From contig JAJXYJ010000022.1 of the NCBI GenBank assembly GCA_021780615.1, positions 809 to 64,808 on the forward strand: a DNA stretch of 64,000 nucleotides, read 5' to 3'. Both the position numbers and the translations under genes were made by a program. This DNA comes from a bacterium (GTDB lineage Bacteria; Patescibacteriota; Minisyncoccia; UBA6257; JAGOQP01). The notes under the pieces are model-generated. The model did no database searches. It had not been told where the DNA came from and saw only the letters and a list, made by a program, of their open reading frames with translations. This document shows, piece after piece, positions 1 through 64,000 of this stretch. Each line of letters starts with the position of its first letter. Within the stretch, counting starts at the first letter, position 1.

Positions 1-616
1 ATTTGATCCAGGCGATGTCATCTGAAAATACAAAAAACACGGGGTTTTCCACTTGTGCATACATAGCATCAATCGCCTTGTGATAGTACGTCTCCGAGCA
101 TACGCCATAGTTTCTTTGTAATGTCGCATTACTCACATAATCTCCTCGCCGCACATGCACCGACACGGCATTTACTTGCTGCATCGCGTCTGCTATTTTT
201 TTTGCCCGATCACTTAAAGAATTCTTGAGGGTAAAGTCTTTACGGATACTATCAGCAACATCATCAAAATATTTCCAACTTTGCCAAAAGCCGTCCAGAT
301 ATGCATTGTCACCAACATGGAACATATGCTCATCAAACCCCTTATAAAACTGACGAAATATTTTCTTCCGCGTAAAACGATAGATTTTTGAAAGAAGGCC
401 GAGGGGATATTTGAGATTATTAATTTCTGTCTTAGATGCAAAATCTTCAATAATATTAAAATTCCCTAACGCATACAATCTTTGCGTATCATTCGGATGA
501 ATGCCGGTAACAACGTCAATTTTAAAGTTAACGTTGTTATGCAAAGAAGTCGCTCTTCCCATGGCATATTGAAACATCTGATTTCCCAAACCCCCATTTA
601 ATCGAATAATAATCAT
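1..616 (-). CDS. Alpha-1,2-fucosyltransferase-like glycosyltransferase (GT11 family). The start codon is at 616; the C-terminus lies beyond the window start.
   Basis: My own reverse-strand translation from the ATG at 616 gives MIIIRLNGGLGNQMFQYAMGRA... and later ...VSVHVRRGDY.... Both are hallmark GT11 (FutC/WbsJ-type) motifs at the expected spacing. The ORF is absent from the supplied track only because it has no in-window stop. Its start overlaps the upstream gene's stop as ATGA. Confidence 0.65.
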   Translation of the reverse strand, partial: MIIIRLNGGLGNQMFQYAMGRATSLHNNVNFKIDVVTGIHPNDTQRLYALGNFNIIEDFASKTEINNLKYPLGLLSKIYRFTRKKIFRQFYKGFDEHMFHVGDNAYLDGFWQSWKYFDDVADSIRKDFTLKNSLSDRAKKIADAMQQVNAVSVHVRRGDYVSNATLQRNYGVCSETYYHKAIDAMYAQVENPVFFVFSDDIAWIK

Positions 617-1299
617 AATGATATATACGTATGAAGCGATGAGTGTCTGAACATAGGATCTTGGCTTGGTGTATAAAACACATGGGCTTTTTTTCCTATG
701 GCGGCAGCAAGTGTCGCAGTCCCAGTTACCAAACAATATATTTCCTTGACCGACGAAAGGATGTCTACAAAATCCCATATAGATGCCGCCCCCAAGAATG
801 CACCAAATGAAAGAATGGGCACAGCTCTCTTCCCAAGTATTCTCATTTGGAAGTCGGGAATGATTACATGCTTCTTAAAGTACCCGCTTACTTTAAAAGC
901 ACTTACGAACCCTGCGCTGGTAATGTAATTGGGATCGTATACGCTCGCAGATTCAAAGCCGGAAATAATTTTAGGCTTATAATACAGCTCCGGGTCATGC
1001 ATTCTCTTCCCGTCATCCAAACCGAAAGAAAGCATTTTATTATCCAGTATATTGTAGTTGTCAGAAGGAACAAAAATACCCTCAGCGCTTTTTCCAGGCC
1101 TATCAACAAAACCATCGATATAGGGATTGAGCTCCCACACTAATTTTTTATACGCCTTGTTTCTAAAATTGGATTCATTGGAAATAAGAACTCGTCGATA
1201 CACCCCTGTTTCTTTGGCGATACGCGGAATATGGCTGTAAAACAGATGATCGCCAAGCCCAGCATTGGGAATAAAAAGAGTCAGCGTTTTATCATTCAT
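613..1299 (-). CDS. Putative glycosyltransferase, possibly a GT9/heptosyltransferase-like fold
   Basis: 228-aa ORF with N-terminal LFIPNAGLGDHLF. It sits in an operon context with other glycosyltransferases. The family assignment is weak. Confidence 0.35.
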   Translation of the reverse strand: MNDKTLTLFIPNAGLGDHLFYSHIPRIAKETGVYRRVLISNESNFRNKAYKKLVWELNPYIDGFVDRPGKSAEGIFVPSDNYNILDNKMLSFGLDDGKRMHDPELYYKPKIISGFESASVYDPNYITSAGFVSAFKVSGYFKKHVIIPDFQMRILGKRAVPILSFGAFLGAASIWDFVDILSSVKEIYCLVTGTATLAAAIGKKAHVFYTPSQDPMFRHSSLHTYISL

Positions 1300-1406
1300 G
1301 AGGGTGTCTATCGATTATTTTTATAACCTTGCGTCTTGTCAGCGCAACACACAGAAAAATCCACGCCTGCTCGGCAGCACGGTATAACGTCATTGTATAC
1401 AGCTTC

Positions 1407-2381
1407 CTAATTGCCCTTGTGGTGAGTGAATGTTGCATATAGTTTCGCCTCTATTTTTCGCAAGATATTCCGATGGTAATCCTTGCACGGAAAAACGGAC
1501 TCTAAAAAACCATCTTCCACACTATACCCGAAATGTTTTTCATACAACTCCAAAAATACTCTTGTTTGAGAAACAAGCTCAAGATTATCCAGAACAAACT
1601 GACGCGGAGAAAATGTCTTTTCTTTGACAATCATGCGATCAAGAGATTCGCCAAAAGATTCTATTCCCTTTACCACAATGCCGCACCTGGCATCAAAATA
1701 AGGAGCGGCAGTGCTTTCTTTGTCGAATCGCGTATCGGAAACAGCCTTATCAATCACCAATACGGGAACACCGCATGAAAGCGCCTCCTGGAGCGCAATT
1801 CCCTGGCTCTCATACCCCCCGACCCAGACCATGAATCGCGCTTTTTGAAGAGCATTTTTATATTCGGCTTCATTATACGATCCGTAGCGCATAATTTCAT
1901 ATGGCATGCCCTTGCGCGAAAGCAAGTCGGTAACATGATGCAGATCTTCCTGCTTCCTGTTCTTAAAATAAACCAGAATAACATCTTTGTGTCCGTCGGA
2001 TGTTTTGTATTCTTCCGTATCGATGCCGACCGGCCACACTTCCATCGGCGATGCGGTATATCCTCTCGCACGCCAAACATTCTTTACTATTTCCGATGGC
2101 TGCACATAAACCGTTCTCAAAAGATTTATGCTCCGAGGAATGTTTTCCGGATTCACGAACAAGTTAGGTCCCACGATAATACCCGCATCCTTCCGTATTT
2201 GTTTCAATGCGTACAACGCTGCAACATCATCATGTATCCACAGGCGTTTGCAGCAGTTCAGGTCCTTATTAATGACATACGGATACCCCATTCTCTCCAG
2301 ACCCTTCACTAGATTATGCACAACTTTGTGTGGGCCACGGATAGTAGTATTGCGGAACGATTCGGAAATAATATTTATCAT
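1407..2381 (-). CDS. Glycosyltransferase, GT4-like (GT-B fold)
   Basis: C-terminal region VWVGGYESQGIALQEALSCGVPVLV resembles the GT4 E-x7-E nucleotide-sugar-binding motif. Confidence 0.55.
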   Translation of the reverse strand: MINIISESFRNTTIRGPHKVVHNLVKGLERMGYPYVINKDLNCCKRLWIHDDVAALYALKQIRKDAGIIVGPNLFVNPENIPRSINLLRTVYVQPSEIVKNVWRARGYTASPMEVWPVGIDTEEYKTSDGHKDVILVYFKNRKQEDLHHVTDLLSRKGMPYEIMRYGSYNEAEYKNALQKARFMVWVGGYESQGIALQEALSCGVPVLVIDKAVSDTRFDKESTAAPYFDARCGIVVKGIESFGESLDRMIVKEKTFSPRQFVLDNLELVSQTRVFLELYEKHFGYSVEDGFLESVFPCKDYHRNILRKIEAKLYATFTHHKGN

Positions 2382-3064
2382 AACACTTTAATCCCCCTGA
2401 ATCCTTTGTACCTCCCTTCCACCCCTTCTATCTGCGGACCAAAAAAATCAAGTTCGTAACCGGACAAGACTGACCGCCACCACTCCTGTGTACGCACATG
2501 CCACATAAGATGGTGATGTTCAATGCCCCACGGTTCACTAAAGCCAAGAATGCTTCCTTTGGGAGCTGACCGCAACACGGCACATATTTTCAAAACCTCT
2601 TCATCGCGCAAATGAGCAAAAACACATCCGGTAAAAAAGGCCGCCGGCTTATCAATCTTCTTCATAAGGGCGGCAAGCTGTTCTTCGGCAAATCCCTGTA
2701 TCCAATGAATGTTCCCGAATGCAGCGCCTGTATATATCTTACGTGCAATAATAATCGCTGCATCGGACGGCTCAATGGCATACACATCTTTAAAATAGCG
2801 GCTTAACTCTGCCGATAGCCAGCCCGCACCCGATCCGATATCAATAGCAATATCTCTATGATTTGGGTACATTTCTAAAAGATCTCTGAATTTATTCTCA
2901 GGACCATTGAATAGATCCTCGCGCTTATATTTTTCTGCCGTCGCCTTTTCTACGGCAAGCTTGCCCTCCTCTTCATACTCGGCATTGTGGCGCTTGTAGC
3001 TGCTCTTTTTTCCCTGAAAAAAGCGCGAAACAGTGTCTCGAATGAATATCTTTATTAGTTTCAT
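2378..3064 (-). CDS. Class I SAM-dependent methyltransferase
   Basis: IDIGSGAGWLSAELSRYF...VYAIEPS is a glycine-rich SAM-binding motif I. There is a 4-nt overlap with the flanking genes. Confidence 0.55.
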   Translation of the reverse strand: MKLIKIFIRDTVSRFFQGKKSSYKRHNAEYEEEGKLAVEKATAEKYKREDLFNGPENKFRDLLEMYPNHRDIAIDIGSGAGWLSAELSRYFKDVYAIEPSDAAIIIARKIYTGAAFGNIHWIQGFAEEQLAALMKKIDKPAAFFTGCVFAHLRDEEVLKICAVLRSAPKGSILGFSEPWGIEHHHLMWHVRTQEWWRSVLSGYELDFFGPQIEGVEGRYKGFRGIKVL

Positions 3065-4353
3065 ATCTCAGGTATATCAGAAAAAGCGGAATCAATCCAT
3101 TGCTCAAACGTTCCAATGTTGTTCTGTATAAGGAATAAAGGAGCTCCCTTTTGATATGCCGAATCGCCCATTGCAGCCAACTTCCCCTCTTTTTTTAATG
3201 AAACAAACTCTTCCATAAAAGAGGCGTACGCATCCGCATCATCGATACCAGCCACTCTGCTGAAGGAATTATCTAAATATTCAAGGTGCGCATTCCATAG
3301 ACGGGACCGGTGCGTAATAACAGGTTTTTTTGAAAGCATCGCTTCAGCTATGTTAAGCCCAAACGACTCCCCATCGGCACGAAAATGCGCCAACACATCA
3401 ATAGCAGCATAAAACGCCCACACATCTTCTTCACGAAAGCTCGGATCAAGAAAATGCACGTGGGGTATGCGTTCGTCCTCCACGATTTTTCTGAGAATCG
3501 GCGGCGGAGACATGATAAGATAATGTGCCTGGGGATATGTTTGCACAATTTTCTGAAACGCCCTGATGCCTATGGGATCAAAAATTCCATCATCAGCCCT
3601 TCCAATTCTTCCAAAAACTATATCATTGTCAGAGAGCCCCAGAGAACTCCGTAAACCAATCCCTCTCTTGAAAGAATCGGACAAGGGCCCCTCCGTTGGT
3701 ATATACATTACTTCAAGGCCCTTTTCTCCAACGTATTGAGAAACTCTTTTTTTAACCTCTTGGGAAATGCATATGCTCTTGGCGACATTTTTCTGGACCA
3801 ATGGCGATGCAAAAATATTAATCAGAATGATTGGAATAGCATTAATAAGATTAAACGGAAATTCGTTGTATCCAGATCCAGCCGTCACCAAAAGATCTAT
3901 GTTTTTTTCGCGCAGCACCTCAAAAACGGACGGACACATGCCATGCACCACATACGGATACAAAGAGTCCATGGAAGCATAGTCAAACTCAATAAGTTCA
4001 ACATCTCCGCTTTTCACATACTCAGCTCTCCCGTCCAGGCGAATACCTCCGGAACTCCCTCTGGGCTTAGGGGAGTACATGAAATACACATTATACCTTT
4101 CCTTATTCAGGTGCCTTGCTAGAATTTGCAGATTTTTTTCAGTACCACCAAAACTGAGTCCGGAAATATGGTAAAAAAGGATATTCTTTTTTCCCCCATG
4201 GGGCGTCGACACATAAGATACATCCTTTTTCTCCAAACGAAGCTGCTTTAGCGCCTTCCGTTTTCCCAATTGTTCACGCATGCGTACAACCATCCTCTTT
4301 AAAAAAAGAGGAAGACGTAAGAATATTTCTTTTGCAACGATACACATACTCAT
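3061..4353 (-). CDS. Glycosyltransferase family 4
   Basis: HFRADGESFGLNIAEAMLSKKPVI is a GT4 EX7E motif. Length is 430 aa. Confidence 0.6.
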   Translation of the reverse strand: MSMCIVAKEIFLRLPLFLKRMVVRMREQLGKRKALKQLRLEKKDVSYVSTPHGGKKNILFYHISGLSFGGTEKNLQILARHLNKERYNVYFMYSPKPRGSSGGIRLDGRAEYVKSGDVELIEFDYASMDSLYPYVVHGMCPSVFEVLREKNIDLLVTAGSGYNEFPFNLINAIPIILINIFASPLVQKNVAKSICISQEVKKRVSQYVGEKGLEVMYIPTEGPLSDSFKRGIGLRSSLGLSDNDIVFGRIGRADDGIFDPIGIRAFQKIVQTYPQAHYLIMSPPPILRKIVEDERIPHVHFLDPSFREEDVWAFYAAIDVLAHFRADGESFGLNIAEAMLSKKPVITHRSRLWNAHLEYLDNSFSRVAGIDDADAYASFMEEFVSLKKEGKLAAMGDSAYQKGAPLFLIQNNIGTFEQWIDSAFSDIPEI

Positions 4354-5285
4354 TTCAATATCTTGTTTTTTATATCGTTTGCCCGCACCACAATTGGATG
4401 AAATGTCTTTGCCTTTGGCTCGCGCCCAACTCGCCGCACGAATTCGTCATGGAGCTGGCGCACGTGCCATATCTGTAGCGGCTCAAAGAATCCGATGCCG
4501 TACTGATCGAACCAATCCAAAATCTGCTGTAAGTGCCAGGTGGGAGGAAGCGCATCCAAATGTTTAGGCAATTCTATTCCTTCAAGCCATCTTTGAGGAA
4601 CGGGCGTAAGATGCGTGTCCGGTACATCTAATGTTATGGAATAGGTATTATTAATACGTTGTGGACTTCTGTCGCCTTTTATTAATTCAACGCATCGATA
4701 CCACGCCTGTTTTATCTGCGCCCGTTCCCACGGTACAAATTGAAGATGGAGCAATGGGAACATTTCTTCCCGCACCATTCCGGTCCCCGGCCCGGGAACA
4801 CGGGTAGTATGGTCGTTTATGACAAATTCCCTTTTATAATCCATCTTCCTGTCATCCCAAAACGCTATTGGCTTATACGATTTTTGCCATGCTCCATCGC
4901 ACCGGTATCGGAACAATGATTTCCATAATTGCACCCAGTTGAATTCAAACAGAAATCCAGGCGATAATTTCCCGAGAAGATGGGGCAGTTCGTTCTGAAA
5001 AAATATCGGCAAAATGAATTCGTCCGCATCGAGGCAGAACACCATATTCTCACCATCAAAATCACGCGCCGCATCAAGCAATTGCCACCGCACCTTATTC
5101 GAATGCCCGGACTCCTTGTTGTCTATTAATACGACTTTGTGAAATTTTTTTATTATCTCCCTGGACCCATCGTTCGACATCTGATCCGCAATAATAATGT
5201 GGTCTGAAAAAATAGATGCGTTCTTCAAGAACGATTCCAATATCCAATCCTCATTTTTTGTCGGAAGAAGGGTAATTATTTTCAT
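4350..5285 (-). CDS. Putative GT-A fold (GT2-like) glycosyltransferase
   Basis: LLPTKNE...IIIADQMSNDGS...CLDADEF resembles the GT2 nucleotide-binding and DxD motifs. Confidence 0.4.
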   Translation of the reverse strand: MKIITLLPTKNEDWILESFLKNASIFSDHIIIADQMSNDGSREIIKKFHKVVLIDNKESGHSNKVRWQLLDAARDFDGENMVFCLDADEFILPIFFQNELPHLLGKLSPGFLFEFNWVQLWKSLFRYRCDGAWQKSYKPIAFWDDRKMDYKREFVINDHTTRVPGPGTGMVREEMFPLLHLQFVPWERAQIKQAWYRCVELIKGDRSPQRINNTYSITLDVPDTHLTPVPQRWLEGIELPKHLDALPPTWHLQQILDWFDQYGIGFFEPLQIWHVRQLHDEFVRRVGREPKAKTFHPIVVRANDIKNKILK

Positions 5286-6069
5286 GTTTTTTTAACTTCT
5301 TAAAAAGGGCATTCAGAAAAGCGTTTGTATTTTTAAAATATTTTAACCACCGCACTATCACATTTCCTCTTTGGGTCTTCCTATAAATCCTCCACATCTC
5401 CTTTTGCGTAATGGGTCTTTCTAAAAAATACTCAAAAATCTCTTTTCCTGAATTAAGCCAATTTTCAAAATAATCAAAAGAGTCTCTCCATTCAATCCTC
5501 AAAACAAGGTCATCTTTTTTACTTGCTTTCCGCATTTTATTAAGCACCCTATAATAAACATAAAAATATTTAAACGTAAATCTTATCTTCCCATCAACTA
5601 AATCGATAATCCATCTATGATGAGCCGCCCCAGTTAATTTTTTTGTCTCTATGCCAAAAGTTTGTTCATATATCCTTGATGGTATTTCTATATACCCGGA
5701 CTTACTCACTCGTATAATTTCTGAGCATACCCACAATGGATCCCTAATATCTTCAAGAACATGGGAACAGATGCTGTAATCAAATTGCTTATCATAAAAT
5801 GGCCAAAGTTCGCGAGAACATATATCATGCTGCACATAGGTGTCTTTTGAAAATCTCTCCTTACTATTTCCTTTCGCCTGATTCCAATGGACATTGTCAT
5901 AGGGAACAATATCTATAACAACATCAGCTCTTTTCGTAGGAGCATACGCAGCACCAACATCAAGAACCTTAAAGGAATCAGGAATTGTTTTTAAAATATC
6001 CAACAAAGGGGTTTCTGTTTTTTTAAGCATACAATCTGTAAAAGGTGTTAAAAATAAAAATATTCCCAC
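5251..6069 (-). CDS. Putative SAM-dependent methyltransferase (type 11-like)
   Basis: VLDVGAA...SICSHVLEDIRDPLWVCSEIIRVSKSGYIEIP is the type-11 methyltransferase pattern. The true start may be the internal MLKK. Confidence 0.4.
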   Translation of the reverse strand: MGIFLFLTPFTDCMLKKTETPLLDILKTIPDSFKVLDVGAAYAPTKRADVVIDIVPYDNVHWNQAKGNSKERFSKDTYVQHDICSRELWPFYDKQFDYSICSHVLEDIRDPLWVCSEIIRVSKSGYIEIPSRIYEQTFGIETKKLTGAAHHRWIIDLVDGKIRFTFKYFYVYYRVLNKMRKASKKDDLVLRIEWRDSFDYFENWLNSGKEIFEYFLERPITQKEMWRIYRKTQRGNVIVRWLKYFKNTNAFLNALFKKLKKHENNYPSSDKK

Positions 6070-6107
6070 ATCTCAAGACTAAACCAGTAATCAATTTCAT
6101 ATCTACG

Positions 6108-6851
6108 CTATTTTTTTGAAAGTTTATCAAAAACACTAAATTTCTTATAGATTCTATCATTTTCCTCAATGTGAAGGAAATTTCTTCCTCCACTCAAACT
6201 ACGTCCATTATTTTTAAATTCTCCTCCAATTTCATTTGATTTTATAAAGTTACTAACCTGAGCAGCTCTCACGCACCACTCAAAATCACCGGCTATTTTA
6301 AAGCTTTCATCAAATGGCCCAACCTTCTCATAGAAATCCTTTGAGAACATAAAAAATGGTCCGCAGTGCATGGATTCAGTAAATTCTTTTCTATCAAATT
6401 TAGGAGGAATAATAAGCTTCTTTTTAGCCAAAACATTAATGCCCGCAATCCTTATATACCTCTTGTACCAAAATGGAAAATAAACCAAAGATGATTCTTT
6501 TTGCAGCAATTTAATGCCATCAACAACAGCATTAGCATACCGAATATCATCAACATTCCAAAAGGCAATATAATCACCATGAGCCAAAGAAATGCCCCTA
6601 TTCCAACTGGCATAAAGCCCTTCTAATTCAACCTTAAGCACCCTAAACCAGTTTGACTCCGCGCTCCTTAAAAGATCTTCCTCTTTCCTCGATGTATTGT
6701 TGCTAATAATAATAATCTCAAAATCAATCTCCTTTCCAGATATATTTTTTGCAAAGCGATCAATGGCAGATAGGTATGTTTTTAAATATTTCTCTGATTT
6801 ATAAAGAGATGTTATAAATGAAATCATGTCATTTTTTTGGCTTGGCCACAA
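6108..6851 (-). CDS. Glycosyltransferase family 2
   Basis: ISFITSLYKSEKYL...GDYIAFWNVDDIR is a GT2 fold with a DxD motif. Confidence 0.5.
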   Translation of the reverse strand: MWPSQKNDMISFITSLYKSEKYLKTYLSAIDRFAKNISGKEIDFEIIIISNNTSRKEEDLLRSAESNWFRVLKVELEGLYASWNRGISLAHGDYIAFWNVDDIRYANAVVDGIKLLQKESSLVYFPFWYKRYIRIAGINVLAKKKLIIPPKFDRKEFTESMHCGPFFMFSKDFYEKVGPFDESFKIAGDFEWCVRAAQVSNFIKSNEIGGEFKNNGRSLSGGRNFLHIEENDRIYKKFSVFDKLSKK

Positions 6852-7683
6852 AACTATCGTCAGATGCGACTAATGAATCAAGATTATTTAAAGTACATTT
6901 TCCCCCGCTAAGAGAAAAAAGATCATAACCATTTTGTTCAAACCAGACGTATATATCTCTATGGTTATAGGGATAATTTTTAAGATTCAATAAAGAAATT
7001 TCCAGAAAAATTACCGGCTGGCAATGCTGTATAAAATAATGACCTCCATCAAGTATAAATAGTTCGGCACCCTCGGTATCAATCTTTATTACATTAATCA
7101 TGGGCTTACCAATACCAGCCCACCACTCGTCTAACGTCACAACATCAATTTCTATGTTCTTAAACTTCTCTCCACGTCCAGTATTTATTAATCCATCACC
7201 ACAAGAAGCCCAATCCTCATGTGAAACAAAATTTGTCCGACCAGAAATATTACTCACCCCCTGACGAAAAAGTTTTATACGCTCACCAAGCTGATTAGCA
7301 AAAATCGTGATAGAAAATAATTCACTCTGATTGTCTCCTGGCTCAAAAGCATATATATGAGCATCTAAAACCTTGCTTGCAACATACAAACTAATCAAGC
7401 CTATATTGGCGCCTATATCTAAAAATAGTTTTTGTTCTGTTTTCTCAAGTTCGTTTACGACTTTTTCACATAACTCTCTTTCATATATCCGATCAGGGCT
7501 TCCAAAACGAATTCTCTCAATAAGACCATTTCCCCTTCCATAATAAAGGTCAAACCCGCAATATTTCATGTTATTAAGGTATGGCTTAAATGTGTCAAAA
7601 AAACCATATAACAAGGACCTCATCTTGCGCAGATAAGCCAAAGAGAATTTGGGAAAAATTTTTTTAAATGTAACCATGGTCAT
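6829..7683 (-). CDS. FkbM-family methyltransferase
   Basis: FLDIGANIGLISLY...AFEPGDN...KIDTEGAELFIL are canonical FkbM-domain motifs. Confidence 0.65.
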   Translation of the reverse strand: MTMVTFKKIFPKFSLAYLRKMRSLLYGFFDTFKPYLNNMKYCGFDLYYGRGNGLIERIRFGSPDRIYERELCEKVVNELEKTEQKLFLDIGANIGLISLYVASKVLDAHIYAFEPGDNQSELFSITIFANQLGERIKLFRQGVSNISGRTNFVSHEDWASCGDGLINTGRGEKFKNIEIDVVTLDEWWAGIGKPMINVIKIDTEGAELFILDGGHYFIQHCQPVIFLEISLLNLKNYPYNHRDIYVWFEQNGYDLFSLSGGKCTLNNLDSLVASDDSFVAKPKK

Positions 7684-7686
7684 ATT

Positions 7687-8589
7687 CTATAATTTAGATT
7701 TAATGTTTCTTAAAATAGTTTTCATAAAAATCATTAAAGTAATAATTACTTTATTAAATTTTTGCACATACGAACGACCGCCTGACGCATACCATAATTT
7801 TATAAATTCCAATTCTTTATAATTTAAACGTATATTCCAAATTAATTGATGAGGGTGATCAACTTTACCAATGGGACTAGCAAATTTATGAACATCATGA
7901 ATCTTGAAATCACCCAGATATTGCCTCATAAGCAATGACAAAAGAGTGGTATCGTGTCTAAATAATTTACAACCTCTCACAAATTGATTTTTATTTACAC
8001 CCTTATTTTTCCAAAGATCCCCAGAGGAAAACCCAAGAGTTAACCCTGCCACACTTGCATCATAAAGATGGTGCGTGACCGGAGTAATAACTGAATCATT
8101 TTTGAATCCAAAAATCCCCGCAGCAATACACGTTTCCTGAAAATATTTTTCTTCTATGGGAAATAATTTTTTGAATTCATGCGGAGTAATGAGTTCCAGC
8201 GGCACATCTTGGCTAACCGAAAAATAACCATCAGACTCAATAAGATTAAATATCTCATCCAGTGGACGAAGTACTTGGCACCCGGCGTCAAGATAAAAAT
8301 TAAGGCGCGCTTTGGGATGGATAAAAATATAAGATTTCCACGTATAACAGCTTCTCCAATGATTACAAAAGGCAGGTATAGGAAGAACGGTCACTCCATT
8401 CATGCCATTCAATTCCGCAACAAAATTTGGGAGCAGACCAAGGTTGTATACAAAAATAGGAGGATGGTCCTTGTAATTCGCCTCTATGGATCCTATAAGG
8501 TTAATAAGCGAAGGGAAAAATTTGTTCGAACATGATGTTATGATGGCGCGTTCCATGGATATAGAAATATTATTTAAAATTAAACACAA
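7687..8589 (-). CDS. Hypothetical protein, possibly a nucleotide-diphospho-sugar transferase
   Basis: 300-aa ORF within the polysaccharide operon. YLDAGCQVL is DxD-like. No firm family assignment. Confidence 0.3.
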   Translation of the reverse strand: MCLILNNISISMERAIITSCSNKFFPSLINLIGSIEANYKDHPPIFVYNLGLLPNFVAELNGMNGVTVLPIPAFCNHWRSCYTWKSYIFIHPKARLNFYLDAGCQVLRPLDEIFNLIESDGYFSVSQDVPLELITPHEFKKLFPIEEKYFQETCIAAGIFGFKNDSVITPVTHHLYDASVAGLTLGFSSGDLWKNKGVNKNQFVRGCKLFRHDTTLLSLLMRQYLGDFKIHDVHKFASPIGKVDHPHQLIWNIRLNYKELEFIKLWYASGGRSYVQKFNKVIITLMIFMKTILRNIKSKL

Positions 8590-9922
8590 ACCCCTGAAGA
8601 ATGAATTTTAGTTGCTTTCTGGTTTTTTTGAAAAATGCCATAGATAAAGGGACCAGAGAATAAGATATGAGTGTGGCAATTGCCCCGCCTATAATGCCGT
8701 ATCGTGGTATGAATAATATGTTCAACAACACATTAGTAACCATGCCAACCATAGAAGAAATAAAAATTATTTTCGTATAATTCTCTGCGATAAGATACTG
8801 ATTGACTGCCACTCCCAACGATACCGCAACACCCGCCCACACGTAGATTTGCAACACAGGCACAGCTTCTCCATAAGCGCTTCCGTACAAAAAGACAACG
8901 ACAACGTGCGATAGGATAAATATGGGGACAATGATACCAAGAGAAAACCATATCAAAAGAGAATAAAGTCTCTTGAGACGAATGGCATAAAAATCTTCCC
9001 CAACTTTTTTTGCATTAATAATAGCGGGAAAAAGAGAGCTGACTATGGCTGCGGGGAAAAAATACCACGCCTCAGAAAGACGCGCCGCAACATCATACAG
9101 TCCTACCGCAGCAGAATTCATGAGTTGACCGATGATAATCTGATCAATTCGTGAATAGATTGCCGTAAAGGCAGCCGCCAAGATAATGGGCCATGAATCC
9201 ATAAGCATTCTTTTTGCAATAGAAGAGTTGAAATACCAATGAAACACGCTGTGTGCTTCCTTGTGGTAGAGATACACATAACCAATTGCATAAAGAATCG
9301 TTTCAGACATAAAAATAAAAGAGAAGTAGAAAACATTAACGCCAAGAATAACAAAAATTATTTTAAGAACAGAAAGGGTTACCGCAACAATAATGGACAT
9401 AATCGTTGGATTCCGGGAAATAACCTTTGATTGGAAATAATAGCTAATAATGGAAAACGGTTGGAAAAAGAAAGATGCGGCAATAATGGCAATCATTATC
9501 GTTGTCAGAGATATGCCATTAAGAACAGCCGACACAACGCACACCAAAAGAAATGCAAAAAAAGCTCCTATAAACTTGAGCATGAGAGCGGTACCAAAAT
9601 ATTTTCTCTGCTCATCGGGGTGAGCCACAAGTTCCCGAAATAGGATATTATCAATCCCAAGACTGGCTATGAATGAAAACAATCCAGAGAAGCTTATGGC
9701 GTAACTCAAGATGCCATAATTACTCGGGCCAAGATAGCGGGCAAGATATGCCGTCACAAAGAATGCGACTATCATCGTGATAATCTTTCCCACAAATATC
9801 CATCCGGTATTTTTAAAATACCGCCGAAACCCTTCGTGCACTCGCAAACGCGCAAACGCATCGGTAAAAAAACTTACCGTATTATCATATTGCAAAACAA
9901 TTTTTTCCTTTACACCATTCAT
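8570..9922 (-). CDS. Polysaccharide/O-antigen flippase (Wzx-like, MOP superfamily)
   Basis: 450-aa polytopic membrane protein with about 12 hydrophobic segments and an N-terminal Wzx-like region, in a glycosyltransferase operon. Confidence 0.65.
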   Translation of the reverse strand: MNGVKEKIVLQYDNTVSFFTDAFARLRVHEGFRRYFKNTGWIFVGKIITMIVAFFVTAYLARYLGPSNYGILSYAISFSGLFSFIASLGIDNILFRELVAHPDEQRKYFGTALMLKFIGAFFAFLLVCVVSAVLNGISLTTIMIAIIAASFFFQPFSIISYYFQSKVISRNPTIMSIIVAVTLSVLKIIFVILGVNVFYFSFIFMSETILYAIGYVYLYHKEAHSVFHWYFNSSIAKRMLMDSWPIILAAAFTAIYSRIDQIIIGQLMNSAAVGLYDVAARLSEAWYFFPAAIVSSLFPAIINAKKVGEDFYAIRLKRLYSLLIWFSLGIIVPIFILSHVVVVFLYGSAYGEAVPVLQIYVWAGVAVSLGVAVNQYLIAENYTKIIFISSMVGMVTNVLLNILFIPRYGIIGGAIATLISYSLVPLSMAFFKKTRKQLKFILQGFVFNFK

Positions 9923-9928
9923 AACTAA

Positions 9929-10177
9929 TTACCAATTTTTTGTTTTTTCTTTTGCTTCCGATTTTACCTTTTGGTATGCATCAGTCGCCTTTTGATCAAC
10001 TTCCGGAGAAAGCAGGCGCAAAAGCTCATGCCCCAAAATACGATATTGTCCGCCTATCTTATTGGCACGAATAAGCCCCCGTTTTAACAGGCGCTTTATC
10101 GTGCTTTCACTTATTTTAAGTATTTTGCGGGTCTCTTCGGTGGTGTATACCGCCGTTGGTTTTATCTCCTCCTGCAT
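9929..10177 (-). CDS. Helix-turn-helix DNA-binding protein, excisionase/MerR-like family
   Basis: YTTEETRKILKISESTIKRLLKRGLIRANKIGGQYRI is a classic excisionase-family HTH. Length is 82 aa. Confidence 0.55.
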   Translation of the reverse strand: MQEEIKPTAVYTTEETRKILKISESTIKRLLKRGLIRANKIGGQYRILGHELLRLLSPEVDQKATDAYQKVKSEAKEKTKNW

Positions 10178-10344
10178 AGGTCAGATTATAGCAGAAAGGG
10201 TCAGAAAGGGTCAAGAGGGCTATTCTATTATGAGAATAGAATTTTCAATTTCCAGTTTCCAATGATCAATAAATTTTAAAATTGATCAATTATATAATTG
10301 TATAATTTATTGGAAATTGGTCATTGACCATTGAAAATTTTAAC

Positions 10345-12594
10345 TTATTGGAAGTTTATCGTCTTCCACGTTCCTGCTTTGATAAAAGCCTCTATCTGAT
10401 CAATTCCCGCCGCCTTATCAGGCCGGACTTTACGCAGGCCCTCCGCGGCATCCATGGAGTGCACCGCATCGTGTTTATCGTAATAGTAACGCAACAGGAA
10501 ATAATATGCCTGCGCCATAGTGTTATCATTAAGATATGCTCCATTATTTAACGACAAAGCAGTATCCAACTCACTCAAACCTTGTGTGTAGTTTTGTTCC
10601 CCCGAAGTTACCAGAATAAGACCATAGTAGTAATGTGCCGCATATACTTTCGGATCAAATGAAATAGTTTCCTGCATTAACGACAGCGCCGCAGGAATTT
10701 GATTATCCAATGCTAAATCATATGCCAATAGATATCGCGTATCTTGCCGCTTGGGCGATAATGCCATTGCTTTGCGGTATGCATCCTCCGCATTTTTATA
10801 ATATTGCGGAAATCCTCCTTTTTGTGCCAATGCCTCGTACCCTTGTCCCAGGGTAATATAGTAGCGCGGATTCCATGGTTCTCGCGCAACCAAATCAGCC
10901 ATCTCCGCAATGCCCACCTGCATCGCCGGCAACCACTGATTTTGCGGCATCGTACCGGATTGCCCCGTAAGCGTGCTCAAAAAGTGCATGCGAGTAAGTT
11001 CCTGAATGTAGTTATACGGGGTAAACACTCCCGCCCCTTTCGTGTTTGTAATACTTTGCACACCCCCAGGGGATTGAATGGTGTTTAAATAATCTCTCAT
11101 TTGTGCAAACGGCACCCACGTCCAAGCAATTAATGCAACAGCAAAGAATATGGCGAGTGCGCCAATAACAGCATCGTAGACGATATACAATTTTGAATTT
11201 CGATTTACGAATTTTGAATCACTAACAACATTCTGCACCTCTTCTTTTATTTTTGAAATTCGAAATTCAAAATTCGAAATTGATTCAATACTTGAGCAAT
11301 AAATAAGGTATGCCAAAAATGCAAAGAATACCGGGTACGTGACAATAGAATCAAACACCGTCAGATTTTGTACAAAATACGATACGCCAAAAAAGAGGAG
11401 CGCAGCCATAGCCACCGAAAACCCTTTACGCTTGAATATCAACCACACAAATGATCCCCATATGCCCAAATATGCCGCCAACCCCACAACGCCATTCATC
11501 ACCAACACATCCATAAGTTTATCATGGGCTCGATCAAACCAGAGCTGTTCGTATTCAAAATATTTTGGATTGTAGTATGCGTTATACGCCACCGAAAAGT
11601 TTTCTGGGCCCCAGCCGATGAGAAATTCTTTCATACTGTTCTCACTTGGGTTTATGGCATGCAAGCTGACACCCAATGAAATAAGGCGGGTTTCAGTGCT
11701 GGGGTCATGGAACGTGAATGCCGCAATGCGATTAAAGCCCGGAATTTTTTGCCAAAATGTATCATGCTTGGTCGCATAAAATGCCCCTCCCAACACCACC
11801 GCAACTGCAATAGCCCACAAAGAAACTTTCTGCAATGTTGTTTTGCCGATGGAAATACTCTTTCCTTTGATGGCCATATACGCAAGCACTGCCGCAAGCC
11901 CCACAGCCGCGCCAACAATCACCCCGCGCGTTTCACTGATGAATATACCATACACCGATACCGGCACCATGACTGCGGCAAAAATTTTCCAAAACGATCG
12001 CCACCCGTGTGATACAATAACAGAATCTTCTTTTTTAGTATCAAGAAATACTAATACCCCCGCAAGAATGGTAAAAAGAAAAAACTCACCAAGATATATG
12101 GGATTACCGGTCGTTGAAGATGGGCGCACAACGCCGTTTGCAAATTGAATGAACGCGTCCAAAAACATGTATGCTCCAACACCCAACGAAATTTGAAAGA
12201 ATCGCATCCACTCCTTACGCTCAAAAAGCAATGCCGTAAGCACAAAGAACCCAAAGAAAAAGAGCATGTTTAACAGCCCCTCGGCGCGCTCCACGTCGCC
12301 AAAGAATGCACGGTACACGTCTTGGGCAAATATCGTGCTGATGATAAGCAGTCCCATAAATACGGTAGTAAAGAGTCCTACAGGGTTTTTGAGTACGCGC
12401 TTCAATTTGTCGTGCATCTCTTGGCGAAATTTTTTGGCATAAAAAAGGTAGCTGGCGAATAGAATCCAGGCCACCCCCACCGCCACGCGAATGAGAATAT
12501 TTTTGCCGCTGATGTAGGGAAAGAAAAGCGAATCAATGACGATGAGCGGGGATACCGCCAACGCGTAGAGAATATATTTGATAGTGGAACGCAT
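10345..12594 (-). CDS. O-antigen ligase/polymerase-like polytopic membrane protein with C-terminal TPR repeats
   Basis: The N-terminal ~450 aa has multiple TM helices in a Wzy/O-antigen-ligase-like arrangement. The C-terminal region has TPR-like repeats (AYRKAMALSP..., AAHYYYGLIL..., AQAYYFLLRYYYDK). Confidence 0.6.
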   Translation of the reverse strand: MRSTIKYILYALAVSPLIVIDSLFFPYISGKNILIRVAVGVAWILFASYLFYAKKFRQEMHDKLKRVLKNPVGLFTTVFMGLLIISTIFAQDVYRAFFGDVERAEGLLNMLFFFGFFVLTALLFERKEWMRFFQISLGVGAYMFLDAFIQFANGVVRPSSTTGNPIYLGEFFLFTILAGVLVFLDTKKEDSVIVSHGWRSFWKIFAAVMVPVSVYGIFISETRGVIVGAAVGLAAVLAYMAIKGKSISIGKTTLQKVSLWAIAVAVVLGGAFYATKHDTFWQKIPGFNRIAAFTFHDPSTETRLISLGVSLHAINPSENSMKEFLIGWGPENFSVAYNAYYNPKYFEYEQLWFDRAHDKLMDVLVMNGVVGLAAYLGIWGSFVWLIFKRKGFSVAMAALLFFGVSYFVQNLTVFDSIVTYPVFFAFLAYLIYCSSIESISNFEFRISKIKEEVQNVVSDSKFVNRNSKLYIVYDAVIGALAIFFAVALIAWTWVPFAQMRDYLNTIQSPGGVQSITNTKGAGVFTPYNYIQELTRMHFLSTLTGQSGTMPQNQWLPAMQVGIAEMADLVAREPWNPRYYITLGQGYEALAQKGGFPQYYKNAEDAYRKAMALSPKRQDTRYLLAYDLALDNQIPAALSLMQETISFDPKVYAAHYYYGLILVTSGEQNYTQGLSELDTALSLNNGAYLNDNTMAQAYYFLLRYYYDKHDAVHSMDAAEGLRKVRPDKAAGIDQIEAFIKAGTWKTINFQ

Positions 12595-12756
12595 AATATA
12601 AAGGTATTAAGGAATAAGTAGTATGTATTAAGGAAGAGAAGTAAAATATTCTTCCACCTTTTATATGTACTTATTTCTCATATTAATAAACGATATCAAA
12701 TACTATCAAAGAATGTAAAAAAATACCACTTAAGCCTGTATCAGGCGCCCCCTCTG

Positions 12757-12970
12757 TTATGCTGAGCGACGCATTCCTTTCTGTCATGCTGATCCGCCCA
12801 GGGCGGAGAAGCATCTCCTCCCTATCATAAGACCCCTGCCTGCCGGCAGGCATCTATACTGCCTCATCATGAGATTCTTCACTCCACTTCGTTTCGTTCA
12901 GAATGACAGAAAAAAGAATGACATTCATCATGTCATGCTGAGCCTGTCGAAGCATCTCCTCCCGATAAAT
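12757..12970. repeat. Cluster of short REP/MITE-like repeat units (core gtcatgctgaKC...gaagcatctc) plus 78-bp direct repeat copy 1 (12831-12908)
   Basis: Units of the form gtYatgctga[gt]c...gaagcatctc recur around 12757, 12786, 12941, 13476 and 13626. The 78-bp sequence gacccctgcctgccggcaggcatctatactgcctcatcatgagattcttcactccacttcgtttcgttcagaatgaca recurs at 13360-13437 with one mismatch. Confidence 0.7.
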
Positions 12971-13238
12971 CCTCAAAATGAGGATTTTGTTTTTGTATGA
13001 GAATAATTTTTTTATCCCTTTTCCATCCTTTTATTTTCTTTTCAGCGGCAATAGCTTCTTGCGGAGAAGAAAATATTTCATACCACACCAATTTATGCAC
13101 ATTGTATTTTGCCGTAAATCCTGGAACAAGTTTCTGAGTATGCTCATAGAGCCTGCGTTGAAGGTTGTTTGTTACTCCCGTGTATAAGACGGAGTTATAC
13201 TTGTTGGTAAGTATATACACAAAGTATTCTTTGCGCAT
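12933..13238 (-). CDS. GIY-YIG nuclease family protein (small, UPF0213-like)
   Basis: MRKEYFVYILTNKYNSVLYTGVTNNLQRRLYEHTQ contains the GIY-YIG motif. The C-terminal ...KGWKRDKKIILIQKQNPHFEDL is typical of the family. I chose the third in-frame Met as start. The 3' end is encoded by the repeat units. Confidence 0.65.
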   Translation of the reverse strand: MRKEYFVYILTNKYNSVLYTGVTNNLQRRLYEHTQKLVPGFTAKYNVHKLVWYEIFSSPQEAIAAEKKIKGWKRDKKIILIQKQNPHFEDLSGGDASTGSA

Positions 13239-13295
13239 AGAAATATTCATTTTAGTGTAGCAAAGACTTTGCAAAATACATAGAGAGATTATTGC

Positions 13296-13660
13296 ATGAG
13301 ACCCTTCGCTTCACTCAGGGTGACAGAAAAAAAGATGACAAATCTTTTCGTTATACCGAGACCCCTGCCTGCTGGCAGGCATCTATACTGCCTCATCATG
13401 AGATTCTTCACTCCACTTCGTTTCGTTCAGAATGACAACCCTTTCTGTTATGCTGATCCGCCATTACCACATCGTCATGCTGATCCGCCCAAGGCGGAGA
13501 AGCGTCTCATTCCCCATAACATTAATTCTCGGCATTCATAACTCACCCTAACCCTCTCTTAGCTTAAGAGAGGGGGTCTTTGATGTACGAAATTCCTGGG
13601 ATTTCGTACATCATAACGCTTCCCCGTCATGCTGAGCGGAGCGAAGCATCTCATTCTCCC
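13296..13660. repeat. Second block of the same REP/MITE-like repeats, 78-bp direct repeat copy 2 (13360-13437), and perfect hairpins at 13561-13585 and 13595-13619
   Basis: Near-identical 78-mer. Units gtcatgctgatccgcccaaggcggagaagcgtctc and gtcatgctgagcggagcgaagcatctc. Inverted repeats ccctctctt-agc-ttaag-agagggggt and tgtacgaaat-tcctggg-atttcgtaca. Confidence 0.7.
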
Positions 13661-13669
13661 ATTCATAAA

Positions 13670-13700
13670 CTAAAAACCCCCATAAAGGGGGTTTTTAGTT
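13670..13700 (-). terminator. Rho-independent terminator (bidirectional hairpin) downstream of the surface-protein gene
   Basis: aaaaaccccc-ataaa-gggggttttt is a perfect 10-bp stem flanked by A/T runs, 40 nt after the stop at 13740. Confidence 0.65.
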
Positions 13701-13739
13701 TTACAACACTCCAAAGAGCGTCGTTTCTATTCAACTTAC

Positions 13740-15659
13740 TTATTGAACAGAGACGTACGGGGTCTTGAAGATGTTGCTCATGTAGGAAGAATTCGAGAGA
13801 CCAGTAGATGATGCACTCGTGTTCCACGCTACACCGCTCATGTACATGTAGGTGCTACCCACATTCGCAGCCGTTCCGGGATGCAATGCAGTTGCATTTA
13901 CAGTAAATGTGGCAGTTGAACCCTTCGGGATATCATAGAATCCAGAGACCTGATTGTAACCAGTCGGATCTTGATATGAGACCGAAGAAGAAGCTACTGC
14001 GGCAGTTGTTGCGCCACCCAAGCTAATCTGGAATGCATTAAGGGTCGATGATGCGAGATAGATATCTGCACCATTTGCCGTCACGTTAAACGTGAAGGTT
14101 CCCGTCATGGTTCCTGTTGCACCTGCATACGTTCCCGCAGTGTAGGTTGCATTCGCGCTTGTCAAAGCAAACGTCGGAGCAACTTTCATGACATAGAACG
14201 TGTCAGATGTGCCGGATCCTGAAAGGCTAGAACCGGTGTATGTGGTGCCATCAGACTTGTAGGCAACCAAACCAGGGGTGTTGACTGTTACAACAGTGCT
14301 GCTTGCATTGTTGCCAGCATTTGAGAAATCACCTTTTACCGTGATGACTTTCGTGCTGTTAGCAGGCACCTGGAAGCCATTCATCATGTTGGTGAATGTT
14401 GCATATCCAGTTGAAGCATTGACGCTCGCTGACTGCAACAAGTTGCTGCCATCGTACAAGTACGCGACAGTCGGTGTTGCGGTGCCGGCGAAGTTTACTA
14501 CAGCCTGGTCAACTTTCGCTACATCATTGTCAGTCTTCAAATCGAAGGCGAACAACGGTGCTGCGCTTACATTACCCTGCGTGTCTGAAACAATCGCGCT
14601 TGAAAGCGGAGAGTTCGGGTCGCGGGATACTGAAAGGGTTGCGGTTGTTGACAAGCTCTTCTTTGCGTTAAACGTAGTGTTCCACGTTGCAAGCGGTCCA
14701 TACTGCTGGATGCCTGCGCCATCGGTTCCGCGAACTGCGTTCACAGGAACAGTGATGACCCATCCACCTGTAGGATAGCTTGTTCCACCCACAGCGTATG
14801 CAGAGTCGATAGTGGAGTACAACGCTGCCTTGACGTACAAGACATGGTACTGTCCATCAGCCGGAACCACATAGTTCAAGCCAGTGAGATACACATAGTA
14901 GTTGGATCCCTGCTTGGTGACAGTGCTGCTGTTCAAAGGAACAGTTGCCAATGTCGCGCCGCTGTCAGAAACAACGGAGAGGGATGACAAAATCTTTGTG
15001 TAGGTCAAGATATCATTCGAAGAACCATTACCAAGCTGAAGCTGAATGCGGTCAATGGTGATCGGTGAGTTCTGTGCCTGAAATTCGAATCCTGCGACAT
15101 TGTCGGCAGTGTCTCCTTCATAGAGATTCTGGCCGTTTGCCGGAGTCGGATTCTGCATGACGGTCAAGATACCTTCAACACCGGTGCTGGGCATCGGGGT
15201 TGGGGTTGATGAACCGGTCGGAGTCGTTGACGGGGTCGGAGTCGGGTTTACCGCAACCATTGAGTTGAGGTTCGCGCGAGTGATCGGGCCAAAGAAACCT
15301 GATGCCGGCGAAATGCCGACGGAAGCCTGATACTTCGCCAAAGCTGCTTTAGTCATAGGACCAAAGTAACCTGTCGGAGCAACTGACAAAAATCCTTTGC
15401 CATTAAGGAATGACTGCAATGCGGTCACTTCTGCACCCTTAGAACCAACAGTGAGATTGCTGGAGTAAGTGTATGAAGATGAACCGGTTGTTGAGCCACC
15501 CTGTGAGGACAATTGTGATTGCAAGGTCTGGATCTGGGCCAAGAGGGCTGCGATCTGGGCCTGCAAGTCTGCGGTGGTCTGAGCTTTCGATACTGAAACG
15601 AAAGTGACAGCCATTGCGAGAACTAACACAACTGACGCAATTTTTACGAAATTTTTCAT
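13740..15659 (-). CDS. Secreted Ser/Thr/Gly-rich cell-surface protein with a peptidoglycan-binding domain (PG_binding_1-like)
   Basis: Signal peptide MKNFVKIASVVLVLAMAVTFVSVSKA. Coiled-coil Q/L-rich stretch. SKGAEVTALQSFLNGKGFLSVAPTGYFGPMTKAALAKYQASVGI matches the PG-binding domain 1 pattern. A long T/S/G/A-rich beta-rich region follows. Confidence 0.6.
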   Translation of the reverse strand: MKNFVKIASVVLVLAMAVTFVSVSKAQTTADLQAQIAALLAQIQTLQSQLSSQGGSTTGSSSYTYSSNLTVGSKGAEVTALQSFLNGKGFLSVAPTGYFGPMTKAALAKYQASVGISPASGFFGPITRANLNSMVAVNPTPTPSTTPTGSSTPTPMPSTGVEGILTVMQNPTPANGQNLYEGDTADNVAGFEFQAQNSPITIDRIQLQLGNGSSNDILTYTKILSSLSVVSDSGATLATVPLNSSTVTKQGSNYYVYLTGLNYVVPADGQYHVLYVKAALYSTIDSAYAVGGTSYPTGGWVITVPVNAVRGTDGAGIQQYGPLATWNTTFNAKKSLSTTATLSVSRDPNSPLSSAIVSDTQGNVSAAPLFAFDLKTDNDVAKVDQAVVNFAGTATPTVAYLYDGSNLLQSASVNASTGYATFTNMMNGFQVPANSTKVITVKGDFSNAGNNASSTVVTVNTPGLVAYKSDGTTYTGSSLSGSGTSDTFYVMKVAPTFALTSANATYTAGTYAGATGTMTGTFTFNVTANGADIYLASSTLNAFQISLGGATTAAVASSSVSYQDPTGYNQVSGFYDIPKGSTATFTVNATALHPGTAANVGSTYMYMSGVAWNTSASSTGLSNSSYMSNIFKTPYVSVQ

Positions 15660-16196
15660 ATCTGAAATAATAATTGTTGTGTGATTTGTAATGGAAAATT
15701 CTGATAGCCTATAGCCGCTTCATATAATCGACCCACTGCTTCATCGGTGAGGACGAGTCAGCAAGCTCATAAAAAGCAACAAAGCTCTTATAGTAAAACA
15801 GAATTTTCGACTTCTTTTTAGGAAGTCGGATGTGAAAGCATGGTCACTCCTGCCATGTTCCCACATCCGAATGCCTAAACAATGTATGATTTACAATTTA
15901 CAGTTTACAGTTTTCAATAATCAATTAATTTTAAAATTATAAAATTTTCAATTCCTGCTTGCCGGCAGGGAAAATTTATTGGAAATTGGAAATTGATCAT
16001 TGGTCATTATCCACCCACCCTTAAAACAAAAAACTCACGGTAGATACGTGAGACAAAAAAATACCATGCACAATAAACAACACAATGTGCATATGCGCCA
16101 GAAGGCAGCATATTTTTTCCGTCTCACTCCTGTTACCACGAGGTACAGGAACAGAAAAAACAAATATGAAATTATAATGTACGTTCCACTTTCACC

Positions 16197-16546
16197 CATT
16201 CGAAATTCGGAACTCAAAATTCACTTTAATTCATCTTATCATACCTCTTATTTTTGTGCAACTCTACAGGACATTGCACAGATAGGTTTACGAGGTTTAT
16301 GAAGGGTGACTGCAAATTACAACGAGGGGTTTAAAGGACTGTTACACCCCTCCGCTTAAGCTATGGGGCACACGCACCCCTCCGCTTAAGCTATGGGGCA
16401 CACGCACCCCTCCGCCAAGGCTACAAGGCACACAGCACCCCTCCGCTTAAGCTAAGAACTGCACACAATATACCAATTACCAGTTACCGTTTACCAGTTA
16501 CTGTTTACCCCCTTTTCTTTCATTCGAAATTCGGAACTCAAAATTC
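16197..16546. repeat. 26-bp exact direct repeats (cattcgaaattcggaactcaaaattc at 16197-16222 and 16521-16546) bracketing a 4x30-bp tandem array (16345-16466)
   Basis: Direct reading of the sequence. Tandem units are cacccctccgcttaagctatggggcacacg x2 exact and x2 degenerate. Confidence 0.8.
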
Positions 16547-16569
16547 GAAATTATCTTACTAATTACCCC

Positions 16570-17493
16570 TTATCTCCTCCCCTTCACCCTCAAAAACGAA
16601 TTCGGGCCTCCAGTGCCTACCCGCTCAATTAAACGCTGATCGGCAAGGGTTTTAATATCGTAGCGTAACGTGCGATCGCTGACGCCGGGAAGTACGGCAA
16701 TAATATCATTTATATGGCACATAGCCCGCTTCTCAATAACTGACATAATCAGCTTCTTGCGTTCAGTTGAAGTAAGCTGGCGCGCATCCTGATCTGCCTT
16801 ACTATAAATCTCATGAGAGGTATTGCCGGACTCACCCTCAAACATTGCCGGACTATCTTTTGCCGGACTCTGCTGATGCGACACCGCAGCTGAAGCAGTA
16901 TCATTGCCGGACTCCATATGAACAGCATATAACAATGCGCTGTTGTGTTGAGCAGACGGCATAACAGTATCTTTTATACTTCCGGAAACATTGGTAGCAG
17001 TAGGAGATACATGCGCGTCATCAAAAGCATTGTTGCCAGACTCAAAAGCAACATTGCCGGACTCCTGAGTATCGTTTGCCGGACTATTGCCGGACTTTTC
17101 AGACACATCGCGTAACAGTCTGGCAAAGTCAGAAAAGAGCATAGGAGGCTTTGAAAAAATGCTCTCAATGGTGTTTTCTGTACGCCGATGAAGTTGAGCG
17201 GCGGCGGCATCTTCGGAAACGCGCTGAATTTCTTGCAGTGCCGTACGCAAATTTCCCGTTTCACGGAGAATGACTTTGGTATTAATATCGTTAATTTCAC
17301 CAATGTGAGACCCCAACCGAATAACCTCTTCTAACTCATCCAAAGCAACCGCATCTTTAGCAGAAAGATAAGCAAGCGCCTTTGCCTCCAACACCTTTTT
17401 AAGATCTACACGTCCCACCGCATCGGCCACCCGAAAGACAGCCCATACGACCTCAAATGATCTCTGCTTAAAAAATTCGAGGGAGTAGTTCAT
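16570..17493 (-). CDS. Putative transcriptional regulator with C-terminal winged-HTH (DeoR-like) and an internal ESGN-repeat linker
   Basis: C-terminal MSVIEKRAMCHINDIIAVLPGVSDRTLRYDIKTLADQRLIERVG is wHTH-like. Internal repeats ESGNVAFESGNNAF...ESGND...ESGNTS are encoded by about six ttgccggact DNA repeats. Confidence 0.4.
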   Translation of the reverse strand: MNYSLEFFKQRSFEVVWAVFRVADAVGRVDLKKVLEAKALAYLSAKDAVALDELEEVIRLGSHIGEINDINTKVILRETGNLRTALQEIQRVSEDAAAAQLHRRTENTIESIFSKPPMLFSDFARLLRDVSEKSGNSPANDTQESGNVAFESGNNAFDDAHVSPTATNVSGSIKDTVMPSAQHNSALLYAVHMESGNDTASAAVSHQQSPAKDSPAMFEGESGNTSHEIYSKADQDARQLTSTERKKLIMSVIEKRAMCHINDIIAVLPGVSDRTLRYDIKTLADQRLIERVGTGGPNSFLRVKGRR

Positions 17494-17796
17494 ACAATGG
17501 TTTCACCATATACCCAACCCCCCACCCCGTCAAATAACAAGTTATCCACAGGGACATTAAAAAGACAGTACGGAAAAAAACAGTACAAAAAAGGACGGCG
17601 CAAAAAAAGACGGTACAAAAATATTTTACATTTTCTCCCCCTTGCATCTCATTCCATTTATATCTTATTTCCCCTTGCATCTTTTATTTTGTTTCACGCT
17701 CCCCGATTCATACTCCTTGTGTTTCACATTCTATTTTCTACTTCCTACTTTTTTATTTTCTATTTTTTACTCACCGATCCCCACCACTCCCTACTC

Positions 17797-17840
17797 CCTG
17801 CTCCCCTTTCCGTCCCGATCGGGACGGAAAGGGGAGCAGG
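17797..17840. promoter_or_regulatory. Perfect 44-bp palindrome centred on GATC in a divergent intergenic region
   Basis: cctgctcccctttccgtcccga|tcgggacggaaaggggagcagg is identical to its own reverse complement. It lies at the end of a ~330-nt G-depleted polypyrimidine tract (17500-17830). Confidence 0.5.
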
Positions 17841-18344
17841 AAAAACATCAACGCCACCGCAAACCACACCACAAACCATCCGTTAGAAAAAAATTATCAC
17901 GCTACATATATAAAGATGTTTTTGCTTTCGTGGATGAAACTATCCACAAAAACACCTTTTAGAAAAAATAATGGTGATATAATAAAAAAATATAAAAACA
18001 TACCATTGAATATTTGCATTGTATAAAAATTACGATGCTACTCATATTTTAAAAGCATGTCGATAAAACACTCACTATGAACCGGTTATCTCTACCATAC
18101 ACCATATGCGCCGTCGTAGACGCCACGTACTTCTTTAGCGCTTTATTTAAAAAGCACACATATCATCCTGAACCGTGGGATGATTTTTATTATCTATGGA
18201 AAACCTAATTCCTTTTAATGCTCTCATTATCACCACGCTTATGTGCCTGATCATAAGCAAACGCTTCCACATACTATAAATACACATGAACCATCACACC
18301 CACTAATAACCAATTACCATTAAAGAAACCAAATTCAAACATCT

Positions 18345-18887
18345 ATGATGCACTCCGAAGACCAATTATCGCCACCCGCACATACAGCAAGCCGCACACT
18401 CCTCATCTCTATTGCCATATGTGTAGGCATTATCGCCCTCAGTGTTGGCGCTCTATTTATATGGGGAAATTATCTCTCCCCCGAAGCTCAGAGCACCCAC
18501 ACCATGCAAAAGAATTATGAGACGTACCAAGTATGGGAACAGCAACACAATCAAGATCTCACCCTGGATACCTATGGAGGCACCACTCCCGAGGAAACTC
18601 TGCAACTATTCGTGGACGCACTTGATGATGAAGATATTGAACTCGCGAGTAAGTATTTTGTACTCGATCAAAGAGAACAATGGGCTGAAGGACTTAAAAA
18701 TATACAGCGAGAAGAAAAAATAGATGAAATAATAAATACTATAAAAAACGCACAAGCGTCAGAAAGAGATACTGGATCAGAAAACCAAAAGGAATTTGTT
18801 GTAAAAAATAAAAATGGTGAAGTAGATTACGCCATTATATTAACACTTAACAACCAATCAAACATATGGAAAATAGAAAGTATGTAG
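18345..18887 (+). CDS. Hypothetical membrane-anchored protein
   Basis: 180 aa with an N-terminal TM ([22 protein letters not shown]). Its stop overlaps the start of the downstream large secreted protein. Confidence 0.4.
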
Positions 18888-21800
18888 TCCTGCTTACGCT
18901 CATTGCAGGACTTTTTATTTTTCGAGCCACAGTTGCCTACGGATATACCACCGACACTCATCAATTTCTTACTGAAACTTCGGCGCGATTGTATAACAAC
19001 ACGTATACAAATGAACAAATAAATCAAACACTCATCCCCTTTCTGCTGGATGGCGCCCGAAGGGAAGACGACGCTCCCCGATGGATGAATCATTTTTATG
19101 ACCCAATACACGAAACGGGACTTACTTATAACGCAGCTATAGATCCATGGATAAACGTGGGTAATTGGCAAAGTGCAAAGCTGTGGGCACAAGACTCCGC
19201 AAATCAAACGGGACTCAAATACACCCCCGCCATTGCAAGCATTTTATCGTTTTTTGAAACGGGAACTATACAAAAATTCCTCCCCACGTCCGATTTTACA
19301 TGGAATAAGGCACTCACCTACTGGGTGCAAGGCGACAAGGAAATGGCAATGTTTACATTAGGACACGTCATACATCTATTACAAGATGTATCAGTGCCAG
19401 ACCATACCAGAAACGATCCTCATCCAGGAGACAGCCCTTATGAAAATTACACGGCACAATTTACGCCCAATCATCCCGATGTAAATACATACGCAAATGC
19501 CCAACAAAAAGGAATTACAGCACTTGCAAATATAAACGATTATTTTAAAGGATTGGCAACATACTCAAATAATAATTTCTACAGCAAAGATACTATAGGA
19601 CTACAGAGTGGCTATTCCTTGCCACAACCGGATAGTTATTCAAAAAGTAATGGTGGCAGAGAATATGAGATTGGTACAAATTCTGATGGCGACTATAGGC
19701 TCGTAATGAGCTTATCAAATAAAGGAAGTTTAGTATTGGGAAACACAAAAGCACTGACTATAGATGATGCAGGCATACAAAACGACTACTGGAAACTTCT
19801 ATCAACGAAAGCTACACAATATAGCGCCGGCCTTATGCATGCATTCATACAAGAGGCATATGCAAAAGAAAAAGATCCATCGTTTGTTGTGCGTCCCGAA
19901 TCGTCATTTTTGGGACAAATTGTCTCCACCGCACAAAATGCTTTTAACCAAGTAAGCGGTTTTATACAGACAACAGTATTTGGAAAACCCGCATTCAGCA
20001 CTGTTCAAGAAATTCCACTTACGCAACAAGATAACACCTCATCGGGCGCATCTGACACCACATTAAGCACACCATATAACGCACCAACACAAACGCCCCG
20101 CCCATCATTCGCCCCATCTACAACACTCATTCCCACACCTTCTCCGATATCATTACCCAAAACATCCACAACACCCGTACCAATACCAAAGTCGACCACA
20201 ACACCAAAACCAAATCCAACACCAACCCCAAAACCAACAGCTACTCCAAAACCGAGCGCAACGCCAAAGCCAACCACAACACCAAGTATACAAGCAAATC
20301 AAGCAACTCCGTCATGTGCTCTTTCGTATGCATCACCGACGTGGGGACCCGTTATATTGAGCGAAGTGGCGTGGATGGGAACAGCCGCAAGTACCGCTGA
20401 TGAATGGATTGAACTCAAAAACATAGGAGCTGCATCGGTGACTCTATCCGGATGGACCATACGCAACGAAAGCGGCAGTGTCGCCATCAACCTGGGAGCG
20501 GGAACAACAAAAACCCTATCCCCCGGGGAGCACATGCTATTAGAAAGAACGGATGATACGACGTTGCCCAACATAAAAGCGGACATTATATATACCGGCG
20601 CACTGGCAAATAGCAATGAAAAACTTCAACTCTTTAACGCATCGTGCATGCTCCAAGACGCCGCATACGCATCACCACAATGGCCCGCAGGAAATGCTTC
20701 GGAAAAAAGGACGATGGAACGAAACGGGGCAACACATGGCTGGTATAGCTCAAGCGTTATCGGCGGGACACCTCATGCAAACAATTCAGCAATCCCCACT
20801 CCAACCCCAACTCCAACCCCCGCGCCATCAAATGGTGGAGGCGGTGGCGGAGGTGGAAATACAAATCAAACCCCAACACCAACACCAACACCAAATCCAA
20901 CCCCGACCCCAACTCCATCTGCGTCGCCAACTCCTGAACCATCACCAACTCCAACGCCCACCCCTACACCATCACCATCACCAACTCCAATAGTACTGAC
21001 ATCCGGCGATATACGTATAACCGAGATTATGTATAACACTTCCGACGCCGATGAAGGAAGGGAATGGATAGAAATATATAATGCATCTCTGCAAAATATT
21101 CCCACAGAAACAATCCGCATTAATGAAGGAGAATCCCACCATTATATACACACCGCAAACGATACAGATGGCATATTGCCCGCAGAAACATACATCGTTA
21201 TTGCCAACAATCCAGAAAAATTTATGGCAGACTATCCATTTTATACCGGACAACTTTTTAAAAGCGCATTTTCACTGAGCAACGAAGGAGAAATAATACA
21301 GATCACCAATCAAGATACCATTTTAGATGAGCTGTCCTACACCAAAGACCAAGGAGCAAATGGAAATGAGAAAACATTACAAAATATAGACGGCACATGG
21401 TATGAAGCAACTCCCTCGCCAGGACGAGCAAATAGCATTAACGACATAGTACATACCGACACAGCAACATCGTCAGAGATGCTCACCAAAGAACCCCAAC
21501 AAGTCCATATAACATATACTCCTGCGACCGTCAGTATAACCGCAACATGGGACTACGAGCCGCACACCTACGACACAGAAATTACCTACACCGTACATGA
21601 CATGACCGATCCCGCACACGATCAGATATTAACAACAACCACCGATATCGCCGCTACCATACCACTACGCAGTGTAGGTACGACTTATCGTATTGGTGTG
21701 CAGGCAACACAAGAAGGAAAAGATCCTTCGCCAATAACCCCGCATGAAATACAGGTTCCCAGTTTTGTAAAAAATATAGCCTTTTATGATGCGGCACATC

Positions 21801-22651
21801 CGACGGCAGACATATTTTTTGATCACTACCCATTCATACCCAATGGCATTCAGGAAGCCCTCGGAAAAAGACTGATGGTATTTTACTACAACACTGATGC
21901 AGTGCCGCAAACAATAATTGAAGGAAGTATTTTTAACACTGGCAGTGCATGGGGTCCTGAAGCAATGCACAACCTCACCGATGTTTCATATAATTTTTGC
22001 AGAAGCGGATACGGATCACAGCACACACTCATTATGGCAGACGATCTAAATACCTGTTTTGGCACGGTGACACCAGAAAGCATTGACACAAAAGAACTAC
22101 GAATATTTCCCGAAACAAGCGCTCCCGAAAATGGTTCATTTCTAACCGTTGCATTCTTTACACTCACCCAATCAAACATCTGGAGTGGTGGAACGGAAAC
22201 ATACACGTTGTTAGCTGTTGATAAAACACACTATCCATTTTTATCAACTATCACAAAAATCCCACCAACTAATCCTGACATCCTATCCGTCACAACAACA
22301 CCAATAATCAATGGTACCGGTGGACAACTTTCATTGCGTTGGAGAGTAGCAACTGATCCTGATGGATACAACAATCACATCCAATATAGTATTGCCTACC
22401 ACCTCACATCAGATGGGAGTGAACCTGTATGGCAAGACATATATTGCACTCCTTCAGATAATGAATGCACCAACACATCTCAATACATACCAACACCAGG
22501 AACCTATACCATACTTTTACGCGCCCAAGATGAACAGGGAAAATATTCTGATGTTATAGAAGCAACCACCATCGTCCAAGACGATACACTAGTCGGCATC
22601 AATAGAAAAAACATTGCTATAACTATATGTGCACAGCATCAATATGTATAA
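18866..22651 (+). CDS. Large secreted multidomain protein. It has an N-terminal Zn-dependent PLC/S1-P1 nuclease-like domain, Pro/Thr-rich linkers, two lamin-tail domains (LTD) and C-terminal beta-rich (FN3/Ig-like) domains.
   Basis: Signal peptide [41 protein letters not shown] matches the H-x3-D-x3-P-x-H zinc motif of phospholipase C/P1 nuclease (compare HYLGDVNQPMH and HFIGDMTQPLH). Two LTD-like segments: [36 protein letters not shown] and [31 protein letters not shown] linkers. Confidence 0.55.
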
Positions 22652-23049
22652 AAAAGAGGCGACCTAAGGATCAATCAACGCTCGAAATTCTCACACTTCT
22701 TGCCGTGGCCCCTCGTCACACCCTCGAAAGTGAGACAATATTCTCCAAAAGTCATTACGGGATATGTGCACAGCTCCTCCATGTTGATTCGCGCGAAACA
22801 CACCTCGAACAAATTCTGAGGACACGGGAGTACAAAATAAAAGAAAGATTTTTCCGCATTGTCTATAAACTTCGCCAAGAAGGCATGATTGAAGCATATA
22901 ATCCGCACTCCCGAACAAGCATAACACTTACTCGAAAAGGATGTCGCTTCGTACAAAAAACGGTATCAAAAGAAGTATTTGAAAAGATGAAGGATGTCAT
23001 TGGGGTTAAGAAAATACCCTTGTCTTGCTACTCCATAAGCAATATATAA
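22627..23049 (+). CDS. Hypothetical small protein, possibly a winged-helix DNA-binding protein
   Basis: 140-aa ORF overlapping the end of the upstream gene. [15 protein letters not shown] is wHTH-like. Start is uncertain. Confidence 0.3.
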
Positions 23050-23390
23050 AAAATAGAAAAAGAAAATCAAAAAAGAAAAAAATAAAAAAGAGGAATAAAA
23101 ACAGACACAATCTATTTTCTATTCAAAGGAAAAATGAAGCACGCACAAAAATAAATACTGATACTTTTCTTATCACATTGTTCCTTATAATTATAATTAC
23201 TCCCTTTGAAAAAGTTGTGGAGATTTATAGAATTTCTACGTGTATCTAGAAATGTAAGATGAAGTTTAAAGGTAAGATAAAAATTTGGGATATACATCTC
23301 ACACAATCAACGGATATAAAAAAACGTCCACTATACCATAAGATAAGGCGCCCACAGTAGACTACACGATAGCGCAAACAGCGCTCCGTA

Positions 23391-24416
23391 TTACGCTACG
23401 GGAGGAACAGGATCTTGCAGAGAACCTGAAGCAAAAAATGAAGTAATGTTAGCACTATCACCATCTAAAATACGCTGACGCGCTTCTTTTGTATCAAACG
23501 CCATGTGAGGCGTGACGATAACATTAGGCATATCCATAAGCACATGATTTGCCAACATCGCCCGAAGGTCGTGCGTAGCCGCATCCGGATGCATCACATA
23601 CGCCGCTTCATTTTGAGCAATATTTTCTTCTTCAATAACATCCAACGCCGCACCGGCAATTGTATTATTTTTTAAACCGGCGACAAGTGCTTCGGTATCA
23701 ATAAGAGCTCCTCGGGCAGTATTGATGACATACATGCCTTTCTTCATTTTTGCTATCGCATCGGCATTAATAATGTGATGTGTTTCGGGGGCATAGAAAA
23801 GATGCAAAGAAATAATATCCGATTGTGCCAACACCTCATCAAATGCCTTGTAGCCAAACCCCAACTGAGAGGCAAGTTCAGGGCGCGGAAAACGATCATA
23901 CGCAATCACCTGCATCCCAAATCCCTTGGCAATACCAATGAGGCACTGCCCAATGTGTCCGGCACCAATAACCCCCAACGTTTTTCCTTTAAGATCAAAT
24001 CCCTCCAAACCATCATATGAAAATTGATTTGTTTCTTTAATGCGGTCAGCGGCGGCAAATAATTTACGCGAAAGAGTAAGCATGAGCCCCATAGCAAATT
24101 CGGCAACGGTGTTTTCGCCGTAGTGTGACACATACCCAACTGCAATACCCTTACTGCGGGCATAGGCAACATCGATGTGATCAAACCCCGTTGAGCGAGT
24201 TGTAATAAGTTTCAGGTGAGGAAATGCATCAATAACATCCTTGGTCACATGCGAACTCACAAAAACCGAAAGAGCATCAACGTCTCGCACCTTGGGAAGA
24301 TGTTGGCTATCAAGTGCATACGGATAACAGGTAACCGTATGCCCCACGGCCGTGAGTGCGGCGGTTTGATATTGTTCTTCTTGAACATCACGAGAAAAAA
24401 GAGCGATGGATGCCAT
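23391..24416 (-). CDS. D-isomer-specific 2-hydroxyacid dehydrogenase (D-lactate dehydrogenase-like)
   Basis: GKTLGVIGAGHIGQ NAD-binding motif. Catalytic-domain layout matches D-LDH. I chose start MASIALFS to avoid a 92-nt overlap with clpP; the track ORF extends to 24524. Confidence 0.7.
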   Translation of the reverse strand: MASIALFSRDVQEEQYQTAALTAVGHTVTCYPYALDSQHLPKVRDVDALSVFVSSHVTKDVIDAFPHLKLITTRSTGFDHIDVAYARSKGIAVGYVSHYGENTVAEFAMGLMLTLSRKLFAAADRIKETNQFSYDGLEGFDLKGKTLGVIGAGHIGQCLIGIAKGFGMQVIAYDRFPRPELASQLGFGYKAFDEVLAQSDIISLHLFYAPETHHIINADAIAKMKKGMYVINTARGALIDTEALVAGLKNNTIAGAALDVIEEENIAQNEAAYVMHPDAATHDLRAMLANHVLMDMPNVIVTPHMAFDTKEARQRILDGDSANITSFFASGSLQDPVPPVA

Positions 24417-24432
24417 ATCAATAATGAATAAC

Positions 24433-25017
24433 TTATCGACTTGCTTTAATAATGTCATCAATGACACCGTATTCCTTCGCTTCGGCGGCAGAGAGATAAA
24501 AGTCACGATCGGTATCCTTTTCAATACGAGGAAGCGTCTGGCCGGTATGCTTCACTAAAATCTGGTTGAGACGATCTTTGATTTTGAGGATATGCTTTGC
24601 GGTAATTTCAATTTCCACTGCCTGCCCCTCGGCACCACCCATAACCTGGTGAAGCATAATTTCAGAATTAGGAAGAGCAAATCGTTTCCCCTTTTTACCT
24701 GCGGACAAAAGAATCGCTCCCATGGAAGCCGCCATGCCAACGCAGATAGTGGAGACATCAGGCTTGATGTGCTGCATAGTATCATAAATAGCCAATCCCG
24801 CCGTCACTGAACCACCCGGGCTATTAATATACATTTGAATATCTTTTTTGGGATCTTCGTGATTAAGAAATAGAAGTTGGGCAATAATAGAATTTGCCAC
24901 CTCATCAACGATGGGACCGCCAATAAAAACAATACGTTCTTTCAAAAGTCGAGAGTAGATATCATACGCCCGCTCTCCAAATTGAGATTTATCTATCACC
25001 ATTGGTACTAAATTCAT
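24433..25017 (-). CDS. clpP: ATP-dependent Clp protease proteolytic subunit
   Basis: [62 protein letters not shown] matches the ClpP Ser-His-Asp catalytic-triad context. The start was trimmed to [10 protein letters not shown]. Confidence 0.85.
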
Positions 25018-25116
25018 ATATGTAATAAGTATAAAGGATAAAAGAAAAAGTGAAAAGAAGGTACAAAGAATACTTAAGCGACTGCTGAACCGCATCTACT
25101 ACAGTCGTTAGTACAA

Positions 25117-26337
25117 CTACTCATTTTCTCCACCTTCCTTGGATGCCTCCTGAACGGTATCGTCAGAAACTACTTCAACGATACCACCTTCTTGCACTTT
25201 TTCAGGGTTCGCCTGAGAACGCACATCTATTTTAAAGTGAGTGAGCTTTGCCGCTAAACGTACATTTTGCCCACCTTTACCAATTGCCAAACTGAGCTGA
25301 TCGTCGGGCACCAACACACGCGCTTCGCGGGGACCAGTAACCTCAACTGACGTTGCTTGTGCCGGCGATAGGGCCGCTGCAATAAATTTTTCGGCGTCCT
25401 CAGACCAATCAATAATATCTATTTTTTCATTGCCTAGCTCACTATTGACCGCCATGACTCGTGATCCACGCTGGCCAACGCACGCTCCCACCGGATCAAC
25501 ACTTTCCACCGTTGAAGCGACCGCAACTTTCGTACGACTCCCCGCTTCCCGCACAATATTTTTAATCTGCACGACACCATCGGCAACTTCAGGAACTTCT
25601 AACTCAAAAAGTTTTGCGACAAAACGCGGATGCGAACGAGAAAGAATGAGGTTCGGACCTTTCATATTTTCCTGCACGGTAATAAGAAAGAATTTAAGCC
25701 GCTCACCGGTACGGTAATGTTCCCCAGGAATCGCCTCGGAATAAAACATGACGCCCGCCGCCTTTCCCAAATCAACAAAAACATTTCCACGTTCCACACG
25801 TTGTACGACGCCGTTAACCAATGACCCAATTTTACTTTCAAATTCTTTTTTTACAGAATCTTTTTCTATCTCACGCAACTTCTGTAACACAACCTGCTTC
25901 GCAGTCTGCGCCGCAATGCGTCCAAAATCAGAAGAGGGCTGTTCCACATCAAAGACGAGTTCATCGCCAACCATCGCGTCGGCTTTTATCTGCCGTGCAT
26001 CTTCTAACATAATATGCCGTTCGGAGGAAAAGAGCGGCAACACCGATTCGCCATCACTATCCGCCAACAAAGATTCAAGATGGGTATTTTGACCATCTTC
26101 CCCTTCAACGGGCAGTCGCACCGTCGTTAAATCAGTTACTGTTTTGACCTGATAAAATACCGTGGTGCCATCTTTATTATTGAGACGGCAACGAATAATT
26201 TCGCCGCGCTTGTTATATTCTTTTTTATACGCTGATGCGAGTGCAGCCTCAATCGCTTCGATAATCTGATCAGCCTGCATATCCTTTTCAGCTGCCAACT
26301 GCTCGATCGCTTTATGTAATGTTTTGATATCCAACAT
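25117..26337 (-). CDS. nusA: Transcription termination/antitermination factor NusA
   Basis: S1 domain followed by tandem KH domains (VGACVGQRGSRV..., AIGKGGQNVRLAAKL). Length is 406 aa. Confidence 0.85.
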   Translation of the reverse strand: MLDIKTLHKAIEQLAAEKDMQADQIIEAIEAALASAYKKEYNKRGEIIRCRLNNKDGTTVFYQVKTVTDLTTVRLPVEGEDGQNTHLESLLADSDGESVLPLFSSERHIMLEDARQIKADAMVGDELVFDVEQPSSDFGRIAAQTAKQVVLQKLREIEKDSVKKEFESKIGSLVNGVVQRVERGNVFVDLGKAAGVMFYSEAIPGEHYRTGERLKFFLITVQENMKGPNLILSRSHPRFVAKLFELEVPEVADGVVQIKNIVREAGSRTKVAVASTVESVDPVGACVGQRGSRVMAVNSELGNEKIDIIDWSEDAEKFIAAALSPAQATSVEVTGPREARVLVPDDQLSLAIGKGGQNVRLAAKLTHFKIDVRSQANPEKVQEGGIVEVVSDDTVQEASKEGGENE

Positions 26338-26532
26338 ACCTCTCTATTCTATTATTATATAATGATACTCTTAACAATACATCCGCTTCGAGGCGGATGT
26401 AACTGATAAAAAAAGTGTATACCTTTTTTATAAAAAGTCAACGCACGCAAAACAATACCCACCAGAAAAAAAGAAGTAAAAACGCCCACGCTTACCATGA
26501 GTTAGTACCTCAAAAACTCCCCACATTCGCTT

Positions 26533-27219
26533 CTATGAGCTATGGTTTTTAAGCGTGTTAATCAATGAAGCGGCATAGTCCTTGCCACCCAATCCAAAAG
26601 CAATACCTCCGGCCAATGCAATCATGGCAATAATACCGGTTACCATAGTTTGAATAAGTTGTGCGGCAATACCCAATTGCAACAAGGCCGCCAAGAAACC
26701 AAAGACAACCGTCGCCCACCAGGTAAGTGCTCCTAGAAACTTAGATGCATGCAATTTTGCACTTTTAATAGAGCCGCCCACCAACGTCCGCAGAAAATTA
26801 GCAACAATAACTGCGACTAAAACAATAAGAACTGCCACAATGATGTTGGGAAAATATAACAACACCGATCCCAAAAAACTAGACAAACCCCATAAACCCA
26901 AAATATCCGAGGCGGCAAGCACAATAACAATCACAAAAAACCAATAGACTAATCCCCCGACAAATCGACCGCTATCCAACTGAAATCCCCCGCGATGCAA
27001 AAAATCCTCCACATGTACCTTTCGCAACAGCGCATCAATTTTAAGCGCAGAAATAATTTTTGCAAAAATACTTCGCAAGACAGAGGCAATAAGCACCCCC
27101 ACAATAAGCACGATAAGCGCGGCAATGAGCGAGGGAAGAAAACCAATAATCACCCCCCAGGTATTTTGAAACGATTGAGTGATGAGGTCCGTCCACGTAT
27201 ATGCGTTTGATGTATACAT
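26533..27219 (-). CDS. Polytopic membrane protein with conserved TM-helix repeats (MscS-associated TM_helix-like)
   Basis: Repeated hydrophobic helices with GG/GL motifs. Start chosen at MYTSNAY. No enzymatic motif found. Confidence 0.35.
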   Translation of the reverse strand: MYTSNAYTWTDLITQSFQNTWGVIIGFLPSLIAALIVLIVGVLIASVLRSIFAKIISALKIDALLRKVHVEDFLHRGGFQLDSGRFVGGLVYWFFVIVIVLAASDILGLWGLSSFLGSVLLYFPNIIVAVLIVLVAVIVANFLRTLVGGSIKSAKLHASKFLGALTWWATVVFGFLAALLQLGIAAQLIQTMVTGIIAMIALAGGIAFGLGGKDYAASLINTLKNHSS

Positions 27220-27403
27220 ATTAATAGTAAAAATGAAGTTAATTATTAGTAGCAATAATGAACAGTAGCACAATGAATTTTCCAATGGAGACAACGGTAC
27301 ATATGCCCCACTGGCGGCCTTTCGTATATATACAAGTATACCTCATATATACAAAAATAAATATCCACTGTATACACTCACATAAATACGATATACTATA
27401 CGC

Positions 27404-27769
27404 ATGTCTCTTATAAACCGCATCATTACTCACTTCGTCGCCAATGTGCTTGCTCTCATTGGAGCGGTGTACTGGATTCCGGGCATTGCAGTTAGTGGAT
27501 CGTGGGTTGCCTACGCGAAGATAGCCCTCGTCCTCACTGTTCTCAATATGACCATCAAACCGATTCTCAAGCTCATCCTGAGCCCCTTTATTTTTATCAC
27601 GCTGGGATTAGGAATTATTGTCGTAAATGCTCTCGTCTTATACGTACTTGATATACTCATGAATGAATTGACCATAACTGGACTTTATCCGCTCGTCTAT
27701 GCTACCCTTCTTATCAGTGTGGTAAATGTCGTTATTGTAGCGATAACACGCCGAAAAACAACGTCATAA
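27404..27769 (+). CDS. Small 4-TM integral membrane protein (PF04020/phage-holin-4-like family)
   Basis: 121 aa. ITHFVANVLALIGAVYWIPGI... shows a typical four-helix arrangement. Confidence 0.4.
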   Translation: MSLINRIITHFVANVLALIGAVYWIPGIAVSGSWVAYAKIALVLTVLNMTIKPILKLILSPFIFITLGLGIIVVNALVLYVLDILMNELTITGLYPLVYATLLISVVNVVIVAITRRKTTS

Positions 27770-27798
27770 ACGGCACACGCTTTTTATCTACAACATCT

Positions 27799-28026
27799 AT
27801 GGATATAAAAACTATCATTTCCGCGCTTCAACTCCTTGTGGCTGGAGCCCTCGTTGTTCTTGTGGTCATTCAAGATAGTGGCTCAGGCATGGGTGAAGCG
27901 ATTGGTGGAGGATCACAAGGATTTTCCCAACAACGTCGAGGTCTTGCTAAAGGCATGTTTGTGGCGACCATCGTTGGCCTCGCCCTCTTTATTGCAACGT
28001 CTTTGGCAAACTTACTTATCAAATAG
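27799..28026 (+). CDS. secG: Preprotein translocase subunit SecG
   Basis: 75 aa with two TM helices separated by a Gly-rich loop (QDSGSGMGEAIGGGSQGFSQQRRGLAKG). Confidence 0.65.
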   Translation: MDIKTIISALQLLVAGALVVLVVIQDSGSGMGEAIGGGSQGFSQQRRGLAKGMFVATIVGLALFIATSLANLLIK

Positions 28027-28037
28027 CATAGTAACAC

Positions 28038-29696
28038 ATGATCACATCGATCATACAAACGTTCTCGCGCAGGGAGCGGGTATGGGCTATTATTGCCCTC
28101 ATTGCGGCATGTATATCAGGCGCCTATATTTTTGTGGCATTCATTAATAAGGTAACGTATCTGGCGCCGGCAACAGGAGGGATATACACCGAAGGGATTG
28201 TCGGACAGGTGGCGTTCGTTAACCCCGTCTTGGCAAGTGATGGTACCCCAGATGAAGACGTGGTATCTCTCACTTTTGCCAACATGCTTGATTTGGCAGA
28301 AAGCATAAAGCCCAGTAATAATTTTCAAACATGGAACGTTCGTCTCAAAGCGGGAGCCACATGGCAAGACGGCACTCCCCTGACCAGCGATGATGTTATT
28401 TTTACCGTACAAACAATAAAAAATCCCGATACCGGATCTCCCCTCGCACACGATTGGCAAAATATTACGCCGGTGTATGTGAGCGCCCGAGAGGTTCAGT
28501 TTCAACTCACCAGCCCCTATGCCCCTTTTGAAAATCTCTTGCGTCAACTCCGCCCTATTCCCAAAAAACTATTTGCCACCATCGCACCGGCAAACATAAA
28601 GCTCTCAGCCTACAACTTGCAACCCATTGGCAGTGGTCCTTTTAAATACAAAGAACTCAGTAAAAAAAGCAACGGATTTATCACGTCTTACACGCTTGTC
28701 CGTAATAACCAGTATCAACATATCGGCCCAAAGCCATACATAGACGGTATTACCATTCACTTCTTTGAAAACGACATTGATTTACTTAATGCATTTAACA
28801 TGGGGATTATTGATGGATTCGGCACCACCAACCCGCTCATAACCGATGGCATCGACATTAATGCCACCATTCACGACATTCCCATGATGAAGTATTACGC
28901 CGTATTCTTTAATCAAAATGCCGATCCCGTTCTTGCCGACAGCGCTGTCCGAGAAGCATTAAATGTTGCCATAGATCGCAACGCACTCATTACTAATGTG
29001 TTTAAAGGGAAGGCAACTCCAGAACAGGGCCCTATCCCCCTCATGGAAAATAGTACATCCACAACATCATCAAGCACTTCTCAACAAAGCCCATCAACAC
29101 AAGCGCAACAAATTCTCACTGCTGACGGATGGACACAGGGAGCCAGTGGATGGCAGAAAACAGGTAAAAATGGCACCCAACAAATTCTCCCGACACTCAC
29201 CGTTCCCAATGTACCCATCCTTACGAATCTCGCTCACGAATTACAGAACCAATGGAAAGCGGCAGGAATATCAATTTCTCTGCAAATTGTTGACCCTGCA
29301 ACACTACAAAGCACTATTATTCAAACGAGGAATTATAGCATGCTCCTCTTTGGCAATGTTCTTCTCCCCGATCCTGATTTGTTTAATTTTTGGGCATCAA
29401 CACAAAGCTACTATCCCGGTCTCAATTTGTCCCTCTACAGCAATACTACTGTTGATAATCTCATTCAATCACTCAAACAAATTCCTTCACCCAGTGATGC
29501 GCGCACCCAGGCATTACAAACCCTCAATAACACCATCACCGCCGACCTTCCCGCATTATTTTTAGTTTCCCCACAATATATCTACGTCACTCGGACCAAT
29601 GTACAGGATATTTCTATCCCTACCATTTCACTCCCCGAAGATCGTTTTAACAACGTCACATCCTGGTACTTACGTACCAGCCGCGTATTTAAATGA
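28038..29696 (+). CDS. ABC transporter substrate-binding protein, family 5 (OppA/DppA-like)
   Basis: 552 aa with an N-terminal membrane anchor. SBP_bac_5-like core (TWNVRLKAGATWQDGTPLTSDDVIFT...). Confidence 0.55.
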   Translation: MITSIIQTFSRRERVWAIIALIAACISGAYIFVAFINKVTYLAPATGGIYTEGIVGQVAFVNPVLASDGTPDEDVVSLTFANMLDLAESIKPSNNFQTWNVRLKAGATWQDGTPLTSDDVIFTVQTIKNPDTGSPLAHDWQNITPVYVSAREVQFQLTSPYAPFENLLRQLRPIPKKLFATIAPANIKLSAYNLQPIGSGPFKYKELSKKSNGFITSYTLVRNNQYQHIGPKPYIDGITIHFFENDIDLLNAFNMGIIDGFGTTNPLITDGIDINATIHDIPMMKYYAVFFNQNADPVLADSAVREALNVAIDRNALITNVFKGKATPEQGPIPLMENSTSTTSSSTSQQSPSTQAQQILTADGWTQGASGWQKTGKNGTQQILPTLTVPNVPILTNLAHELQNQWKAAGISISLQIVDPATLQSTIIQTRNYSMLLFGNVLLPDPDLFNFWASTQSYYPGLNLSLYSNTTVDNLIQSLKQIPSPSDARTQALQTLNNTITADLPALFLVSPQYIYVTRTNVQDISIPTISLPEDRFNNVTSWYLRTSRVFK

Positions 29697-30502
29697 GTAT
29701 AGACACCCTGCTCACCGCACGACTTCATACCCACACCACACTCCCTCTTGCATACCACAAGGGCACTTTACATATACCCCCATCTCTTTCCTATGAATCG
29801 TATCAGGAAAAACGGTACCATACCTGGCATCACTCATTTGAAGCGGACCATCTTGACGGGGATAAGCTCCTCTACTATACTTACCGGACTGTATGCCACA
29901 GGAATCATCGACGTATATTTGCCCAAGGGCACATACACTATGATTTGACGGTACTTGTGGCCACCGCTATCGGAAACGAACCAAATAGAACTGTCGGACA
30001 CCTTCATGGTCTTATAACATCACAGGGAGTGCGCCCTCCTGAACTATACGAAGTCATCAGCGGCAGTGCGCTCTTTATTTTTCAACCAGTACACGAAAAA
30101 AAAATCTATACCCTTCGCGCAAAAACCGGTGACATTATTCCTGTCCCCGGCGATTGGGGACACATTACCGTTAATGCAAGCGCGCGCCGTCCACTTATTA
30201 TCAGCAATCTTTTTTGGACAGACGCACCGGTATCTGATTATAATTTTTTTGAAAACACATCTGGTCCCGCATGGTACCCCCATGGACATGGGTCAAAGAT
30301 TTCTTTTCACAAAAATTATCATCAGAAAAAAATGTATCAGCGCATCTCGCTGGCGCGCCCCACATTGCCCAAAGGCATCCTACGAGGTATCCCGCTCTAC
30401 CGCCAATACCAGCACCACCCCGATGCCTTTTCATTTCTCATACCGACACCCCACCATGATTCATTGCACCTTACAGACTGTTACACCCCCCACCATGCCT
30501 AG
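29693..30502 (+). CDS. His-rich cupin-domain protein, possibly a cupin-type sugar-phosphate isomerase
   Basis: GHLHGL...PPELYEVISGSALFIFQ resembles the cupin motifs G(X)5HXH...E(X)6G. There is a 4-nt overlap with the SBP gene. The function is speculative. Confidence 0.35.
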   Translation: MSIDTLLTARLHTHTTLPLAYHKGTLHIPPSLSYESYQEKRYHTWHHSFEADHLDGDKLLYYTYRTVCHRNHRRIFAQGHIHYDLTVLVATAIGNEPNRTVGHLHGLITSQGVRPPELYEVISGSALFIFQPVHEKKIYTLRAKTGDIIPVPGDWGHITVNASARRPLIISNLFWTDAPVSDYNFFENTSGPAWYPHGHGSKISFHKNYHQKKMYQRISLARPTLPKGILRGIPLYRQYQHHPDAFSFLIPTPHHDSLHLTDCYTPHHA

Positions 30503-30676
30503 GTGGCGAAATTGGTAAACGCGTTCCGATTTTTTGGGGATGTGGTGAAACTGGTAGACACGCAGCGTTCAGAGCGCTGTGACCGTACCGGTCGTGGGAG
30601 TTCAAATCTCCCCATCCCCACCCGACACTTCGGAATGAGCAAGAAGCTCATGGGAGTTCAACTCTCCCTCTAGGCA
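30497..30676 (+). tRNA. Split/interrupted Leu-type (class II) tRNA. The 5' half is at 30497-30528 and the 3' half at 30631-30676, separated by a 102-nt insert that contains a complete tRNA-Leu(CAG).
   Basis: Acceptor GCCTAGG pairs with TCTAGGC followed by A. D-arm GTGGCGAAATTGGTAAACGC. Anticodon-stem halves TTCCG and CGGAA. Long variable arm GAGC-AAGAA-GCTC. T-arm GGGAG-TTCAACT-CTCCC. No intact anticodon loop remains. Confidence 0.4.
30536..30620 (+). tRNA. tRNA-Leu (anticodon CAG)
   Basis: GGGGATG acceptor pairs with CATCCCC+A. D-arm GTGAAACTGGTAGACAC. Anticodon stem CAGCG/CGCTG with loop TTCAGAG. Long variable arm GACCG-TAC-CGGTC. T-arm GGGAG-TTCAAAT-CTCCC. CCA is not encoded. Confidence 0.8.
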
Positions 30677-30815
30677 CATATGTCGTAATACAGATCTCCA
30701 CACTATATGCGCGAGACTGGACCTTACACATCAGCGGCAACGCTATGCGCCGCGCATTCATAAGTAATCACATTATAAAATAAACAGTGTACATAGCGTA
30801 CACGTACAACACAGT

Positions 30816-32612
30816 ATGCAACAAACATCATCGCGCCCTCCGCAGCGCAGGTCACGGTCTCCACGACCAGTTGACACATCACGCGGAACAGAACGGCACC
30901 TGCGGCCAGTGCGCTCTCCACAAGGAGAGGCGTTCACCGAAACCGGCCCCGTACTTAAATTCACTCCGTTAGGAGGATTAGAAGAAATCGGCAGAAATAT
31001 GTCGGTCTTTGAGTATGGAGATGAAATCGTGCTTATCGACATGGGACTCCAATTCCCCGAAGAAGAAACTCCGGGCATTGACTACATTATTCCCAACGTC
31101 GCCAGCCTCGTGCCCAAGAAAAAGAATATCAAGGGAGTTATTATCACCCACGGACACTACGACCACATCGGGGCTATTCCCTACCTTATTTCGCAGTTAG
31201 GCAACGATATCCCCATTTACACAGCAGCGTTTACCAAAGCCATTATTGCCAAGCGCCAAGAAGAATTTGCCACTAACCATGGAAAGCTCAATATTATTAC
31301 CGTGAAGCCAGGTGAGCACATACAAGTATCAAAAAGTTTCCGCGCGGAATTCTTTGATGCCGACCACACTATTCCCGATTCTCTATCCATTATTCTCAAG
31401 ACTCCGGTAGGTAACATGGTATATTGTTCCGATTTAAAAGTGACTCGAGATACCCATGGAGAACCGCATTTTACGGATATCTACAAAAATGTCGGCAAAG
31501 AAGGAATTCACACCTTGTTTTTGGAAAGTACGAACGCCTGGAAACCAGGGAAATCAGTATCGGAAGAAACAGTTATCAATAACCTTGATGAATTCTTCGT
31601 CAACGCAAAAGGACGTATTATCATCGGTTTATTTGCCTCACTCATTACGCGCGTTGTTGATATCTTTCGTATTGCCGAAAAACACAATCGTAAAATATTT
31701 TTGAGCGGATTTTCCCTCAAAAATAATGTGCAAATCGCACAAAACCTCGGCTACCTTAAAGCAAAGAAAGGAGCCATTGTCCCCGTAGAGCAAATCAGCA
31801 AGTACCGCGACGAAGAAATTTTAGTATTGAGCACCGGAGCGCAAGGGGAATCTCGCGCCAGCCTGAATAAAATCGTTACCGGAGAGCATAAAAATATCAG
31901 CATCAAAAAAGGTGATACCATCATCTTTTCATCATCGGTCATTCCCGGAAATGAGCGGCCCATTCAAACATTAAAAGATAACCTCACCCGCCAAGGAGGA
32001 CACGTATATCAAACACAACACATTGATATCCATGCCAGCGGACATGGACCGGCAGAAGATCTCAAACTTGTCACGCAACTCATTCATCCGAAATTCTTTG
32101 TGCCAATTCATGGTATGTATTTTATGCGCGCCGCAAACGCAGACCTCGCTCAAGAAACCGGCATTCCTGAAAAAAATTGCATTCTTGCCGACAACGGACA
32201 GGTAATTAATATCTATCCCGATAAAACGGTACTCTCCAAAGAAACTATTCCTACCTCATACGTGATGGTGGATGGTCTCGGCGTGGGCGATGTAGAAGAA
32301 GTTGTTATTCGTGACCGCGTCGCGCTTTCTCAAGAAGGTATGTTTGTAGTCATTATTACCTTGGATCGTCGCACCGGACAGTTCCTCAAGAATCCTGATA
32401 TTATCTCTCGCGGATTCATCTTCTTAAAAGATAATAGAGAATTTATTGAAGAGGCTCGCAAAAAAATAAAAAGTCTCATTAGCCGCATCCCTCACTTCCA
32501 ATCAGTGGAATCCGACTACATCAAAACACTCATGAAGGATCAGCTGGGACAATTCATCTATCGCAAAACAAAGCGACGTCCGATGATACTGCCAGTTATT
32601 ATAGAAGTGTAA
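30816..32612 (+). CDS. rnj: Ribonuclease J (metallo-beta-lactamase/beta-CASP)
   Basis: VIITHGHYDHIG (HxHxDH), beta-CASP region and C-terminal domain. Length is 598 aa with an Arg-rich N-terminal extension. Confidence 0.75.
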   Translation: MQQTSSRPPQRRSRSPRPVDTSRGTERHLRPVRSPQGEAFTETGPVLKFTPLGGLEEIGRNMSVFEYGDEIVLIDMGLQFPEEETPGIDYIIPNVASLVPKKKNIKGVIITHGHYDHIGAIPYLISQLGNDIPIYTAAFTKAIIAKRQEEFATNHGKLNIITVKPGEHIQVSKSFRAEFFDADHTIPDSLSIILKTPVGNMVYCSDLKVTRDTHGEPHFTDIYKNVGKEGIHTLFLESTNAWKPGKSVSEETVINNLDEFFVNAKGRIIIGLFASLITRVVDIFRIAEKHNRKIFLSGFSLKNNVQIAQNLGYLKAKKGAIVPVEQISKYRDEEILVLSTGAQGESRASLNKIVTGEHKNISIKKGDTIIFSSSVIPGNERPIQTLKDNLTRQGGHVYQTQHIDIHASGHGPAEDLKLVTQLIHPKFFVPIHGMYFMRAANADLAQETGIPEKNCILADNGQVINIYPDKTVLSKETIPTSYVMVDGLGVGDVEEVVIRDRVALSQEGMFVVIITLDRRTGQFLKNPDIISRGFIFLKDNREFIEEARKKIKSLISRIPHFQSVESDYIKTLMKDQLGQFIYRKTKRRPMILPVIIEV

Positions 32613-32749
32613 CCAAGACGCAGACAGATGCGGACACAACGCAGACGAACGCGGAAAATGAAAGTATACACGATTCCCGAAATCCAGAAGGATTTCGGGA
32701 ATCAGACAAGGCCACATAACACCAAAAAATTCTAAGCCCTTATATAAGG

Positions 32750-32778
32750 CAAGAGTCCCACTCGGGACTCTTTTTTAT
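32750..32778 (+). terminator. Rho-independent terminator after rnj
   Basis: agagtccc-actc-gggactct followed by tttttt. Confidence 0.6.
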
Positions 32779-32812
32779 TTTCTTTAACGAATCGCCTCAT
32801 TGAAAATTCTCG

Positions 32813-34162
32813 CTAAGTGAGGTCCACCTTCTCTCCCGGCTTAGGAACTTCTGCATCAACACCCAATGTTTCTTTAATTTTAGTTGCTAATATAGTACTT
32901 TCATCAGTTTCTCCCTGTACCACAAACACTTTTTTAACAGAATTTTTCATGGCGGCAACCCATTTTAAAAGCAACGGCTGATCGGCGTGAGCCGAATAAG
33001 CGCCAATTGTCTCCACTCGCGCACGCACCGGCACAACTTCTCCCATGATAGTAACCTCAGGGGCACCTTCTTGAATAAGTCGTCCCAAAGAATGCTCCGG
33101 CTGAAATCCAACAAAAAGAATGGTATTTTTTTCATCAGACAAATACCGCACCTCATGATGCAAAATACGTCCTCCCTGAGACATACCCGAACCCGCAATG
33201 ATGATTTTGGGCGGAAGAATGGTATTAATTTTTTTTGATTCATCAGTTGTCGGAGTAAAATGAAGTCCTTTAAAATTAAAAATATCATCGTGGGCCGCTT
33301 CTGCTAATGAAGCATCATCAAAGAATTCAGGATCATGGGCATACGCTTCATATATACTGGTAAGTTTGATGGCTAAAGGACTATCAACAAAAATAGGTAC
33401 CGTTGGTAACTGCCCCGCATTCACCAACTCATTAAGTTCAAATAATAATTCTTGGGTGCGTTCCATAGAAAACGCGGGGATCATCAGCGTCCCCCCACGA
33501 CGAACAACATCATCAATGATACGTTGAAGCGCGTATTTTCGTTCGGACACCACCTCATGCACCCGTCCTCCATACGCCGATTCAATGAGCGCGTAGTCCG
33601 TATCGGGAATATATTCCGTATCCTTAATGAGCGGAGCGGGCATATTTCCCAAGTCTCCTGAAAAAACAACACGCGTAGTTCCCGTTGTTACTCGCACCGA
33701 TGCGGATCCCAAAATGTGTCCAGCATCAAAAAGCTCAATCAAAAAAGGCCCTCGTTGCAACAGTTCGTGATAATGCAATGTCTTCCACAACGTCAACGCT
33801 GTATCAATATCTTTTATTTCATAGGGTGGCTTTTGACCCTCTTTTAATTCATGCGTCATGAGAGTATATGCATCAACAAGCAAGTCATAGGCAACATCAC
33901 GAGTCGGTGCCGTTGAATAAATAACCCCTCGAAAACCTGCGGCGATAATAAAAGGAATACGCCCGATATGATCGATGTGCGCATGAGTAATAATAATGGC
34001 ATCAATAGTGGTAGGATCAAAGGCAAAAACATCAGCACGATCTTTTGACGTATCACTTCCCTGCTGAAGTCCACAGTCAATCAACATACGAACACCATCT
34101 TGCTCGCATAAATATTGAGAACCCGTAACACTCTGAGCACCTCCTTCAAATGTAAGCTTCAT
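32813..34162 (-). CDS. MBL-fold beta-CASP family RNA-metabolising hydrolase (CPSF/RNase J-like)
   Basis: IIITHAHIDHIGRIP (HxHxDH), beta-CASP motifs. Length is 449 aa. Confidence 0.6.
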   Translation of the reverse strand: MKLTFEGGAQSVTGSQYLCEQDGVRMLIDCGLQQGSDTSKDRADVFAFDPTTIDAIIITHAHIDHIGRIPFIIAAGFRGVIYSTAPTRDVAYDLLVDAYTLMTHELKEGQKPPYEIKDIDTALTLWKTLHYHELLQRGPFLIELFDAGHILGSASVRVTTGTTRVVFSGDLGNMPAPLIKDTEYIPDTDYALIESAYGGRVHEVVSERKYALQRIIDDVVRRGGTLMIPAFSMERTQELLFELNELVNAGQLPTVPIFVDSPLAIKLTSIYEAYAHDPEFFDDASLAEAAHDDIFNFKGLHFTPTTDESKKINTILPPKIIIAGSGMSQGGRILHHEVRYLSDEKNTILFVGFQPEHSLGRLIQEGAPEVTIMGEVVPVRARVETIGAYSAHADQPLLLKWVAAMKNSVKKVFVVQGETDESTILATKIKETLGVDAEVPKPGEKVDLT

Positions 34163-34192
34163 ATAGTAAGATAATAATGAATAGTAAATAAT

Positions 34193-35407
34193 TTAGTTAT
34201 GAATCGGCGGAGCACAACTTGCAAGAGCACGACGCACTTCATCAGCCTCAGACCAAGGAAATTTCTTCCCATGAGCACCGTGGATCCATCGTTCAGATCC
34301 TTTTCCACTCAACACCACCACATCACCCGGATTGGCAAGTTGCAACGCAGCAGCAATTGCCTCTCGACGATCAATAATGATGCGAACCTGATCGGAAGGA
34401 TATACAGAAGGAACACCTTCATGCACCGCATCAAGAATGGCTTCCGGATCTTCATCGTATGGATCTTCATTGGTAAGAAAAATAAAATCTCCATACTGTG
34501 CGGCAATAGCACCAAACTTTTGACGCTTCCAGGCATCACGTCCTCCTCCCGCAGAACCTAAAAGACATATGAGTTTTTTTCCTGACGCTACATAGCGCTT
34601 TTTTAAAAATTGATAAAGTGCCTCAAGTGATTCGGGGGTGTGCGCATAATCCACCACCACTGAAAATGGCGTACGCACAATAAACTCCATACGTCCCGAA
34701 ACACCTGGAAACGAGCGGAGTGCATCCGCAATAACTGGTGTTTCAATCTTTTCATGCACCGCAATTGCCTGCGCACAAGCGGCATGAATTTTTCCAAAAG
34801 GACTCTGGAGAGTTTCAGCAAGAGCATCGTCCGACATCACGTTAGGAGAAAAAAGCTCCACCGGCAATGGCGATGCCGCCGCAACAAAATGATTTTTGTA
34901 CGCATCCTGTGCATACACAAATGCCGCCGCTCCCTTTCGGGCATGCGTCGCCGCATATGAAAAAAATGATGCCTTAGCGGCAAGATAGTTTTCAAACGAC
35001 CCATGTGACTCAATGTGTTCGGGATGAATACCCACAAAGGCAACTCCTTTCCAAAAAATATGACGATGACGATGCTGCACCACCCCCTGCGACGTTACTT
35101 CAAGGAATGCATATGAACATCCTGCCTGTACCGCCTGGTGCAAAAAACGCTGTATGAAAAATCTTCCCGGCATCGAATTCCCCGTCATATTTTTATGAAC
35201 GCTATCACCAATACGTACTGACGCAGAAGAAAGAGAGGCAACAGAAAATCCAGCCGCACGAAACACATGGTCCAACAATGCAATAGTTGTCGTTTTCCCC
35301 TTCGTTCCCGTCACACCGATGACATATATATGCTTCGAAGGAAACCGGTAGACAACCGCTCCCGCCCAACTGAGAAGATAATGGTAGATAGAATAGAAAA
35401 ATCGCAT
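34193..35407 (-). CDS. Mur ligase family protein, MurE-like (short form)
   Basis: YVIGVTGTKGKTTT P-loop and DYAHTPESLEAL (MurE DYAHTPDAL-like). At 404 aa it is shorter than canonical MurE. Confidence 0.55.
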   Translation of the reverse strand: MRFFYSIYHYLLSWAGAVVYRFPSKHIYVIGVTGTKGKTTTIALLDHVFRAAGFSVASLSSASVRIGDSVHKNMTGNSMPGRFFIQRFLHQAVQAGCSYAFLEVTSQGVVQHRHRHIFWKGVAFVGIHPEHIESHGSFENYLAAKASFFSYAATHARKGAAAFVYAQDAYKNHFVAAASPLPVELFSPNVMSDDALAETLQSPFGKIHAACAQAIAVHEKIETPVIADALRSFPGVSGRMEFIVRTPFSVVVDYAHTPESLEALYQFLKKRYVASGKKLICLLGSAGGGRDAWKRQKFGAIAAQYGDFIFLTNEDPYDEDPEAILDAVHEGVPSVYPSDQVRIIIDRREAIAAALQLANPGDVVVLSGKGSERWIHGAHGKKFPWSEADEVRRALASCAPPIHN

Positions 35408-35507
35408 AAAAATAAATTTACAATGACTAATTTCTAATGACTAATAAGGAGATATACATGACAATTCACATTTGAACATTGGTAATTAGATATTAGACAT
35501 TTTCAAG

Positions 35508-36086
35508 TTATCTTCCCCCCGCTTTTCTCCGTGCCCCCAGGTATTTAAGAGCGGCTTTTGTTCGCGCCTCAATGCCTGACAATGAACCATCTATGTGTTC
35601 CAAAGCATCGAGAATATCTTTACGACCATATCCCAAGGAATCAAGTGCTTCGGTAATATCATTGTCATCACGACGTCCTTCTCCTTGATCAAGGCTCCCC
35701 ACCTTCTCACGAAGTTCCAAAATTATTTTTGAGGCGGTTTTAACACTTACTGAACACGATCGAGCAAGCGCATCCTTATCACCCGACGCAATATACAAAC
35801 GAAGGGATGCTAAAGGAAGAGCTCCCATAATTTTAAGGGCAATACGCGGACCAATTCCCGAAATGCTATTGAGGAGCGTAAACATATCTAATTCAGATAC
35901 AGTGGCAAACCCATAGATATCAAACGCGTCTGGTTGCATAAAACATACCACTGATTGTGTTGCTCCAATATGTACCGCACCCCGCAATGCCGGCAAGGTA
36001 CGCACCTTAAACCCAATACCCATGGTTTCAATAACAATAAAATCATCACCGCTATGTGTCACCGTTCCCCTCAAGCTATATAACAT
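35508..36086 (-). CDS. ruvA: Holliday junction DNA helicase subunit RuvA
   Basis: MLYSLRGTV...IVIETMGIGFKV...FGF...ELDMFTLLNSISGIGPRIALKI has the RuvA OB-fold and HhH motifs. Confidence 0.8.
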   Translation of the reverse strand: MLYSLRGTVTHSGDDFIVIETMGIGFKVRTLPALRGAVHIGATQSVVCFMQPDAFDIYGFATVSELDMFTLLNSISGIGPRIALKIMGALPLASLRLYIASGDKDALARSCSVSVKTASKIILELREKVGSLDQGEGRRDDNDITEALDSLGYGRKDILDALEHIDGSLSGIEARTKAALKYLGARRKAGGR

Positions 36087-36151
36087 ATCAGGCTAGTATA
36101 GCTTAAAATACATTGACTTTAAAGGCTGTTTTTGGTAGTGTGGAGAAACAT

Positions 36152-36430
36152 ATGCCAATTACTAAATCAGCCCACAAAGCATTGCGTCAGAGCACCCGCC
36201 GACGAGTACAAAACACACAGCGAAAAATTGTGGTTAAAAAAGCCGTCAAAGACCTTAGAAAGCTTGTCGCGGAAAAGAAAGAAAAAGAAGCACGTGAGGC
36301 GCTTGTTCGCGTGTACGCCATCGCCGACAAAATCGCAAAAACAAAGTTCATCAAAAAGAACAAAGCGAATCGCATTAAATCTCGAGCGGCAAAACTTCTC
36401 AAGAAAGAATTTGAAAAGAAAGCGGCATAA
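36152..36430 (+). CDS. rpsT: 30S ribosomal protein S20
   Basis: MPITKSAHKALRQSTRRRVQNTQRKIVVKKAVKDLRK... is basic and about 92 aa. Start trimmed from the track ORF. Confidence 0.8.
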   Translation: MPITKSAHKALRQSTRRRVQNTQRKIVVKKAVKDLRKLVAEKKEKEAREALVRVYAIADKIAKTKFIKKNKANRIKSRAAKLLKKEFEKKAA

Positions 36431-36461
36431 AGCCGTTACCGCATCAAAAGCCCTACCAACT

Positions 36462-36490
36462 AAAAGCCCATATACCTATGGGCTTTTTAT
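36462..36490 (+). terminator. Rho-independent terminator after rpsT
   Basis: aagccca-tataccta-tgggctt followed by tttta. Confidence 0.6.
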
Positions 36491-36523
36491 GTACACAAAA
36501 AACTCTCTCACAAGTAACTCTTC

Positions 36524-37330
36524 TTAGACCAGGAGGGTGTGCAATAGAGCGCTATCAAGATCAAGTTTTCCTGACTTAACGGCTTCATCAACGGATGCCA
36601 ATGCCACAATAGTTTCCGCATCCCCCGTCGCTTTTGCAAGATAATAAAAAAGTCCGTATCGATCGGCTGTATACGCACACGCCCGTTCCCACGCAGTGAG
36701 ACGAGTTGCGATATTTCCTCGCCCTCCCAATATCTGCGCATCAGTAAAAAAAGAATACGGAAGCGTATCATCACCATGAATGTTCAGAAATGCCGCATCA
36801 ATAGTATCGGTTATCAACGACCATTTAGCTACATCCAACATACTGGCCTGCAAATCATTGCCATGTACTGACACTAATAATCGCGCCGCATCGGTAGTGA
36901 CTCGCACTCCCTGCGCGTGCGCCTCCTGTATGAGAAATGCAGCACACGCACTCTCAGAAAGAGACGGAAAAAATTGACTCTTGTAGGGTGTTGACTCAAG
37001 CACCGCAAGAATTTTTTTAGGAAGATCCTTACGTGACCACGATTCAGATAGGATACAAACCACATCAGAGGCGGCCGCCGCAAGGCAAAGACGAGGCATC
37101 AGCGGATGCGCAAGAGCATCACTGAGTCCCGAAAGGCGCACTAATTTTTTTTCTTCTGCAAATAATGACACGGGCGCAAGCGCATCAAACGCCTCTTCAA
37201 CGGCACCATCTTCATCAAGAAAAATACGCCGTTCCAACAACGATGGTGCGCGCATCCGAACTGTAGCGGCAAGCTCACGAGCTTTTTTGTCACGCGTATA
37301 TGTATCGGGGCCGTACAAAAGATATATCAT
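36524..37330 (-). CDS. holA: DNA polymerase III delta subunit-like
   Basis: The N-terminal MIYLLYGPDTYTRDKKARELAA is HolA-like. Length is 268 aa. Confidence 0.5.
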   Translation of the reverse strand: MIYLLYGPDTYTRDKKARELAATVRMRAPSLLERRIFLDEDGAVEEAFDALAPVSLFAEEKKLVRLSGLSDALAHPLMPRLCLAAAASDVVCILSESWSRKDLPKKILAVLESTPYKSQFFPSLSESACAAFLIQEAHAQGVRVTTDAARLLVSVHGNDLQASMLDVAKWSLITDTIDAAFLNIHGDDTLPYSFFTDAQILGGRGNIATRLTAWERACAYTADRYGLFYYLAKATGDAETIVALASVDEAVKSGKLDLDSALLHTLLV

Positions 37331-39054
37331 GCGGATAGCTGTCGTCGAGCATGTGCGGCGGCAATAAATTTTTTAAAGAGTGGATGCGGATCAAGCGGCC
37401 AAGAACGAAGCTCGGGATGAAATTGTGTCCCCACAAAAAACGGGTGCACCGAGGGGGGAAGCTCAATAATTTCGGCAAGTTTTCCTGAGGGAGAAATGCC
37501 CGAAATAATCAATCCGGCGTCACGCAATGCCTGATGGTAATCGGGATTAATTTCATACCGATGGCGATGGCGTTCTGATATGACTAGATCCTGTGCATGA
37601 GAAGACATTGATGATTTTTTCCCACGAGCCGCTTGTGCAAAACGAGGCGCATGAACATACGCGTGATACGCAATCGTACCCTTTTGAATGCAGGCCGGAA
37701 ACGCCCCCAAACGCATCGTTCCTCCCAAACGATTGCGGGCAATAAGTTCTTTTTGATCAGGCATAACATCAACAACCGGATATGGCGTATGAGCGTCAAC
37801 TTCGACGGTATGTGCTCCCGCAAGACCAATGACGTGACGCGCGTATTCCACAACCGCCAATTGCATACCATAGCAAAGTCCCAAAAACGGAATTCCCTCA
37901 CGACGTGCGTAGGCAATCGCCTCTATTTTTCCCTCGATACCACGTGCCCCAAACCCTCCCGGAACCACAATACCATCATAGCCTCGCAGTCGTTCAAGAT
38001 TTTTAGAGACATCAGCGCGACTAGTTTCTGACGGATCAAAGGCGCCCGCATCTATCCAATCAAAAGCAACTGCGCTCCGCTGAGCAAATCCCGCATGACG
38101 CAATGCTTCAATAACCGAAAGATATGAGTCAGCGAGCATAAAAGCCCCTGACGAGAAGTACTTCCCCACAATACCAATACGCACCGTACTGGTAGTATGC
38201 GCCGTACGAGAAATAAATTGTTTCCAAGCATCCGATGTATCAGTACGGCGGCGAATATGGAGCTTGCGCAGAAGTAACGTGTCAAGATGCGCGCGCTTAA
38301 AATTGAGCGGAATGTCATAAATACTACCCACATCAGGAGCGGCAACAATGGACTCCTCGCTCATATTGCAATTAAATGCAATTTTTTGTTTTCGTTTCAG
38401 ATCAATGGGATGTGCCGACCGGGCTAAAATAAAATCAGGCTGCAATCCTGCTGAATTAAGCGTACGCACTGCGTATTGCGTCGGTTTTGTTTTTAATTCA
38501 TTGTCCTTATTTAATAACGGCAGGTAACTCACCAAAACCAAGGTCACATCATTTGGGTGTTGTTGTTGCAACATACGAACCGCTTCAAGAAAAACAATGT
38601 TCTGATACTCTCCAATGGTACCGCCAATTTCAATAACACCAATATCCGCATGTGTTCGATGGAGCGCTTTTTGTATTTTTTCAATAACTGCCAATGGCAC
38701 GTGTGGCACCACCTCCACACACTTCCCTTCGTATCCCAAATTTCGTTCTTTTTGAATGACTGACAAATAGACACTACCCGTCGTCATATAATTTCCTCCC
38801 GAAAGATCCTCTTCTAAAAACCGCTCGTAGTTTCCCATGTCCTGATCACACTCAGTACCATCATTAAGCACAAACACTTCTCCATGTTCAGTCGGATTCA
38901 TCGTACCCGCATCCACATTTACATACGGATCTATTTTAAAAGCGGTTACATGGTAACCGCTGTCCTTTAAAATACGCGCAATAGATGACGCAGCAACTCC
39001 CTTACCGACCCCCGACATAACACCGCCCGCAACAAAAATATATTTGCGAATCAT
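37327..39054 (-). CDS. pyrG: CTP synthase
   Basis: MIRKYIFVAGGVMSGVGKGVAASSIARILK...; C-terminal glutamine amidotransferase domain (GLCYGMQLAVVE). Length is 575 aa. Confidence 0.9.
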   Translation of the reverse strand: MIRKYIFVAGGVMSGVGKGVAASSIARILKDSGYHVTAFKIDPYVNVDAGTMNPTEHGEVFVLNDGTECDQDMGNYERFLEEDLSGGNYMTTGSVYLSVIQKERNLGYEGKCVEVVPHVPLAVIEKIQKALHRTHADIGVIEIGGTIGEYQNIVFLEAVRMLQQQHPNDVTLVLVSYLPLLNKDNELKTKPTQYAVRTLNSAGLQPDFILARSAHPIDLKRKQKIAFNCNMSEESIVAAPDVGSIYDIPLNFKRAHLDTLLLRKLHIRRRTDTSDAWKQFISRTAHTTSTVRIGIVGKYFSSGAFMLADSYLSVIEALRHAGFAQRSAVAFDWIDAGAFDPSETSRADVSKNLERLRGYDGIVVPGGFGARGIEGKIEAIAYARREGIPFLGLCYGMQLAVVEYARHVIGLAGAHTVEVDAHTPYPVVDVMPDQKELIARNRLGGTMRLGAFPACIQKGTIAYHAYVHAPRFAQAARGKKSSMSSHAQDLVISERHRHRYEINPDYHQALRDAGLIISGISPSGKLAEIIELPPSVHPFFVGTQFHPELRSWPLDPHPLFKKFIAAAHARRQLSA

Positions 39055-39087
39055 GAGTCTATTGTATCAAGAAATGACATCAAGGGG

Positions 39088-39130
39088 AAACTCAAAAAAA
39101 CCGCGCAATATCGAGGTTTTTTTGAGTTCA
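39088..39130 (-). terminator. Long perfect hairpin between pyrG and the histidine kinase gene (putative terminator)
   Basis: actcaaaaaaacc-gcgcaatatcga-ggtttttttgagt is a 13-bp perfect stem. Confidence 0.4.
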
Positions 39131-39132
39131 TA

Positions 39133-40461
39133 CTACAAGCCGACGAATTCATCCTGGGGAACTTTTGAGGCATCAGTTGGAAGAGTGACATAAAAGGTGG
39201 TACCTCGATTAAGCTCGGATTCCACACGCACTTCACCACCATGTCGTCTAATAATATTACGCACAATATATAATCCCAACCCCGTCCCATCAGCAACGGT
39301 CTTCACTGCATTATCTGCTCTGAAAAATTTTGTAAAAAGTTTATCAACTTGATGAGGAGGAATACCAATACCAGTATCCTTAATGGTGATTTCAACAAAT
39401 GGATCGGGGTCAAGGGCGCGAACCGCAATAGTAACGCTCCCGTGCTCAACATTGTATTTAATGGCATTATCCAAAAGATTGTAGAACACCATACTCATCT
39501 TTTGCGCATCAATATACACCGGCGGAAGCGGCGTGATGGGGCGATCAAAATAAAGAGTAATCGCATATTGTTTTGCCAATGTTTGAACCTGTATCAAAAG
39601 TTCATCAAGAAATGGCAGCAGGTCAGTCTGTTGTATATTATACCCAAATCTTCCCTCTTCTATTTTTGAAGCATCCAAAAGATTATTCACTGTCCCCAAC
39701 GCATTTTTTACTGCCGCAAATGCCGTGTCGACGAGATTCTTTTGATCAACTGTCAGTGATTCACTTTCAAGAGCTTCAAGTCCCCAGTTAATAGCCGTCA
39801 ATGGCGTACGCAACTGGTGCGCCGCCACTGCAATAAACTCAGTTTTCGATTTCAGCAGTTCCTGTTCACGCGTGGTATCGGTAATAATTTTGATAAATCC
39901 GACGATTGTATTTTTTTCATCATAGATACGATCAGTAATCACTCGTAAATCTTTTTTAACATCATCAAAAGAAATATCCACCACCTGAGGATATACCCCC
40001 GGTTCAGAACGAGTAATCACCACAGGCGCCAAGGAAGAAAAGACAACTTGCACTAACATTCGCAAGTGTTCATCAGATGCTTGTGATGCATCCAACGTCA
40101 TTCCTAAAACTTGCTGTGCGGGAACCTCAAAAATAGCCTCTGCCGCCGCGTTAAAAAGAATCACATGAAAATTAGCATCATATGCAACAATACCCGCGGG
40201 AACATGGTGGAGCACCCCTTCTTGCTGACGCACAGTCAATTGCAAACGAGCCTCATCGTGCATGAGACGAAACACAAATACGGTAATTAACGCAAAAAAT
40301 ACAGCAACTCCCAGAGCGGCAACATAGGAAATCGGAGCAGGGAGAAAGAAAAGACTTCCTCCAAAAAGGACTACGCCTAAAAGAATACACGCGGAAAAAA
40401 GCACTGGATATTGCCAAAGTGCCTGCGGAGAGGAGTTTGTCGATGGCGCCGATGATGCCAT
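39133..40461 (-). CDS. Sensor histidine kinase (two TM helices, PAS-like domain, HisKA, HATPase)
   Basis: H-box AAHQLRTPLTAI. N-box LLDNAIKYN. G-boxes DTGIGIP and GTGLGLYIV. Confidence 0.75.
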   Translation of the reverse strand: MASSAPSTNSSPQALWQYPVLFSACILLGVVLFGGSLFFLPAPISYVAALGVAVFFALITVFVFRLMHDEARLQLTVRQQEGVLHHVPAGIVAYDANFHVILFNAAAEAIFEVPAQQVLGMTLDASQASDEHLRMLVQVVFSSLAPVVITRSEPGVYPQVVDISFDDVKKDLRVITDRIYDEKNTIVGFIKIITDTTREQELLKSKTEFIAVAAHQLRTPLTAINWGLEALESESLTVDQKNLVDTAFAAVKNALGTVNNLLDASKIEEGRFGYNIQQTDLLPFLDELLIQVQTLAKQYAITLYFDRPITPLPPVYIDAQKMSMVFYNLLDNAIKYNVEHGSVTIAVRALDPDPFVEITIKDTGIGIPPHQVDKLFTKFFRADNAVKTVADGTGLGLYIVRNIIRRHGGEVRVESELNRGTTFYVTLPTDASKVPQDEFVGL

Positions 40462-40510
40462 ATAAAAGCAGTATACGCAAAAAGAGCCTTAAACTCAACT
40501 ATAAAAATTC

Positions 40511-41755
40511 CTATAACGAAAATGCGTATAAGTGTTGCGTTCGATGATCAATGAAAAACAGTGTCCCTGCTGTTGCCGCCACGTGCGACACATCCAAAGA
40601 AAGTGCGGTGCCATCAAGAATGGGAACGGATGCATTGTCAGTAGTATCTATTTGATACAACTCATCACTGCTAAAAATAGCATTTTCCAAATAGCTATCG
40701 GGAAGTGTTGTATTTGATCCTTGGCTAAATGATGCGGGCACTCCACAAAAGAGGTGCAATCCATCAGAAGAAAACGCGCATTTTTGAGCAAGCGTCGAAA
40801 ACGGAATAGACGTCATAATATTTCCCGAAACACTGTTGGCAAAAAATCCAAGCATATGAGTGCTATCTTTTGAAATGAAGTATGCAAAAGTAGATCCATT
40901 GGGTGAAAAACGTATTGCCAGCCCTCTACCGGATACCAATGATTGAATTGTTTTTTGAGTAAGATTAATTGTCCACACTTGAGCATTATATAGAGAGGAC
41001 TGCTTAGGAAGCAGTGCGATGGTTGTCGAAGAAGGCCATGCAAGCAGAACATCGCTCAGATATAATGTTGTTACTAACGTCAAAGGTCTTTTACTTGTAG
41101 AAATATTTTGTATATACAATGATTCAGCGCCGGTTCCCGGATCAGTGAGAAATGCAAGAGAAGAACCATTTGGAGAAAATGCCGCACTCACCGCGCCATC
41201 AAGAGGAATCCACACGTTTTGCGTTACATCAAAAAGAGCAATAACTCCTGAATCAAAGGTTACTAATGCTTTTGTGCCAAGCGCATTACCCACCACCGAA
41301 AGAGGCCTCCCATACTGCGACGATGCAATTTTTTGCTCCTTACCTTGTCCCGTAAGTAGGACCACATCTCCCTGCACCGTTACATAAAAAACAGGGTTTG
41401 GAAATGATGGATCATATGGCAACGAAAGCGAGGTAAGTGCCGTGGATGAGGCAACCCAGTAACCCGCAACGAAAGCTGTTGAAAGTTGCGTGAGGCGACT
41501 CAATTGAGATTGGAGTCCTTCGTCACCCTCAACGCCATTTAATCCACCTCCACCACCTTGTACCCCACTTATTCCACCACCCTGGGACGATACTGATCCG
41601 AATCCATTTTGCCCCGAAGAAGATGCGACAGGGAGAGATCCTCCGGGAACAGGAAGAATAAATGATTTTGACTTTTGTAATCCAAAGTAAACACCAACAA
41701 TAATAGCAATAATAACAACAATAAAAATTATAGTGAGGAGTACTTTGCGAGACAT
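40511..41755 (-). CDS. Membrane-anchored beta-propeller protein (TolB/WD40-like repeats)
   Basis: N-terminal TM. Repeated FSPNGSSLAF / FSPNGSTFAYF blades. Confidence 0.4.
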   Translation of the reverse strand: MSRKVLLTIIFIVVIIAIIVGVYFGLQKSKSFILPVPGGSLPVASSSGQNGFGSVSSQGGGISGVQGGGGGLNGVEGDEGLQSQLSRLTQLSTAFVAGYWVASSTALTSLSLPYDPSFPNPVFYVTVQGDVVLLTGQGKEQKIASSQYGRPLSVVGNALGTKALVTFDSGVIALFDVTQNVWIPLDGAVSAAFSPNGSSLAFLTDPGTGAESLYIQNISTSKRPLTLVTTLYLSDVLLAWPSSTTIALLPKQSSLYNAQVWTINLTQKTIQSLVSGRGLAIRFSPNGSTFAYFISKDSTHMLGFFANSVSGNIMTSIPFSTLAQKCAFSSDGLHLFCGVPASFSQGSNTTLPDSYLENAIFSSDELYQIDTTDNASVPILDGTALSLDVSHVAATAGTLFFIDHRTQHLYAFSL

Positions 41756-41763
41756 AATAAAGA

Positions 41764-42741
41764 TTAAAAGTTTATATGGAGATGACGATTTCCTGAAGCG
41801 CTATCGACAATATGCTGGCCAACGGTACTGCTCGTTGTATAACATGTTGTATGACCACATACAGAATTATCAGTGGTTGTAAACTCGTAATGCGGATCAG
41901 CACCGATGCTCTTAAAATAGTTAAAAATGTTTTGCCAACTCGCTAACGTACCAGCATTGGACGTAATATCAGCAGCCGAACCATTGTAATGATTTGATGT
42001 TGCCGCATGAGATCCTCCTGTTAAACTTGATACGGTAAAATTGTCAACGCCACCAGTCTTTCTTGCTTGTTCAGCAGTAGTTAATTTTTTTAAAAGATTG
42101 TAGGTTAGCGTAACCGTACCACTTGGCCCTCCTGCAGTACACGAACAATCAGGAGAACATACGTAAGGATATCGCCCCATAGAGACATCTTGCATAATAG
42201 CTCGGGGACTCGATTCTGCAACACATGTCGCAGAAGAACTCAATCCATCCCCCCCTTTAATGGCAAGATATTTTAATGCAAGTTGTGATTCTTGTGTATC
42301 AGTATTGGTAGTACTTGAGGGGGGAACTCCCGTTGTTCCCAGTCCCGTCGGCGTCGGTGTAACAATTTGAACCTGTGTTAACCCTGGATTTTTAAGAACC
42401 GTCAACGTCGGATTAATAGTATTTAAAATAAGAAATGCACCTCCCAAAAGCACAATCCCCCACACCGCACTCTTAATAATTTCTGTCGCATCCTTTTGAG
42501 CAGAGCTATTACCGCCAGTCACCACATACTTAACGCCCCCATACACAATCATAACCACCGCAAGCGTTCCAGCGATACCAAGCGCATACATATAAATATT
42601 ATTAACCAAACTTGCCGGATCAGTTGAGTTGGCAAACGAAGGAAGTCCTAAATCATAGGCATGTGCAACGAGAGGAGAAAAGAACGTTGTTATAAAAGAA
42701 AGGGTGTGGGAAAATAAATACATAGTTAAGTAATAATACAA
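41764..42741 (-). CDS. Membrane protein with a VirB2/TrbC-like two-helix N-terminal region and a C-terminal peptidase M15 (VanY/LAS-type) zinc peptidase domain. It is a probable cell-wall hydrolase of the T4SS-like cluster.
   Basis: Signal/TM region ...AHAYD; two hydrophobic helices separated by a short loop (ALGIAGTLAVVMIVYGG...AVWGIVLLGGAFLIL). C-terminal SNHYNGSAAD fits the M15 S-x-H-x-x-G-x-A-x-D motif, and the terminal HLH supplies the third zinc ligand. Confidence 0.45.
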   Translation of the reverse strand: MYYYLTMYLFSHTLSFITTFFSPLVAHAYDLGLPSFANSTDPASLVNNIYMYALGIAGTLAVVMIVYGGVKYVVTGGNSSAQKDATEIIKSAVWGIVLLGGAFLILNTINPTLTVLKNPGLTQVQIVTPTPTGLGTTGVPPSSTTNTDTQESQLALKYLAIKGGDGLSSSATCVAESSPRAIMQDVSMGRYPYVCSPDCSCTAGGPSGTVTLTYNLLKKLTTAEQARKTGGVDNFTVSSLTGGSHAATSNHYNGSAADITSNAGTLASWQNIFNYFKSIGADPHYEFTTTDNSVCGHTTCYTTSSTVGQHIVDSASGNRHLHINF

Positions 42742-42744
42742 TAA

Positions 42745-43455
42745 TTACTGCGTAAGGGAAAAAGAATAAGAAGCATTTCCTTGTTCAAAAGGATCTTGAT
42801 TGCTCGAGAGAGCCACTCCCACATTCACTGGTCCTGCGGCCCCCGAGGGAATGGATAGTGGTAACGCCAATGATGACACTTCCGTTGCGGGCACTTGATT
42901 GCCATTCACCGTCCATGTGGCAACAAGAAACTGATCAGCGGTATTAAAAAAGAAAGGAATCGCAGTAATGGTCGAGGTGGTGTTTGTTGGTAAAGATGAT
43001 GTAGGCAAAGAAAGAAAAACTAATGGGTTGGTAACGGGAATAGAAAACCAACACTCGGGAAAATAGGCGCTGTTGTCAGTCGGATCATAATATGAAAAAG
43101 CGACACTGCCGGTAATGTTGCTTCCCGAAAGATCATTATTGGCAATCGTAAGCTCCTGCATGCCTGTGCCCTTACGCACTAAGTCGCCATTGAGATACCA
43201 GCGCACCTCTTTATTTGAGAGATCTAATATTTTCCCCTTATCAGCCGGATTTTGACTCACTGCCTCAAGCGTAACCCGTACGGACGACTGACGAATGGGA
43301 ATAATTTTTCCCATAAACCATGTCGGTGCATGATTTTGAGATTTCCACGTAATAATACACTGCGGATCAGCGGCATGGGCAAAAGAAAAGCTACCCAATA
43401 CCCCTATCACACCTATTCCCATACACAATAATAATTTTTTATACATGGTACCCAT
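42745..43455 (-). CDS. Secreted hypothetical protein
   Basis: Signal peptide MYKKLLLCMGIGVIGVLGSFSFAHA. Length is 236 aa. Operon member. Confidence 0.35.
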   Translation of the reverse strand: MGTMYKKLLLCMGIGVIGVLGSFSFAHAADPQCIITWKSQNHAPTWFMGKIIPIRQSSVRVTLEAVSQNPADKGKILDLSNKEVRWYLNGDLVRKGTGMQELTIANNDLSGSNITGSVAFSYYDPTDNSAYFPECWFSIPVTNPLVFLSLPTSSLPTNTTSTITAIPFFFNTADQFLVATWTVNGNQVPATEVSSLALPLSIPSGAAGPVNVGVALSSNQDPFEQGNASYSFSLTQ

Positions 43456-43511
43456 CTCGTATTCTTATAAAGGGTAGTATATCAAAAAAGCAGTAAGAGA
43501 TAAAACACCCT

Positions 43512-43979
43512 TTAGGGTTTTTTATTCCCCATTTTTTCCAAAACCTCCCCTGCCACTCCAAACCATTGCTGAAACTTTTCAGGATGATTAACGGCAATAA
43601 CCGTCATAATCGCCGCGACCGTACTGATAGGAAGCACATCAAGTCCAGGAATTAACTCAACCGCCTGTGCAATTGCATTCTTTGAAATAACCTGATGTAC
43701 GCCTTTGAGCCATAGCCAAAGAACGGTCGCTGGACCAAATAAAAAGCGAGTAAACCAAAAGGGATCGGTTAAATCGCCAATGACTGCCATGGAAACATAA
43801 AGAAATATTTCAATGTGATCAAAATGTGGCCCAAGTGAATCGTTAACATCCGCCTCCCCATCAGTCAAAGTATCGTCCACATCTTCGTCGTCATCCGACG
43901 CAGCGGAAACATCCTCATGGTACCGAGGGACATATTCCTGACTATCTTGATTTTGCTGTTCTTGGATATCGTCAGGCAT
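43512..43979 (-). CDS. Small membrane protein with an acidic N-terminus
   Basis: 155 aa with a D/E-rich N-terminus and 3-4 TM helices. Operon member. Confidence 0.35.
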   Translation of the reverse strand: MPDDIQEQQNQDSQEYVPRYHEDVSAASDDDEDVDDTLTDGEADVNDSLGPHFDHIEIFLYVSMAVIGDLTDPFWFTRFLFGPATVLWLWLKGVHQVISKNAIAQAVELIPGLDVLPISTVAAIMTVIAVNHPEKFQQWFGVAGEVLEKMGNKKP

Positions 43980-44076
43980 AAAATTGAAAAATGAAGTATG
44001 GAATATGTATCAAGTATTAAGGAAAAATATTTTTTTCTTCCATACTACATATTCCATACCCCTTATCCCACATTAG

Positions 44077-45834
44077 TTACACCAACCCCTCCTCTTCTCC
44101 TAAAAGTTGCTGCGGCTTGGTGGTAATAATTTTATCCTCAAAATACGAAGCGACCACTTGCATGGCTACGTGCTTCAGACCGGCAAAAAAGAGTCCTTGC
44201 CCCACCCCTGCCTCGAGCAACAAATTCTTTTCCGCTTCAGTTAAATTAAATGTTTTTGCCACCGTATCGATAGTTGCGGGAGATTGTTTTAAAAGCAACT
44301 GCAACGATGAGTTGGTAATAATAGGCTTGCCGTAGGGGGAATTCATAAAATCATCAACTTCTTGCGTAATCGTTGAAAGTCCTAAGTAGTACTTGCGTCC
44401 GCGCTTTGCAAGACCATACAGAAACGCCGCACCCTCAGGATATTTCATCATCACCCAGGCTTCATCAATAACCAAAATGCGCCGCTTTAACTGTGACCGC
44501 ACCAGGTTCCAGATAAAATTCAAAATGACATACATCGCGATCGGACGCAGTTCATCCTCAAGATCGCGAATAGAAAATACGATAAGACGATTATTCACGT
44601 CAATGTTCGTTTTTTGATTCACAAATCCGGCATAACTTCCCTGAGTAAATTTATACAATCGCTCAGCCAAGGAACGCCCTCCTTCCATATTTCGCAACAC
44701 CGTCTCAAAATCAGACAAAAGAGGTGGTTCCATCTTTAAGAAATTAGGATTGTCCGGCGTAATATCATAGGACGCATATGTTTCGGTCAGCGCGCGATCA
44801 AGCAGCGACTCTTCTTCCACACTAATCTCTCCTAACATAATTTTAAGCAATCCGGTAAGAGTTAAAATGTGTGACTTAAAAACGTCGGCAGGATCTTCAC
44901 CCTTGGGAACCATAGGAATATCAAACGGGTTAATGTGCTGATCAGAGGTAAGGGATATTTTAAAATAGGTGCCACCCACCGTATCACTAAGATTTTTATA
45001 TTCATTTTCAGGATCGATAACCAATACGTCAGTACCGATCATAAGTGAGCGCAGTATTTCCAGCTTTGTCGCATACGATTTTCCACCACCTGATTTTGCA
45101 AAAACAACCTGATTCGCATTTTCCAATGAAAATCGATCAAAAATAACCAAAGAATTATTATGCAAATTAATGCCATAGAGAATGCCGCTCTCGCTGGTTA
45201 AATCCATTGATACAAAAGGGAAAAAAGAAGAAACCGGACCCGAATTGAGTGGTGTGTGTATACCGAGTTTATCCTGACCCAAGGGAAGCGTGGAAATAAA
45301 TCCATCGACTTGCTGAAAGAGTGCCGGTTTTACATAAATAAGCTTGCTCTCAAAGAGGTTAATAATCATTTCTTCAAGCTCATTGATCTTTTCAATGGAG
45401 TCTCCGTACACCGTAATGTACACCCCCACATCAAAGAGGCGCTCCTGAGCCTGTTGCAGATTGTCCCGCAGAGATTCAATGTCATTAAATGCTGTCTCTA
45501 ACATAGGATCGCGCACAAACCCTTTGTCTTGTCGATCAATAACCTCAGCTTCTACCTGTGCCGCCTTTTTACGCAGATTTCGCAACGCCAGCGCGGTATC
45601 AACGGGATGAATAAAAATGGATATGTCAAAAAGTTTTGACAAATTAATAATAGGAGAAAACCAGCTACTGGAAAGATAGCGTGGATATGAAAAGATAAAA
45701 AATGTTTTTGAATATTTATCTCCTATTTTGACGTAGTTTTGACCAACCTCAAGAGCGGCGGGAGCAATGATATTTTTAACCCCTCCTCCTTGCTCATCGA
45801 TTTGATTATTGGATGTGTGTGTAGTGTCTGACAT
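44077..45834 (-). CDS. Type IV secretion VirB4/TraC-family ATPase, C-terminal ATPase portion
   Basis: Walker A FAKSGGGKSY. Walker B ILVIDEAW. CagE/TrbE/VirB domain organisation. Length is 585 aa. Confidence 0.8.
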   Translation of the reverse strand: MSDTTHTSNNQIDEQGGGVKNIIAPAALEVGQNYVKIGDKYSKTFFIFSYPRYLSSSWFSPIINLSKLFDISIFIHPVDTALALRNLRKKAAQVEAEVIDRQDKGFVRDPMLETAFNDIESLRDNLQQAQERLFDVGVYITVYGDSIEKINELEEMIINLFESKLIYVKPALFQQVDGFISTLPLGQDKLGIHTPLNSGPVSSFFPFVSMDLTSESGILYGINLHNNSLVIFDRFSLENANQVVFAKSGGGKSYATKLEILRSLMIGTDVLVIDPENEYKNLSDTVGGTYFKISLTSDQHINPFDIPMVPKGEDPADVFKSHILTLTGLLKIMLGEISVEEESLLDRALTETYASYDITPDNPNFLKMEPPLLSDFETVLRNMEGGRSLAERLYKFTQGSYAGFVNQKTNIDVNNRLIVFSIRDLEDELRPIAMYVILNFIWNLVRSQLKRRILVIDEAWVMMKYPEGAAFLYGLAKRGRKYYLGLSTITQEVDDFMNSPYGKPIITNSSLQLLLKQSPATIDTVAKTFNLTEAEKNLLLEAGVGQGLFFAGLKHVAMQVVASYFEDKIITTKPQQLLGEEEGLV

Positions 45835-45855
45835 ACGTGTTATATACCTATCATG

Positions 45856-46545
45856 TTATGACTGTGTGCTCGGCGAAGTGCCGACTGCCGAAACAGATTC
45901 TTGTGAGGGAAGCTTTTTTTCTATCGCCTCGGGATTATACAAATTATAATACAGCTCAAGAAGCTCCTCATCGTTTAACGAAACCGCTCGCAAGCCAATC
46001 CGTTCAAGACCATTCAACACTTCATCAACGCGCTGTTGTAACTGAGCATATTTTTCTTCGTCCGATTCTTCTTGCTGATGTTTATTTTTTTTACCCGCCA
46101 AAAACGGCAGAAAACGGGCGGCACCTTTTTGTAACTCTCGAATGCCCCCACCATCATAAGGAATGACGGCAAAAAACGTTTTGGTCATAATTTCATTCTG
46201 TTTCACAAACCCACGAATAAATTCAATATATTCCGCTGTTTGATTTTTAAGAAGTTCGTTTGTTTCAGCATCACGAACCCCTTCCATTTTATGAAGGTAT
46301 CCACTGATATTTAATTTACGGGAATGAATAACGATTTGAATGGAAAAATCGAGTGCATTTAAAAAATTCTGATAGGCGCTGGTAATACCATCTTGTTCTT
46401 CTTCTGATTTGAGCTCAAAATTAACACCAGCCACCATCACTACCGCCCGCAACCCACCCGTTTTCAAACGAATAACGCCATTTTTTATCTCTTCCACATC
46501 AATGAATTGCTGCGTTGCATTTTGAGGAAATGTTGCTTGTGGCAT
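45856..46545 (-). CDS. VirB4 N-terminal domain-like protein. It is in the same frame as the downstream ATPase ORF, separated by one TAA and 7 codons.
   Basis: VIRLKTGGLRAVVMVAGVNFELKSEEEQDGITSAYQNFLNALDFSIQIVIHSR resembles the conserved VirB4/TraE N-terminal block. 229+7+585 aa is about the canonical VirB4 length. Confidence 0.5.
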   Translation of the reverse strand: MPQATFPQNATQQFIDVEEIKNGVIRLKTGGLRAVVMVAGVNFELKSEEEQDGITSAYQNFLNALDFSIQIVIHSRKLNISGYLHKMEGVRDAETNELLKNQTAEYIEFIRGFVKQNEIMTKTFFAVIPYDGGGIRELQKGAARFLPFLAGKKNKHQQEESDEEKYAQLQQRVDEVLNGLERIGLRAVSLNDEELLELYYNLYNPEAIEKKLPSQESVSAVGTSPSTQS

Positions 46546-46647
46546 AAAAATAAGTACGTACTCAAAAAATAATTATCTTAAAAATCGATACGGCTATCTA
46601 TACACGTAGTATACCATAAAATACAACGAAACTCAGCGAAAGCCGGC

Positions 46648-47172
46648 TCACCGATAATCAATACGCCGCGCAACTTCACGCTCGCCCGTGATACGTCGCA
46701 ATACCTGATATTGCTCTTGGATTTCTTTGATCGATTTTCGAGGAGGTGTTTTTTCTCGTTTAGGTATGGGATTTTTTGTGGTTGTTAAATCTTGAAATAA
46801 TTTTCCAACTTTGGAAAAATCGGGAACGATATCTTTTAAATTTTGTCGAGTATGTTCAACCGAAGGAATGGCTATTGCTTCATGAAGCACAAGAGGACGA
46901 CGCCACAAAAATAATTTTGGTTCCCAAAAAAACTTGAGGCCATACAGGGCAACCATATAGAGCGGCCTCCCGCCAATTTTAATAAACGCAAACGTTGCAC
47001 CAACTGAAAGTAATACGATTGCCACCAAAATCCACACAACAATGTTGAGTACAAAAAACAAAAAGAAGCAAATGAGCGCTGGTAATGCAATGAACGCAAA
47101 CTGCTTCAACGTCAGCGGGCCGACGATTTTACTCTCAAAATCAATAAATTGTGGAACGGTAAACTGAGCCAT
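46648..47172 (-). CDS. PrgI/VirB3-like small membrane protein
   Basis: MAQFTVPQFIDFESKIVGPLTLKQFAFIALPALICFF matches the PrgI-family N-terminal signature (xVPQFIDxExKIxGPLTxKQF). Two TM helices. It lies immediately upstream of virB4. Confidence 0.5.
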   Translation of the reverse strand: MAQFTVPQFIDFESKIVGPLTLKQFAFIALPALICFFLFFVLNIVVWILVAIVLLSVGATFAFIKIGGRPLYMVALYGLKFFWEPKLFLWRRPLVLHEAIAIPSVEHTRQNLKDIVPDFSKVGKLFQDLTTTKNPIPKREKTPPRKSIKEIQEQYQVLRRITGEREVARRIDYR

Positions 47173-47232
47173 AGGTAATGATAGTAAGTATCAAGGATTA
47201 AAAGCTATATATCAATAGCCTCAGACAACCCA

Positions 47233-48240
47233 CTATGAAAGCGGCGTCTTAAATCCCGTATAATTTACCACCTTCGCTTTTTCTTGAATTTGAGGATTAG
47301 GTGCCCCATATTTTTTCACCGTAACAGGAATCTGCTGCGAGGGGGCCACTGGTGATGAAGGGGATTGCGGAGAGGCAGGGGGTTCTTGGCGGAGTATCGA
47401 CGATGACGCATCCCGCTCAGGAAACGGTTGTAAAGGAATTTCAACGCGTGCTCGCGATGCTGGCGCCTGCCGTTGTTGAGAAAAGGCTGTTTTAAAGGAT
47501 CCCATAAAACTGCCATACGACATTGGACGATATGTTTGCTGTGGTGTTTGGCGAACAATGGGCTTTGCCTCACCTTCCGTATGAAGAATAAAAGGCATTT
47601 CTCCTTGAGGTGTTGGAGAAGGAGTGGGTATAGGCTCGGAGGCAACGGGAGGCAAAGGAACAGTGTTTATTGAAATACTTTCTGTGGGCATGGGCGCGGG
47701 AGGGGGCAAAGGAACATCTTGGCGCAACACTAACGGTGCCGCTTCCATGGTGGATATAGTTTCTGGAGAAACAACGGTATCATTCGATGCGGGTATCGGC
47801 TGTTGCTCTTCTTCTTTTTTAAGATTAAGAGATTCGTCAATATGAACAAGCGGATCAGTAATAACCAATTTTTCTTCCAACTGTACATCATCAAATTCAG
47901 GATGAGGAACCTCTTGCATGGCACGACGAAATGATTCTATATCAGCCCGTACTGGCGCAAAAACATCACGATCAACTTGCTGATAAATATCTAACGCTGT
48001 TTTTGCATCAACGCCAATATCGCTCTGGAGAGAATCAAAAAATTCTTTACTTTGAACAAAACCAAGGAGCACAAACATACAAAGCCGCTGTAACGTTCGA
48101 TGCTGTTGCTTGGTCAACACATTATTTTCTCGAAAAGAGTACAGCACATCATCTGTTACAGGAGAAAAAAGCGCCTCTCGAATTGTATCGGGTGCCCTTT
48201 CCCATCGTTCATTTATGTCATGTTGAGGATATGTGTGCAT
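47233..48240 (-). CDS. Pro-rich hypothetical protein
   Basis: 335 aa with PLPPPAPMP and PTPSPTP tracts. Operon member. Confidence 0.3.
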   Translation of the reverse strand: MHTYPQHDINERWERAPDTIREALFSPVTDDVLYSFRENNVLTKQQHRTLQRLCMFVLLGFVQSKEFFDSLQSDIGVDAKTALDIYQQVDRDVFAPVRADIESFRRAMQEVPHPEFDDVQLEEKLVITDPLVHIDESLNLKKEEEQQPIPASNDTVVSPETISTMEAAPLVLRQDVPLPPPAPMPTESISINTVPLPPVASEPIPTPSPTPQGEMPFILHTEGEAKPIVRQTPQQTYRPMSYGSFMGSFKTAFSQQRQAPASRARVEIPLQPFPERDASSSILRQEPPASPQSPSSPVAPSQQIPVTVKKYGAPNPQIQEKAKVVNYTGFKTPLS

Positions 48241-48284
48241 GTGTTATGTATAAAATGAGCCACTCTATTTTAAGGAGTTGAAGA

Positions 48285-50828
48285 TTATTTTCCGCCACCA
48301 GAAGGGGTGGGGGAGGGGGTGGGGGTAGTGGGTCCTTTTTCTTCCTCAGCATAAGAACCTCCGATGACTGATGCAATGCTTTTTTCCATCTTCTTGCCAA
48401 GTGCTTTTATGGATTGCACCCGAGATTTTTGAAGTGTCTCCGCGATAGCGTCCATATCCTTGCCGGCAATATTAACTATAAGCTCAGTCGTGTATTCCTT
48501 TTCTATTTCCGTCTGAGCATCTCGAGCAAGACTCACAAAGAAGTTTTCAAGTTCTTCTTGCGTCTTTAACTTTGATGCCGTTGAATGCATTGCCTTTCCA
48601 GGATCTCTGCGAATTGCCTGAATATATGCATTGCGCACCTCTTCAGATTGTTTCTCGCTCATCCCGCTAATATCTTTATATTTTCCTGTTTCTTTATCAA
48701 GAGAAAAAGCCGATCCAGCCATATTATCGGCAATATCTTTCCAATCTTTTTCAGAAAATCCATTAAAAAATTTCTCTGATTCACTAGCAACTGTCGCGTT
48801 AGGAACCTCTTTTCCATCTTTATCTAAAGCACTTTGTCCTAAAAGAAGGCGTGCCATATTCAGATTCATGCCCCGCTTTTTTTCAATAGATCCCATTTCT
48901 TTAACTCGCCCCATCTTCTTCATATACTCGAGCGTGCTTACCATGTTTTGCGGAGAAATATCTATTCCTCCTATTTTATTCTTATCCGCAAGCATTTCAT
49001 ATGCGGCAACTTGCTGGCTCTTATTAAGAGTTGGTATTAATTTTTTAATCTGATCAGGACTCAAGTCTTTATTCTGTTTTTTAAAATCATCAATGTAAAC
49101 CTGAGACCCTTTTTCAGTCGTTGTCTGTGTGCGAGACATACCACGAGCCAATCCTCCAAAAGCCATTTTCCCCACAGGTCCCTTCGATCCCCATGAGGTT
49201 ATAGTGCTTTGAACACGTTGTCCTGACTTACTCTTAAGCGCCCCTGAGGTGACGCGATCCCTCCCCCATTTTGCACCTGTCTGTGCTTTTGTTTTTGCCC
49301 ACTTTCCCGTTTTATCAGCAAAATTGAGCGCCATCTTTGATCCACCATATCCCATTTTTTGAGCCATCTTAAGTCCACCAATAAGCATGGCAACTGCGAT
49401 AAGTGATGTCATGAGACTTCCAAAGGAAAGACCTGTGTTGAAAAATTGCGTCGCCCCGCTCATCGTAGTAGCAACTTGTTTTGAGTATTGTGAAAATTGA
49501 TTCATTACTGCAATAGATATATATAAGAAGAGCAGTAGTGTTGGGGCGTAGAGTGACCAATGAATAAACGTATCCCACCACTGTTTCCAATATTTATTAG
49601 TACTGGGAAACACCCACATCAACCATACCAGTGGAGCAACAATAAGAAGGAATGAAAGATAAAAATATCGCATAAAAAGCATCCCCGCCATACCAATGAG
49701 CGTCAGAAATATAATAAGACCAAAAACAATAAGTATCACCATCGCAAGCAAGTCTCCTAAGGTGGCTCCAAAAAGATTATGAATAAAATTGGCGGTTGGA
49801 CTATATCCACTTATCATACCCGAAAAACCAAAAGAGTCTCCAAGTTTTGCAACAGCAGTAGAACTCATACCGGGAGTGCCTAAGGGACTTGGACCCGCAA
49901 TAAAACCAAGCAACCACGCTGATATGGAATTAGTTATTTTAATAAAAATACCTCCAATCAAAAGACTAAAGTTAACCAAAAGCGCGGCAATAATAAGTTT
50001 CCATAACAAACTCTGCATCTGATAACTTTTATTGCGTAAAATAGTGGCAATCGCAATAACAATAATTCCCAACACAAATCCAAGATTGGCAATATCACGA
50101 AAAATAGTCCATCCCGTAATAATAAATGGTGGTTGAAAATTTAATATAGAATCATTAAATGAAAGAGCCGCTTGTATAAGGTATCCCGCAAGCGTAATAA
50201 ACGCACTTACAATAATAAGAATTAAATATAGTATTGTCTGAATAACAATTCCCACAAGAGGAATAGGGGTATCCGCAACATTACTCTTAGTATTATTTGA
50301 CGCAGACGCAGTACTATTCAATTTTTGATTCTCCGTACCAATTGCAGCATTAATCGCATTAATACGATCTTGAACCGCTTTTATTTGTGCGGGCGTTGCA
50401 TTATCTGGTAATTGCTGTTGGTCACTTTCCGCCTTTGTAAGTAAGCTTTGTAACCCTGCTTGATCACAATTACTCAAGTGTTGTTCATCACATGGGTTTG
50501 TGATGTTAACATTTTTTTGAGCATTTTCAATAAGCTTGAGTTGATTTATAAAATCAGCCTTTGCTGCTAATTGTTGAGGGGTTCCAGGCGGATTATTTAC
50601 TATAGCAGATTCATTAATTAAAGCCTGTTCAGTAATACTATTATGTAACTGACTTAACTGGTCCGCAGTACACTGATCTAGATGCTGAACATCACAAGAA
50701 GGAGTCGTCTGCGCGGATGCAAACTTTAGCGTACCAAATGTCATAAAAATAATGACGCCAAAAACCGCTACCCACATAAGAATGCGAGCACGGCGAGATG
50801 TATGCATGGTATTAGTAAATAAAGTCAT
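48285..50828 (-). CDS. VirB6-like polytopic membrane protein with an N-terminal secreted Cys-containing domain and a large C-terminal hydrophilic domain
   Basis: 847 aa. Signal/TM, then 8 or more TM helices in the middle, then a Lys-rich C-terminal ~350 aa. The architecture resembles Gram-positive VirB6 homologues (PrgH/TcpH/ConG). Confidence 0.45.
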   Translation of the reverse strand: MTLFTNTMHTSRRARILMWVAVFGVIIFMTFGTLKFASAQTTPSCDVQHLDQCTADQLSQLHNSITEQALINESAIVNNPPGTPQQLAAKADFINQLKLIENAQKNVNITNPCDEQHLSNCDQAGLQSLLTKAESDQQQLPDNATPAQIKAVQDRINAINAAIGTENQKLNSTASASNNTKSNVADTPIPLVGIVIQTILYLILIIVSAFITLAGYLIQAALSFNDSILNFQPPFIITGWTIFRDIANLGFVLGIIVIAIATILRNKSYQMQSLLWKLIIAALLVNFSLLIGGIFIKITNSISAWLLGFIAGPSPLGTPGMSSTAVAKLGDSFGFSGMISGYSPTANFIHNLFGATLGDLLAMVILIVFGLIIFLTLIGMAGMLFMRYFYLSFLLIVAPLVWLMWVFPSTNKYWKQWWDTFIHWSLYAPTLLLFLYISIAVMNQFSQYSKQVATTMSGATQFFNTGLSFGSLMTSLIAVAMLIGGLKMAQKMGYGGSKMALNFADKTGKWAKTKAQTGAKWGRDRVTSGALKSKSGQRVQSTITSWGSKGPVGKMAFGGLARGMSRTQTTTEKGSQVYIDDFKKQNKDLSPDQIKKLIPTLNKSQQVAAYEMLADKNKIGGIDISPQNMVSTLEYMKKMGRVKEMGSIEKKRGMNLNMARLLLGQSALDKDGKEVPNATVASESEKFFNGFSEKDWKDIADNMAGSAFSLDKETGKYKDISGMSEKQSEEVRNAYIQAIRRDPGKAMHSTASKLKTQEELENFFVSLARDAQTEIEKEYTTELIVNIAGKDMDAIAETLQKSRVQSIKALGKKMEKSIASVIGGSYAEEEKGPTTPTPSPTPSGGGK

Positions 50829-50837
50829 TGTAACTTG

Positions 50838-52562
50838 TTATGTCCGTGCCTCACAATAAAATGTATTATCGCCCGGATACATAGGGTATGCGGGAACAGA
50901 AAGTCCGGTTAAAACATTCTGCAACACATTGACTAGCGTTACGGATCCTCCACTGGTCCCTGGCCCATTTCCTGCATTAGCCGCTTGCTGAATCACAGCG
51001 CTTGAAACCAGATCACTATATTGTGTCGTAAAAGTATTAAAATCATTTTCTACCGTACTCAGAAGTTGTGCAGAGGTGGTAGCGCTTTGTAAATCATCGG
51101 GAGTAATCGCCTGCACTACTGCTACATTTTTTTGAGCAATCGGAAGTGCCTGATTAATAGAAGTCAGTAAATCGTTAAAATATCCATTATGTGCAACCGC
51201 TGTTGCTGACGTAGGAAATCCTTGGAGTGGATAAGGAACAAGATCTCCAAGATTTGCATACGCTTGTGTCTTATTTAAATCATCATAGCGCAGATATCCA
51301 TAGTTTGGCGGTCCAATTGCCTGATCGCTCCCCCACGCTTGATTTGTCACAAAGCGATTGAAACAGAATTTTACCGCATTAAGCGCCATGTCATTTCCCT
51401 GTGTCGCCAAATTCTTAAGTGTTGCAAGATAAGAAATGATATTAGTATAGTTTTTTATAACGCCATTAATGGCATTCTGATTTTGTTGTATCTGCTGATC
51501 GCGAGATCCCTGTGTGAGATTTGAGTAATCCAAAGTAACGCCTCCGCCAGAGGATGGACTACTTTGAAGCAACCCCTGGCCGGCATTAAAGACTTTACCA
51601 ATAACCACATTTACCAGGGCCGATATGACACTTTGCACATTGGATGCATAGTCGAAATTACTCAAAACTCCTTTTGTTGCCGCCTGCGCCGCCACTTCTC
51701 CGGGGGTCACTGTTTGGTTCTGCGTACAGTAGGTGCTTTCCATACTTTTCCATTGCGCATCACTGTCTTGTCTGTTACTTGTTCCTCCTGTTTGAGAATT
51801 AACCTGCCATCCCGCATCAAGGAATGCCTGCTCACTATGAAGAGTTGTTCCATCCAAAGGACTCTGCCAAGCAACGCATTGTTTCACATCCAAAAATCCA
51901 TTTGATGCCGCCGCCTCACTTTGTGCCGCTTGTTGATTTTGTGCCGCGGTTGCCATATAGGCATTTTCTAACGTTAATGACATGCCAAAATAATTATTTT
52001 CGGGATAAAACAATTGTTGAAAAGAAAGCCACCCTCCCTTTTGTATGAAATCCTGCGTATTCTTCAAGTTTGCTTGAAAATCCTGATAACGACACTGTAC
52101 AGGAAGCCCTAAATTATTTTGAGCATATTGCGATGCAAATGAAAGTTGTAATTCAGGAGCAAGAGGGGCACACAAATTAACTCCTTGTGTTTTAAGATAG
52201 TTGTTTACCGTATCAAAGGCGATATCTCCTGATTTTGCCAAATACCCTTTCCAATCAGTCACAAAAAGAGGTTTCCCCCCATTTTGAATAGAATTAACAA
52301 TCTGGTTAGTCATATCATCAACGATGCGCTTGACGATTTGATCGCGCAATGTTTTAAGCCCTTCCTCAGCAGCCCATTGAGCAATATCCGCAAGATGACT
52401 TGTTACCAATTGCACAAGCTCTGTTGGATTAAAAACAACCCATTGAGCATTGGTTTGCAAAGGAGAAAACACCATAGTGGCAACAAATATACCCAAGAGT
52501 ACTCCACCAATAATCTGACGAGATGATTCCTTTAAAAAAGTTTTAATAACTTTAGTCAGCAT
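50838..52562 (-). CDS. Membrane-anchored Q/N-rich hypothetical protein
   Basis: 574 aa with an N-terminal TM and a large extracytoplasmic domain. Operon member. Confidence 0.3.
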   Translation of the reverse strand: MLTKVIKTFLKESSRQIIGGVLLGIFVATMVFSPLQTNAQWVVFNPTELVQLVTSHLADIAQWAAEEGLKTLRDQIVKRIVDDMTNQIVNSIQNGGKPLFVTDWKGYLAKSGDIAFDTVNNYLKTQGVNLCAPLAPELQLSFASQYAQNNLGLPVQCRYQDFQANLKNTQDFIQKGGWLSFQQLFYPENNYFGMSLTLENAYMATAAQNQQAAQSEAAASNGFLDVKQCVAWQSPLDGTTLHSEQAFLDAGWQVNSQTGGTSNRQDSDAQWKSMESTYCTQNQTVTPGEVAAQAATKGVLSNFDYASNVQSVISALVNVVIGKVFNAGQGLLQSSPSSGGGVTLDYSNLTQGSRDQQIQQNQNAINGVIKNYTNIISYLATLKNLATQGNDMALNAVKFCFNRFVTNQAWGSDQAIGPPNYGYLRYDDLNKTQAYANLGDLVPYPLQGFPTSATAVAHNGYFNDLLTSINQALPIAQKNVAVVQAITPDDLQSATTSAQLLSTVENDFNTFTTQYSDLVSSAVIQQAANAGNGPGTSGGSVTLVNVLQNVLTGLSVPAYPMYPGDNTFYCEART

Positions 52563-52568
52563 GATAAA

Positions 52569-53381
52569 TTATTTCATAATCGTTTTAGCATCTTGTGAAA
52601 CAACATCCCATTGCGACGACAGCTGTGGCAAATATTGTAGCGCAACATATGCACTTAAAGGATCAGTAGATTCGTTACGGAGCGCATTAAAAACAATCAC
52701 CATATTTTCAAAAAAGAGTACGTTCTCTTTATGGAAAGATAAAAATGCACGGGGAACACTCATGGTCAGTAACCCATCACGTATATTTTGATATTTTTGA
52801 ATCAAAGTATCAAGGGCTGTTGTGTCTCCTCCACTAAAAGAGCTGTTGAGAGCAGAAATAATTTGTACCTGGGAAAACGCAGAAATACTCGAAAGATATC
52901 CTGCGTACGTTTGCTTGTACATTGTTATATCACTTGATGATGCGCCATCAATAATATGAAGGGACGAATCATTAATGGATGTCTGTATGCCGATGGCCGA
53001 TGGTGTTAATTGACCCGAAACATCCGAAAGATTTTGAAATTTCCCCGTCTGAATTTTACTGAGAAGCGAGGGTGTATCAGTTGCTCCTTGTTGCACCAAC
53101 TGTGATACAAACTGGCTTTGTAAATCAGTTGCTACCTGTTGAGTCAAATTACTTGGTTGCGGAGAAGCTGCTAATAACACCGTAGAAGATCCGGTATTGT
53201 ACGTATTAGAAAGAATATAGGGAGATGATGTTGCCACCACAGAGATGTGACCCGGGGATGTGGTGTTATGAGAAGTAGCACCAGAAAAAACCCACCCCTC
53301 TAAAAACCAATAACCGACAAATACAATTGCCGCAATAAAAAAAATGAGAAGGTATTTTTTCTGAATATCATACATAACCAA
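52569..53381 (-). CDS. Membrane-anchored hypothetical protein; first gene of the T4SS-like operon
   Basis: 270 aa with an N-terminal TM (LLIFFIAAIVFVGYWFL) and an S/T-rich domain. Confidence 0.3.
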   Translation of the reverse strand: MVMYDIQKKYLLIFFIAAIVFVGYWFLEGWVFSGATSHNTTSPGHISVVATSSPYILSNTYNTGSSTVLLAASPQPSNLTQQVATDLQSQFVSQLVQQGATDTPSLLSKIQTGKFQNLSDVSGQLTPSAIGIQTSINDSSLHIIDGASSSDITMYKQTYAGYLSSISAFSQVQIISALNSSFSGGDTTALDTLIQKYQNIRDGLLTMSVPRAFLSFHKENVLFFENMVIVFNALRNESTDPLSAYVALQYLPQLSSQWDVVSQDAKTIMK

Positions 53382-53415
53382 ACAGCGCTACGCCTCCTTA
53401 TAGTATACAAGGAAA

Positions 53416-54198
53416 TCACCAAGAAGAAAACTCTTCAAACAATCGCATAAGCAGTGCCGGAGAAAGAAGGTGCGGACGAGACGAGGGGGCAACACCTACG
53501 CGATCCAAGAGAGCCATCAGCGCCGCACGATCGGGAATAATATGTATAAGATTATTAAAAATTGTTTTCCGCGGTTGTTTAAAAAGCGCGCGAATAAAAA
53601 TATAGTATTGTTGAGCCAACTCCTGCGTACCACGAGACGGAATTCCCTCAAAAACCACCACCGCTGAATCAACTTTTGGAGGCGGATTAAAAGCTCCGCG
53701 CGCTACACGCATATCCAAGTGAGGCTGTGCCCACCACAGCACCGACGAAGCCAAAAGATTAAGCGCCCCCTCAGAAGCCACAATCCGTTCGGCTACTTCT
53801 TTTTGCATCAAAAGAACAGTCCGCTGTGGCCGATAAGAAAGCTCTCCAATAACACGCAATATATGTCCTGTTATGTAGTAAGGAATATTCCCCGCAACAG
53901 CATACTCACTGCCACGTTCTTGATATGCTTTGCTCAGCAAAGGAAGTTCATGCAACGCATCGCCGTGCACAACACGCAATCCATTTAAAGACGTTGTCAC
54001 AAGAGTATGGGCAAGCGCATCATCTTTTTCAATAGCCGTCACCTGATGCCCACGCGCAAGCAACGCGTGCGTCAGCTCCCCGTGCCCGGGACCAATCTCA
54101 ATAACAGGCAATGGAACGACGCCTACCGCATCAGCAATAGCGGCTAACACACGTTTATCCGTAAGAAAATGTTGCCCAAGAGATTTTTTTGCGAACAT
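53416..54198 (-). CDS. rsmA: 16S rRNA (adenine1518/1519-N6)-dimethyltransferase
   Basis: LGQHFLTDKRVLAAI...VIEIGPGHGELT is the KsgA signature. Start trimmed to MFAKK. Confidence 0.8.
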   Translation of the reverse strand: MFAKKSLGQHFLTDKRVLAAIADAVGVVPLPVIEIGPGHGELTHALLARGHQVTAIEKDDALAHTLVTTSLNGLRVVHGDALHELPLLSKAYQERGSEYAVAGNIPYYITGHILRVIGELSYRPQRTVLLMQKEVAERIVASEGALNLLASSVLWWAQPHLDMRVARGAFNPPPKVDSAVVVFEGIPSRGTQELAQQYYIFIRALFKQPRKTIFNNLIHIIPDRAALMALLDRVGVAPSSRPHLLSPALLMRLFEEFSSW

Positions 54199-54279
54199 AA
54201 TGTGGTTACAATTTGAAATTTTTCCTGCCTGCCAGCAGGTAGGAATCAAATCTTAATTTTAAATTAAAAATTCTCACGT

Positions 54280-56070
54280 CTATTCGTACACAATGTACTG
54301 TTCATCCTCATCAGGAAGTTCTCCGCGATCAAAAAATACTTGTTGAGGAGGAAGTTCGTACAAGAATCGAGACGCTACACTATAAAAATGAAGTTGCAGT
54401 TCACGCCGTGCCCGTGTCATTGCCACATACATCAATCGGCGCTCTTCCTCGACGTCTTCTGGGGAAAAAAGCGATCGCTGATGAGGTAATGTGCCCTCAT
54501 TAACACCCGCAACAAGTACTCCATCAAACTCAAGTCCTTTGGCTACATGAATGGTCATTAAGTTAATAACCGGAACCCCCTCGTGCCGCTGAGCACTGCG
54601 CAACGACTGCGCATCAAGCGTATCAGCCAACGACACTCGTTCAAGAAACGATGCGGCGTCGGAAAAATGTTGTGCAAACGCCATGAGTTCCTGTATGTTT
54701 TCGGCGCGATCAGAGGCGTTATCATATTTTTTATCCAATCGATTCATAAAATCGGCGGCGGTGACAAACGCACGAAGAATATCCAAAGGGCGCGTCTCAG
54801 AAGTATAGCCGGACAACTTCTCCCGTACCGCGGCGGCGAGACGTTTGCCAAGATTTTTTTCCAAGCGTATAAAACTCAATGTGTCCTGCGGATTACACAC
54901 CATGCGCACTCCGGCAATAATATCTTTAATTTCTTGCCGATCATAGAAACTCACCGTCCCAAAGATCTGGTAGGGTACCTGGTGCTCAATGCACATCTGC
55001 TCCAACGCACGAGACTGTGCGTTCGTGCGATACAAAATACCCACTCGCATACCGCTCTTTTGCATGCGCTGAGCTTCATCCAATATGGCATCTGCTTGTG
55101 AAAATTCATCACGATGCTCAATGACGCGCACCGGTGATCCAATTTCATTTTCCGTCCACAAATTTTTCTTCTTTTGCACTTCGTTGTGCGCAATGAGCGC
55201 CGACGATGATTCAATGATTTGCTTCGTAGATCGATAGTTCTGCTCAAGCATAATGACCAGTGCCTTGGGCCATTCGCGCTCAAACTGTAAAAAATTGCGA
55301 AAATCAGAAAATCTGAATTTATAAATAGATTGTGCATCATCACCTACTACCATCACATTTCCATGTGATGCGGCAAGCAATTTTACCAAAAGATACTGCG
55401 CGGTATTTACGTCTTGATATTCATCAACTAAAATATAACGAAACATTGCTTGATATTTTTCTCGCGCCCCCGCATCATTGCGCAGCAACCACACGGGCTT
55501 ATGAATAAGATCATCAAAATCAAATGCATTATTATCTTTGAGCGCCGCTTCATATCGGGTAAATAAATCCCACACCGTTTCATCATGAGGACTCCGCACA
55601 TATGCCGCCGCATCTATATATTCACTTTTAATACGAGAAAATTGTCGCGCCAACGACGCAGGAAGAAGGTAGGGACTTTTAGGAAGATCTGCAACGAGTC
55701 GCTTAATAAGTCGTTGCGAATCATCGCTATCAAAAATAGAAAACGCATTTGTACGAGAAAATCTCTTTGCCTCATGGCGCAAAAGCCACGCACCAAAAGA
55801 ATGAAACGTTCCCACAAACGGATCACCCTCTCCCTTAAGGCCGTGCGATGCAATTAATTTTTCAACCCGCTCCTTCATCTCCCGTGCCGCCTTGTTAGTA
55901 AAGGTAATTGCCAAGATTGCCTGCGGTGGCACCTGTCGTTGAGAAATAAGATATGCAAGCCGCGCGGTAAGCGTTTTTGTCTTACCAGAACCCGCTCCCG
56001 CCACCACTAAAATAGGACCATCAGGAGCATACGCCGCCTCTCTTTGTTTATTATTTAAATCAGAATTCAT
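54280..56070 (-). CDS. UvrD/PcrA/Rep-family DNA helicase (short form)
   Basis: Motif I VVAGAGSGKTKTLTARLAYLI; DEYQD-type motif II (ILVDEYQDVN). Length is 596 aa. Confidence 0.75.
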   Translation of the reverse strand: MNSDLNNKQREAAYAPDGPILVVAGAGSGKTKTLTARLAYLISQRQVPPQAILAITFTNKAAREMKERVEKLIASHGLKGEGDPFVGTFHSFGAWLLRHEAKRFSRTNAFSIFDSDDSQRLIKRLVADLPKSPYLLPASLARQFSRIKSEYIDAAAYVRSPHDETVWDLFTRYEAALKDNNAFDFDDLIHKPVWLLRNDAGAREKYQAMFRYILVDEYQDVNTAQYLLVKLLAASHGNVMVVGDDAQSIYKFRFSDFRNFLQFEREWPKALVIMLEQNYRSTKQIIESSSALIAHNEVQKKKNLWTENEIGSPVRVIEHRDEFSQADAILDEAQRMQKSGMRVGILYRTNAQSRALEQMCIEHQVPYQIFGTVSFYDRQEIKDIIAGVRMVCNPQDTLSFIRLEKNLGKRLAAAVREKLSGYTSETRPLDILRAFVTAADFMNRLDKKYDNASDRAENIQELMAFAQHFSDAASFLERVSLADTLDAQSLRSAQRHEGVPVINLMTIHVAKGLEFDGVLVAGVNEGTLPHQRSLFSPEDVEEERRLMYVAMTRARRELQLHFYSVASRFLYELPPQQVFFDRGELPDEDEQYIVYE

Positions 56071-56293
56071 CGTGATACTATAGCATACATCATCATGTCA
56101 TAAAGCACATCATACACACACATCGCATAGCATCCACACTCTAAAAATTACCATCATTATTACCATCATCTCCACCATCATTATTATTATCATTATTACC
56201 ACCACCCCTACCACCATCATTATTATTACCACCACCCCTGCCACATCCATATACACCCCCTCACTCACACACACCATACACATACACCATATA

Positions 56294-56349
56294 TTCAATA
56301 TATTGAAGATAGTCTCAATTTCAAACGATCGTAAAAATTGAGATAATTT
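56294..56349. promoter_or_regulatory. Copy 1 of a ~58-bp direct repeat containing a 9-bp inverted repeat (tctcaattt-N14-aaattgaga); candidate operator/promoter element
   Basis: attcaatatattgaagatagtctcaatttcaaacgatcgtaaaaattgagataat. A second copy is at 56995-57052. The loop contains the palindrome cgatcg. Confidence 0.5.
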
Positions 56350-56368
56350 TTACAGATAATAAATGATG

Positions 56369-56950
56369 TTATTTATGTTGTTGAGTGTGGACATGTTTAT
56401 ATTGAAGAGTTCCCTTTCCCGACAACTCTATAATTTCCACATATTGAACAATGTCCAAATCACGCAAATGATGCAAAAAAGACGACGGTATTTTTGTGCT
56501 ACCAATCCACACACTTCGCCGAAGAAAGGTAAATTCCAAAGTCTTAAGCGCTTCACGTAGCCACGCCCTATATAATTTTTTACTTTCAGGAATATCAAAG
56601 ACAATAACAATGGGAGTCTTTGTATAACAAATATTATACGAACATTTTGGAAGCATATTTCTCTTTTTTGTAAAAAACTGTTTAATACATGCAATTCCTT
56701 TTTTTGTTATAGACATATCAGAAGAAAGTAAGCCATCTTTTCTGAGACGTGACGACATAACCGCGTATCGACGCTTTAATATACGAAATTCATCACCGTC
56801 ACCATAATCCCTACCACTCTCCTCGAGCGTATGTACATTCGCCCATAATTGACGCGTGGAACCAGCCGAAAAAAGAAACGCCTCAAAAGCACTTGAAAAT
56901 TTTCTACTTTGCACATTTTTTAAAAAATCAACCTTAGAAACCCTTCTCAT
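56369..56950 (-). CDS. Hypothetical protein with an N-terminal wHTH-like region and a C-terminal Cas2-like ferredoxin-fold region (PaaX-like architecture)
   Basis: YAVMSSRLRKDGLLSS is wHTH-like. IVIVFDIPESKKLYRAWLREALKTLEFTFLRRSVWIG...IVQYVEIIEL follows the beta-alpha-beta pattern of Cas2/PaaX C-terminal domains. The assignment rests on pattern similarity only. Confidence 0.3.
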   Translation of the reverse strand: MRRVSKVDFLKNVQSRKFSSAFEAFLFSAGSTRQLWANVHTLEESGRDYGDGDEFRILKRRYAVMSSRLRKDGLLSSDMSITKKGIACIKQFFTKKRNMLPKCSYNICYTKTPIVIVFDIPESKKLYRAWLREALKTLEFTFLRRSVWIGSTKIPSSFLHHLRDLDIVQYVEIIELSGKGTLQYKHVHTQQHK

Positions 56951-56994
56951 ACCATATTAAGTAAAAACATCGCCATAACATCATATTCATATAT

Positions 56995-57052
56995 ATTCAA
57001 TATTATGAACATTATCTCAATTTCAAACGATCGTAAAAATTGAGATAATGAA
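56995..57052. promoter_or_regulatory. Copy 2 of the 58-bp hairpin-containing direct repeat, immediately upstream of the 56369-56950 gene
   Basis: attcaatattatgaacattatctcaatttcaaacgatcgtaaaaattgagataatg. Confidence 0.5.
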
Positions 57053-57098
57053 AGATGGCTACTAAAAACCATCGTAGATAATAATTCTTGCCACATTA

Positions 57099-58649
57099 TT
57101 ATGCGGGCAGATTTGATGGCATTCGATATGAGAATGCTTCCTGTACACACACGTCATCAACAACATCTTTGTCGTCAATGTCAGCAATTGTCTGCGCTAT
57201 TTTAAGAAGCTTAAAATAGCCACGCGTAGAAACATGTGCTTGATCCAAAAGAACATCAAGCATTCGTTGCGCTGAAGGAGTCACACGCACACATCGAGTT
57301 GCATCTTTAGATGAAAGGCTCCCGTTCATTTGTGCATGCACACCAGCCATATCATACCGTGCCGCCTGTTTCATGCGCGCCGCGGTAACCCGCGCGCGCA
57401 CGTATGCTGACGTCTGATGATCATCGGTAATTGCCGCACGCAAATCATCCGAAGCAATTCGCCCAATCCACACATGTAAATCGATTCGGTCCAAAAGTGG
57501 TCCGGATATTTTTTTATGGTACCGAATAATATCATACGCACTGCATGTGCATGCTCGCTTATCATCTTGATAGTAACCACAAGGACAAGGGTTTGCCGCA
57601 GCCACTAAAAGAAAATCAGATGGAAACACCACTGTATTTTTTGATCGCGCAACATGTACTACGCGATCCTCAAGAGGTTGTCGCAATGACTCAAGAACAT
57701 CCCGATGAAATTCAGGAATCTCATCCATAAACAACACCCCTCGATGCGCAAGACTAATTTCTCCAGGACGAGGATTTTGACCACCCCCAACCAACGACAC
57801 CAATGAAGCACTGTGATGCGGCGCACGAAAAGGACGGCGAGTAATAAAAGGTTGTCCTACTAAAAGTCCCGCCGCGCTATACACCCCCGTAATCTCAAGC
57901 GCTTCAGCAAAAGAAAGCGGTGGTAAAATAGAAATAAGTGACTGTGCAAGCATTGTCTTTCCCGCTCCCGGGGGACCTGAAAAAATAATATTATGTCCTC
58001 CGGCCGCGGCAATAGTCAGTGCACGTTTTGCCGCATCATGTCCACGCACATCAGCCATATCAACTCCTCCAACATCTACCCCGGGAATAAAAGGCGATGC
58101 CTTACAGGCATCGATAGGATTTTTCCCTTCAAGATGTTCAATAAGTCCTCCGAGTGAATCTAATGGAATAATTTGTATGCCATCGATAAACGCAACCTCG
58201 GCACAATTGTGCCGAGGAATGTATGCCACCAAAAATCCTTTTTGGCGAGCCATGAGGCAAATATTTAAAATACCCGGAACGGGACGTACCGCGCCATCAA
58301 GAGCAAGCTCTCCAACAAAAAGAGCATGAGCCACATCGCTCTGTCCGATTTGTGCTGAAGATATAAGATATCCCAACGCAATCGCCACATCATGTAACGA
58401 CCCATTCTTTTTAACATCCGCCGGAGCAAGATTAACCGTTACGGTACGATTTTCACTCGTCGGTGGTTTACAGTCAGTATTTTTTAACGCAGCCGCCACA
58501 CGCTCCTTGGCTTCAGATACCGCCTTATCAGCAAGTCCAACGATAGAAAAAGAAGGGAGCCCCACATGCATATCCACTTCAACCTCAATAACACGAGCAG
58601 TAATCCCTTCAACTTCTGCAGAAAAAATTTTTGCGACCGCGTGACGCAT
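57099..58649 (-). CDS. comM: YifB/ComM-family Mg-chelatase-like AAA+ ATPase
   Basis: N-terminal Lon-like domain. Walker A GPPGAGKTMLAQSL. 516 aa with a C-terminal ChlI-like domain. Confidence 0.8.
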   Translation of the reverse strand: MRHAVAKIFSAEVEGITARVIEVEVDMHVGLPSFSIVGLADKAVSEAKERVAAALKNTDCKPPTSENRTVTVNLAPADVKKNGSLHDVAIALGYLISSAQIGQSDVAHALFVGELALDGAVRPVPGILNICLMARQKGFLVAYIPRHNCAEVAFIDGIQIIPLDSLGGLIEHLEGKNPIDACKASPFIPGVDVGGVDMADVRGHDAAKRALTIAAAGGHNIIFSGPPGAGKTMLAQSLISILPPLSFAEALEITGVYSAAGLLVGQPFITRRPFRAPHHSASLVSLVGGGQNPRPGEISLAHRGVLFMDEIPEFHRDVLESLRQPLEDRVVHVARSKNTVVFPSDFLLVAAANPCPCGYYQDDKRACTCSAYDIIRYHKKISGPLLDRIDLHVWIGRIASDDLRAAITDDHQTSAYVRARVTAARMKQAARYDMAGVHAQMNGSLSSKDATRCVRVTPSAQRMLDVLLDQAHVSTRGYFKLLKIAQTIADIDDKDVVDDVCVQEAFSYRMPSNLPA

Positions 58650-58685
58650 ATACTATCATCTACCACGCAACGCTTTTAATAATAG

Positions 58686-59051
58686 TTATGCCGCCGCATT
58701 GTCATGGTGCTCTTTGGCATATGCAGGATCAAACCGCGCCTCAGGATTTACCTCAAGAACAGCGGCAGAAATCTCTTTTCCCGTTGCTTCACAAACGCCA
58801 TATGTTTTTTTCTCAAATTTTCCAAGTGCGTGTTGCACCTCTGCGAGTTGCTCACGAAGTGCACGAGCGGAAGCGACGCGATTAAACAATTCTTCTGATT
58901 CATCGGTATTATCGTCAGGTCCCGGATAATCACCAAAATCAGGAGGCGTCTCAAGTTCCTTTATTGTTGCCTCAAGCGCATCTTGCCGTTCCAACAATAA
59001 ACTATGAAAATGTTTTTCTTGTTCCAATGAAAGCATATATTGTATATACAA
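58686..59051 (-). CDS. DksA/TraR-family-like protein with a degenerate zinc finger
   Basis: The N-terminal region is coiled-coil. YGVCEATGKEISAAVLEVNPEARF resembles the DksA C4 region but retains only one Cys. Confidence 0.35.
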   Translation of the reverse strand: MYIQYMLSLEQEKHFHSLLLERQDALEATIKELETPPDFGDYPGPDDNTDESEELFNRVASARALREQLAEVQHALGKFEKKTYGVCEATGKEISAAVLEVNPEARFDPAYAKEHHDNAAA

Positions 59052-59259
59052 TTACTATTATTATGGAGGGCGCCCAAAGCGCACCACACTACATAAAAAT
59101 AGTATAGCAACCATAGCACGAATAACAAGCGGGCGTGTGTGGAATACTTCATCCACGATATGTCATCGTTCAAAAAACCACGACCCGAGGCAATCACATT
59201 GTATAGCACATTACATTGCGGTCTCTTCAAAAAAACCTTACAATAACCCATATCACATT

Positions 59260-60441
59260 ATGAGTGCTGCAAAATCATACGCAATTTTTTTTTCTATTAT
59301 TGCGGCAACCGTGGGATTGATTGCAGGACTTCGCGCGACCACTCATGGACAACCAACAGCAATAATACAAGCGGCGGCAGAACAGACAAAAACCCCACCA
59401 CAAAATCCGTATCCACTTGCCACACCACTTTCTCTCAAACAAAAAGTGGGACAACTTTTTATGGTAGGAATACCCGGAACCACTATTGACGCAACAGCAC
59501 ACGCACTACTCACTCAATACTATGTTGGCGGTATATTTCTTTTAGGAAAAAATATAGAATCCCCCCAACAACTACTCTCCCTAACAACAACAGCACAACA
59601 CCAAGCGCTATATGCGGATAACGCAATTCCTCTATTTATCGCCACTGACCAAGAAGGAGGCGAGGCATCTCGCATATCATTCGGGGCTCACGCCGCCACA
59701 CCCCAAAGCGCCATCACTGATACTATTCAAGCATACATTCTAGCGCGTGAACGCGGAGAAGCTCTTAAACAACTCGGTATCAATACCAATTTTTCTCCAG
59801 TTGTAGACAGCATTCACTCCTCCTCATCATTCCTTTTCCCACGCACCTTTCATGTGCCAGATAATCAAATTGCATCACTGGCAAGCGCCATGATTAGAGG
59901 ATATCAAGAAGCAGGTATTATTGCCGTCGCAAAACATTTTCCGGGACACACTGATCAGGCACAAGATCCTCACCTTACCGCATCCTACAGTGCCGTTTCC
60001 ACAACAACTCTTCAAGAAAACGAACAACCATTTCAAAAACTCATTGCGATATCACATCCTCTTATGATGATGGTTGATCACGTTATCTACACACACATTG
60101 ACCCCCAAAATCCTGCAAGCATGTCTCCAACCATCATACGAACACTCCGCACTGATATGGGTTACCAAAATATTATCATTACCGATGATATGGAGATGGC
60201 GGCAGTAACTCAGCACACAACCTCTTTATCTGATGCGGTTATACAAGCACTTAAAGCAGGTGCAGATATTGTGCTTCTTTCTGGATTTACCGTTTCCCCA
60301 CAAGAACACGAAGCGGTAATACAAGCAGTACAAAATGCAGTACAAAATGGCATCATTTCAGAATCAACACTCAATCAAAAAGTTGAACGAATTCTTGAAA
60401 TAAAAAAACAAGCACTCGCCCAAACTCAAGAAAATAATTAA
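59260..60441 (+). CDS. nagZ: Beta-N-acetylhexosaminidase, glycoside hydrolase family 3 (NagZ-like), membrane-anchored
   Basis: KHFPGHTDQAQDPH is the GH3 KHFPGHG motif. There is an N-terminal TM helix. Start trimmed to MSAAKS. Confidence 0.7.
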   Translation: MSAAKSYAIFFSIIAATVGLIAGLRATTHGQPTAIIQAAAEQTKTPPQNPYPLATPLSLKQKVGQLFMVGIPGTTIDATAHALLTQYYVGGIFLLGKNIESPQQLLSLTTTAQHQALYADNAIPLFIATDQEGGEASRISFGAHAATPQSAITDTIQAYILARERGEALKQLGINTNFSPVVDSIHSSSSFLFPRTFHVPDNQIASLASAMIRGYQEAGIIAVAKHFPGHTDQAQDPHLTASYSAVSTTTLQENEQPFQKLIAISHPLMMMVDHVIYTHIDPQNPASMSPTIIRTLRTDMGYQNIIITDDMEMAAVTQHTTSLSDAVIQALKAGADIVLLSGFTVSPQEHEAVIQAVQNAVQNGIISESTLNQKVERILEIKKQALAQTQENN

Positions 60442-60466
60442 TACAAAAAATACTATTCTCTAGTAT

Positions 60467-60496
60467 AAAACCCCTCGCAAGACGCGAGGGGTTTTA
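60467..60496 (+). terminator. Rho-independent terminator after nagZ
   Basis: aaaacccctcgc-aaga-cgcgaggggtttta followed by a T-rich run. Confidence 0.6.
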
Positions 60497-60526
60497 TACT
60501 ATCAAGATATATTTTTCTGCTATGTG

Positions 60527-61798
60527 TTATTGCGTTGCTGATGATGTCGATGCGCTTGGAGACACCGGAATAACGGGCGCCGCAGCATCAGGCGAAGACG
60601 TTGGTGTTGCTGATGGTGTCAGAGTAGGAATTGGCGTTGAGGTCGCAATCGGTTGAGCAGACAGACGTTTGAGAATATCCACCATCTGATTGTATGACGT
60701 CGTTATAATGAGCACATTGCGGCCATTCACCACAGCTGGCGTATATTCAAAAACTTGTTGATTTTTTATCGAAAAAACGAGATAGCGCACCATCAATCCT
60801 CCAATAAGGCCTCCTTTAAATGTTGCGGGAGTCGGAAGTGTGACGGGGGAAAGGAAAAATTGCGGAATGTCACTGGGAGATCCTTCTATAAGGGTGAATG
60901 CTGATGCAACTTGATCAGGAGTAGTAGCGGTATTAAGTGTTAAAACAACGCCAAGCTTAGAACCTCCGGATTTATCACCGTACAGCCACGTTGTAAAATC
61001 TTTTTCAAAAAATGATGAGAGTGATGATGCCGCTGAAGGCAAAAATGCCTGAAGAAAAACATCGGAAGTTATCGGCGTGCCACTTGCATCGGTAAAAGCA
61101 ATGTCACGCACCGTGCCAGCAAGAAGCGTATTTTTTGATGATGATGCAATGGCAGTTTGGAACGAACTCAGATCAGATCCAGTAAGCGCAAGTGTTGCCG
61201 ACGAATCAGGAGAAGGAATAAGTGATGTGTGCACAATCGGTGCAGGCGTCGATACGGGCGTCGATGAAGGAGTGGGTGTCGCTGTTGTGCTTGTGTCGGT
61301 TGCTGTAGAGAGCGCCCCTTGTGATGTTGGTGTTGGAGTCACAGGAGCGCTTTGATTTAATGCAGATACTAAATAAAACACTCCAAATCCTACCACCACC
61401 GCAAGCACAATAATACCCAAAATAACCAAAATTGTTTTTGATGATTTTGTTTTGGGAGGAAGGTCTGTCGCCGTATCACCAACAGCGGGCGTACCAGGGA
61501 CCCCATATTGATACGATGCGAAAGGAGGTTGTGACGAGGGACTACTTGATGATGATTGAGCAGAAGAAGGGGTTGGTTGTGCTGAGGCGCCAAATACTTC
61601 AGACGCACTCATAAATTGAGGTTCGGGAGCACCACCGCCCATCTGCTTAATTGATGCCGCATCGGATTGCATGGTACGCACCCCTATTTGTTGGTCAGAA
61701 GGAGGCGGTGGGGGAACGGCATTGTTAGGAGTCGACTGCGGTTGTCCCGATCCAAATGGATTGGTGCCCGAAGGAAATGAAGTGGGGTCTTGAGCCAT
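60527..61798 (-). CDS. Pro/Ser/Thr-rich membrane-anchored hypothetical protein
   Basis: 423 aa. N-terminal PPPPPS low complexity, a central TM (ILVILGIIVLAVVVGFGVFYLV), and T/S/P-rich extracellular tracts. Confidence 0.3.
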   Translation of the reverse strand: MAQDPTSFPSGTNPFGSGQPQSTPNNAVPPPPPSDQQIGVRTMQSDAASIKQMGGGAPEPQFMSASEVFGASAQPTPSSAQSSSSSPSSQPPFASYQYGVPGTPAVGDTATDLPPKTKSSKTILVILGIIVLAVVVGFGVFYLVSALNQSAPVTPTPTSQGALSTATDTSTTATPTPSSTPVSTPAPIVHTSLIPSPDSSATLALTGSDLSSFQTAIASSSKNTLLAGTVRDIAFTDASGTPITSDVFLQAFLPSAASSLSSFFEKDFTTWLYGDKSGGSKLGVVLTLNTATTPDQVASAFTLIEGSPSDIPQFFLSPVTLPTPATFKGGLIGGLMVRYLVFSIKNQQVFEYTPAVVNGRNVLIITTSYNQMVDILKRLSAQPIATSTPIPTLTPSATPTSSPDAAAPVIPVSPSASTSSATQ

Positions 61799-61971
61799 AA
61801 TAAATAATGTTACTAATTATGTGTAAAGTATTTTTTTGTGCGACGAACGTTACACATAAAATAAATGTATGTGTACGCATTGCACATAGTATACCACACT
61901 CTTTCTCATTCATCTTGTCGTGCTGTGGATAAGATAAAAAAGAATGCGCGTAGCACGAAAGAAACACAGTA

Positions 61972-61980
61972 TGGTACAAT
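61972..61980 (+). promoter_or_regulatory. Extended -10 promoter element (TGgTACAAT) 6 nt upstream of the polA ATG, suggesting a leaderless or near-leaderless transcript
   Basis: tggtacaat at 61972-61980; the ATG is at 61987. Confidence 0.3.
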
Positions 61981-61986
61981 GCCCCT

Positions 61987-64000
61987 ATGGCAAAAAAAGA
62001 GGAACAAAAACAAGCAATACTTATTGATGCCCATTCACTCATTCATCGATGTTTTCATGCTGTTCCCCCACTTACCAATAGCAAAGGAGAACCGACGGGA
62101 GCATTATACGGAGTCGCATCAGTGTTGCTTAAAATCATACAGCGACAACACATCGACTACATTGCTGCCGCATTTGATCGCCCCGAACCAACTCTGCGAA
62201 AACAACGCTATGACCAATATAAAATTCATCGCCCTGCCGCATCCGACGAACTCGTTTCACAACTCATTGAATCACGCAATCTTTTTACAAGCTTTTCCAT
62301 ACCCGTACTTGAAAAACCGGGCCACGAAGGCGATGACATCATCGGCACATGCGTAGATCTCTTTACCAAACAACAAAATAATATACACGTTACCATTCTT
62401 ACTGGAGACCTTGATTCTCTCCAGCTTATTGACGATGAACGCATTGTGGTAGAAACATTTAAAAAAGGAATTACTGACACTGTTATATATGATGCCGCAG
62501 CGGTCGCCGCTCGCTACCACATTACTCCTGCACAATTTATTGATTTTAAAGCACTTGTTGGTGATGCATCAGACAATATTCCCGGCGTTGCCGGTATCGG
62601 CGAAAAAACCGCAACAGAAATTCTTACCACGTATGGATCCCTTGAAACATTTCTTGCGCAAGGTACCAACGAACGCTTTTATAAAAAAATTGCTGATCAA
62701 CGCAAGCAAGCATTTCTCTCAAAAGAACTTGCCACCATCAACCGCGCAGTCCCTCTTGATATATCCCTGAAAGATTTAGTTTTTTCATACGATCCTGAGC
62801 GGATACAATCATATTTTATAGAACAAGACTTCACCTCACTTACAAAACGTCTCAGTTCACAAAACACACTCCACCCCATCACTTCCGCGCGCGCAGCAAA
62901 GAACGCAACACCTATAGATGCTATGCCGCTGTGCCCCTGTACTGATGCTCATGGAAACATGGTGCATGTTGGCTATGATATAAAAAACTTTTTCAAAGAA
63001 GGGTCCGTTCCCGTTCCATACTTTGATGTCCGCCTTGCCCACGAACTCATTGGTATCAATGCGCGAACATGGCGCGAGTTGTCATTAAAACTTTTTAAAA
63101 AAGAATTGTCTTATGAGGATTGTATGCAACAAGCATACACCACCCTCTCTCAACGCATCGCCGAAAGCCCCGCGGTCAATGTATGGGAAAATATAGAGCT
63201 TCCCCTTATTCCCATTATCGCCCGCATGGAAAAAATTGGCGTCCTTATCGATCGCCTCCATCTAACTCAGGTAGGCGCCGCCCTTGACAAGGCGATTGCG
63301 GAAAAAGAAACGCTTATACACAAAACAACGGGGTTAATTAATATTAATTCTCCCAAACAGCTTGGCACATTTCTTTCAACCACCTACCACATTCCCGTCA
63401 CCTCAACGGCCGCTGATAAACTTAAAAAAATAGAAGAAAAAATTCCGCTCGTCAAAGATATTGTAGCCTATCGCGAACTCTTTAAACTACAAACCACCTA
63501 TGTGCGTGCCTTTGAAAAATTAGTCGCCGCCGATGGAACGATACACCCCACGTTCCTCCAACTTGGCGCCGCAACAGGAAGACTTTCATGCACCAATCCA
63601 AACCTTCAAAACATTCCCCAGGAATCATCGTGGTCACATGACATACGAAATATATTTATCGCGCCGCCACATACCACCTTCGTCGCATTTGATTATTCCC
63701 AAATTGAACTCCGTGTAGTAGCAACATTGGCCAATGACATGCACATGATTGAGGCCTTTCGACGAGGTGATGACATTCACACACTGACGGCACATAAAAT
63801 TTTTCACACACCCATTCATGAGATCACCAAAGCACAACGACGGCTCGCAAAGACGCTCAACTTCGGCATGGTGTACGGCATGGGTTCCCGCGCGCTTGCC
63901 CAGCAAAGCGGACTCTCCAGCGCTCAAGCAAAAGAATTTATAGAAACATACTTCAAAGAATTTTCCTCCATTAAGCACTGGCAAGAACAAGTCCTTCGCG
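61987..64000 (+). CDS. polA: DNA polymerase I (5'-3' exonuclease plus polymerase domain); 3'-partial, continuing beyond the window
   Basis: N-terminal AILIDAHSLIHRCFHA...GEPTGALYG is the 5'-nuclease domain. HhH region GVAGIGEKTA. Downstream polymerase motifs ...LLQTYVRAFEKL... and ...DYSQIELRVVA... are consistent with PolA motif A. Confidence 0.85.
   Translation, partial: MAKKEEQKQAILIDAHSLIHRCFHAVPPLTNSKGEPTGALYGVASVLLKIIQRQHIDYIAAAFDRPEPTLRKQRYDQYKIHRPAASDELVSQLIESRNLFTSFSIPVLEKPGHEGDDIIGTCVDLFTKQQNNIHVTILTGDLDSLQLIDDERIVVETFKKGITDTVIYDAAAVAARYHITPAQFIDFKALVGDASDNIPGVAGIGEKTATEILTTYGSLETFLAQGTNERFYKKIADQRKQAFLSKELATINRAVPLDISLKDLVFSYDPERIQSYFIEQDFTSLTKRLSSQNTLHPITSARAAKNATPIDAMPLCPCTDAHGNMVHVGYDIKNFFKEGSVPVPYFDVRLAHELIGINARTWRELSLKLFKKELSYEDCMQQAYTTLSQRIAESPAVNVWENIELPLIPIIARMEKIGVLIDRLHLTQVGAALDKAIAEKETLIHKTTGLININSPKQLGTFLSTTYHIPVTSTAADKLKKIEEKIPLVKDIVAYRELFKLQTTYVRAFEKLVAADGTIHPTFLQLGAATGRLSCTNPNLQNIPQESSWSHDIRNIFIAPPHTTFVAFDYSQIELRVVATLANDMHMIEAFRRGDDIHTLTAHKIFHTPIHEITKAQRRLAKTLNFGMVYGMGSRALAQQSGLSSAQAKEFIETYFKEFSSIKHWQEQVLR

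Follow-up and report, generated by a model that had tools for sequence, protein, structure and literature searches.

A chromosomal type IV secretion cluster from a Wolfebacteria-like genome, with a pilin fused to a putative cell-wall peptidase domain

The cluster of eleven genes described here is best explained, with moderate confidence, as a type IV secretion system (T4SS) of the Patescibacteria clade, chromosomal and vertically inherited in a Wolfebacteria-like member of the Paceibacteria, related to MPF-FATA systems but non-conjugative, carrying a predicted peptidase on its pilin and perhaps serving uptake. The T4SS itself is already known. Relaxase-less systems of this kind are near-universal in ultra-small CPR/Patescibacteria. 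The interesting part is the fusion of the pilin to a LAS domain.

The genes and their surroundings

The eleven open reading frames (ORFs), here numbered g1 to g11 in the direction of transcription, are all intact and all on the minus strand, at the coordinates previously given for them. An independent public gene call for the same contig (GCA_027355965.1, DAIEGZ010000028.1) finds the same genes, and start codons alone differ (giving g1 268 aa and g10 319 aa). They are listed here with their two neighbors, as positions in the window, i.e. the whole 64-kb stretch of DNA that was analyzed.

53416..54249, minus strand: ksgA (rRNA adenine dimethylase; RrnaAD 2.1e-41), marking the locus as chromosomal
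52569..53381, minus strand: g1, 270 aa, one N-terminal hydrophobic anchor (TM-like segment, residues 13-31)
50838..52562, minus strand: g2, 574 aa, secreted or anchored, Cys-rich, mostly helical (hydrophobic segment, residues 17-35)
48285..50828, minus strand: g3, 847 aa, extended VirB6-like polytopic membrane protein, judged by topology and orthologue matches
47233..48240, minus strand: g4, 335 aa, Pro-rich (43 Pro residues), without TM segments
46648..47172, minus strand: g5, PrgI/VirB3-like, two TM-like segments and a basic tail (PF12666 PrgI, E 3.2e-6)
45856..46545, minus strand: g6, TrsD-like, separately encoded VirB4 N-terminal domain (NCBIfam VirB4_plasma 6.8e-11, TrsD 3.2e-7)
44077..45834, minus strand: g7, VirB4 ATPase, C-terminal two-thirds (P-loop_TraG 6.8e-30, AAA_10 1.3e-13)
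43512..43979, minus strand: g8, 155 aa, acidic N-terminus (27 Asp+Glu), hydrophobic C-terminal half (TM-like segments, residues ~107-131)
42745..43455, minus strand: g9, 236 aa, secreted (signal-like segment, residues 8-26), candidate Ig-like beta-sandwich
42406..42741, minus strand: g10, N-terminal part (residues 1-112), signal sequence and VirB2-type T4SS pilin hairpin
41764..42405, minus strand: g10, C-terminal part, disordered Pro/Thr linker (~113-144) and Cys-rich LAS domain (145-325), from a predicted model
40511..41755, minus strand: g11, membrane-anchored PD40/TolB-type beta-propeller (TM segment, residues 5-23)
39133..40461, minus strand: PAS-HisKA-HATPase sensor kinase (Pfam HATPase_c 1.5e-30, HisKA 2.3e-14)

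The gaps between successive genes are 6, 9, 44, 60, 102, 21, 97, 56, 3, and 8 nt. Two of them, 102 and 97 nt, fall outside the 3-60 nt that the preliminary description had claimed. Co-directionality is weak evidence for an operon, because nearly the whole window lies on the minus strand. On the upstream side ksgA is 34 nt away and on the downstream side the histidine kinase is 49 nt away, both on the same strand, so that neither sets a limit to the transcription unit. A scan for promoters and terminators singled out no particular site. The kinase that was said to follow the cluster does so, as its HATPase_c and HisKA matches attest. It is syntenic in the 14 closest loci only and is an associated gene, a candidate member of the system at most.

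The locus sits in a housekeeping chromosomal context. A Pfam search of the window finds ksgA, uvrD, pyrG, and ruvA as flanking genes, and the GC content of the cluster (0.41-0.43) is the same as that of its flanks. The same arrangement recurs elsewhere. Synteny was judged over 80 related loci from species-level genomes, whose Patescibacteria VirB4 proteins are 55-87% identical to g7. The full order uvrD-ksgA-g1…g11-histidine kinase is found again in about 14-16 other species-level genomes, and ksgA lies upstream of the cluster in 49 of the 80 loci. Within the core, the TrsD-VirB4 pair is present in all 80 loci, the PrgI gene (directly upstream of that pair) in 75, the VirB6-like gene in 55, and the pilin in 41, as is the propeller gene, downstream of the pilin. 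The order of the cluster is therefore conserved in related Patescibacteria, in an arrangement that exceeds chance. A ksgA/uvrD neighborhood has likewise been reported for the T4SS cluster of Paceibacteria (PMC12102498).

Which bacterium is this? Among the best 120 of 8,000 matches to the VirB4 protein, 70-100% identical, every one with a named organism belongs to Wolfebacteria, Paceibacterota, or other Patescibacteria. By this sequence evidence the host appears to be a Paceibacteria/Wolfebacteria-like MAG, not a member of the Saccharibacteria. The context first offered, CPR/Saccharibacteria, survives in its first half and not in its second, since both the VirB4 matches and the loci point to Wolfebacteria and Paceibacteria as the relatives.

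The secretion core

VirB4 had been described as split, rightly. The ATPase part, g7, matches the NCBIfam model conju_CD1110 over positions 173-732 (E 5.3e-111; 372 bits against a cut-off of 325), with AKSGGGKS as its Walker A motif and ILVIDE as its Walker B motif at residue 453. The N-terminal part, g6, aligns to positions 1-111 of the same model, in addition to its VirB4_plasma and TrsD matches, and has a precomputed match to PF26593 (TraC-like). A gene of the g6 type adjoins VirB4 in every one of the 80 loci and is fused to it in only 3-4, so that the split is kept in about 76. The PrgI/VirB3 identity of g5 holds as well, at 28 bits (28.0) against a gathering score of 27.

The VirB6-like identity of g3 is supported indirectly. 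The protein itself has no significant family match in the Pfam search and a weak NCBIfam match to ICE_Mbov_0396_TM (0.016), but 10 of its 53 syntenic orthologues match TrbL/VirB6 (PF04610; best 9.1e-6). Its predicted topology starts with a secreted N-terminal region, continues with six or more TM segments within residues 189-484, and ends in a hydrophilic, basic tail some 360 aa long.

As the preliminary description had it, conjugation genes are missing. No domain of a relaxase, a T4CP/FtsK-like ATPase (VirD4), VirB11, VirB9, or VirB10 was found in ORFs of at least 150 aa in the window, and this extends to the relaxase and T4CP that might have lain just outside the operon. The plasmid pCF10, in contrast, carries both a relaxase and a coupling protein within 12 kb of its VirB4. 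The window also yields no integrase. A VirB8-like protein (PrgL/TraM) gave no sequence match, and the hhalign comparison with the Prg proteins of pCF10 was uninformative, because PrgI, the positive control, itself failed. Since the window covers 64 kb only, the rest of the genome could encode further pilins, a T4CP, or a relaxase; in Patescibacteria, T4CP homologues are commonly located at a great distance from virB4 (PMC12102498).

Might the cluster be a decayed or cryptic conjugative element, an ICE remnant without current function, its relaxase and coupling protein lost? Outside of CPR its VirB4 is closest to the conjugative ATPases of the CD1110 family, and the order VirB6-VirB3-VirB4-…-hydrolase parallels PrgH-I-J-K of pCF10. 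Against this, all eleven ORFs are intact, and VirB4 keeps 55-87% identity in 80 species-level genomes that share the chromosomal neighborhood. There is no integrase in the window and no shift in composition, and a homologous system is essential in Southlakia epibionticum (PMC10633639). This reading is already strongly disfavored, and I consider it very improbable.

A pilin with a LAS domain

The gene list of the preliminary description holds in most of its calls but omits a VirB2-type pilin. A VirB2-like pilin is in fact encoded near virB4, by the N-terminal part of g10, the only pilin in the window. The protein had been called a membrane-anchored M15 peptidase. The fold and the motif of that call stand, while no Pfam M15 model matches g10 (E up to 0.1), and the protein is a VirB2-type pilin fused to a LAS domain.

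In the predicted model of g10 the domain has a pLDDT of about 90 or higher and the linker one below 50. By Foldseek, each of the top 25 PDB matches to the domain is a Hedgehog N-terminal domain (probability 0.72-0.96, E 0.14-0.66), so the modeled domain has the Hedgehog/DD-peptidase (LAS, M15-like) fold, by E values that are weak, at least 0.14. The motif H-x6-D…H-x-H is conserved: over 120 representatives of the domain, H251, G254, and D258 never vary, conservation of H245, H320, and H322 is 90% or higher, and H-x6-D occurs in 121 of 121. There are extra conserved cysteines (C173, C195, C199, and C201). Pfam over 120 members of the domain family gives weak matches, two to Peptidase_M15_4, two to Peptidase_M15_3 (~5e-3), and nine to HH_signal. 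SLT domains occur in 4 of the 120, not in g10. From motif and model, the LAS domain is a putative zinc peptidoglycan peptidase. Hedgehog-fold domains can, however, be binding modules instead of enzymes.

The domain is rare and keeps particular company. Among 1.84 billion proteins there are only 121 representatives, of which 105 are fused to pilins. Within the same proteins the pilin core is 64-78% identical and the LAS domain 28-32%, a contrast that fits a filament subunit constrained by packing and carrying a fast-evolving exposed domain. On the other hand, 31 of 48 related pilin-bearing loci lack the LAS domain, so the system in general does not depend on it. If every subunit bears a domain of 180 aa, packing may be difficult for steric reasons; g10 might be a pilin of the tip or a minor one, or might lose the domain by cleavage.

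A search of the literature found no description of a T4SS pilin fused to a cell-wall-peptidase-like domain. In the main text of PMC12102498 the passage on fusions concerns VirB3-VirB4 only, and there is no mention of propeller, PD40, TolB, or Peptidase_M15.

Accessory proteins

The remaining proteins are less easily placed. No Pfam or NCBIfam family is matched by g1, g4, or g8; family profiles of g1, g4, and g9 find no match in PDB. Their distribution varies: g1 is syntenic in 14 close loci, g8 restricted to the 13 closest, g4-type genes occur in 17 loci, g2-type genes in 28, and g9-type genes in 29. The g2 protein, whose gene adjoins that of the VirB6-like protein on its upstream side, has conserved cysteines at C131, C157, C229, C279, C400, and C570. 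Its sole family match, DUF4141, is sub-threshold (7.5e-4), and its AF2 model has a pLDDT of 53.9, making a fold search with it meaningless. The g9 protein is possibly an Ig-like beta-sandwich, going by sub-threshold matches to BiPBP_C and PKD, seen only in g9 and one orthologue.

The TolB-type beta-propeller that had been proposed for g11 is confirmed by its family profile, which matches TolB structures at 3.6e-13 to 4e-12 (from ~3e-13). PD40 is matched by g11 (22.9 bits against a gathering score of 20.9) and by 10 of 40 orthologues. I reject g11 as a TolB orthologue. The propeller is of the same type, but in place of the N-terminal alpha/beta domain of TolB there is a TM helix and, after it, a Gly/Ser-rich linker, and no Tol or Pal genes, the partners of TolB, were found in the window.

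A proposed function

I propose that the pilin would be extracted from the membrane by VirB4/TrsD, VirB3, and VirB6 and polymerized into a pilus or tube. In the VirB2-type pili that are known, the C-terminus of the pilin faces outward, so a LAS domain tethered by the linker would decorate the filament. There it may cut the peptide stems or cross-links of peptidoglycan, which would open a way for the structure through the wall of the epibiont itself, that of the host, or both; the domain would be a built-in substitute for VirB1. The Cys-rich protein of 574 aa, the Ig-like protein of 236 aa, and the anchored propeller may be fast-evolving surface accessories of the interface between host and epibiont. 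The most speculative step is that the tube would take up macromolecules of the host, not export. Uptake is favored by analogy, because the window lacks a coupling protein and the list of parts (VirB2, VirB4, and VirB6) is that of the archaeal Ced importer. In a cultivated relative, tubular structures penetrating the host and uptake of host RNA have been described (bioRxiv 10.64898/2026.06.21.733656).

The boldest form of this idea is a "cell-wall-cutting pilus", in which a zinc LAS peptidase, tethered on every VirB2-type subunit or on a subset at the tip, would bore through host peptidoglycan while the tube draws in host RNA or other macromolecules. I think it unlikely to be right in full. If it were, the LAS-type domain, found almost only on pilins, would be a dedicated and rapidly evolving determinant of host range.

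A tamer possibility is that the domain acts on the producer's wall only, as a VirB1 substitute, with the pilin part an anchor or cleaved, and with no peptidase-decorated pilus. In Gram-negative systems VirB2/TrbC-type pilins are established to be processed at the C-terminus, and VirB1* to be released. The linker of g10 is disordered and rich in Pro and Thr, the wall hydrolase PrgK of pCF10 comes just after VirB4, in a comparable position, and the 31 of 48 loci whose pilins lack the LAS domain are consistent with such a role. If any membrane anchor sufficed, however, fusion to a pilin in 105 of 121 copies would be unusually strict. The much greater conservation of the pilin core than of the LAS domain and the status of g10 as the only pilin in the window also speak against it. 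I regard this possibility as doubtful.

Doubtful to a similar degree is an exporter that, like Bordetella Ptl or Brucella VirB, pushes Sec-delivered extracytoplasmic proteins to the host without a coupling protein, the candidates for cargo being the 574-aa Cys-rich protein, the 236-aa protein, or the cleaved LAS domain. T4SSs that secrete protein without a T4CP exist (PMC12102498, PMC12857230), for the Saccharibacterial system Wang et al. favor the export of proteins or some other alternative role (PMC10633639), and several proteins of the cluster have signal-like N-termini. Against this, Pfam and NCBIfam recognize no effector-like gene or toxin domain in the cluster, and the secreted proteins are conserved syntenic components, not variable cargo. 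A pilin-borne peptidase with transport inward is still the explanation I prefer.

Comparison with known systems

Such systems are no longer a mere curiosity. The VirB4 clade of the Patescibacteria was surveyed in 2025, with 2,425 VirB4s, across 3,035 genomes, Wolfebacteria included (Quinonero-Coronel et al., PMC12102498), and in S. epibionticum, a cultivated Saccharibacterium, the T4SS and its pilins are essential, without a recognizable T4CP or relaxase (Wang et al. 2023, PMC10633639). The cluster shares with this clade a VirB4 with an adjoining TrsD-like gene, PrgI/VirB3, a putative VirB6, and a VirB2-like pilin near virB4, no relaxase or T4CP nearby, a chromosomal site beside ksgA, and monoderm (MPF-FATA) ancestry. 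The Saccharibacterial prototype (S. epibionticum SEML1_0006-0019) has an array of six short pilins, with peptidase and lysozyme encoded by genes of their own downstream of virB4, whereas the cluster has a single pilin with a LAS domain, a conserved anchored propeller, and the 574-aa Cys-rich protein.

With the MPF-FATA systems (PrgH-PrgL of pCF10, the CD1110 family of C. difficile CTn2, and Mbov_0395-0397 of the Mycoplasma ICE) the cluster has in common a VirB4 that passes the conju_CD1110 cut-off, PrgI, and the gene order VirB6-VirB3-VirB4-hydrolase. Weak NCBIfam matches link it to the Mycoplasma ICE families Mbov_0395 (pilin-like), Mbov_0396 (TM), and Mbov_0397 (VirB4). It differs in having, within the 64-kb window, no T4CP (PcfC/CD1115), relaxase, accessory factors, adhesin (PrgB), or recognizable PrgL, in its split VirB4, of which g7 is 30-35% identical to plasmid VirB4s (CD1110 family, Firmicutes and Actinobacteria), and in being chromosomal and vertically inherited.

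The archaeal Ced/Ted systems (CedA/CedA1/CedA2/CedB; Aeropyrum pernix pilus, PDB 8dfu) also combine a VirB2-like pilin, a VirB6-like protein, and a VirB4-like ATPase with no relaxase or T4CP. However, g7 is not of the CedB type (43.9 bits to NCBIfam DNA_import_CedB, against an equivalog cut-off of 700), and the cluster has a PrgI, a TrsD, a pilin fused to a putative peptidase, and a propeller, all four absent from Ced.

The LAS domain resembles MEROPS M15 peptidases and Hedgehog N-terminal domains in its H-x6-D…H-x-H motif and its match to the ShhN fold. It departs from them in lacking a Pfam M15 match, in its extra cysteines, and in occurring almost solely as a C-terminal appendage of T4SS pilins. 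Like the VirB1/PrgK hydrolases, it would put a putative peptidoglycan-cutting domain into a T4SS cluster, downstream of virB4, but VirB1 is a protein by itself, an SLT lytic transglycosylase that may or may not carry CHAP, whereas the domain of g10 is predicted to adopt the LAS fold and is joined to the pilin.

Conservation of the cluster

The eleven open reading frames of the cluster (g1 to g11 in the order of transcription) occupy 40511-53381 of the minus strand, exactly where the preliminary description placed them, and an independent public gene call on the source contig (NCBI GCA_027355965.1, DAIEGZ010000028.1) finds the same genes and departs only in starting g1 (268 aa) and g10 (319 aa) slightly later. 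The gaps between them had been put at 3-60 nt. They measure 6, 9, 44, 60, 102, 21, 97, 56, 3, and 8 nt, so two junctions lie outside that range. Since almost the entire 64 kb is on the minus strand, a common direction is little evidence of an operon. A scan for consensus promoters and terminators singled out no specific operon boundary, and Rfam and tRNA scans found nothing within the cluster. The neighbors on the same strand are ksgA, 34 nt upstream, and, as described earlier, a histidine kinase, 49 nt downstream.

Synteny is real evidence that the genes belong together. Retention of each gene was counted in 80 loci that were located by their VirB4, in different species-level genomes:

Retention of cluster genes and of ksgA among 80 VirB4 loci
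TrsD-like gene directly upstream of VirB4: 80/80
PrgI: 75/80
VirB6-like gene: 55/80
ksgA: 49/80
Pilin: 41/80
Propeller: 41/80

The full order uvrD-ksgA-g1…g11-kinase is retained in the 14-16 closest genomes. The kinase (39133-40461, minus strand), directly downstream of the propeller gene, is a PAS-HisKA-HATPase sensor kinase syntenic with the cluster in the 14 closest genomes. It has no adjacent response regulator; next come pyrG and an unannotated 268-aa ORF (36524-37330), the latter syntenic in 13 loci.

Components of the secretion apparatus

The center of the cluster consists of two genes:

44077-45834, minus strand: g7, the VirB4 ATPase (P-loop_TraG, 6.8e-30; NCBIfam conju_CD1110, 372 bits against a cut-off of 325)
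45856-46545, minus strand: g6, the missing N-terminal domain of VirB4 (CD1110 positions 1-111; VirB4_plasma, 6.8e-11; TrsD, 3.2e-7)

VirB4 is therefore split into an N-terminal domain and an ATPase, as had been claimed, the two proteins aligning to separate parts of CD1110 (g7 to positions 173-732 of the 752-position model). Walker A (AKSGGGKS, read from the translation) and Walker B (ILVIDE) are both intact. One might suppose that the split is a frameshift and g7 a pseudogene. This is ruled out, because homologs of g7 are almost all 570-590 aa in length and a fused ORF (800-842 aa) occurs in only 3-4 of the 80 loci, the split being retained in about 76.

Two other assignments hold: g5 is PrgI/VirB3 (28 bits against a gathering score of 27), and g11 is a membrane-anchored PD40 propeller, with TolB structures matched by its family profile at about 3e-13 but with neither the N-terminal domain nor the Tol-Pal partners of TolB. 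The case for g3 (847 aa) as VirB6-like is less direct. The protein in the window has no significant match of its own, but TrbL/VirB6 is matched by 10 of 53 syntenic orthologs (best 9.1e-6). The topology of g3 is the layout of an extended VirB6, with a secreted N-terminal region, at least six transmembrane helices, and a basic tail about 360 aa long. By way of its orthologs and its topology, then, g3 may be called VirB6-like.

Several members had been said to belong to no recognizable family, and this is so for five of the eleven proteins (g1, g2, g4, g8, and g9) in the searches run. Pfam found nothing in divergent orthologs of g1, g4, and g8, and only weak PKD/Ig-like matches in relatives of g9 and g2; g9 itself and some of its relatives give only weak Ig-like signals (PKD/BiPBP_C). 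Family profiles of g1, g4, and g9 matched nothing among PDB sequences. That g2 lies upstream of VirB6 and has VVFNPTELVQ as an N-terminal motif prompted the idea that it is VirB5-like. Just 10 homologs of g2 turned up, its profile has no credible match among PDB sequences, its AF2 model (pLDDT 53.9) is too poor to use, and Foldseek returned generic helical matches with probability <=0.12. A comparison by hhalign of the profiles of g1, g2, g3, g4, g5, g8, g9, and g11 with PrgC-PcfA of pCF10 gave no match of 20% probability or more, in a run where the positive control, PrgI against the PrgI family, also failed (probability 1.9). As conserved, unannotated surface proteins, g2, g9, and g11 are candidate interface components in Paceibacteria, the largest CPR class.

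Genomic context and lineage

All other ORFs of at least 150 aa in the window were scanned for domains. They are housekeeping and envelope genes (ksgA, uvrD/pcrA, pyrG, ruvA, a Mur ligase, nusA, clpP, RNase J, and a polysaccharide cluster), and none encodes a relaxase, a VirD4/TcpA/FtsK-type ATPase, VirB11, VirB9/10, or an integrase. The lack of VirD4, relaxase, VirB11, VirB9, and VirB10 noted for the operon thus extends to these ORFs across the 64 kb. The GC content of the cluster is the same as that of its flanks. A mobile element or ICE is ruled out by the absence from the window of relaxase, T4CP, and integrase, by the uniform GC, and by the deeply conserved synteny. That the cluster is instead what remains of a decayed conjugative element is highly improbable, given its intact ORFs, deep synteny, and high conservation.

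Wolfebacteria, Paceibacterota, and other Parcubacteria supply the nearest relatives of this VirB4 (the best matches are 70-87% identical), and identity across the 80 loci is 55-86%. The best plasmid matches, CD1110-family VirB4s of Firmicutes and Actinobacteria, reach 30-35%. From these relatives the host is a CPR bacterium of class Paceibacteria, not a Saccharibacterium.

Other features of the window may be noted. A long surface-polysaccharide cluster (613-12594, minus strand) contains GT1 and GT2 glycosyltransferases, FkbM-type and other methyltransferases, a Wzx-type flippase (8570-9922), and a 749-aa Wzy_C/O-antigen-ligase-like protein (10345-12594). A 639-aa protein (13740-15659, minus strand) has an N-terminal PG_binding_1 peptidoglycan-binding domain and no other recognized domain. 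Probably a large surface protein, a 1,261-aa product (18866-22651, plus strand) carries two Lamin-tail domains (LTD, E 8.3e-23) and is preceded by a 180-aa ORF of no family. Two beta-CASP metallo-beta-lactamase RNases, RNase J and a second Beta-Casp/RMMBL protein, lie tail to tail (30816-32612, plus strand; 32813-34162, minus strand), a pair that may be relevant given the RNA-scavenging lifestyle reported for related organisms. Between uvrD and a Mg-chelatase/ComM-like gene (57099-58649) is a 193-aa protein (56369-56950, minus strand) with a PaaX_M Cas2-like central domain (E 3.5e-11).

A pilin fused to a peptidase-like domain

The gene most in need of reinterpretation is g10, first described as a membrane-anchored M15 peptidase:

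41764-42741, minus strand: g10, 325 aa, the N-terminal 110 residues a VirB2-type pilin

The pilin part matches PF18895 T4SS_pilin at 9.6e-10 (above the gathering score), TrbC/VirB2 at 1.1e-3, and, weakly, Agrobacterium VirB2 chains. The C-terminal domain, as modeled, is of the Hedgehog/DD-peptidase (LAS) fold common to M15 peptidases. The metal-site motif is present: among 120 cluster representatives three residues (H251, G254, and D258) never vary, and conservation is 90% or higher at H245, S249, Y252, H320, H322, and four cysteines. The g10 of the window is matched by none of the Pfam M15 models, so the M15 assignment survives at the level of fold and motif but not as membership in a sequence family. 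Weak Pfam matches occur elsewhere in the LAS family (HH_signal in 9 members, Peptidase_M15_4 in 2, Peptidase_M15_3 in 2). A link between the family and cell-wall cleavage comes from four members that have an SLT lytic transglycosylase domain as well. In sum, the preliminary observation was real and its interpretation largely right, with the lineage and this one key gene misassigned.

The LAS domain alone, searched exhaustively by HMMER (1.84 billion representatives, E ≤ 1e-3), was found in only 121 proteins:

Architectures of proteins with the LAS domain
Pilin-LAS: 95
Pilin-LAS-LAS: 10
LAS only: 16, several of them fragments or with other pilin-like N-termini

Pfam T4SS_pilin is found in 99 of 120 family members, and the sole member that bears an organism name is "pilin [Candidatus Paceibacterota bacterium]". 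A pilin lies near VirB4 in 48 of the 80 loci, as pilin-LAS in 12 and pilin-LAS-LAS in 4; the remaining pilins are 130-600 aa long, often with other C-terminal extensions. In the window, g10 is the sole pilin-like and the sole LAS-like ORF.

Compared within the same proteins, identity is 64-78% for the pilin core and 28-32% for the LAS domain, the pattern that would be expected of a filament subunit constrained by packing and bearing an exposed, fast-evolving module.

The outer module appears to be freely swapped on a conserved pilin core. Some relatives have two tandem LAS domains on the pilin (580-617 aa ORFs) or one LAS domain set off by a much longer linker (562-597 aa), and others have unrelated C-terminal extensions, one of them, among pilin homologs in the protein database, a PKD domain. 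Loci with such variant modules are L001, L003, L004, L005 (about 13.0-15.5 kb), L020, L027, and L030. Five LAS-family proteins (P0188, P0199, P0221, P0241, and P0254) have 440-880 extra residues before the pilin domain with LAS still C-terminal, placing the pilin hairpin mid-protein. In two loci of more distant Paceibacteria, L078 (15877-18550) and L079 (3401-5024), there are arrays of two or three pilin genes, with one ORF containing two pilin domains. These small arrays resemble the pilin arrays described in Saccharimonadia and Microgenomatia.

A model for passage through the cell wall

The LAS domain, Cys-rich and following the second pilin helix, is extracytoplasmic. In known VirB2-type pili (the F, pED208, and T-pilus structures) the pilin has both of its termini on the outside of the filament, which would put the LAS domain on the filament surface. 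I propose that VirB4, VirB3, and VirB6 polymerize the pilin and that the tethered putative peptidase would decorate the filament, cutting peptidoglycan peptides in the wall of the producer, of the host, or both. An alternative view, which I consider unlikely, is that the role is purely self-directed and VirB1-like, the pilin part serving as an anchor or being cleaved off.

If the fusion does assemble into filaments, this would explain how the T4SS of a monoderm epibiont crosses two cell walls without VirB1. The domain attached to the cluster's only pilin shares its fold and metal site with peptidoglycan DD/LD-peptidases and is found almost nowhere else.

It is a more speculative step to suggest that the tube would serve uptake. 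Favoring it are the absence from the window of a coupling protein to recruit cytoplasmic substrates, a composition the same as that of the archaeal Ced importer, and the lack of known nucleotide synthesis in these organisms. The opposite direction, export of Sec-delivered proteins independent of a T4CP, seems to me a minor possibility beside uptake.

Comparison with known systems

The gene set had been likened to T4SS-like systems known in CPR, and the cluster corresponds to the system that Quiñonero-Coronel et al. characterized in 2025 (PMC12102498). That survey, which includes Wolfebacteria genomes, has 2,425 VirB4s in 2,407 Patescibacteria assemblies, and together they make up one monophyletic clade inside MPF-FATA. 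Near virB4 are TrsD homologs (1,664), PrgI/VirB3, VirB6, and VirB2-like pilins, and in Paceibacteria KsgA is often a neighbor; relaxases are almost absent and T4CPs rarely close by. By Tn-seq, a homologous cluster, pilins included, is essential for epibiotic growth of Southlakia epibionticum, which has no recognizable coupling protein or relaxase (Wang et al. 2023, PMC10633639). A cultivated relative is reported to form host-penetrating tubular structures and to take up host RNA (2026 preprint, bioRxiv 10.64898/2026.06.21.733656).

The T4SS itself, then, has already been described and is a recognized hallmark of Patescibacteria, probably an essential one, to which this locus adds one more example. 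The text of PMC12102498 contains no propeller, PD40, TolB, or Peptidase_M15 and mentions only VirB3-VirB4 fusions, and full-text searches of the available literature found no pilin-Hedgehog or pilin-peptidase fusions in Patescibacteria. No description of the pilin-LAS fusion or of the conserved anchored propeller was found in that T4SS literature.

The fusion provides the testable mechanistic handle, a clue to how Patescibacteria T4SSs breach cell walls. Most VirB2-bearing genomes lack VirB1, and other hydrolases may take its role (PMC12102498). Assembly of the fusion into filaments would account for the scarcity of VirB1 homologs, beside pili, in the 2025 survey, and the pilin-LAS fusion is a candidate for the VirB1-substituting hydrolase in this lineage.

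Follow-up and report, generated by a model that had tools for sequence, protein, structure and literature searches.

A VirB2-type pilin joined to a Hedgehog/DD-peptidase-like domain in T4SS gene clusters of Patescibacteria

The window analyzed here (the whole stretch of DNA, 64,000 nucleotides) contains a T4SS gene cluster with an unusual fusion gene, whose product combines a VirB2-type pilin, a Thr/Pro-rich linker, and a C-terminal domain of the LAS (Hedgehog/DD-peptidase) fold. The predicted catalytic residues of this domain are conserved in a large family of relatives, and the gene keeps its T4SS neighbors in several classes of the CPR. Our tentative reading is that the protein may act as a peptidoglycan peptidase which, anchored by its pilin part, opens the cell wall for the T4SS, standing in for a hydrolase of the VirB1/PrgK type.

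Results

Structure of the Gene and the Pilin Module

The pilin-peptidase gene occupies positions 41764..42741 of the reverse strand, stop codon included, and encodes 325 amino acids if read from the TTG start, which lies 4 bases past the stop codon of the upstream gene. The in-frame ATG at 42723 (M7 in the numbering of the 325-residue form, used throughout) is the start of the database protein P0001, which is 97% identical to the protein studied here, and this ATG is likely the true start, yielding a protein of 319 amino acids. The order of segments, all given here by their positions on the reverse strand, is as follows: a signal-peptide-like N-terminus (residues 1–28, 42658..42741), which was read from the sequence and is kept in P0002, with a putative A-x-A cleavage site (PLVAHA/YD, the slash denoting the predicted cut); a VirB2-type pilin hairpin (residues 45–108, 42418..42609); a flexible linker recognized by its composition, 29% Thr and 60% Thr, Pro, Ser, and Gly combined (residues 111–152, 42286..42411); and a Cys-rich zinc-peptidase-like domain of about 175 amino acids (residues 153–325, 41767..42285).

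The pilin module is identified by a Pfam match of residues 45–108 to PF18895 (T4SS_pilin; E-value 9.6e-10, 38.8 bits against the cutoff of 26.6) and by hydropathy. The matches to TrbC/VirB2 (PF04956; E-value 1.1e-3, 19.6 bits against 27.9) in Pfam and to VirB2 in NCBIfam are below the thresholds. According to the Kyte–Doolittle profile, two hydrophobic helices span approximately residues 48–74 and 87–110, and the polar loop carries Lys71, Lys83, and Lys90. The fusion protein provides the sole real pilin and the sole LAS domain within the 64-kb window. Another pilin-like ORF, 27667–28023 of the forward strand, was considered as a weak candidate for a second pilin and proved to be SecG.

In VirB2/F-type pilins, both termini are located on the pilus exterior, and the loop connecting the helices faces the cytoplasm or the pilus lumen. 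Since the termini of VirB2-type pilins face outward, the C-terminal extension of the fusion protein would be extracytoplasmic, and the six conserved cysteines of the C-terminal domain fit this location. All sequence-level observations of the initial annotation (the ORF, the two helices, the Thr-rich linker, the SNHYNGSAAD motif, and the terminal HLH) were confirmed, and its two-module architecture, a VirB2-like pilin joined by the linker to a domain of the zinc-peptidase type, is upheld by the above-threshold PF18895 match together with the profile and model evidence for the LAS fold.

Fold and Relationships of the C-terminal Domain

Single-sequence searches of Pfam, NCBIfam, PHROGs, and PDB (phmmer) produced nothing useful for the C-terminal half of the protein; the matches to adenylosuccinate synthase, with E-values of 0.12–0.13, were regarded as noise. 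No M15, VanY, or Hedgehog HMM of Pfam matched the query at E ≤ 10. The family profile built from 65 sequences was more informative: compared with all PDB sequences, it matched the N-domains of Sonic, Indian, and Desert hedgehog with E-values from 2.7e-6 to 1e-4, the Shh chain match (E-value 2.7e-6) covering 56 columns only, and the phage L-Ala-D-Glu peptidases (M15C) with E-values of 0.1–0.75. In the hhalign comparison of the family profile with human ShhN (probability 95%, E-value 3e-8), His245, His251, Asp258, and Glu286 are paired with His134, His140, Asp147, and Glu176 of Shh, where His134 is the assisting histidine, His140 and Asp147 are zinc ligands, and Glu176 is the general base (PMC6027127, and in part general knowledge). 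When the domains of the 65 relatives were scanned singly, all matches were weak, 18 to HH_signal (PF01085; best E-value 2.4e-4), 16 to Peptidase_M15_4, and 13 to Peptidase_M15_3 (best E-value for M15_4/M15_3, 1.6e-3), and VanY was absent among the families matched by these relatives.

An earlier full-length model, based on a three-sequence alignment, had pLDDT 43 and was unusable; the model of the domain based on a deeper alignment has pLDDT 96.5 and pTM 0.91. The Foldseek search of PDB with the domain model again ranked Hedgehog N-domains first, with weak E-values (0.06–0.3) and 16–20% identity, and the search of a viral structure library yielded weak matches to LAS domains, including those of phage tape-measure proteins and Gp5 tail lysins. 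The elements of the model follow in the same order as in Shh, that is, a strand, a short helix (with His251), a strand (Asp258), a long helix, a strand (Glu286), and the terminal strand (His320 and His322). The predicted convergence of the three ligands on a single metal site draws its support from this order of elements and from the statistics of structural superposition.

According to the profile comparisons and the model, the C-terminal domain is a divergent LAS, or Hedgehog/DD-peptidase, domain, which shares the superfamily with M15 and has Hedgehog as the nearest solved neighbor. Thus, of the initial label "M15 (VanY-type)," the superfamily containing M15 stands, and the VanY family is rejected, given the lack of an M15 or VanY HMM match and the presence of H-x-H instead of E-x-x-H. 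Membership in bacHh is rejected as well, in view of the 16–20% identity, the missing acidic calcium cluster, and the query falling short of the PF01085 threshold. The initial annotation had named the absence of a significant M15 HMM hit as refuting its proposal, and no significant Pfam match of the query to M15 or VanY was indeed found; by the LAS/Hedgehog–DD-peptidase placement, which relies on profiles and the model, this is too strict a refutation.

Conservation of the Predicted Active Site

The SNHYNGSAAD segment (residues 249–258, 41968..41997 of the reverse strand) conforms to the S-x-H-x-x-G-x-A-x-D motif of M15 and contains two predicted zinc ligands, His251 and Asp258. The H-x-H motif, His320-Leu-His322 (41776..41784, reverse strand), lies in the last β-strand, 3 residues short of the C-terminus, and is predicted to supply the third zinc ligand and a catalytic histidine. 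Together, His251-x6-Asp258 and His320-Leu-His322 form the H-x6-D ... H-x-H pattern of the LAS metallopeptidases. Glu286 (41884..41886, reverse strand) is the predicted general base, according to the hhalign pairing with Shh and to its conservation.

In the alignment of 111 relatives, His251, Gly254, and Asp258 are invariant (111/111), His245 and His320 are each retained in 110 sequences, and the position of His322 is occupied by histidine in 107 and by aspartate in three. Position 286 is acidic in 108 out of 111 relatives (Glu in 87, Asp in 21), and six cysteines are conserved in at least 90% of the relatives. Judged from this alignment, the conservation of the H/D/H-x-H pattern is far beyond chance. 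In VanX and VanY, the motif of the third ligand is E-x-x-H, with the catalytic glutamate 3 residues before the last histidine. The fusion protein has R-H-L-H as its C-terminal motif and the conserved glutamate 34–36 residues upstream, and thus deviates from E-x-x-H. Since the predicted catalytic residues equal the metal ligands in their degree of conservation, an active hydrolase is favored over a binding module.

Genomic Context

The genes encoding the PrgI/VirB3-like protein (46648–47172), the TraC_N-like protein (45856–46545), and the VirB4-type ATPase (44077–45834) form one co-directional block with the fusion gene on the reverse strand, separated by short gaps. The location of the fusion gene inside a T4SS cluster, as initially suggested, is thereby borne out. 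Two small reverse-strand genes without a Pfam family (43512–43979 and 42745–43455), syntenic in several CPR classes, lie between the VirB4 gene and the fusion gene. On the other side, 8 nt downstream of the fusion gene, the same strand encodes a protein whose N-terminal segment is hydrophobic and which weakly matches the PD40 (TolB-type β-propeller) repeat (40511..41755). A Mur ligase gene and other housekeeping genes are found within 8 kb of the fusion gene.

Among the ORFs from 40511 to 53381, Pfam at E ≤ 0.01 detected no domain of the SLT, lysozyme, CHAP, or NlpC type. To this extent the fusion protein is, as had been claimed, the only candidate cell-wall hydrolase of the cluster, the claim being tempered by its reliance on the sensitivity of Pfam alone and by several large unannotated ORFs of the T4SS cluster, including those of 847 and 574 amino acids, which might hide another hydrolase. 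Besides the two small genes, the ORFs of the cluster lacking annotation are 47233–48240, 48285–50828, and 50838–52562.

Distribution and Domain Combinations of the Family

A word-indexed protein search retrieved two relatives of the C-terminal domain, and a HMMER search of 1.84 billion cluster representatives with a three-sequence profile of residues 150–325 retrieved 171 at E ≤ 1e-3, including 72 at E ≤ 1e-10 (both counted as cluster representatives). The domain terminates at the C-terminus of the protein in 134 out of 140 single-domain matches. The pilin module PF18895 is present in 120 out of 151 relatives (88 out of 111 not exceeding 420 amino acids, and 32 out of 40 longer ones). Five relatives contain an SLT lytic transglycosylase domain (E-value 1.9e-18 in P0027), the orders of domains being pilin-SLT-LAS in P0027, pilin-LAS-SLT in P0089, and pilin-Ig-LAS-SLT in P0087. 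Two LAS domains in tandem occur in about ten relatives and Ig-like spacers (He_PIG) in some, and in P0064, P0030, and P0049 a large N-terminal region is followed by the PF18895 pilin module, which immediately precedes the LAS domain.

A species-representative genome collection was scanned with a back-translated signature of about 49 bits, for which an estimated 0.002 chance matches were expected, yielding 24 loci. Sixteen of these belong to the CPR (Saccharibacteria, Parcubacteria/Paceibacterota, Wolfe-, Jorgensen-, Yanofsky-, and Moraniibacteria), six come from other MAGs, and two are outliers, a Bdellovibrionales MAG and a Fibrobacterota SAG. By tblastn, the complete block, from the PrgI gene through the TraC_N, VirB4, and both small genes (43512–43979, then 42745–43455) to the fusion gene, was observed in five loci (L002, L004, L005, L017, and L022), and, within the extent of the sequence retrieved for them, L014 and L020 show the same PrgI-to-fusion block. 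These two are the closest loci (VirB4 is 83% identical in L020; L014 is from a Wolfebacteria MAG), which makes a CPR organism of the Paceibacteria type the probable source of the window. The synteny of PrgI, TraC_N, and VirB4 spans Saccharibacteria, Jorgensenbacteria, Wolfebacteria, and further MAGs. The gene resembling that at 40511–41755, with PD40 repeats, co-occurs in 11 out of 24 loci, and in four loci (L003, L013, L016, and L024) the fusion gene heads an array of one to six plain pilin paralogs. By the distribution of its sequences, the pilin-peptidase fusion is a CPR-wide family trait and no accident of one genome.

Discussion

Comparison with Known Proteins and Systems

The domain shares with HhN (PF01085) and bacHh the G-x-H-S-x-x-S-x-H-Y-x-G-x-A-x-D block, the downstream glutamate, and H-x-H, as well as the order of the strand with Asp, helix, strand with Glu, and strand with H-x-H; similarly to bacHh, it forms the C-terminal part of a bacterial protein anchored in the membrane. 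The bacHh proteins show more than 50% identity to ShhN and have its two-calcium acidic site (Glu89, Glu90, Asp95, Glu126, Asp129, and Asp131 of Shh) (Roelink 2018, PMC6027127). In contrast, this acidic cluster is absent from the fusion protein, where SSL--TGG is aligned with TEGWDEDG of Shh. Unlike HhN, the domain has a 30-residue Cys-containing insertion between the glutamate and H-x-H and an additional N-terminal Cys-rich subdomain; it also differs from bacHh in the T4SS pilin anchor, the CPR restriction of the family, and the identity of 16–20%.

Comparison with M15 (the phage L-Ala-D-Glu endopeptidases of T5, Ply500, and LysB4, VanY/VanX, and the Streptomyces albus DD-carboxypeptidase) yields a similar picture. 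H-x6-D within S-x-H-x-x-G-x-A-x-D is shared, peptide bonds of peptidoglycan are the presumed substrate, and some relatives have weak M15_4/M15_3 matches, whereas the fusion protein has H-x-H instead of D/E-x-x-H, a Cys-rich domain, and a pilin, and gives no match to the M15 HMMs.

At the level of the system, the fusion protein resembles VirB1, PrgK, TraG of pIP501, and TcpG in being a protein of the hydrolase type encoded in a T4SS cluster and, as in monoderms, membrane-tethered, and five of its relatives share the two-activity design, SLT plus peptidase. Unlike these proteins, the query lacks SLT, lysozyme, and CHAP domains, and, compared with the PrgK/TraG type, it would be a metalloenzyme of the LAS type in place of a CHAP cysteine peptidase, held by a VirB2-type hairpin instead of a single transmembrane helix. 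The phage virion-associated lysins and the X-T4SS effectors are likewise wall-cutters built into or delivered by a penetration or secretion device, but their carriers are different, and the sequence relationship is limited to the LAS fold. The peptidoglycan-degrading effectors of X-T4SS depend on VirD4, and no VirD4 coupling protein was found among the window ORFs scanned, 28038–56070.

The closest described case is SEML1_0007 of Ca. Southlakia epibionticum, a 1113-residue protein encoded beside virB4 and essential in Tn-seq (Wang et al. 2023, PMC10633639). Its residues 951–1105 were assigned to the ECOD group "Hedgehog/DD-peptidase" with Shh as the template (PMC10633639, Table S2), and lysozyme-like and cysteine-proteinase domains were assigned to the neighboring essential SEML1_0006 (PMC10633639). 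Both SEML1_0007 and the fusion protein have a Hedgehog/DD-peptidase domain at the extreme C-terminus and belong to a patescibacterial T4SS cluster, and P0064, P0030, and P0049 share the layout of SEML1_0007; the latter differs from the fusion protein in its large N-terminal region and in having no pilin module annotated in Table S2. From this comparison, made by the published description only, SEML1_0007 is probably homologous to the pilin-peptidase family.

Proposed Function

Patescibacterial T4SSs have been classed with the monoderm MPF-FATA systems (2025 survey, PMC12102498). The fusion protein may be a Sec-exported VirB2-type pilin of such a monoderm-type T4SS, with its C-terminus outward. 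After removal of the signal peptide, the two-helix hairpin would reside in the membrane at the site of T4SS assembly, the loop in the cytoplasm and both ends outside, and the 40-residue Thr/Pro linker would let the disulfide-stabilized domain reach peptidoglycan. There, zinc bound by His251, Asp258, and His322 would activate water, with Glu286 as the general base and His245 and His320 assisting, and the domain would cut a peptide bond of a stem peptide or cross-link; the resulting local opening of the wall would allow the T4SS channel or pilus to pass. Peptidoglycan is the probable substrate because the recurring pairing with SLT mirrors the glycan-plus-peptide pair of the PrgK/TraG-type T4SS hydrolases. 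The initial idea of a wall hydrolase that cuts peptides rather than glycan agrees, its activity being predicted, with the domain of the zinc-peptidase type and with the lack of SLT, lysozyme, and CHAP domains in the query. The producer's own wall would be the first target.

This own-wall reading is weakened, since the full pilin module and the head position in pilin arrays exceed the needs of a self-wall hydrolase. The same features lend some weight to a host-directed role, which we regard as possible and on the unlikely side: the fusion protein would polymerize into, or cap, a T4SS pilus, and the peptidase would cut cross-links of the host wall for exchange between the epibiont and the host. 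Retention of the complete pilin module in 120 out of 151 relatives, the first position of the fusion gene in arrays of one to six plain pilins (L003, L013, L016, and L024), and the long flexible linker are consistent with this role, as are the family being essentially confined to CPR epibionts, the exterior location of VirB2/F-type pilin termini, and the weak structural echoes in phage tape-measure proteins and Gp5 tail lysins. Moreover, He_PIG spacers, tandem LAS domains, and large N-terminal regions occur in the family as in surface-exposed host-interaction proteins. On the other hand, an 18-kDa domain per subunit would have to fit the pilus packing, every subunit would bear it, as the fusion protein is the only pilin in the window, and the CPR T4SS pilus is itself hypothetical. 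A more specific version, a patescibacterial T4SS "catalytic pilus" whose subunits or tip/leader pilin carry the Hedgehog-like zinc peptidase, sometimes with SLT, and digest the host wall where the epibiont touches its host, is doubtful at present. Action on the producer's own wall and on the host wall are compatible, not mutually exclusive.

Other interpretations concern the domain itself. Hedgehog N-domains, the nearest among solved structures, are signaling ligands of debated peptidase activity, which speaks against an active peptidase and suggests that the LAS domain could serve as an adhesin or anchor by binding stem peptides or some other ligand, similarly to the Hedgehog N-domain; inactive LAS/LytM domains are also known in T4SS hydrolases such as PrgK. 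Still, Glu/Asp at position 286 (108/111) and the second-shell His245 (110/111) are as strict as the metal ligands, which is unexpected for pure binding and makes a non-catalytic module improbable. We give even less credence to a cleavable C-terminal pro-domain, that is, a peptidase removed once exported, possibly by its own activity, so as to mature the pilin or to free a hydrolase or effector. The low-complexity linker between the modules and the C-terminal processing known for TrbC/VirB2 are in line with such cleavage. Autoproteolysis has been proposed for Shh as well (PMC6027127). However, the linker shows no conserved motif for cleavage, and SLT following LAS and tandem LAS domains in the relatives would better suit a multi-enzyme tether. 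Finally, the Mur ligase and the other housekeeping genes nearby would fit a housekeeping wall peptidase adjacent to the T4SS by coincidence, but the covalent fusion with a T4SS pilin in most relatives and the VirB4/PrgI synteny kept across CPR classes make this highly improbable. Hence the pilin-anchored peptidase opening the wall for the T4SS is retained as the preferred reading, with the reserve stated at the outset.

Significance for Patescibacterial T4SS

The role of T4SS in Patescibacteria has been described as completely unknown (PMC11665869). In the 2025 survey, VirB2-like pilins were found near virB4 in 1135 assemblies, most genomes bearing VirB2 were without VirB1, and M15 or Hedgehog domains are not mentioned in the supplements (PMC12102498). 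That a CPR T4SS cluster encodes a peptidase of the Hedgehog fold has been documented before, in the supplementary table of PMC10633639; as for the covalent fusion with a pilin, the extent of the family, and the combinations with SLT, no description was found in the literature searched, whose coverage was incomplete.

Conservation of the T4SS extends across Patescibacteria, and the system is essential in their sole genetically tractable species; a LAS peptidase tethered to a pilin, sometimes together with SLT, is a testable candidate for crossing of the wall, be it that of the producer or of the host, with the fusion family supplying precise catalytic residues for mutation. The family also forms a large and divergent branch among bacteria, with Hedgehog domains as its nearest solved relatives, and thus bears on the origin of the Hedgehog/DD-peptidase fold. 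If true, the catalytic pilus would give the essential T4SS of the CPR the function long sought for it, and the Hedgehog N-domain would gain a large bacterial sister group specific to the CPR.

Domain architecture of the family

The combination of the pilin module with the LAS domain (a zinc-peptidase-like domain of the Hedgehog/DD-peptidase fold) is elaborated in several ways among database relatives of the fusion. About 10 family representatives (P0003–P0016, about 550–640 aa) carry two LAS domains in tandem behind a single pilin module, and in four characterised representatives (P0027, P0046, P0087, and P0089) an SLT lytic transglycosylase domain is added, either before or after the LAS domain. 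The Cys preceding the catalytic Glu ("CE") is conserved in the family, and in the window protein and its two closest relatives it is replaced by Tyr (Y285 in the window protein) and a close Cys pair is found instead (C295 and C300 in the window protein; the three residues are encoded at 41842–41887). This pattern suggests that the disulfide has been rewired in this sub-clade.

Distribution and pilin arrays

In four of the loci with the family signature, a tandem array of one to six plain pilin paralogues begins with the fusion gene (L003, 2313–5070; L013, 991–5483; L016, 2417–7350; L024, 6340–7951). A small two-helix ORF of the window that faintly resembles the pilin module (27667–28023, forward strand) is not a pilin; it encodes SecG (PF03840, E-value 4.5e-7).

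The signature is also present in a MAG labelled Bdellovibrionales, as a full pilin–LAS fusion of 468 aa (L009, 3652–5055, reverse strand), and in a Fibrobacterota single-cell assembly (L007, 2–277, forward strand); these two occurrences could reflect horizontal transfer, contamination, or mis-binning.

Genomic context of the fusion

All neighbouring genes considered here lie on the reverse strand. Two large ORFs of the T4SS cluster (48285–50828, 847 aa, and 50838–52562, 574 aa) have no confident family assignment, with weak matches to DUF4141 and PHROGs of unknown function, and could encode VirB6-like or other structural components. Two small genes between VirB4 and the fusion (42745–43455 and 43512–43979), whose products match no family in Pfam or PHROG, are retained at the same place in Saccharibacteria, Jorgensenbacteria, and Wolfebacteria loci; their products are likely uncharacterised T4SS components. 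Finally, 8 nt downstream of the fusion lies a gene (40511–41755) whose product is hydrophobic in an N-terminal segment and weakly matches PD40 (TolB-type beta-propeller) repeats. This conserved partner of the pilin–peptidase gene has similar genes in 11 of 24 loci (CPR loci L001, L004, L005, L006, L011, L014, L017, L019, L020, L022, and L023).

Follow-up and report, generated by a model that had tools for sequence, protein, structure and literature searches.

Two neighbouring open reading frames (ORFs) on the minus strand of the 64,000-nucleotide stretch of DNA analysed here (the window) are very probably two separate, functional genes for a split VirB4 of a type IV secretion system (T4SS), and the in-frame TAA between them would be coincidental, with no role in recoding. 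The upstream ORF (45856-46545, minus strand; 229 aa plus the TAA stop) is a TrsD-like gene, here called the N-piece. The downstream ORF (44077-45834, minus strand; 585 aa plus stop) encodes a VirB4/TrsE-type ATPase, here called the C-piece. The host system would be a chromosomal monoderm-type (MPF-FATA-like) T4SS of a Paceibacteria-class (Parcubacteria / Wolfebacteria-like) bacterium. An earlier note on this DNA, titled as a VirB4 split by a "single in-frame TAA", had listed a two-polypeptide VirB4 as in some Gram-positive systems as one of three options. This option is borne out by 78 split loci among the 81 compared and by an apparent end-to-end correspondence to TrsD plus TrsE of plasmid pSK41. 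The title is misleading on two counts, as the TAA is incidental and the break falls within the VirB4 N-terminal domain, not where this domain meets the ATPase domain.

When the minus strand was read again, the coordinates, the lengths, the shared frame and the separation by TAA plus seven codons proved to have been given correctly. Read directly from the window sequence, the N-ORF closes with ...CAG TCA TAA (TAA at 45858-45856). It is followed by a non-coding intergenic spacer of 21 nt (45835-45855, minus strand), CAT GAT AGG TAT ATA ACA CGT at 45855-45835, whose in-frame reading is HDRYITR and which is unconserved in relatives. The ATG of the C-ORF (45834-45832, minus strand) stands directly after these codons. 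As both ORFs lie in the same frame in the window, the conceptual read-through product has 822 aa. By chance alone, one in three pairs of neighbouring ORFs on one strand would be in frame.

The window uses the standard bacterial genetic code, with TAA as the commonest stop. The stops of its 53 long ORFs are TAA (25), TAG (15) and TGA (13), and the earlier remark that TGA also serves as a stop in the window is confirmed by these 13 ORFs. The C-piece start has no Shine-Dalgarno motif. This was considered as an argument against independent initiation of the C-piece and was discarded as uninformative, since even a loose Shine-Dalgarno-like motif is found upstream of only 5 of the 53 long ORFs. Translation initiation in the window appears to be largely Shine-Dalgarno-independent, judging from the same ORFs. 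Directly ahead of the ATG, several genes show an A-rich, ATAACAC-like stretch; the C-piece (45834) and the genes with starts at 48240 and 28038 are among them. In addition, a mechanically called and most probably spurious ORF of 109 aa (45837-46166, plus strand) runs antisense to the N-piece and across the junction region.

The C-piece matched Pfam PF19044 with an E-value of 6.8e-30 and carries a GGGKS motif, and it has the P-loop (Walker A/B) of a RecA-like, VirB4-type C-terminal domain. It also matched the NCBIfam model of the CD1110-family VirB4 (NF045971) with 372.1 bits against a cut-off of 325, over profile positions 173-732 of 752. When compared with the solved VirB4 C-terminal domain (PDB 4AG5), residues 216-571 of the C-piece aligned to residues 9-388 of the structure (E 1.4e-44). 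The polypeptide does not carry a complete VirB4 N-terminal domain, as it starts at about position 173 of the 752 in NF045971; the first ~170-205 residues of VirB4 are encoded by the separate 229-aa gene. From these matches, the C-piece is predicted to begin with the second half of the VirB4 N-terminal domain and to continue into the RecA-like P-loop C-terminal domain.

The C-piece lies in a T4SS cluster on one strand, with a PrgI/VirB3-like gene upstream and a T4SS_pilin gene downstream. The former (46648-47172, minus strand) encodes a small membrane protein of 174 aa (PF12666 PrgI, E 3.2e-6, 28 bits, cut-off 27) and is located immediately upstream of the pair, the same place as that of the small gene before trsD in pSK41. 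The pilin-domain gene (41764-42741, minus strand) matched PF18895 T4SS_pilin (E 9.6e-10, 38.8 bits, cut-off 26.6). Further upstream in the same-strand cluster are two ORFs of 847 aa and 574 aa (48285-50828 and 50838-52562, minus strand). No significant Pfam family was found for them, only a weak DUF4141 match (E 7.5e-4). Both could be T4SS components peculiar to this lineage, for example VirB6-like or surface proteins.

In the case of the N-piece, the decisive match was a fused VirB4 of 790 aa from a related bacterium (P0006), residues 9-214 of which are 54% identical to the N-piece (E 7e-71). This identity settles what the N-piece is. The Pfam and NCBIfam matches were all below threshold, and all of them fell on the N-terminal parts of VirB4 models or on TrsD/TraD. 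They comprise TraC_F_IV of Pfam (profile 33-173 of 375; 17 bits, cut-off 28), NF045975 (102-231 of 894; E 7e-11), NF045971 (1-111 of 752), TIGR00929 (18-186 of 792) and the TrsD/TraD model NF041427 (29-142 of 201; E 3.2e-7). The last reached 30.4 bits against a curated cut-off of 200, and therefore we call the N-piece TrsD-like and do not count it as a member of this NCBIfam subfamily. NF045971 is tiled by the two pieces, with the N-piece on positions 1-111 and the C-piece on 173-732. A precomputed match to PF26593 (TraC-like) is recorded for a product identical to the N-piece. In keeping with a stand-alone TrsD/TraD protein of ~200-230 aa, it stands directly upstream of a VirB4-type ATPase (229 aa, 21 nt away). 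The N-piece is thereby predicted to be the detached first sub-domain, of about 205 residues, of the VirB4 N-terminal domain. The similarity of the 229-aa ORF to VirB4 N-terminal domains, proposed in the earlier note, holds in that VirB4 and TrsD models were matched and the identity to the fused VirB4 is 54%, with the qualification that the profile scores are sub-threshold.

Two other candidate relationships were rejected. An internal duplication was considered since the order of predicted secondary structure is similar in the N-piece and in residues 1-215 of the C-piece, but hhalign gave it a probability of only 0.2%. In a search of the N-piece (45859-46545) against PDB, the only hits were weak ones to cyanobacterial phycobilisome rod-linker proteins (9k9w), with a repeat-summed E-value of 2.6e-4; the E-values per stretch were 50-70 and the matches were judged to be spurious.

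The earlier note had put the break at the border of the N-terminal and ATPase domains. It actually lies inside the VirB4 N-terminal domain. About 215 residues of the C-piece precede the part aligned to the solved C-terminal domain, and position ~240 of the C-piece (the Walker A region) corresponds to ~445 of TrwK, the VirB4 of R388, in which the N-terminal domain covers residues 15-400 (PMC9259494). In fused relatives, one continuous TraC_F_IV match (profile ~134-372) spans the junction. All breaks in the multiple alignment are located in a short, variable linker that is flanked by the conserved blocks ...ELFYNLYNPE..EK and ..IIAPSALEV... The N- and C-pieces were also joined and modelled with AlphaFold2 from an alignment that included 65 fused homologues. 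The model, of medium quality (mean pLDDT 72, pTM 0.54), has well-folded units on either side of a stretch with pLDDT <50 at 214-246, with the junction at 229|230. When this model was compared with TrwK/VirB4 in the R388 cryo-EM structure (8rtd_O), the alignment was full-length (E 6e-30, 874 columns). The site of gene fission is thus predicted, from alignment and model, to be a disordered linker within the VirB4 N-terminal domain.

When the fused sequence was used for searching, two populations of proteins were observed. The first has ~585 aa and 80-87% identity in the C-part only, and the second has ~790 aa and ~60% identity over the whole length. The junctions of 80 species-representative loci (L001-L080) and of the window, 81 in total, were analysed from raw DNA. 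This alignment of orthologous VirB4 loci, which the earlier note had suggested, showed that the split is conserved at the homologous place in 78 of the 81 loci including the window, with C-piece identities of 55-86%, N-pieces of 203-273 aa and C-pieces of 565-665 aa. Only L018 and L028 are genuinely fused among the 81 loci. L013 was considered as a close fused relative (a recent re-fusion) and was rejected, as a run of X (N-masked DNA, ~2900-3000) lies exactly at its junction. Such an N run would mislead automated calls of fused versus split genes.

Adjacency and gene order of the halves are kept in 78 of the 78 split loci. The distance from the N-piece stop to the C-piece start ranges from -17 to +543 nt (median 7) with eight overlapping pairs, and the spacers vary in length and sequence at every locus, so that the seven HDRYITR codons have no conserved counterpart. 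Three loci have a gene between the halves: PDDEXK_3 / PF13366 in L006 (~2508-2952) and L031 (~2432-2931), and 23S_rRNA_IVP / PF05635 in L035 (~2468-2922). The small families PF13366 and PF05635 appear to be gene-sized fillers of intergenic gaps in these genomes. In four other loci, the spacers have 86-158 nt and are densely filled with palindromic TACGAAT/ATTCGTA-type repeats (L021, ~1227-1312; L022, ~2840-2958; L072, ~2806-2961; L078, ~2753-2910), which could be REP/MITE-like elements or hairpins.

In relatives the two ORFs may differ in frame, overlap, lie at a distance or have a gene between them, and the halves are therefore made as separate polypeptides from their own start codons. Coupled translation would fit the short spacers that most relatives have; long spacers and inserted genes imply that independent initiation must also work.

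Programmed readthrough of the TAA, giving a single VirB4 of ~822 aa alone or beside the short products, would agree with the window itself, where the ORFs are in frame and only TAA and seven sense codons apart, and the existence of fused orthologues of ~790 aa means that a fused product would probably fold. However, the C-ORF is in frame 0 relative to the N-ORF in only 15 of the 78 split loci (+1 in 33, +2 in 30) against 26 expected by chance, and in none of the 14 closest relatives (C-piece >=82% identical). Overlapping genes or long spacers are frequent among relatives, neither the spacer codons nor any stop context is conserved across the loci, and TAA is the most ordinary stop of the window. 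We know of no bacterial mechanism for efficient TAA readthrough. This explanation, the second in the earlier note, is largely refuted by the unconserved frame and by the unrelated genes between the halves in three species, and we consider it extremely improbable, with at most a low level of readthrough conceivable at this particular TAA.

In the remaining option, a normally single VirB4 gene would have been interrupted by a nonsense mutation of recent date or by an error of sequencing or assembly, and the locus would be a pseudogene or an artefact. One stop between in-frame halves whose summed length is that of a canonical VirB4 is what such an event would leave, and some relatives are indeed fused (L018, L028 and the ~790-aa proteins). 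Against this, the split recurs in 77 other species-level genomes, with identities as low as 55%. Compared with its closest split relatives, the window is saturated at synonymous sites (pS 0.74-0.81), yet both ORFs are intact with dN/dS <0.09; in the split state the N-piece has 0.03-0.085 and the C-piece 0.007-0.045. The identical pair of 229-aa and 585-aa genes was also called on a contig of an independent NCBI assembly (GCA_027355965.1), and 5 contigs were found to encode the 585-aa protein. An old and conserved split, purifying selection and an independent contig leave hardly any credence for a mutation or an error. Both halves are, from their substitution patterns, evidently functional and under strong purifying selection.

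The N-piece evolves about twice as fast as the C-piece (pN ~0.24 vs 0.11). This would suit another explanation, in which the N-piece is an independent accessory protein, or has another stoichiometry or partner, and the 585-aa protein is a self-sufficient short VirB4. TrsD homologues of Gracilibacteria that have no association with virB4 (PMC12102498) also speak for it. However, the fused orthologues, 54% identical in the N-part, indicate that the same module works when covalently attached, and the halves keep their adjacency and order in all split loci. Furthermore, fused and split forms intermingle on a rough NJ tree, which implies that they are functionally equivalent and interchangeable. 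We therefore regard an independent accessory protein as very unlikely.

The tree, drawn from Kimura-corrected distances and midpoint-rooted, shows at least ~5 changes of state when L013 is discounted; it shows interleaving and does not decide the ancestral state. In-frame split pairs are rarer than expected (the 15 vs 26 of 78 given above; binomial P 0.0044, uncorrected for phylogeny), and in L050 and L051 the N-pieces are 93% identical while the relative frame is different. It is conceivable, though we think it rather unlikely, that repeated toggling of the Paceibacteria VirB4 gene between fused and split states at one linker, together with this in-frame deficit, reflects unstable or counter-selected in-frame splits or a tuning of stoichiometry. 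If so, in-frame splits would not last, since a single point mutation turns them back into a fused gene, or would be selected against, or splitting would set different stoichiometries for the VirB3-binding N-module and the ATPase. A parallel to the stoichiometry idea would be R388, in which VirB3 is bound by only half of the VirB4 subunits.

For two separate genes with a split VirB4, a working model can be proposed. In R388, VirB3 wraps around the VirB4 N-terminal domain, which mediates VirB4 dimerisation (PMC9259494). The N- and C-piece polypeptides would reassemble non-covalently into a VirB4-like unit, in which the TrsD-like piece would supply the N-terminal part of VirB4 for dimerisation and would presumably bind the adjacent PrgI/VirB3-like protein. 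The most likely form is a non-covalent complex of the PrgI-like protein, the TrsD-like protein and the short VirB4, which would be equivalent to VirB3-VirB4. For annotation, two genes should be called (a TrsD-like VirB4 N-terminal module and a VirB4 ATPase), not a pseudogene, a frameshift or a recoding event. In this clade, the TrsD family would be a detachable first sub-domain of the VirB4 N-terminal domain, interchangeable with the fused form.

The canonical single-chain VirB4 (TrwK of R388 and the CD1110 family of Firmicutes) is comparable to the window in that the N+C model spans TrwK and the two pieces tile the CD1110 profile. It differs in being one polypeptide of ~750-823 aa, whereas the window has two.

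The closest known arrangement is that of TrsD/TraD and TrsE/TraE of pGO1/pSK41 (the pGO1 subclass of MPF-FATA), where a protein of ~227-229 aa is likewise encoded directly upstream of a shortened VirB4-type ATPase. In pSK41 a small VirB3-like gene is followed by trsD (227 aa) and, after 14 nt, by the gene of the VirB4-type ATPase TrsE (672 aa). When a profile of 75 N-pieces was compared with pSK41 TrsD, hmmsearch gave an E-value of 2.1e-8 in a set of 8 proteins, a significant but remote match. The hhalign comparison of the N-piece profile with TrsD, also remote, aligned 12-205 to 35-217 over 171 columns (probability 75%, E 2.6e-5), including the terminal FYxLYxP/Y motif. The C-piece profile matched TrsE with an E-value of 3e-63. 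From these two matches, the break would be at an equivalent position in pSK41. The link of the N-piece to TrsD appears to be a remote one, resting on E-values, a moderate hhalign probability and synteny. Differences are the identity of only 19% between TrsD and the N-piece, the score of 30 vs 200 bits with NF041427, and the length of TrsE compared with the 585-aa C-piece. Also, pSK41 is a conjugative plasmid with relaxase and coupling protein, while the window has a chromosomal-looking cluster with T4SS pilin-domain genes.

Quinonero-Coronel et al. 2025 (PMC12102498) describe TrsD of Patescibacteria as remotely homologous to the N-terminal portion of VirB4 and as known elsewhere from the pGO1 subclass of MPF-FATA. 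Among the T4SS components recovered by their HMM search in Patescibacteria it was the most frequent, with 2,272 homologues of which 1,664 adjoin virB4, and one homologue is essential in Ca. Southlakia epibionticum; no function was assigned to TrsD (PMC12102498). The name "TrsD" does not occur in the main text of Guglielmini 2014 (PMC4027160), and therefore we cite the TrsD/VirB4 homology only as reported in PMC12102498. No mention of TrsD or a split VirB4 was found in the FEMS 2025 T4SS review, nor of TrsD-VirB4 fused forms or a split VirB4 in the main text of PMC12102498.

The widespread T4SS core of Patescibacteria consists of VirB4, TrsD, PrgI/VirB3, VirB6 and VirB2-like pilins (PMC12102498), and the window resembles it in having PrgI-like, TrsD-like, VirB4 and pilin genes on one strand. 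The split arrangement is thus already described for Patescibacteria and for staphylococcal plasmids, the window is one more instance, and its overall weight is that of a modest refinement of published knowledge and no discovery. Two minor points are added to the main text of PMC12102498: the TrsD-like protein is close to the N-terminus of fused VirB4 proteins, and fused and split states interconvert. While TrsD in Patescibacteria was described as "remote" from VirB4 (PMC12102498), the fused orthologues of this clade are close to it, with the 54% identity in the N-part.

Follow-up and report, generated by a model that had tools for sequence, protein, structure and literature searches.

What is a 193-aa gene in an uncultured member of the Patescibacteria doing between two copies of one dyad-symmetric repeat, with comM on one side and a helicase gene on the other? 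A preliminary description of this locus proposed an autoregulatory module that also controls the helicase and possibly comM or, alternatively, a small insertion cassette. We find that the layout recurs across a family of genes, so a self-regulating repressor is the most likely explanation, not a switch for the neighboring helicase.

A repeat search of the window (the whole 64,000-nt stretch of DNA analyzed here) identified a direct repeat of 59 nt whose two copies are 92% identical (54/59) and lie 702 nt apart, start to start (Table 1). The same pair had been described as a 58-bp element, with coordinates that differ from ours by a few bases. Each copy contains an identical 31-mer, TCTCAATTTCAAACGATCGTAAAAATTGAGA (56313-56343 and 57015-57045), which has exactly two matches in the 64-kb window with up to three mismatches allowed; the number expected from shuffles is 0.00, which rules out a chance repeat. 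The inverted repeat was also recognized correctly in the preliminary description, but the spacer between its arms is 13 nt rather than 14 nt. In the upstream copy the perfect arms reach 14 nt (57010-57023 and 57037-57050), and the gene side of this copy carries a short TTCA-N6-TGAA element and a -10-like box. Both copies contain promoter-like matches on the minus strand, TTGAAA-16-AATATT (57026-56999) in the upstream copy and TTGAAA-16-TATATT (56324-56297) in the downstream copy. The latter scores 10/12, is the best promoter-like match in the region, and points to the helicase. Promoters in the window are assigned from consensus matches only, and would imply a leader of 20-40 nt, not a leaderless start.

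The inner part of the window palindrome is imperfect, with a broken inner stem, and only the outer arms are kept. In L006, a relative with 88% protein identity, the sequence of the upstream copy is 95% conserved and forms a perfect palindrome of 38-40 bp. In the downstream copy, the 34-nt core has no differences between the window and L006 (34/34) and substitutions occur in both flanks, which suggests that purifying selection may act on the site. The window repeat extends 21 nt past the palindrome, including the downstream -10-like box, and this extension is kept in L006. It is a lineage-specific feature, whereas copies elsewhere in the family share the palindrome alone, and we therefore rejected recent promoter duplication as a general explanation. 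Avoidance or enrichment of CGATCG as a restriction site was also rejected, as the window contains 13 occurrences and approximately 10.6 are expected.

Table 1. Features of the comM-helicase region (positions within the window)
Feature	Position	Strand	Description
UvrD/PcrA-like helicase	54280-56070	-	Identity as in the preliminary description
TATAGT	56077-56082	-	6 nt 5' of the helicase ATG (56070); conserved; putative -10 box
G-poor simple-sequence tract	56100-56290	.	Between the downstream repeat copy and the helicase
Downstream repeat copy	56289-56347	-	31-nt core at 56313-56343, perfect TTCAATATATTGAA palindrome, promoter-like match
193-aa gene	56369-56950	-	Real ORF; N-terminal winged-helix domain and C-terminal Cas2-fold (PaaX_M) domain
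Upstream repeat copy	56991-57049	-	Dyad-symmetric site with perfect 14-nt arms and center ACGATCGT
Terminator-like hairpin	57054-57073	-	Directly 3' of comM, ahead of the upstream repeat copy
ComM/YifB gene (comM)	57099-58649	-	Identity as in the preliminary description

The open reading frame of the 193-aa gene is confirmed, and the fold first proposed for its product, a winged helix joined to a Cas2/PaaX-like ferredoxin domain, is borne out by a Pfam match and by fold matches (wHTH and Cas2). Residues 115-179 match PaaX_M (PF20803, "central Cas2-like domain") at 43.5 bits (E 3.5e-11; the Pfam gathering cut-off is 24 bits), and the match recurs in 32/32 homologs. It is the sole Pfam match. 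The N-terminal winged-helix DNA-binding domain is present based on the fold matches and does not match the Pfam model for the N-terminus of PaaX. There is also no Pfam match to PaaX_C, the C-terminal helical effector (aryl-CoA) domain, and the C-terminus lies about 15 residues beyond the Cas2-like domain. The protein does not reach the Cas2 thresholds of Pfam or PADLOC. A match of its C-terminal half to NDUFA6 (phmmer against the PDB) was discarded as spurious. Across the family, sequence variation is concentrated in the N-terminal half, and the Cas2-like half is conserved. An FDIPE...R...SVW motif is invariant and corresponds in alignments to the Cas2 signature and its beta-1 aspartate; this residue, D119, is itself invariant and falls opposite the Asp of YDV/FDL in 3EXC and 6JHZ. 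The intact Cas2 hallmark residues hint at a function beyond dimerization.

We surveyed 85 non-redundant loci of the family in Patescibacteria genomes. Strictly defined palindromes occur on both sides of the gene in 36/85 loci and on one side in another 27/85; with a relaxed threshold, an upstream copy is found in 69 and a downstream copy in 66 of the 85. The palindromes are 30-50 bp long, have centers 613-805 bp apart, and have arms that differ between paralogs, including those within one genome; their central sequence is CGATCG with few exceptions. The likeness between paired copies is confined to the palindrome (median extension 2-3 nt). CGATCG forms the center of 92 of the 160 long palindromes in 909 kb, and about 90 of approximately 110 CGRYCG-centered palindromes adjoin a family gene, in regions that make up about 12% of the DNA examined. 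Orthologs of the 193-aa protein at 88, 67, and 47% identity have their own palindrome on both sides; for the 40% ortholog L010, which lies on a contig truncated at the 5' end, the downstream copy alone is seen. All orthologs of the gene keep the ACGATCGT center and have different arms. Arm similarity tracks the identity of the N-terminal domain when the C-terminal domain is controlled for (partial r 0.12, permutation p 0.008).

In the family, the upstream copies overlap the promoter, which in many cases is of the leaderless kind. In 37/58 upstream copies a -10-like box lies just past the arm that faces the gene, compared with 13-24 of 57-58 on the other three sides. About 17 loci have TTGACG at the center, a 17-18 nt spacer, TAnnnT in the outer right arm, and the ATG about 7 nt further on. 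Downstream copies rarely have a -10-like box. They are retained before a convergent next gene in 22/28 cases, as frequently as before co-directional genes. Additional cognate palindromes, mostly intergenic, are found 1-5 kb away at L012, L015, L027, L042, L043, L048, and L059, and relatives contain at most four cognate copies per 12 kb. Mismatches within the palindromes have no strand bias, which indicates symmetry at the DNA level. In an unbiased test of palindrome changes, 55 were compensated, 23 uncompensated, and 15 other, and the inner spacer is also symmetric. Template-switch mutation in quasi-palindromes could yield such symmetry without selection.

When clustered at 50% identity, the family forms at least 5,400 clusters. 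Among the sequences sampled, it is confined to Patescibacteria, where it has expanded. A pattern scan of metagenomes returned at least 120 stretches, nearly all of which look like chance matches; among the matches listed, the only two-site locus is L139, which has a distant family gene between its sites. Family-specific and broader literature searches found no published description of the family or its palindromes, and the palindrome-gene-palindrome family is very large and apparently undescribed.

On balance, we predict that the 193-aa protein is a truncated, PaaX-like repressor that acts as a dimer on its own gene and has two cognate operators. It joins a DNA-binding winged helix to a Cas2-fold domain, which may form a homodimer as in PaaX and Cas2, and the dimer would occupy a dyad-symmetric site of 30-40 bp. 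The variable N-terminal winged helices would read the gene-specific outer arms, here ATTATCTCAATTT, and the conserved Cas2-fold dimer would sit over the family-wide CGATCG center. Both 59-nt copies carry the predicted cognate site. Because the upstream copy overlaps the gene's own putative promoter, the protein would repress its own transcription; a site overlapping the gene's own promoter is the classic layout for autorepression. The candidate autoregulatory site of the preliminary description is thus plausible, as it is kept around orthologs and the upstream copy of the family lies over the promoter. The downstream copy may be a second cognate operator marking off the end of the transcription unit, and could act either through cooperative binding or looping over about 700 bp or by serving as a roadblock or insulator. 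This copy characterizes the family as a whole and is not directed at the helicase. A simple repressor model does not account for the second identical site 3' of most members, even before convergent genes, or for the symmetry of whole palindromes, including the inner spacer.

The helicase and comM have the identities and places first assigned to them, and the genes between them vary. Orthologs of the helicase at about 60% identity follow comM directly or are separated from it by an unrelated 172-aa gene, and palindromes of the cassette type are absent from these junctions. The cassette-free relatives L091 and L094 have a different small gene at the junction. In L092, also cassette-free, comM is followed by a hairpin with a T-run comparable to the one at the 3' end of comM in the window. 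The tract upstream of the helicase had been described as G-free; it is G-poor, with 4 G in 191 nt, and the two longest stretches that lack G span 109 and 64 nt. The sequence repeats degenerately in tandem, with periods of 12, 24, and 39 nt; the tract is 77 nt shorter in L006 and absent from L091, L092, and L094. Small open reading frames in the tract (46 aa, hydrophobic in one frame or Gly/Asn/Asp-rich in another) are unconserved in L006 and were dismissed. TATAGT lies 6-7 nt before the helicase ATG in L006, L091, L092, and L094, with or without the cassette, and by its position and conservation is the predicted proximal, leaderless-type -10 box of the helicase itself.

These observations bear on whether the module controls the helicase, and possibly comM, through the downstream copy, a role compatible with autoregulation that we consider rather unlikely. 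The sigma-70-like match aimed at the helicase and the retention of the 21-nt extension with its -10-like box in L006 argue for such control. The site, however, lies about 220 nt 5' of the helicase ATG behind a simple repeat of variable length, the helicase has its own TATAGT, and comM has a terminator-like hairpin of its own ahead of the element. The paired sites go with the winged-helix gene, and orthologous helicases that lack both gene and palindrome keep TATAGT. The comparison of relatives proposed in the preliminary description finds the cassette missing at about 60% helicase identity, and control of the helicase or comM is not supported. Across the family the upstream and downstream neighbors are diverse, unrelated housekeeping genes, which also argues against helicase control, as does the equal frequency of downstream copies before convergent and co-directional genes. 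The only recurring neighbor is a Xer-like integrase (6/70 loci), always from one syntenic group, and with neighbors otherwise diverse we rejected a conserved functional partner. Palindromes that stand beside genes by happenstance, as terminators, RNA-stability hairpins, or replication-related hairpins that act independently of the protein, would explain why many copies are close to a stop codon (a few to about 40 nt), why typical family palindromes fold stably (e.g., -15 to -27 kcal/mol as DNA), and why compensated changes keep their symmetry. Such hairpins give no reason for arms shared around each gene, arms private to each paralog, a common CGATCG center, or the concentration of CGRYCG-centered palindromes beside family genes, and in the window it is the inner stem that is broken and the outer arms that are kept. 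A T-run follows only 9/58 downstream and 3/60 upstream copies, and the scan of the window region for a G+C-rich hairpin with a T-run finds only the separate comM hairpin, so intrinsic terminators were rejected. An RNA-level element was rejected because mismatches have no sense-strand G.U bias and because Rfam has no match at the palindromes, a tRNA being its one match in the window. We regard protein-independent hairpins as highly improbable.

A different reading makes the protein an enzyme and the palindrome-gene-palindrome arrangement a selfish or invertible unit. The winged helix would find the private palindromes, a Cas2-like metal site would nick or cut the CGATCG center as duplex, hairpin, or cruciform, and the unit would as a result invert, excise, spread, or be replaced more readily, with solo palindromes as scars or satellite sites, like REPs around RAYT genes. 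We think this unlikely, and its boldest form is quite improbable: that these units are an unrecognized minimal, orientation-independent DNA cassette in which a winged-helix-tethered Cas2-fold enzyme acts on the CGATCG core, and nicking, hairpin or cruciform cleavage, or recombination causes the units to invert, be replaced, and diversify. If true, this would give the Cas2 fold a role in site-specific DNA transactions beyond CRISPR. The invariant FDIPE...R...SVW motif with its Cas2-like aspartate is consistent with an enzyme, although genuine Cas2 can fulfill its scaffold role in spacer acquisition without the aspartate. The sites are direct and inverted repeats at once, compensated changes keep the symmetry of individual copies, and genomes contain several divergent paralogs, each with private sites. 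At one Xer-like/tRNA-Leu site, the family gene of L033 is inverted relative to L018, L026, L030, L052, and L061 with the same neighbors, and L082 has a non-orthologous family member there; a single inversion could nevertheless arise by ordinary recombination between 40-bp inverted repeats. Family proteins also evolve much faster than their neighbors (49% identity where the adjacent Xer-like protein has 83%). The earlier suggestion of an insertion cassette holds in that the unit is an indel relative to distant relatives, missing from their comM-helicase junctions and, in L091 and L094, with another small gene in its place. The repeats are not insertion scars, because the likeness between paired copies in the family is limited to the palindrome: it stops at the palindrome edge, and there is no target-site duplication. 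No near-identical cassettes at different sites were seen within any genome sampled, and several orthologue groups keep the same gene context across several genomes, which indicates vertical inheritance. The 193-aa protein has no matches to transposase, recombinase, or defense models. We found no family relative on viral contigs and no useful PHROG match, and rejected a phage or plasmid origin; PADLOC has no match for the window protein and weak Cas2 and winged-helix matches for relatives, and on this result we rejected a defense-system component. An upstream site over the promoter is what a regulator needs.

The predicted autorepressor can be compared with several known systems. PaaX is a phenylacetyl-CoA-responsive repressor in E. 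coli and Pseudomonas. The E. coli protein (PDB 8A39 and 3L09 for PaaX) is the closest solved two-domain relative of the 193-aa protein; it is 316 aa long and has a C-terminal ligand-binding helical domain that the window protein lacks. The two align poorly (hhalign probability 2.8%, uninformative for the Cas2-like part), and on this poor alignment E. coli PaaX apparently lacks the FD-IPE...SVW that the window protein keeps. E. coli PaaX, which represses its own gene, has TGATTC-N27-GAATCA as its binding site and keeps RNA polymerase out (PMC9493321). The family sites differ in being palindromic throughout, with a CGATCG center, and in lying on both sides of the gene, and the family differs from PaaX in its expansion within Patescibacteria, to which it is confined as sampled. 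The window protein shares the ferredoxin fold and beta-1 aspartate with Cas2 and, compared with Cas2 and its relative VapD, adds a winged helix; there is no Cas1 Pfam match within 10 kb on either side of the gene and no array-like repeat in the 64-kb window (Tandem Repeats Finder) to indicate cas1 or a CRISPR array.

RAYT genes are single-copy genes between cognate REP/REPIN palindromes; sites and protein diversify together, and extra copies occur elsewhere. The family resembles them in its bracketing palindromes, the co-diversification of site and protein, and further copies elsewhere. RAYTs, however, are homologs of HUH/Y1 (IS200/IS605-like) transposases, unlike the 193-aa protein with its wHTH and Cas2 folds, and REPs number tens to hundreds of copies, compared with two in 64 kb here and the few seen in relatives. 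Operator-bracketed repressor genes include lambda CI, with OL/OR looping, and B. subtilis RTP, with Ter sites at its own promoter. Like these, the 193-aa protein is a small, predicted dimeric DNA-binding protein with sites flanking or at its own gene, predicted autoregulation, and site specificity that diverges fast between relatives. The folds and oligomerization differ, and each flanking operator of those systems controls a known outward promoter, whereas the family downstream copy usually has none. Integron cassettes are single open reading frames between imperfect palindromes of about 60 nt (attC, "59-base elements"), and the locus has this form. Unlike them, it has no integron integrase, its sites lack R''/R' GTTRRRY cores and overlap the promoter, and the same gene-specific site is on both sides. 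It also differs from insertion sequences and MITEs, having no transposase, target-site duplication, or identical copies at other sites.

Genomes of the Patescibacteria (the candidate phyla radiation) are tiny and encode few recognizable regulators, and experimental genetics is almost nonexistent in this group. If the autorepressor reading is correct, this family would be a major lineage-specific set of DNA-binding regulators. As every gene would be bracketed by its own site, the cognate site of each member could be read from the genome, giving thousands of natural protein-site pairs. These might be used to derive a winged-helix recognition code, to predict regulons in uncultured bacteria, and as orthogonal repressor/operator parts. 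The reuse of a Cas2 fold, with its signature residues intact, beside a DNA-reading domain bears on the origins of Cas2 and PaaX. Some family genes carry the wrong annotation "CRISPR-associated endonuclease Cas2".

The 193-aa protein had been expected to be a winged helix-turn-helix joined to a Cas2/PaaX-like ferredoxin fold, and this prediction is correct, given the agreement of Pfam, a structural model, Foldseek and a profile. Residues 115-179 match PaaX_M, the "PaaX central Cas2-like domain" (43.5 bits, where the cut-off is 24; E 3.5e-11). The AlphaFold2 model (mean pLDDT 85, alignment of 32 homologues) is helical in its N-terminal domain, and its C-terminal domain has the order beta-alpha-beta-beta-alpha-beta; with it, Foldseek retrieves E. 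coli PaaX (8A39) at the top and then a series of Cas2 structures whose probabilities are 0.9-0.99. The profile of the C-terminal domain contains an invariant motif (hydrophobic strand-FDIPE...R...LQ-SVW); this aligns with the signature seen in the Cas2 structures 3EXC and 6JHZ, and the beta-1 aspartate is part of the match. In contrast, E. coli PaaX apparently has Ser/Glu at the aspartate position (the alignment is poor there) and carries a C-terminal effector domain absent from the 193-aa protein. The closest description is a shortened PaaX in which the second domain still resembles a true Cas2.

The window belongs to GCA_027355965.1, a metagenome-assembled Patescibacteria genome. The gene is bracketed by two copies of a direct repeat. 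They were first described as a 58-bp element with 9-bp arms and a 14-bp spacer; the two copies are real, and the corrected values are a length of 59 nt and 13 nt between the 9-nt arms. In the upstream copy perfect arms extend to 14 nt. A 31-mer, TCTCAATTTCAAACGATCGTAAAAATTGAGA, is identical in both copies, and the search for further copies of the element found only these two in the 64-kb window (31-mer with up to 3 mismatches; no occurrence in 100 shuffles). The outer arms are perfect and the inner part is asymmetric, which is the pattern expected of a candidate operator.

Features of the window and palindromes of orthologous loci
Feature	Position	Strand	Remarks
Direct repeat, 59 nt, downstream copy	56289-56347		54/59 identical to upstream copy, 702 nt apart
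Direct repeat, 59 nt, upstream copy	56991-57049
Family gene, 193 aa	56369-56950	-	ORF between the repeat copies
YifB/ComM-type ATPase	57099-58649	-	neighbour on the family gene's strand
Short PcrA/UvrD-like helicase	54280-56070	-	neighbour on the family gene's strand
KsgA		-	neighbour on the family gene's strand
TATAGT	56077-56082	-	6-7 nt 5' of helicase ATG
G-poor tract	56100-56290
Solo 48-bp perfect palindrome	17795-17842		CGATCG centre; TCCCTGCTCCCCTTTCCGTCCCGATCGGGACGGAAAGGGGAGCAGGAA; -27 kcal/mol as DNA hairpin
Gene with DeoR-type HTH match	16570-17493	-	beside solo palindrome
Gene	18345-18887	+	beside solo palindrome
140-aa ORF	22627-23049	+
L007 palindrome			CTGACATTTCCTG-ACGATCGT-CAGGAAATGTCAG
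L009 palindrome			CTCACAATTCAAA-ACGATCGT-TTTGAATTGTGAG
L010 palindrome			GTTACAATTTA-ACGATCGT-TGAATTGTAAC

The palindrome accompanies the gene in other genomes. It lies on both sides of orthologues with 88% (L006), 67% (L009) and 47% (L007/L008) identity; at the 40% orthologue (L010), where the contig is cut at its 5' end, only the downstream copy is seen. The centre ACGATCGT is common to all of these and the arms differ. Scanning a single genome for each species gave 188 confirmed relatives, and the best 80 of the 188 loci are from Patescibacteria-type genomes throughout, frequently with several paralogues per genome. Within 909 kb of family loci there are 160 loop-less palindromes (at least 13 pairs), 92 with the centre CGATCG and the rest mostly with CGGCCG, CGGTCG or CGACCG. 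A strict palindrome is found on both sides of 36 of 85 non-redundant family genes and on one side of 27; when the threshold is relaxed, the upstream palindrome is present at 69 genes and the downstream one at 66. The paired centres are 613-805 bp apart. The arms are common to both copies around one gene and different between paralogues of the same genome, and the centre variant tends to follow the genome, not the paralogue (CGGCCG in L055, L089, L079, L074, L075, L082, L084 and L038, CGATCG in most other loci). The centre could be co-evolving with the conserved domain lineage by lineage, or a host factor, for example a methyltransferase, could be responsible.

An exhaustive profile search, counted in clusters at 50% identity, found 5,444 at E of 1e-3 or lower and 2,900 at E of 1e-10 or lower; nearly all of the best 150 are 185-215 aa long. 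As an independent check, a loose pattern scan of metagenomes gave at least 120 stretches, and among the matches listed is one two-site locus, with a distant family gene between sites 634 bp apart and the centre CGTACG. A literature search specifically for the family and its palindromes found a description of neither. We consider the family of interest mainly for its scale and because each member's site can be read straight from the genome.

The upstream copy overlaps the family gene's predicted promoter. At about 17 loci the ATG comes 29-36 nt after the centre of the palindrome, and TTGACG is followed after 17-18 nt by TAnnnT at the outer right arm, with the ATG about 7 nt further on, a predicted leaderless-gene layout. 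A -10-like hexamer lies just past the gene-side arm in 37 of 58 upstream copies, compared with 13/57, 18/57 and 24/58 on the other three sides. The window's upstream copy has a promoter-like match, TTGAAA-16-AATATT, overlapping the right arm; the terminator-like hairpin that ends comM is separate and 5' of this copy. The most economical reading, and one we hold to be somewhat favoured, is a putative PaaX-like dimeric autorepressor. In E. coli, PaaX is a repressor of its own promoter and acts at TGATTC-N27-GAATCA (PMC9493321), a site of similar span to the family palindrome. The N-terminal half and the arms are variable, whereas the Cas2-like half and the centre are conserved, which suggests that the former half would read the arms and the latter the centre. 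Arm similarity has a weak but significant, phylogeny-confounded correlation with N-domain identity (partial r 0.12, p 0.008).

The downstream copy is generally not a predicted promoter, and it seldom resembles an intrinsic terminator (T-run in 9/58). It occurs where the next gene is convergent (22/28 loci) and where it is co-directional (29/46), and thus belongs to the family gene rather than to the neighbour. This second site might act in a loop, as a roadblock or as an insulator. Several loci have more copies of the same cognate palindrome 1-5 kb away, mostly intergenic.

The symmetry itself bears on whether the sites are hairpins that act independently of the protein. Mismatches inside the palindromes have no strand bias (G.T 41 and 48, A.C 39 and 37), so the symmetry is a property of the DNA and not of a sense RNA. 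Between sister copies, 83 of 92 two-arm changes are compensated and one-arm changes number 44; copies found by one half only gave 55 compensated, 23 uncompensated and 15 other. Such compensated changes are not predicted by a plain dimer-binding model. They would be predicted by selection for hairpin or cruciform formation, or by template switching, a known mutational bias that perfects quasi-palindromes. We judge protein-independent hairpins very improbable. Likeness of sister copies ends at the palindrome edge (median extension 2-3 nt), so the 21-nt one-sided extension in the window is a lineage peculiarity. Comparison of the window with L006 points to selection on the site: the downstream copy has an unchanged 34-nt core and changes in both flanks.

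An enzyme-driven invertible or mobile cassette is unlikely in our view. Both flanking sites equal their own reverse complements, so recombination between copies can turn the gene round or remove it. In five genomes (L018, L026, L030, L052, L061) a family gene with a palindrome on each side stands between a Xer-like gene and tRNA-Leu; L033 has these neighbours with the family gene in the opposite orientation, and in L082 the rearranged site holds a non-orthologous member. At this site (about 4.5-6.8 kb in each locus) family proteins are 33-58% and Xer-like proteins 62-83% identical. Divergence is faster in family proteins than in the proteins next to them (49% identity, against 83% for the adjacent Xer-like protein), and the genes have 76% nucleotide identity where flanks have 80-91%. 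Several orthologue groups have stable synteny, viral contigs contained no family relatives, models of transposases, recombinases and defence systems gave no matches, and neither cas1 nor a CRISPR array was found near the cassette. Around the window, L001 (contig DAIEGZ010000028.1) includes an RVT_1 reverse-transcriptase gene and a TraC-like gene (1-320, 20406-20582), about 10 kb to either side of the cassette, a hint of mobile elements in the surrounding DNA.

The preliminary description also proposed a module controlling the helicase and possibly comM. In relatives whose helicase orthologues are about 60% identical, the genes still run glycosyl hydrolase, comM, helicase, ksgA, and the cassette is absent from all four (L091-L094). 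In L092/L093 the helicase follows comM after 163 bp with no palindrome between. In L091 and L094 the gap contains an unrelated gene of 172 aa on the opposite strand, so the spot takes different small genes in different lineages. This conserved 172-173-aa gene (L091 4346-4864 (-), L094 4341-4862 (-)) has no precomputed Pfam match. TATAGT lies 6-7 nt 5' of the helicase ATG in all lineages examined (window, L006, L091, L092/L093, L094), with and without the cassette, and the helicase therefore has its own predicted proximal promoter. Similar spacing is seen 5' of many family genes, and the sequences suggest widespread leaderless transcription in these genomes. Family-wide, the neighbours are unrelated housekeeping genes. 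Together these results argue against a dedicated helicase/comM switch. A helicase-directed role, which is compatible with autoregulation, is quite unlikely; since the window's downstream copy has a good promoter-like match facing the helicase, there may be an additional regulated transcript towards it. The intervening tract, reported as G-free and CA/CCA-rich, is G-poor, with 4 G in 191 nt. It is a degenerate tandem repeat (periods 12, 24 and 39 nt); L006, the 88% relative, has a version 77 nt shorter, the cassette-free relatives have none, and the tract's gene-caller 46-aa hydrophobic ORF is not conserved. The cassette and this variable simple repeat were added in one lineage.

Palindromes with foreign arms also occur in family loci, and the solo palindrome is one of them. 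Neither arm is related to those of the 56.3/57.0-kb pair, no family gene adjoins the palindrome, and it lies within an 850-bp divergent intergenic region; presumably it is the site of a paralogue encoded elsewhere. The 140-aa ORF, directly 3' of a 1261-aa protein with Lamin-tail domains and with no palindrome adjoining, matches the family profile (E 5.6e-8) in the N-terminal winged-helix part and no further. The ORF ends where the Cas2-like domain should start and is therefore a predicted truncated paralogue or winged-helix-only relative.
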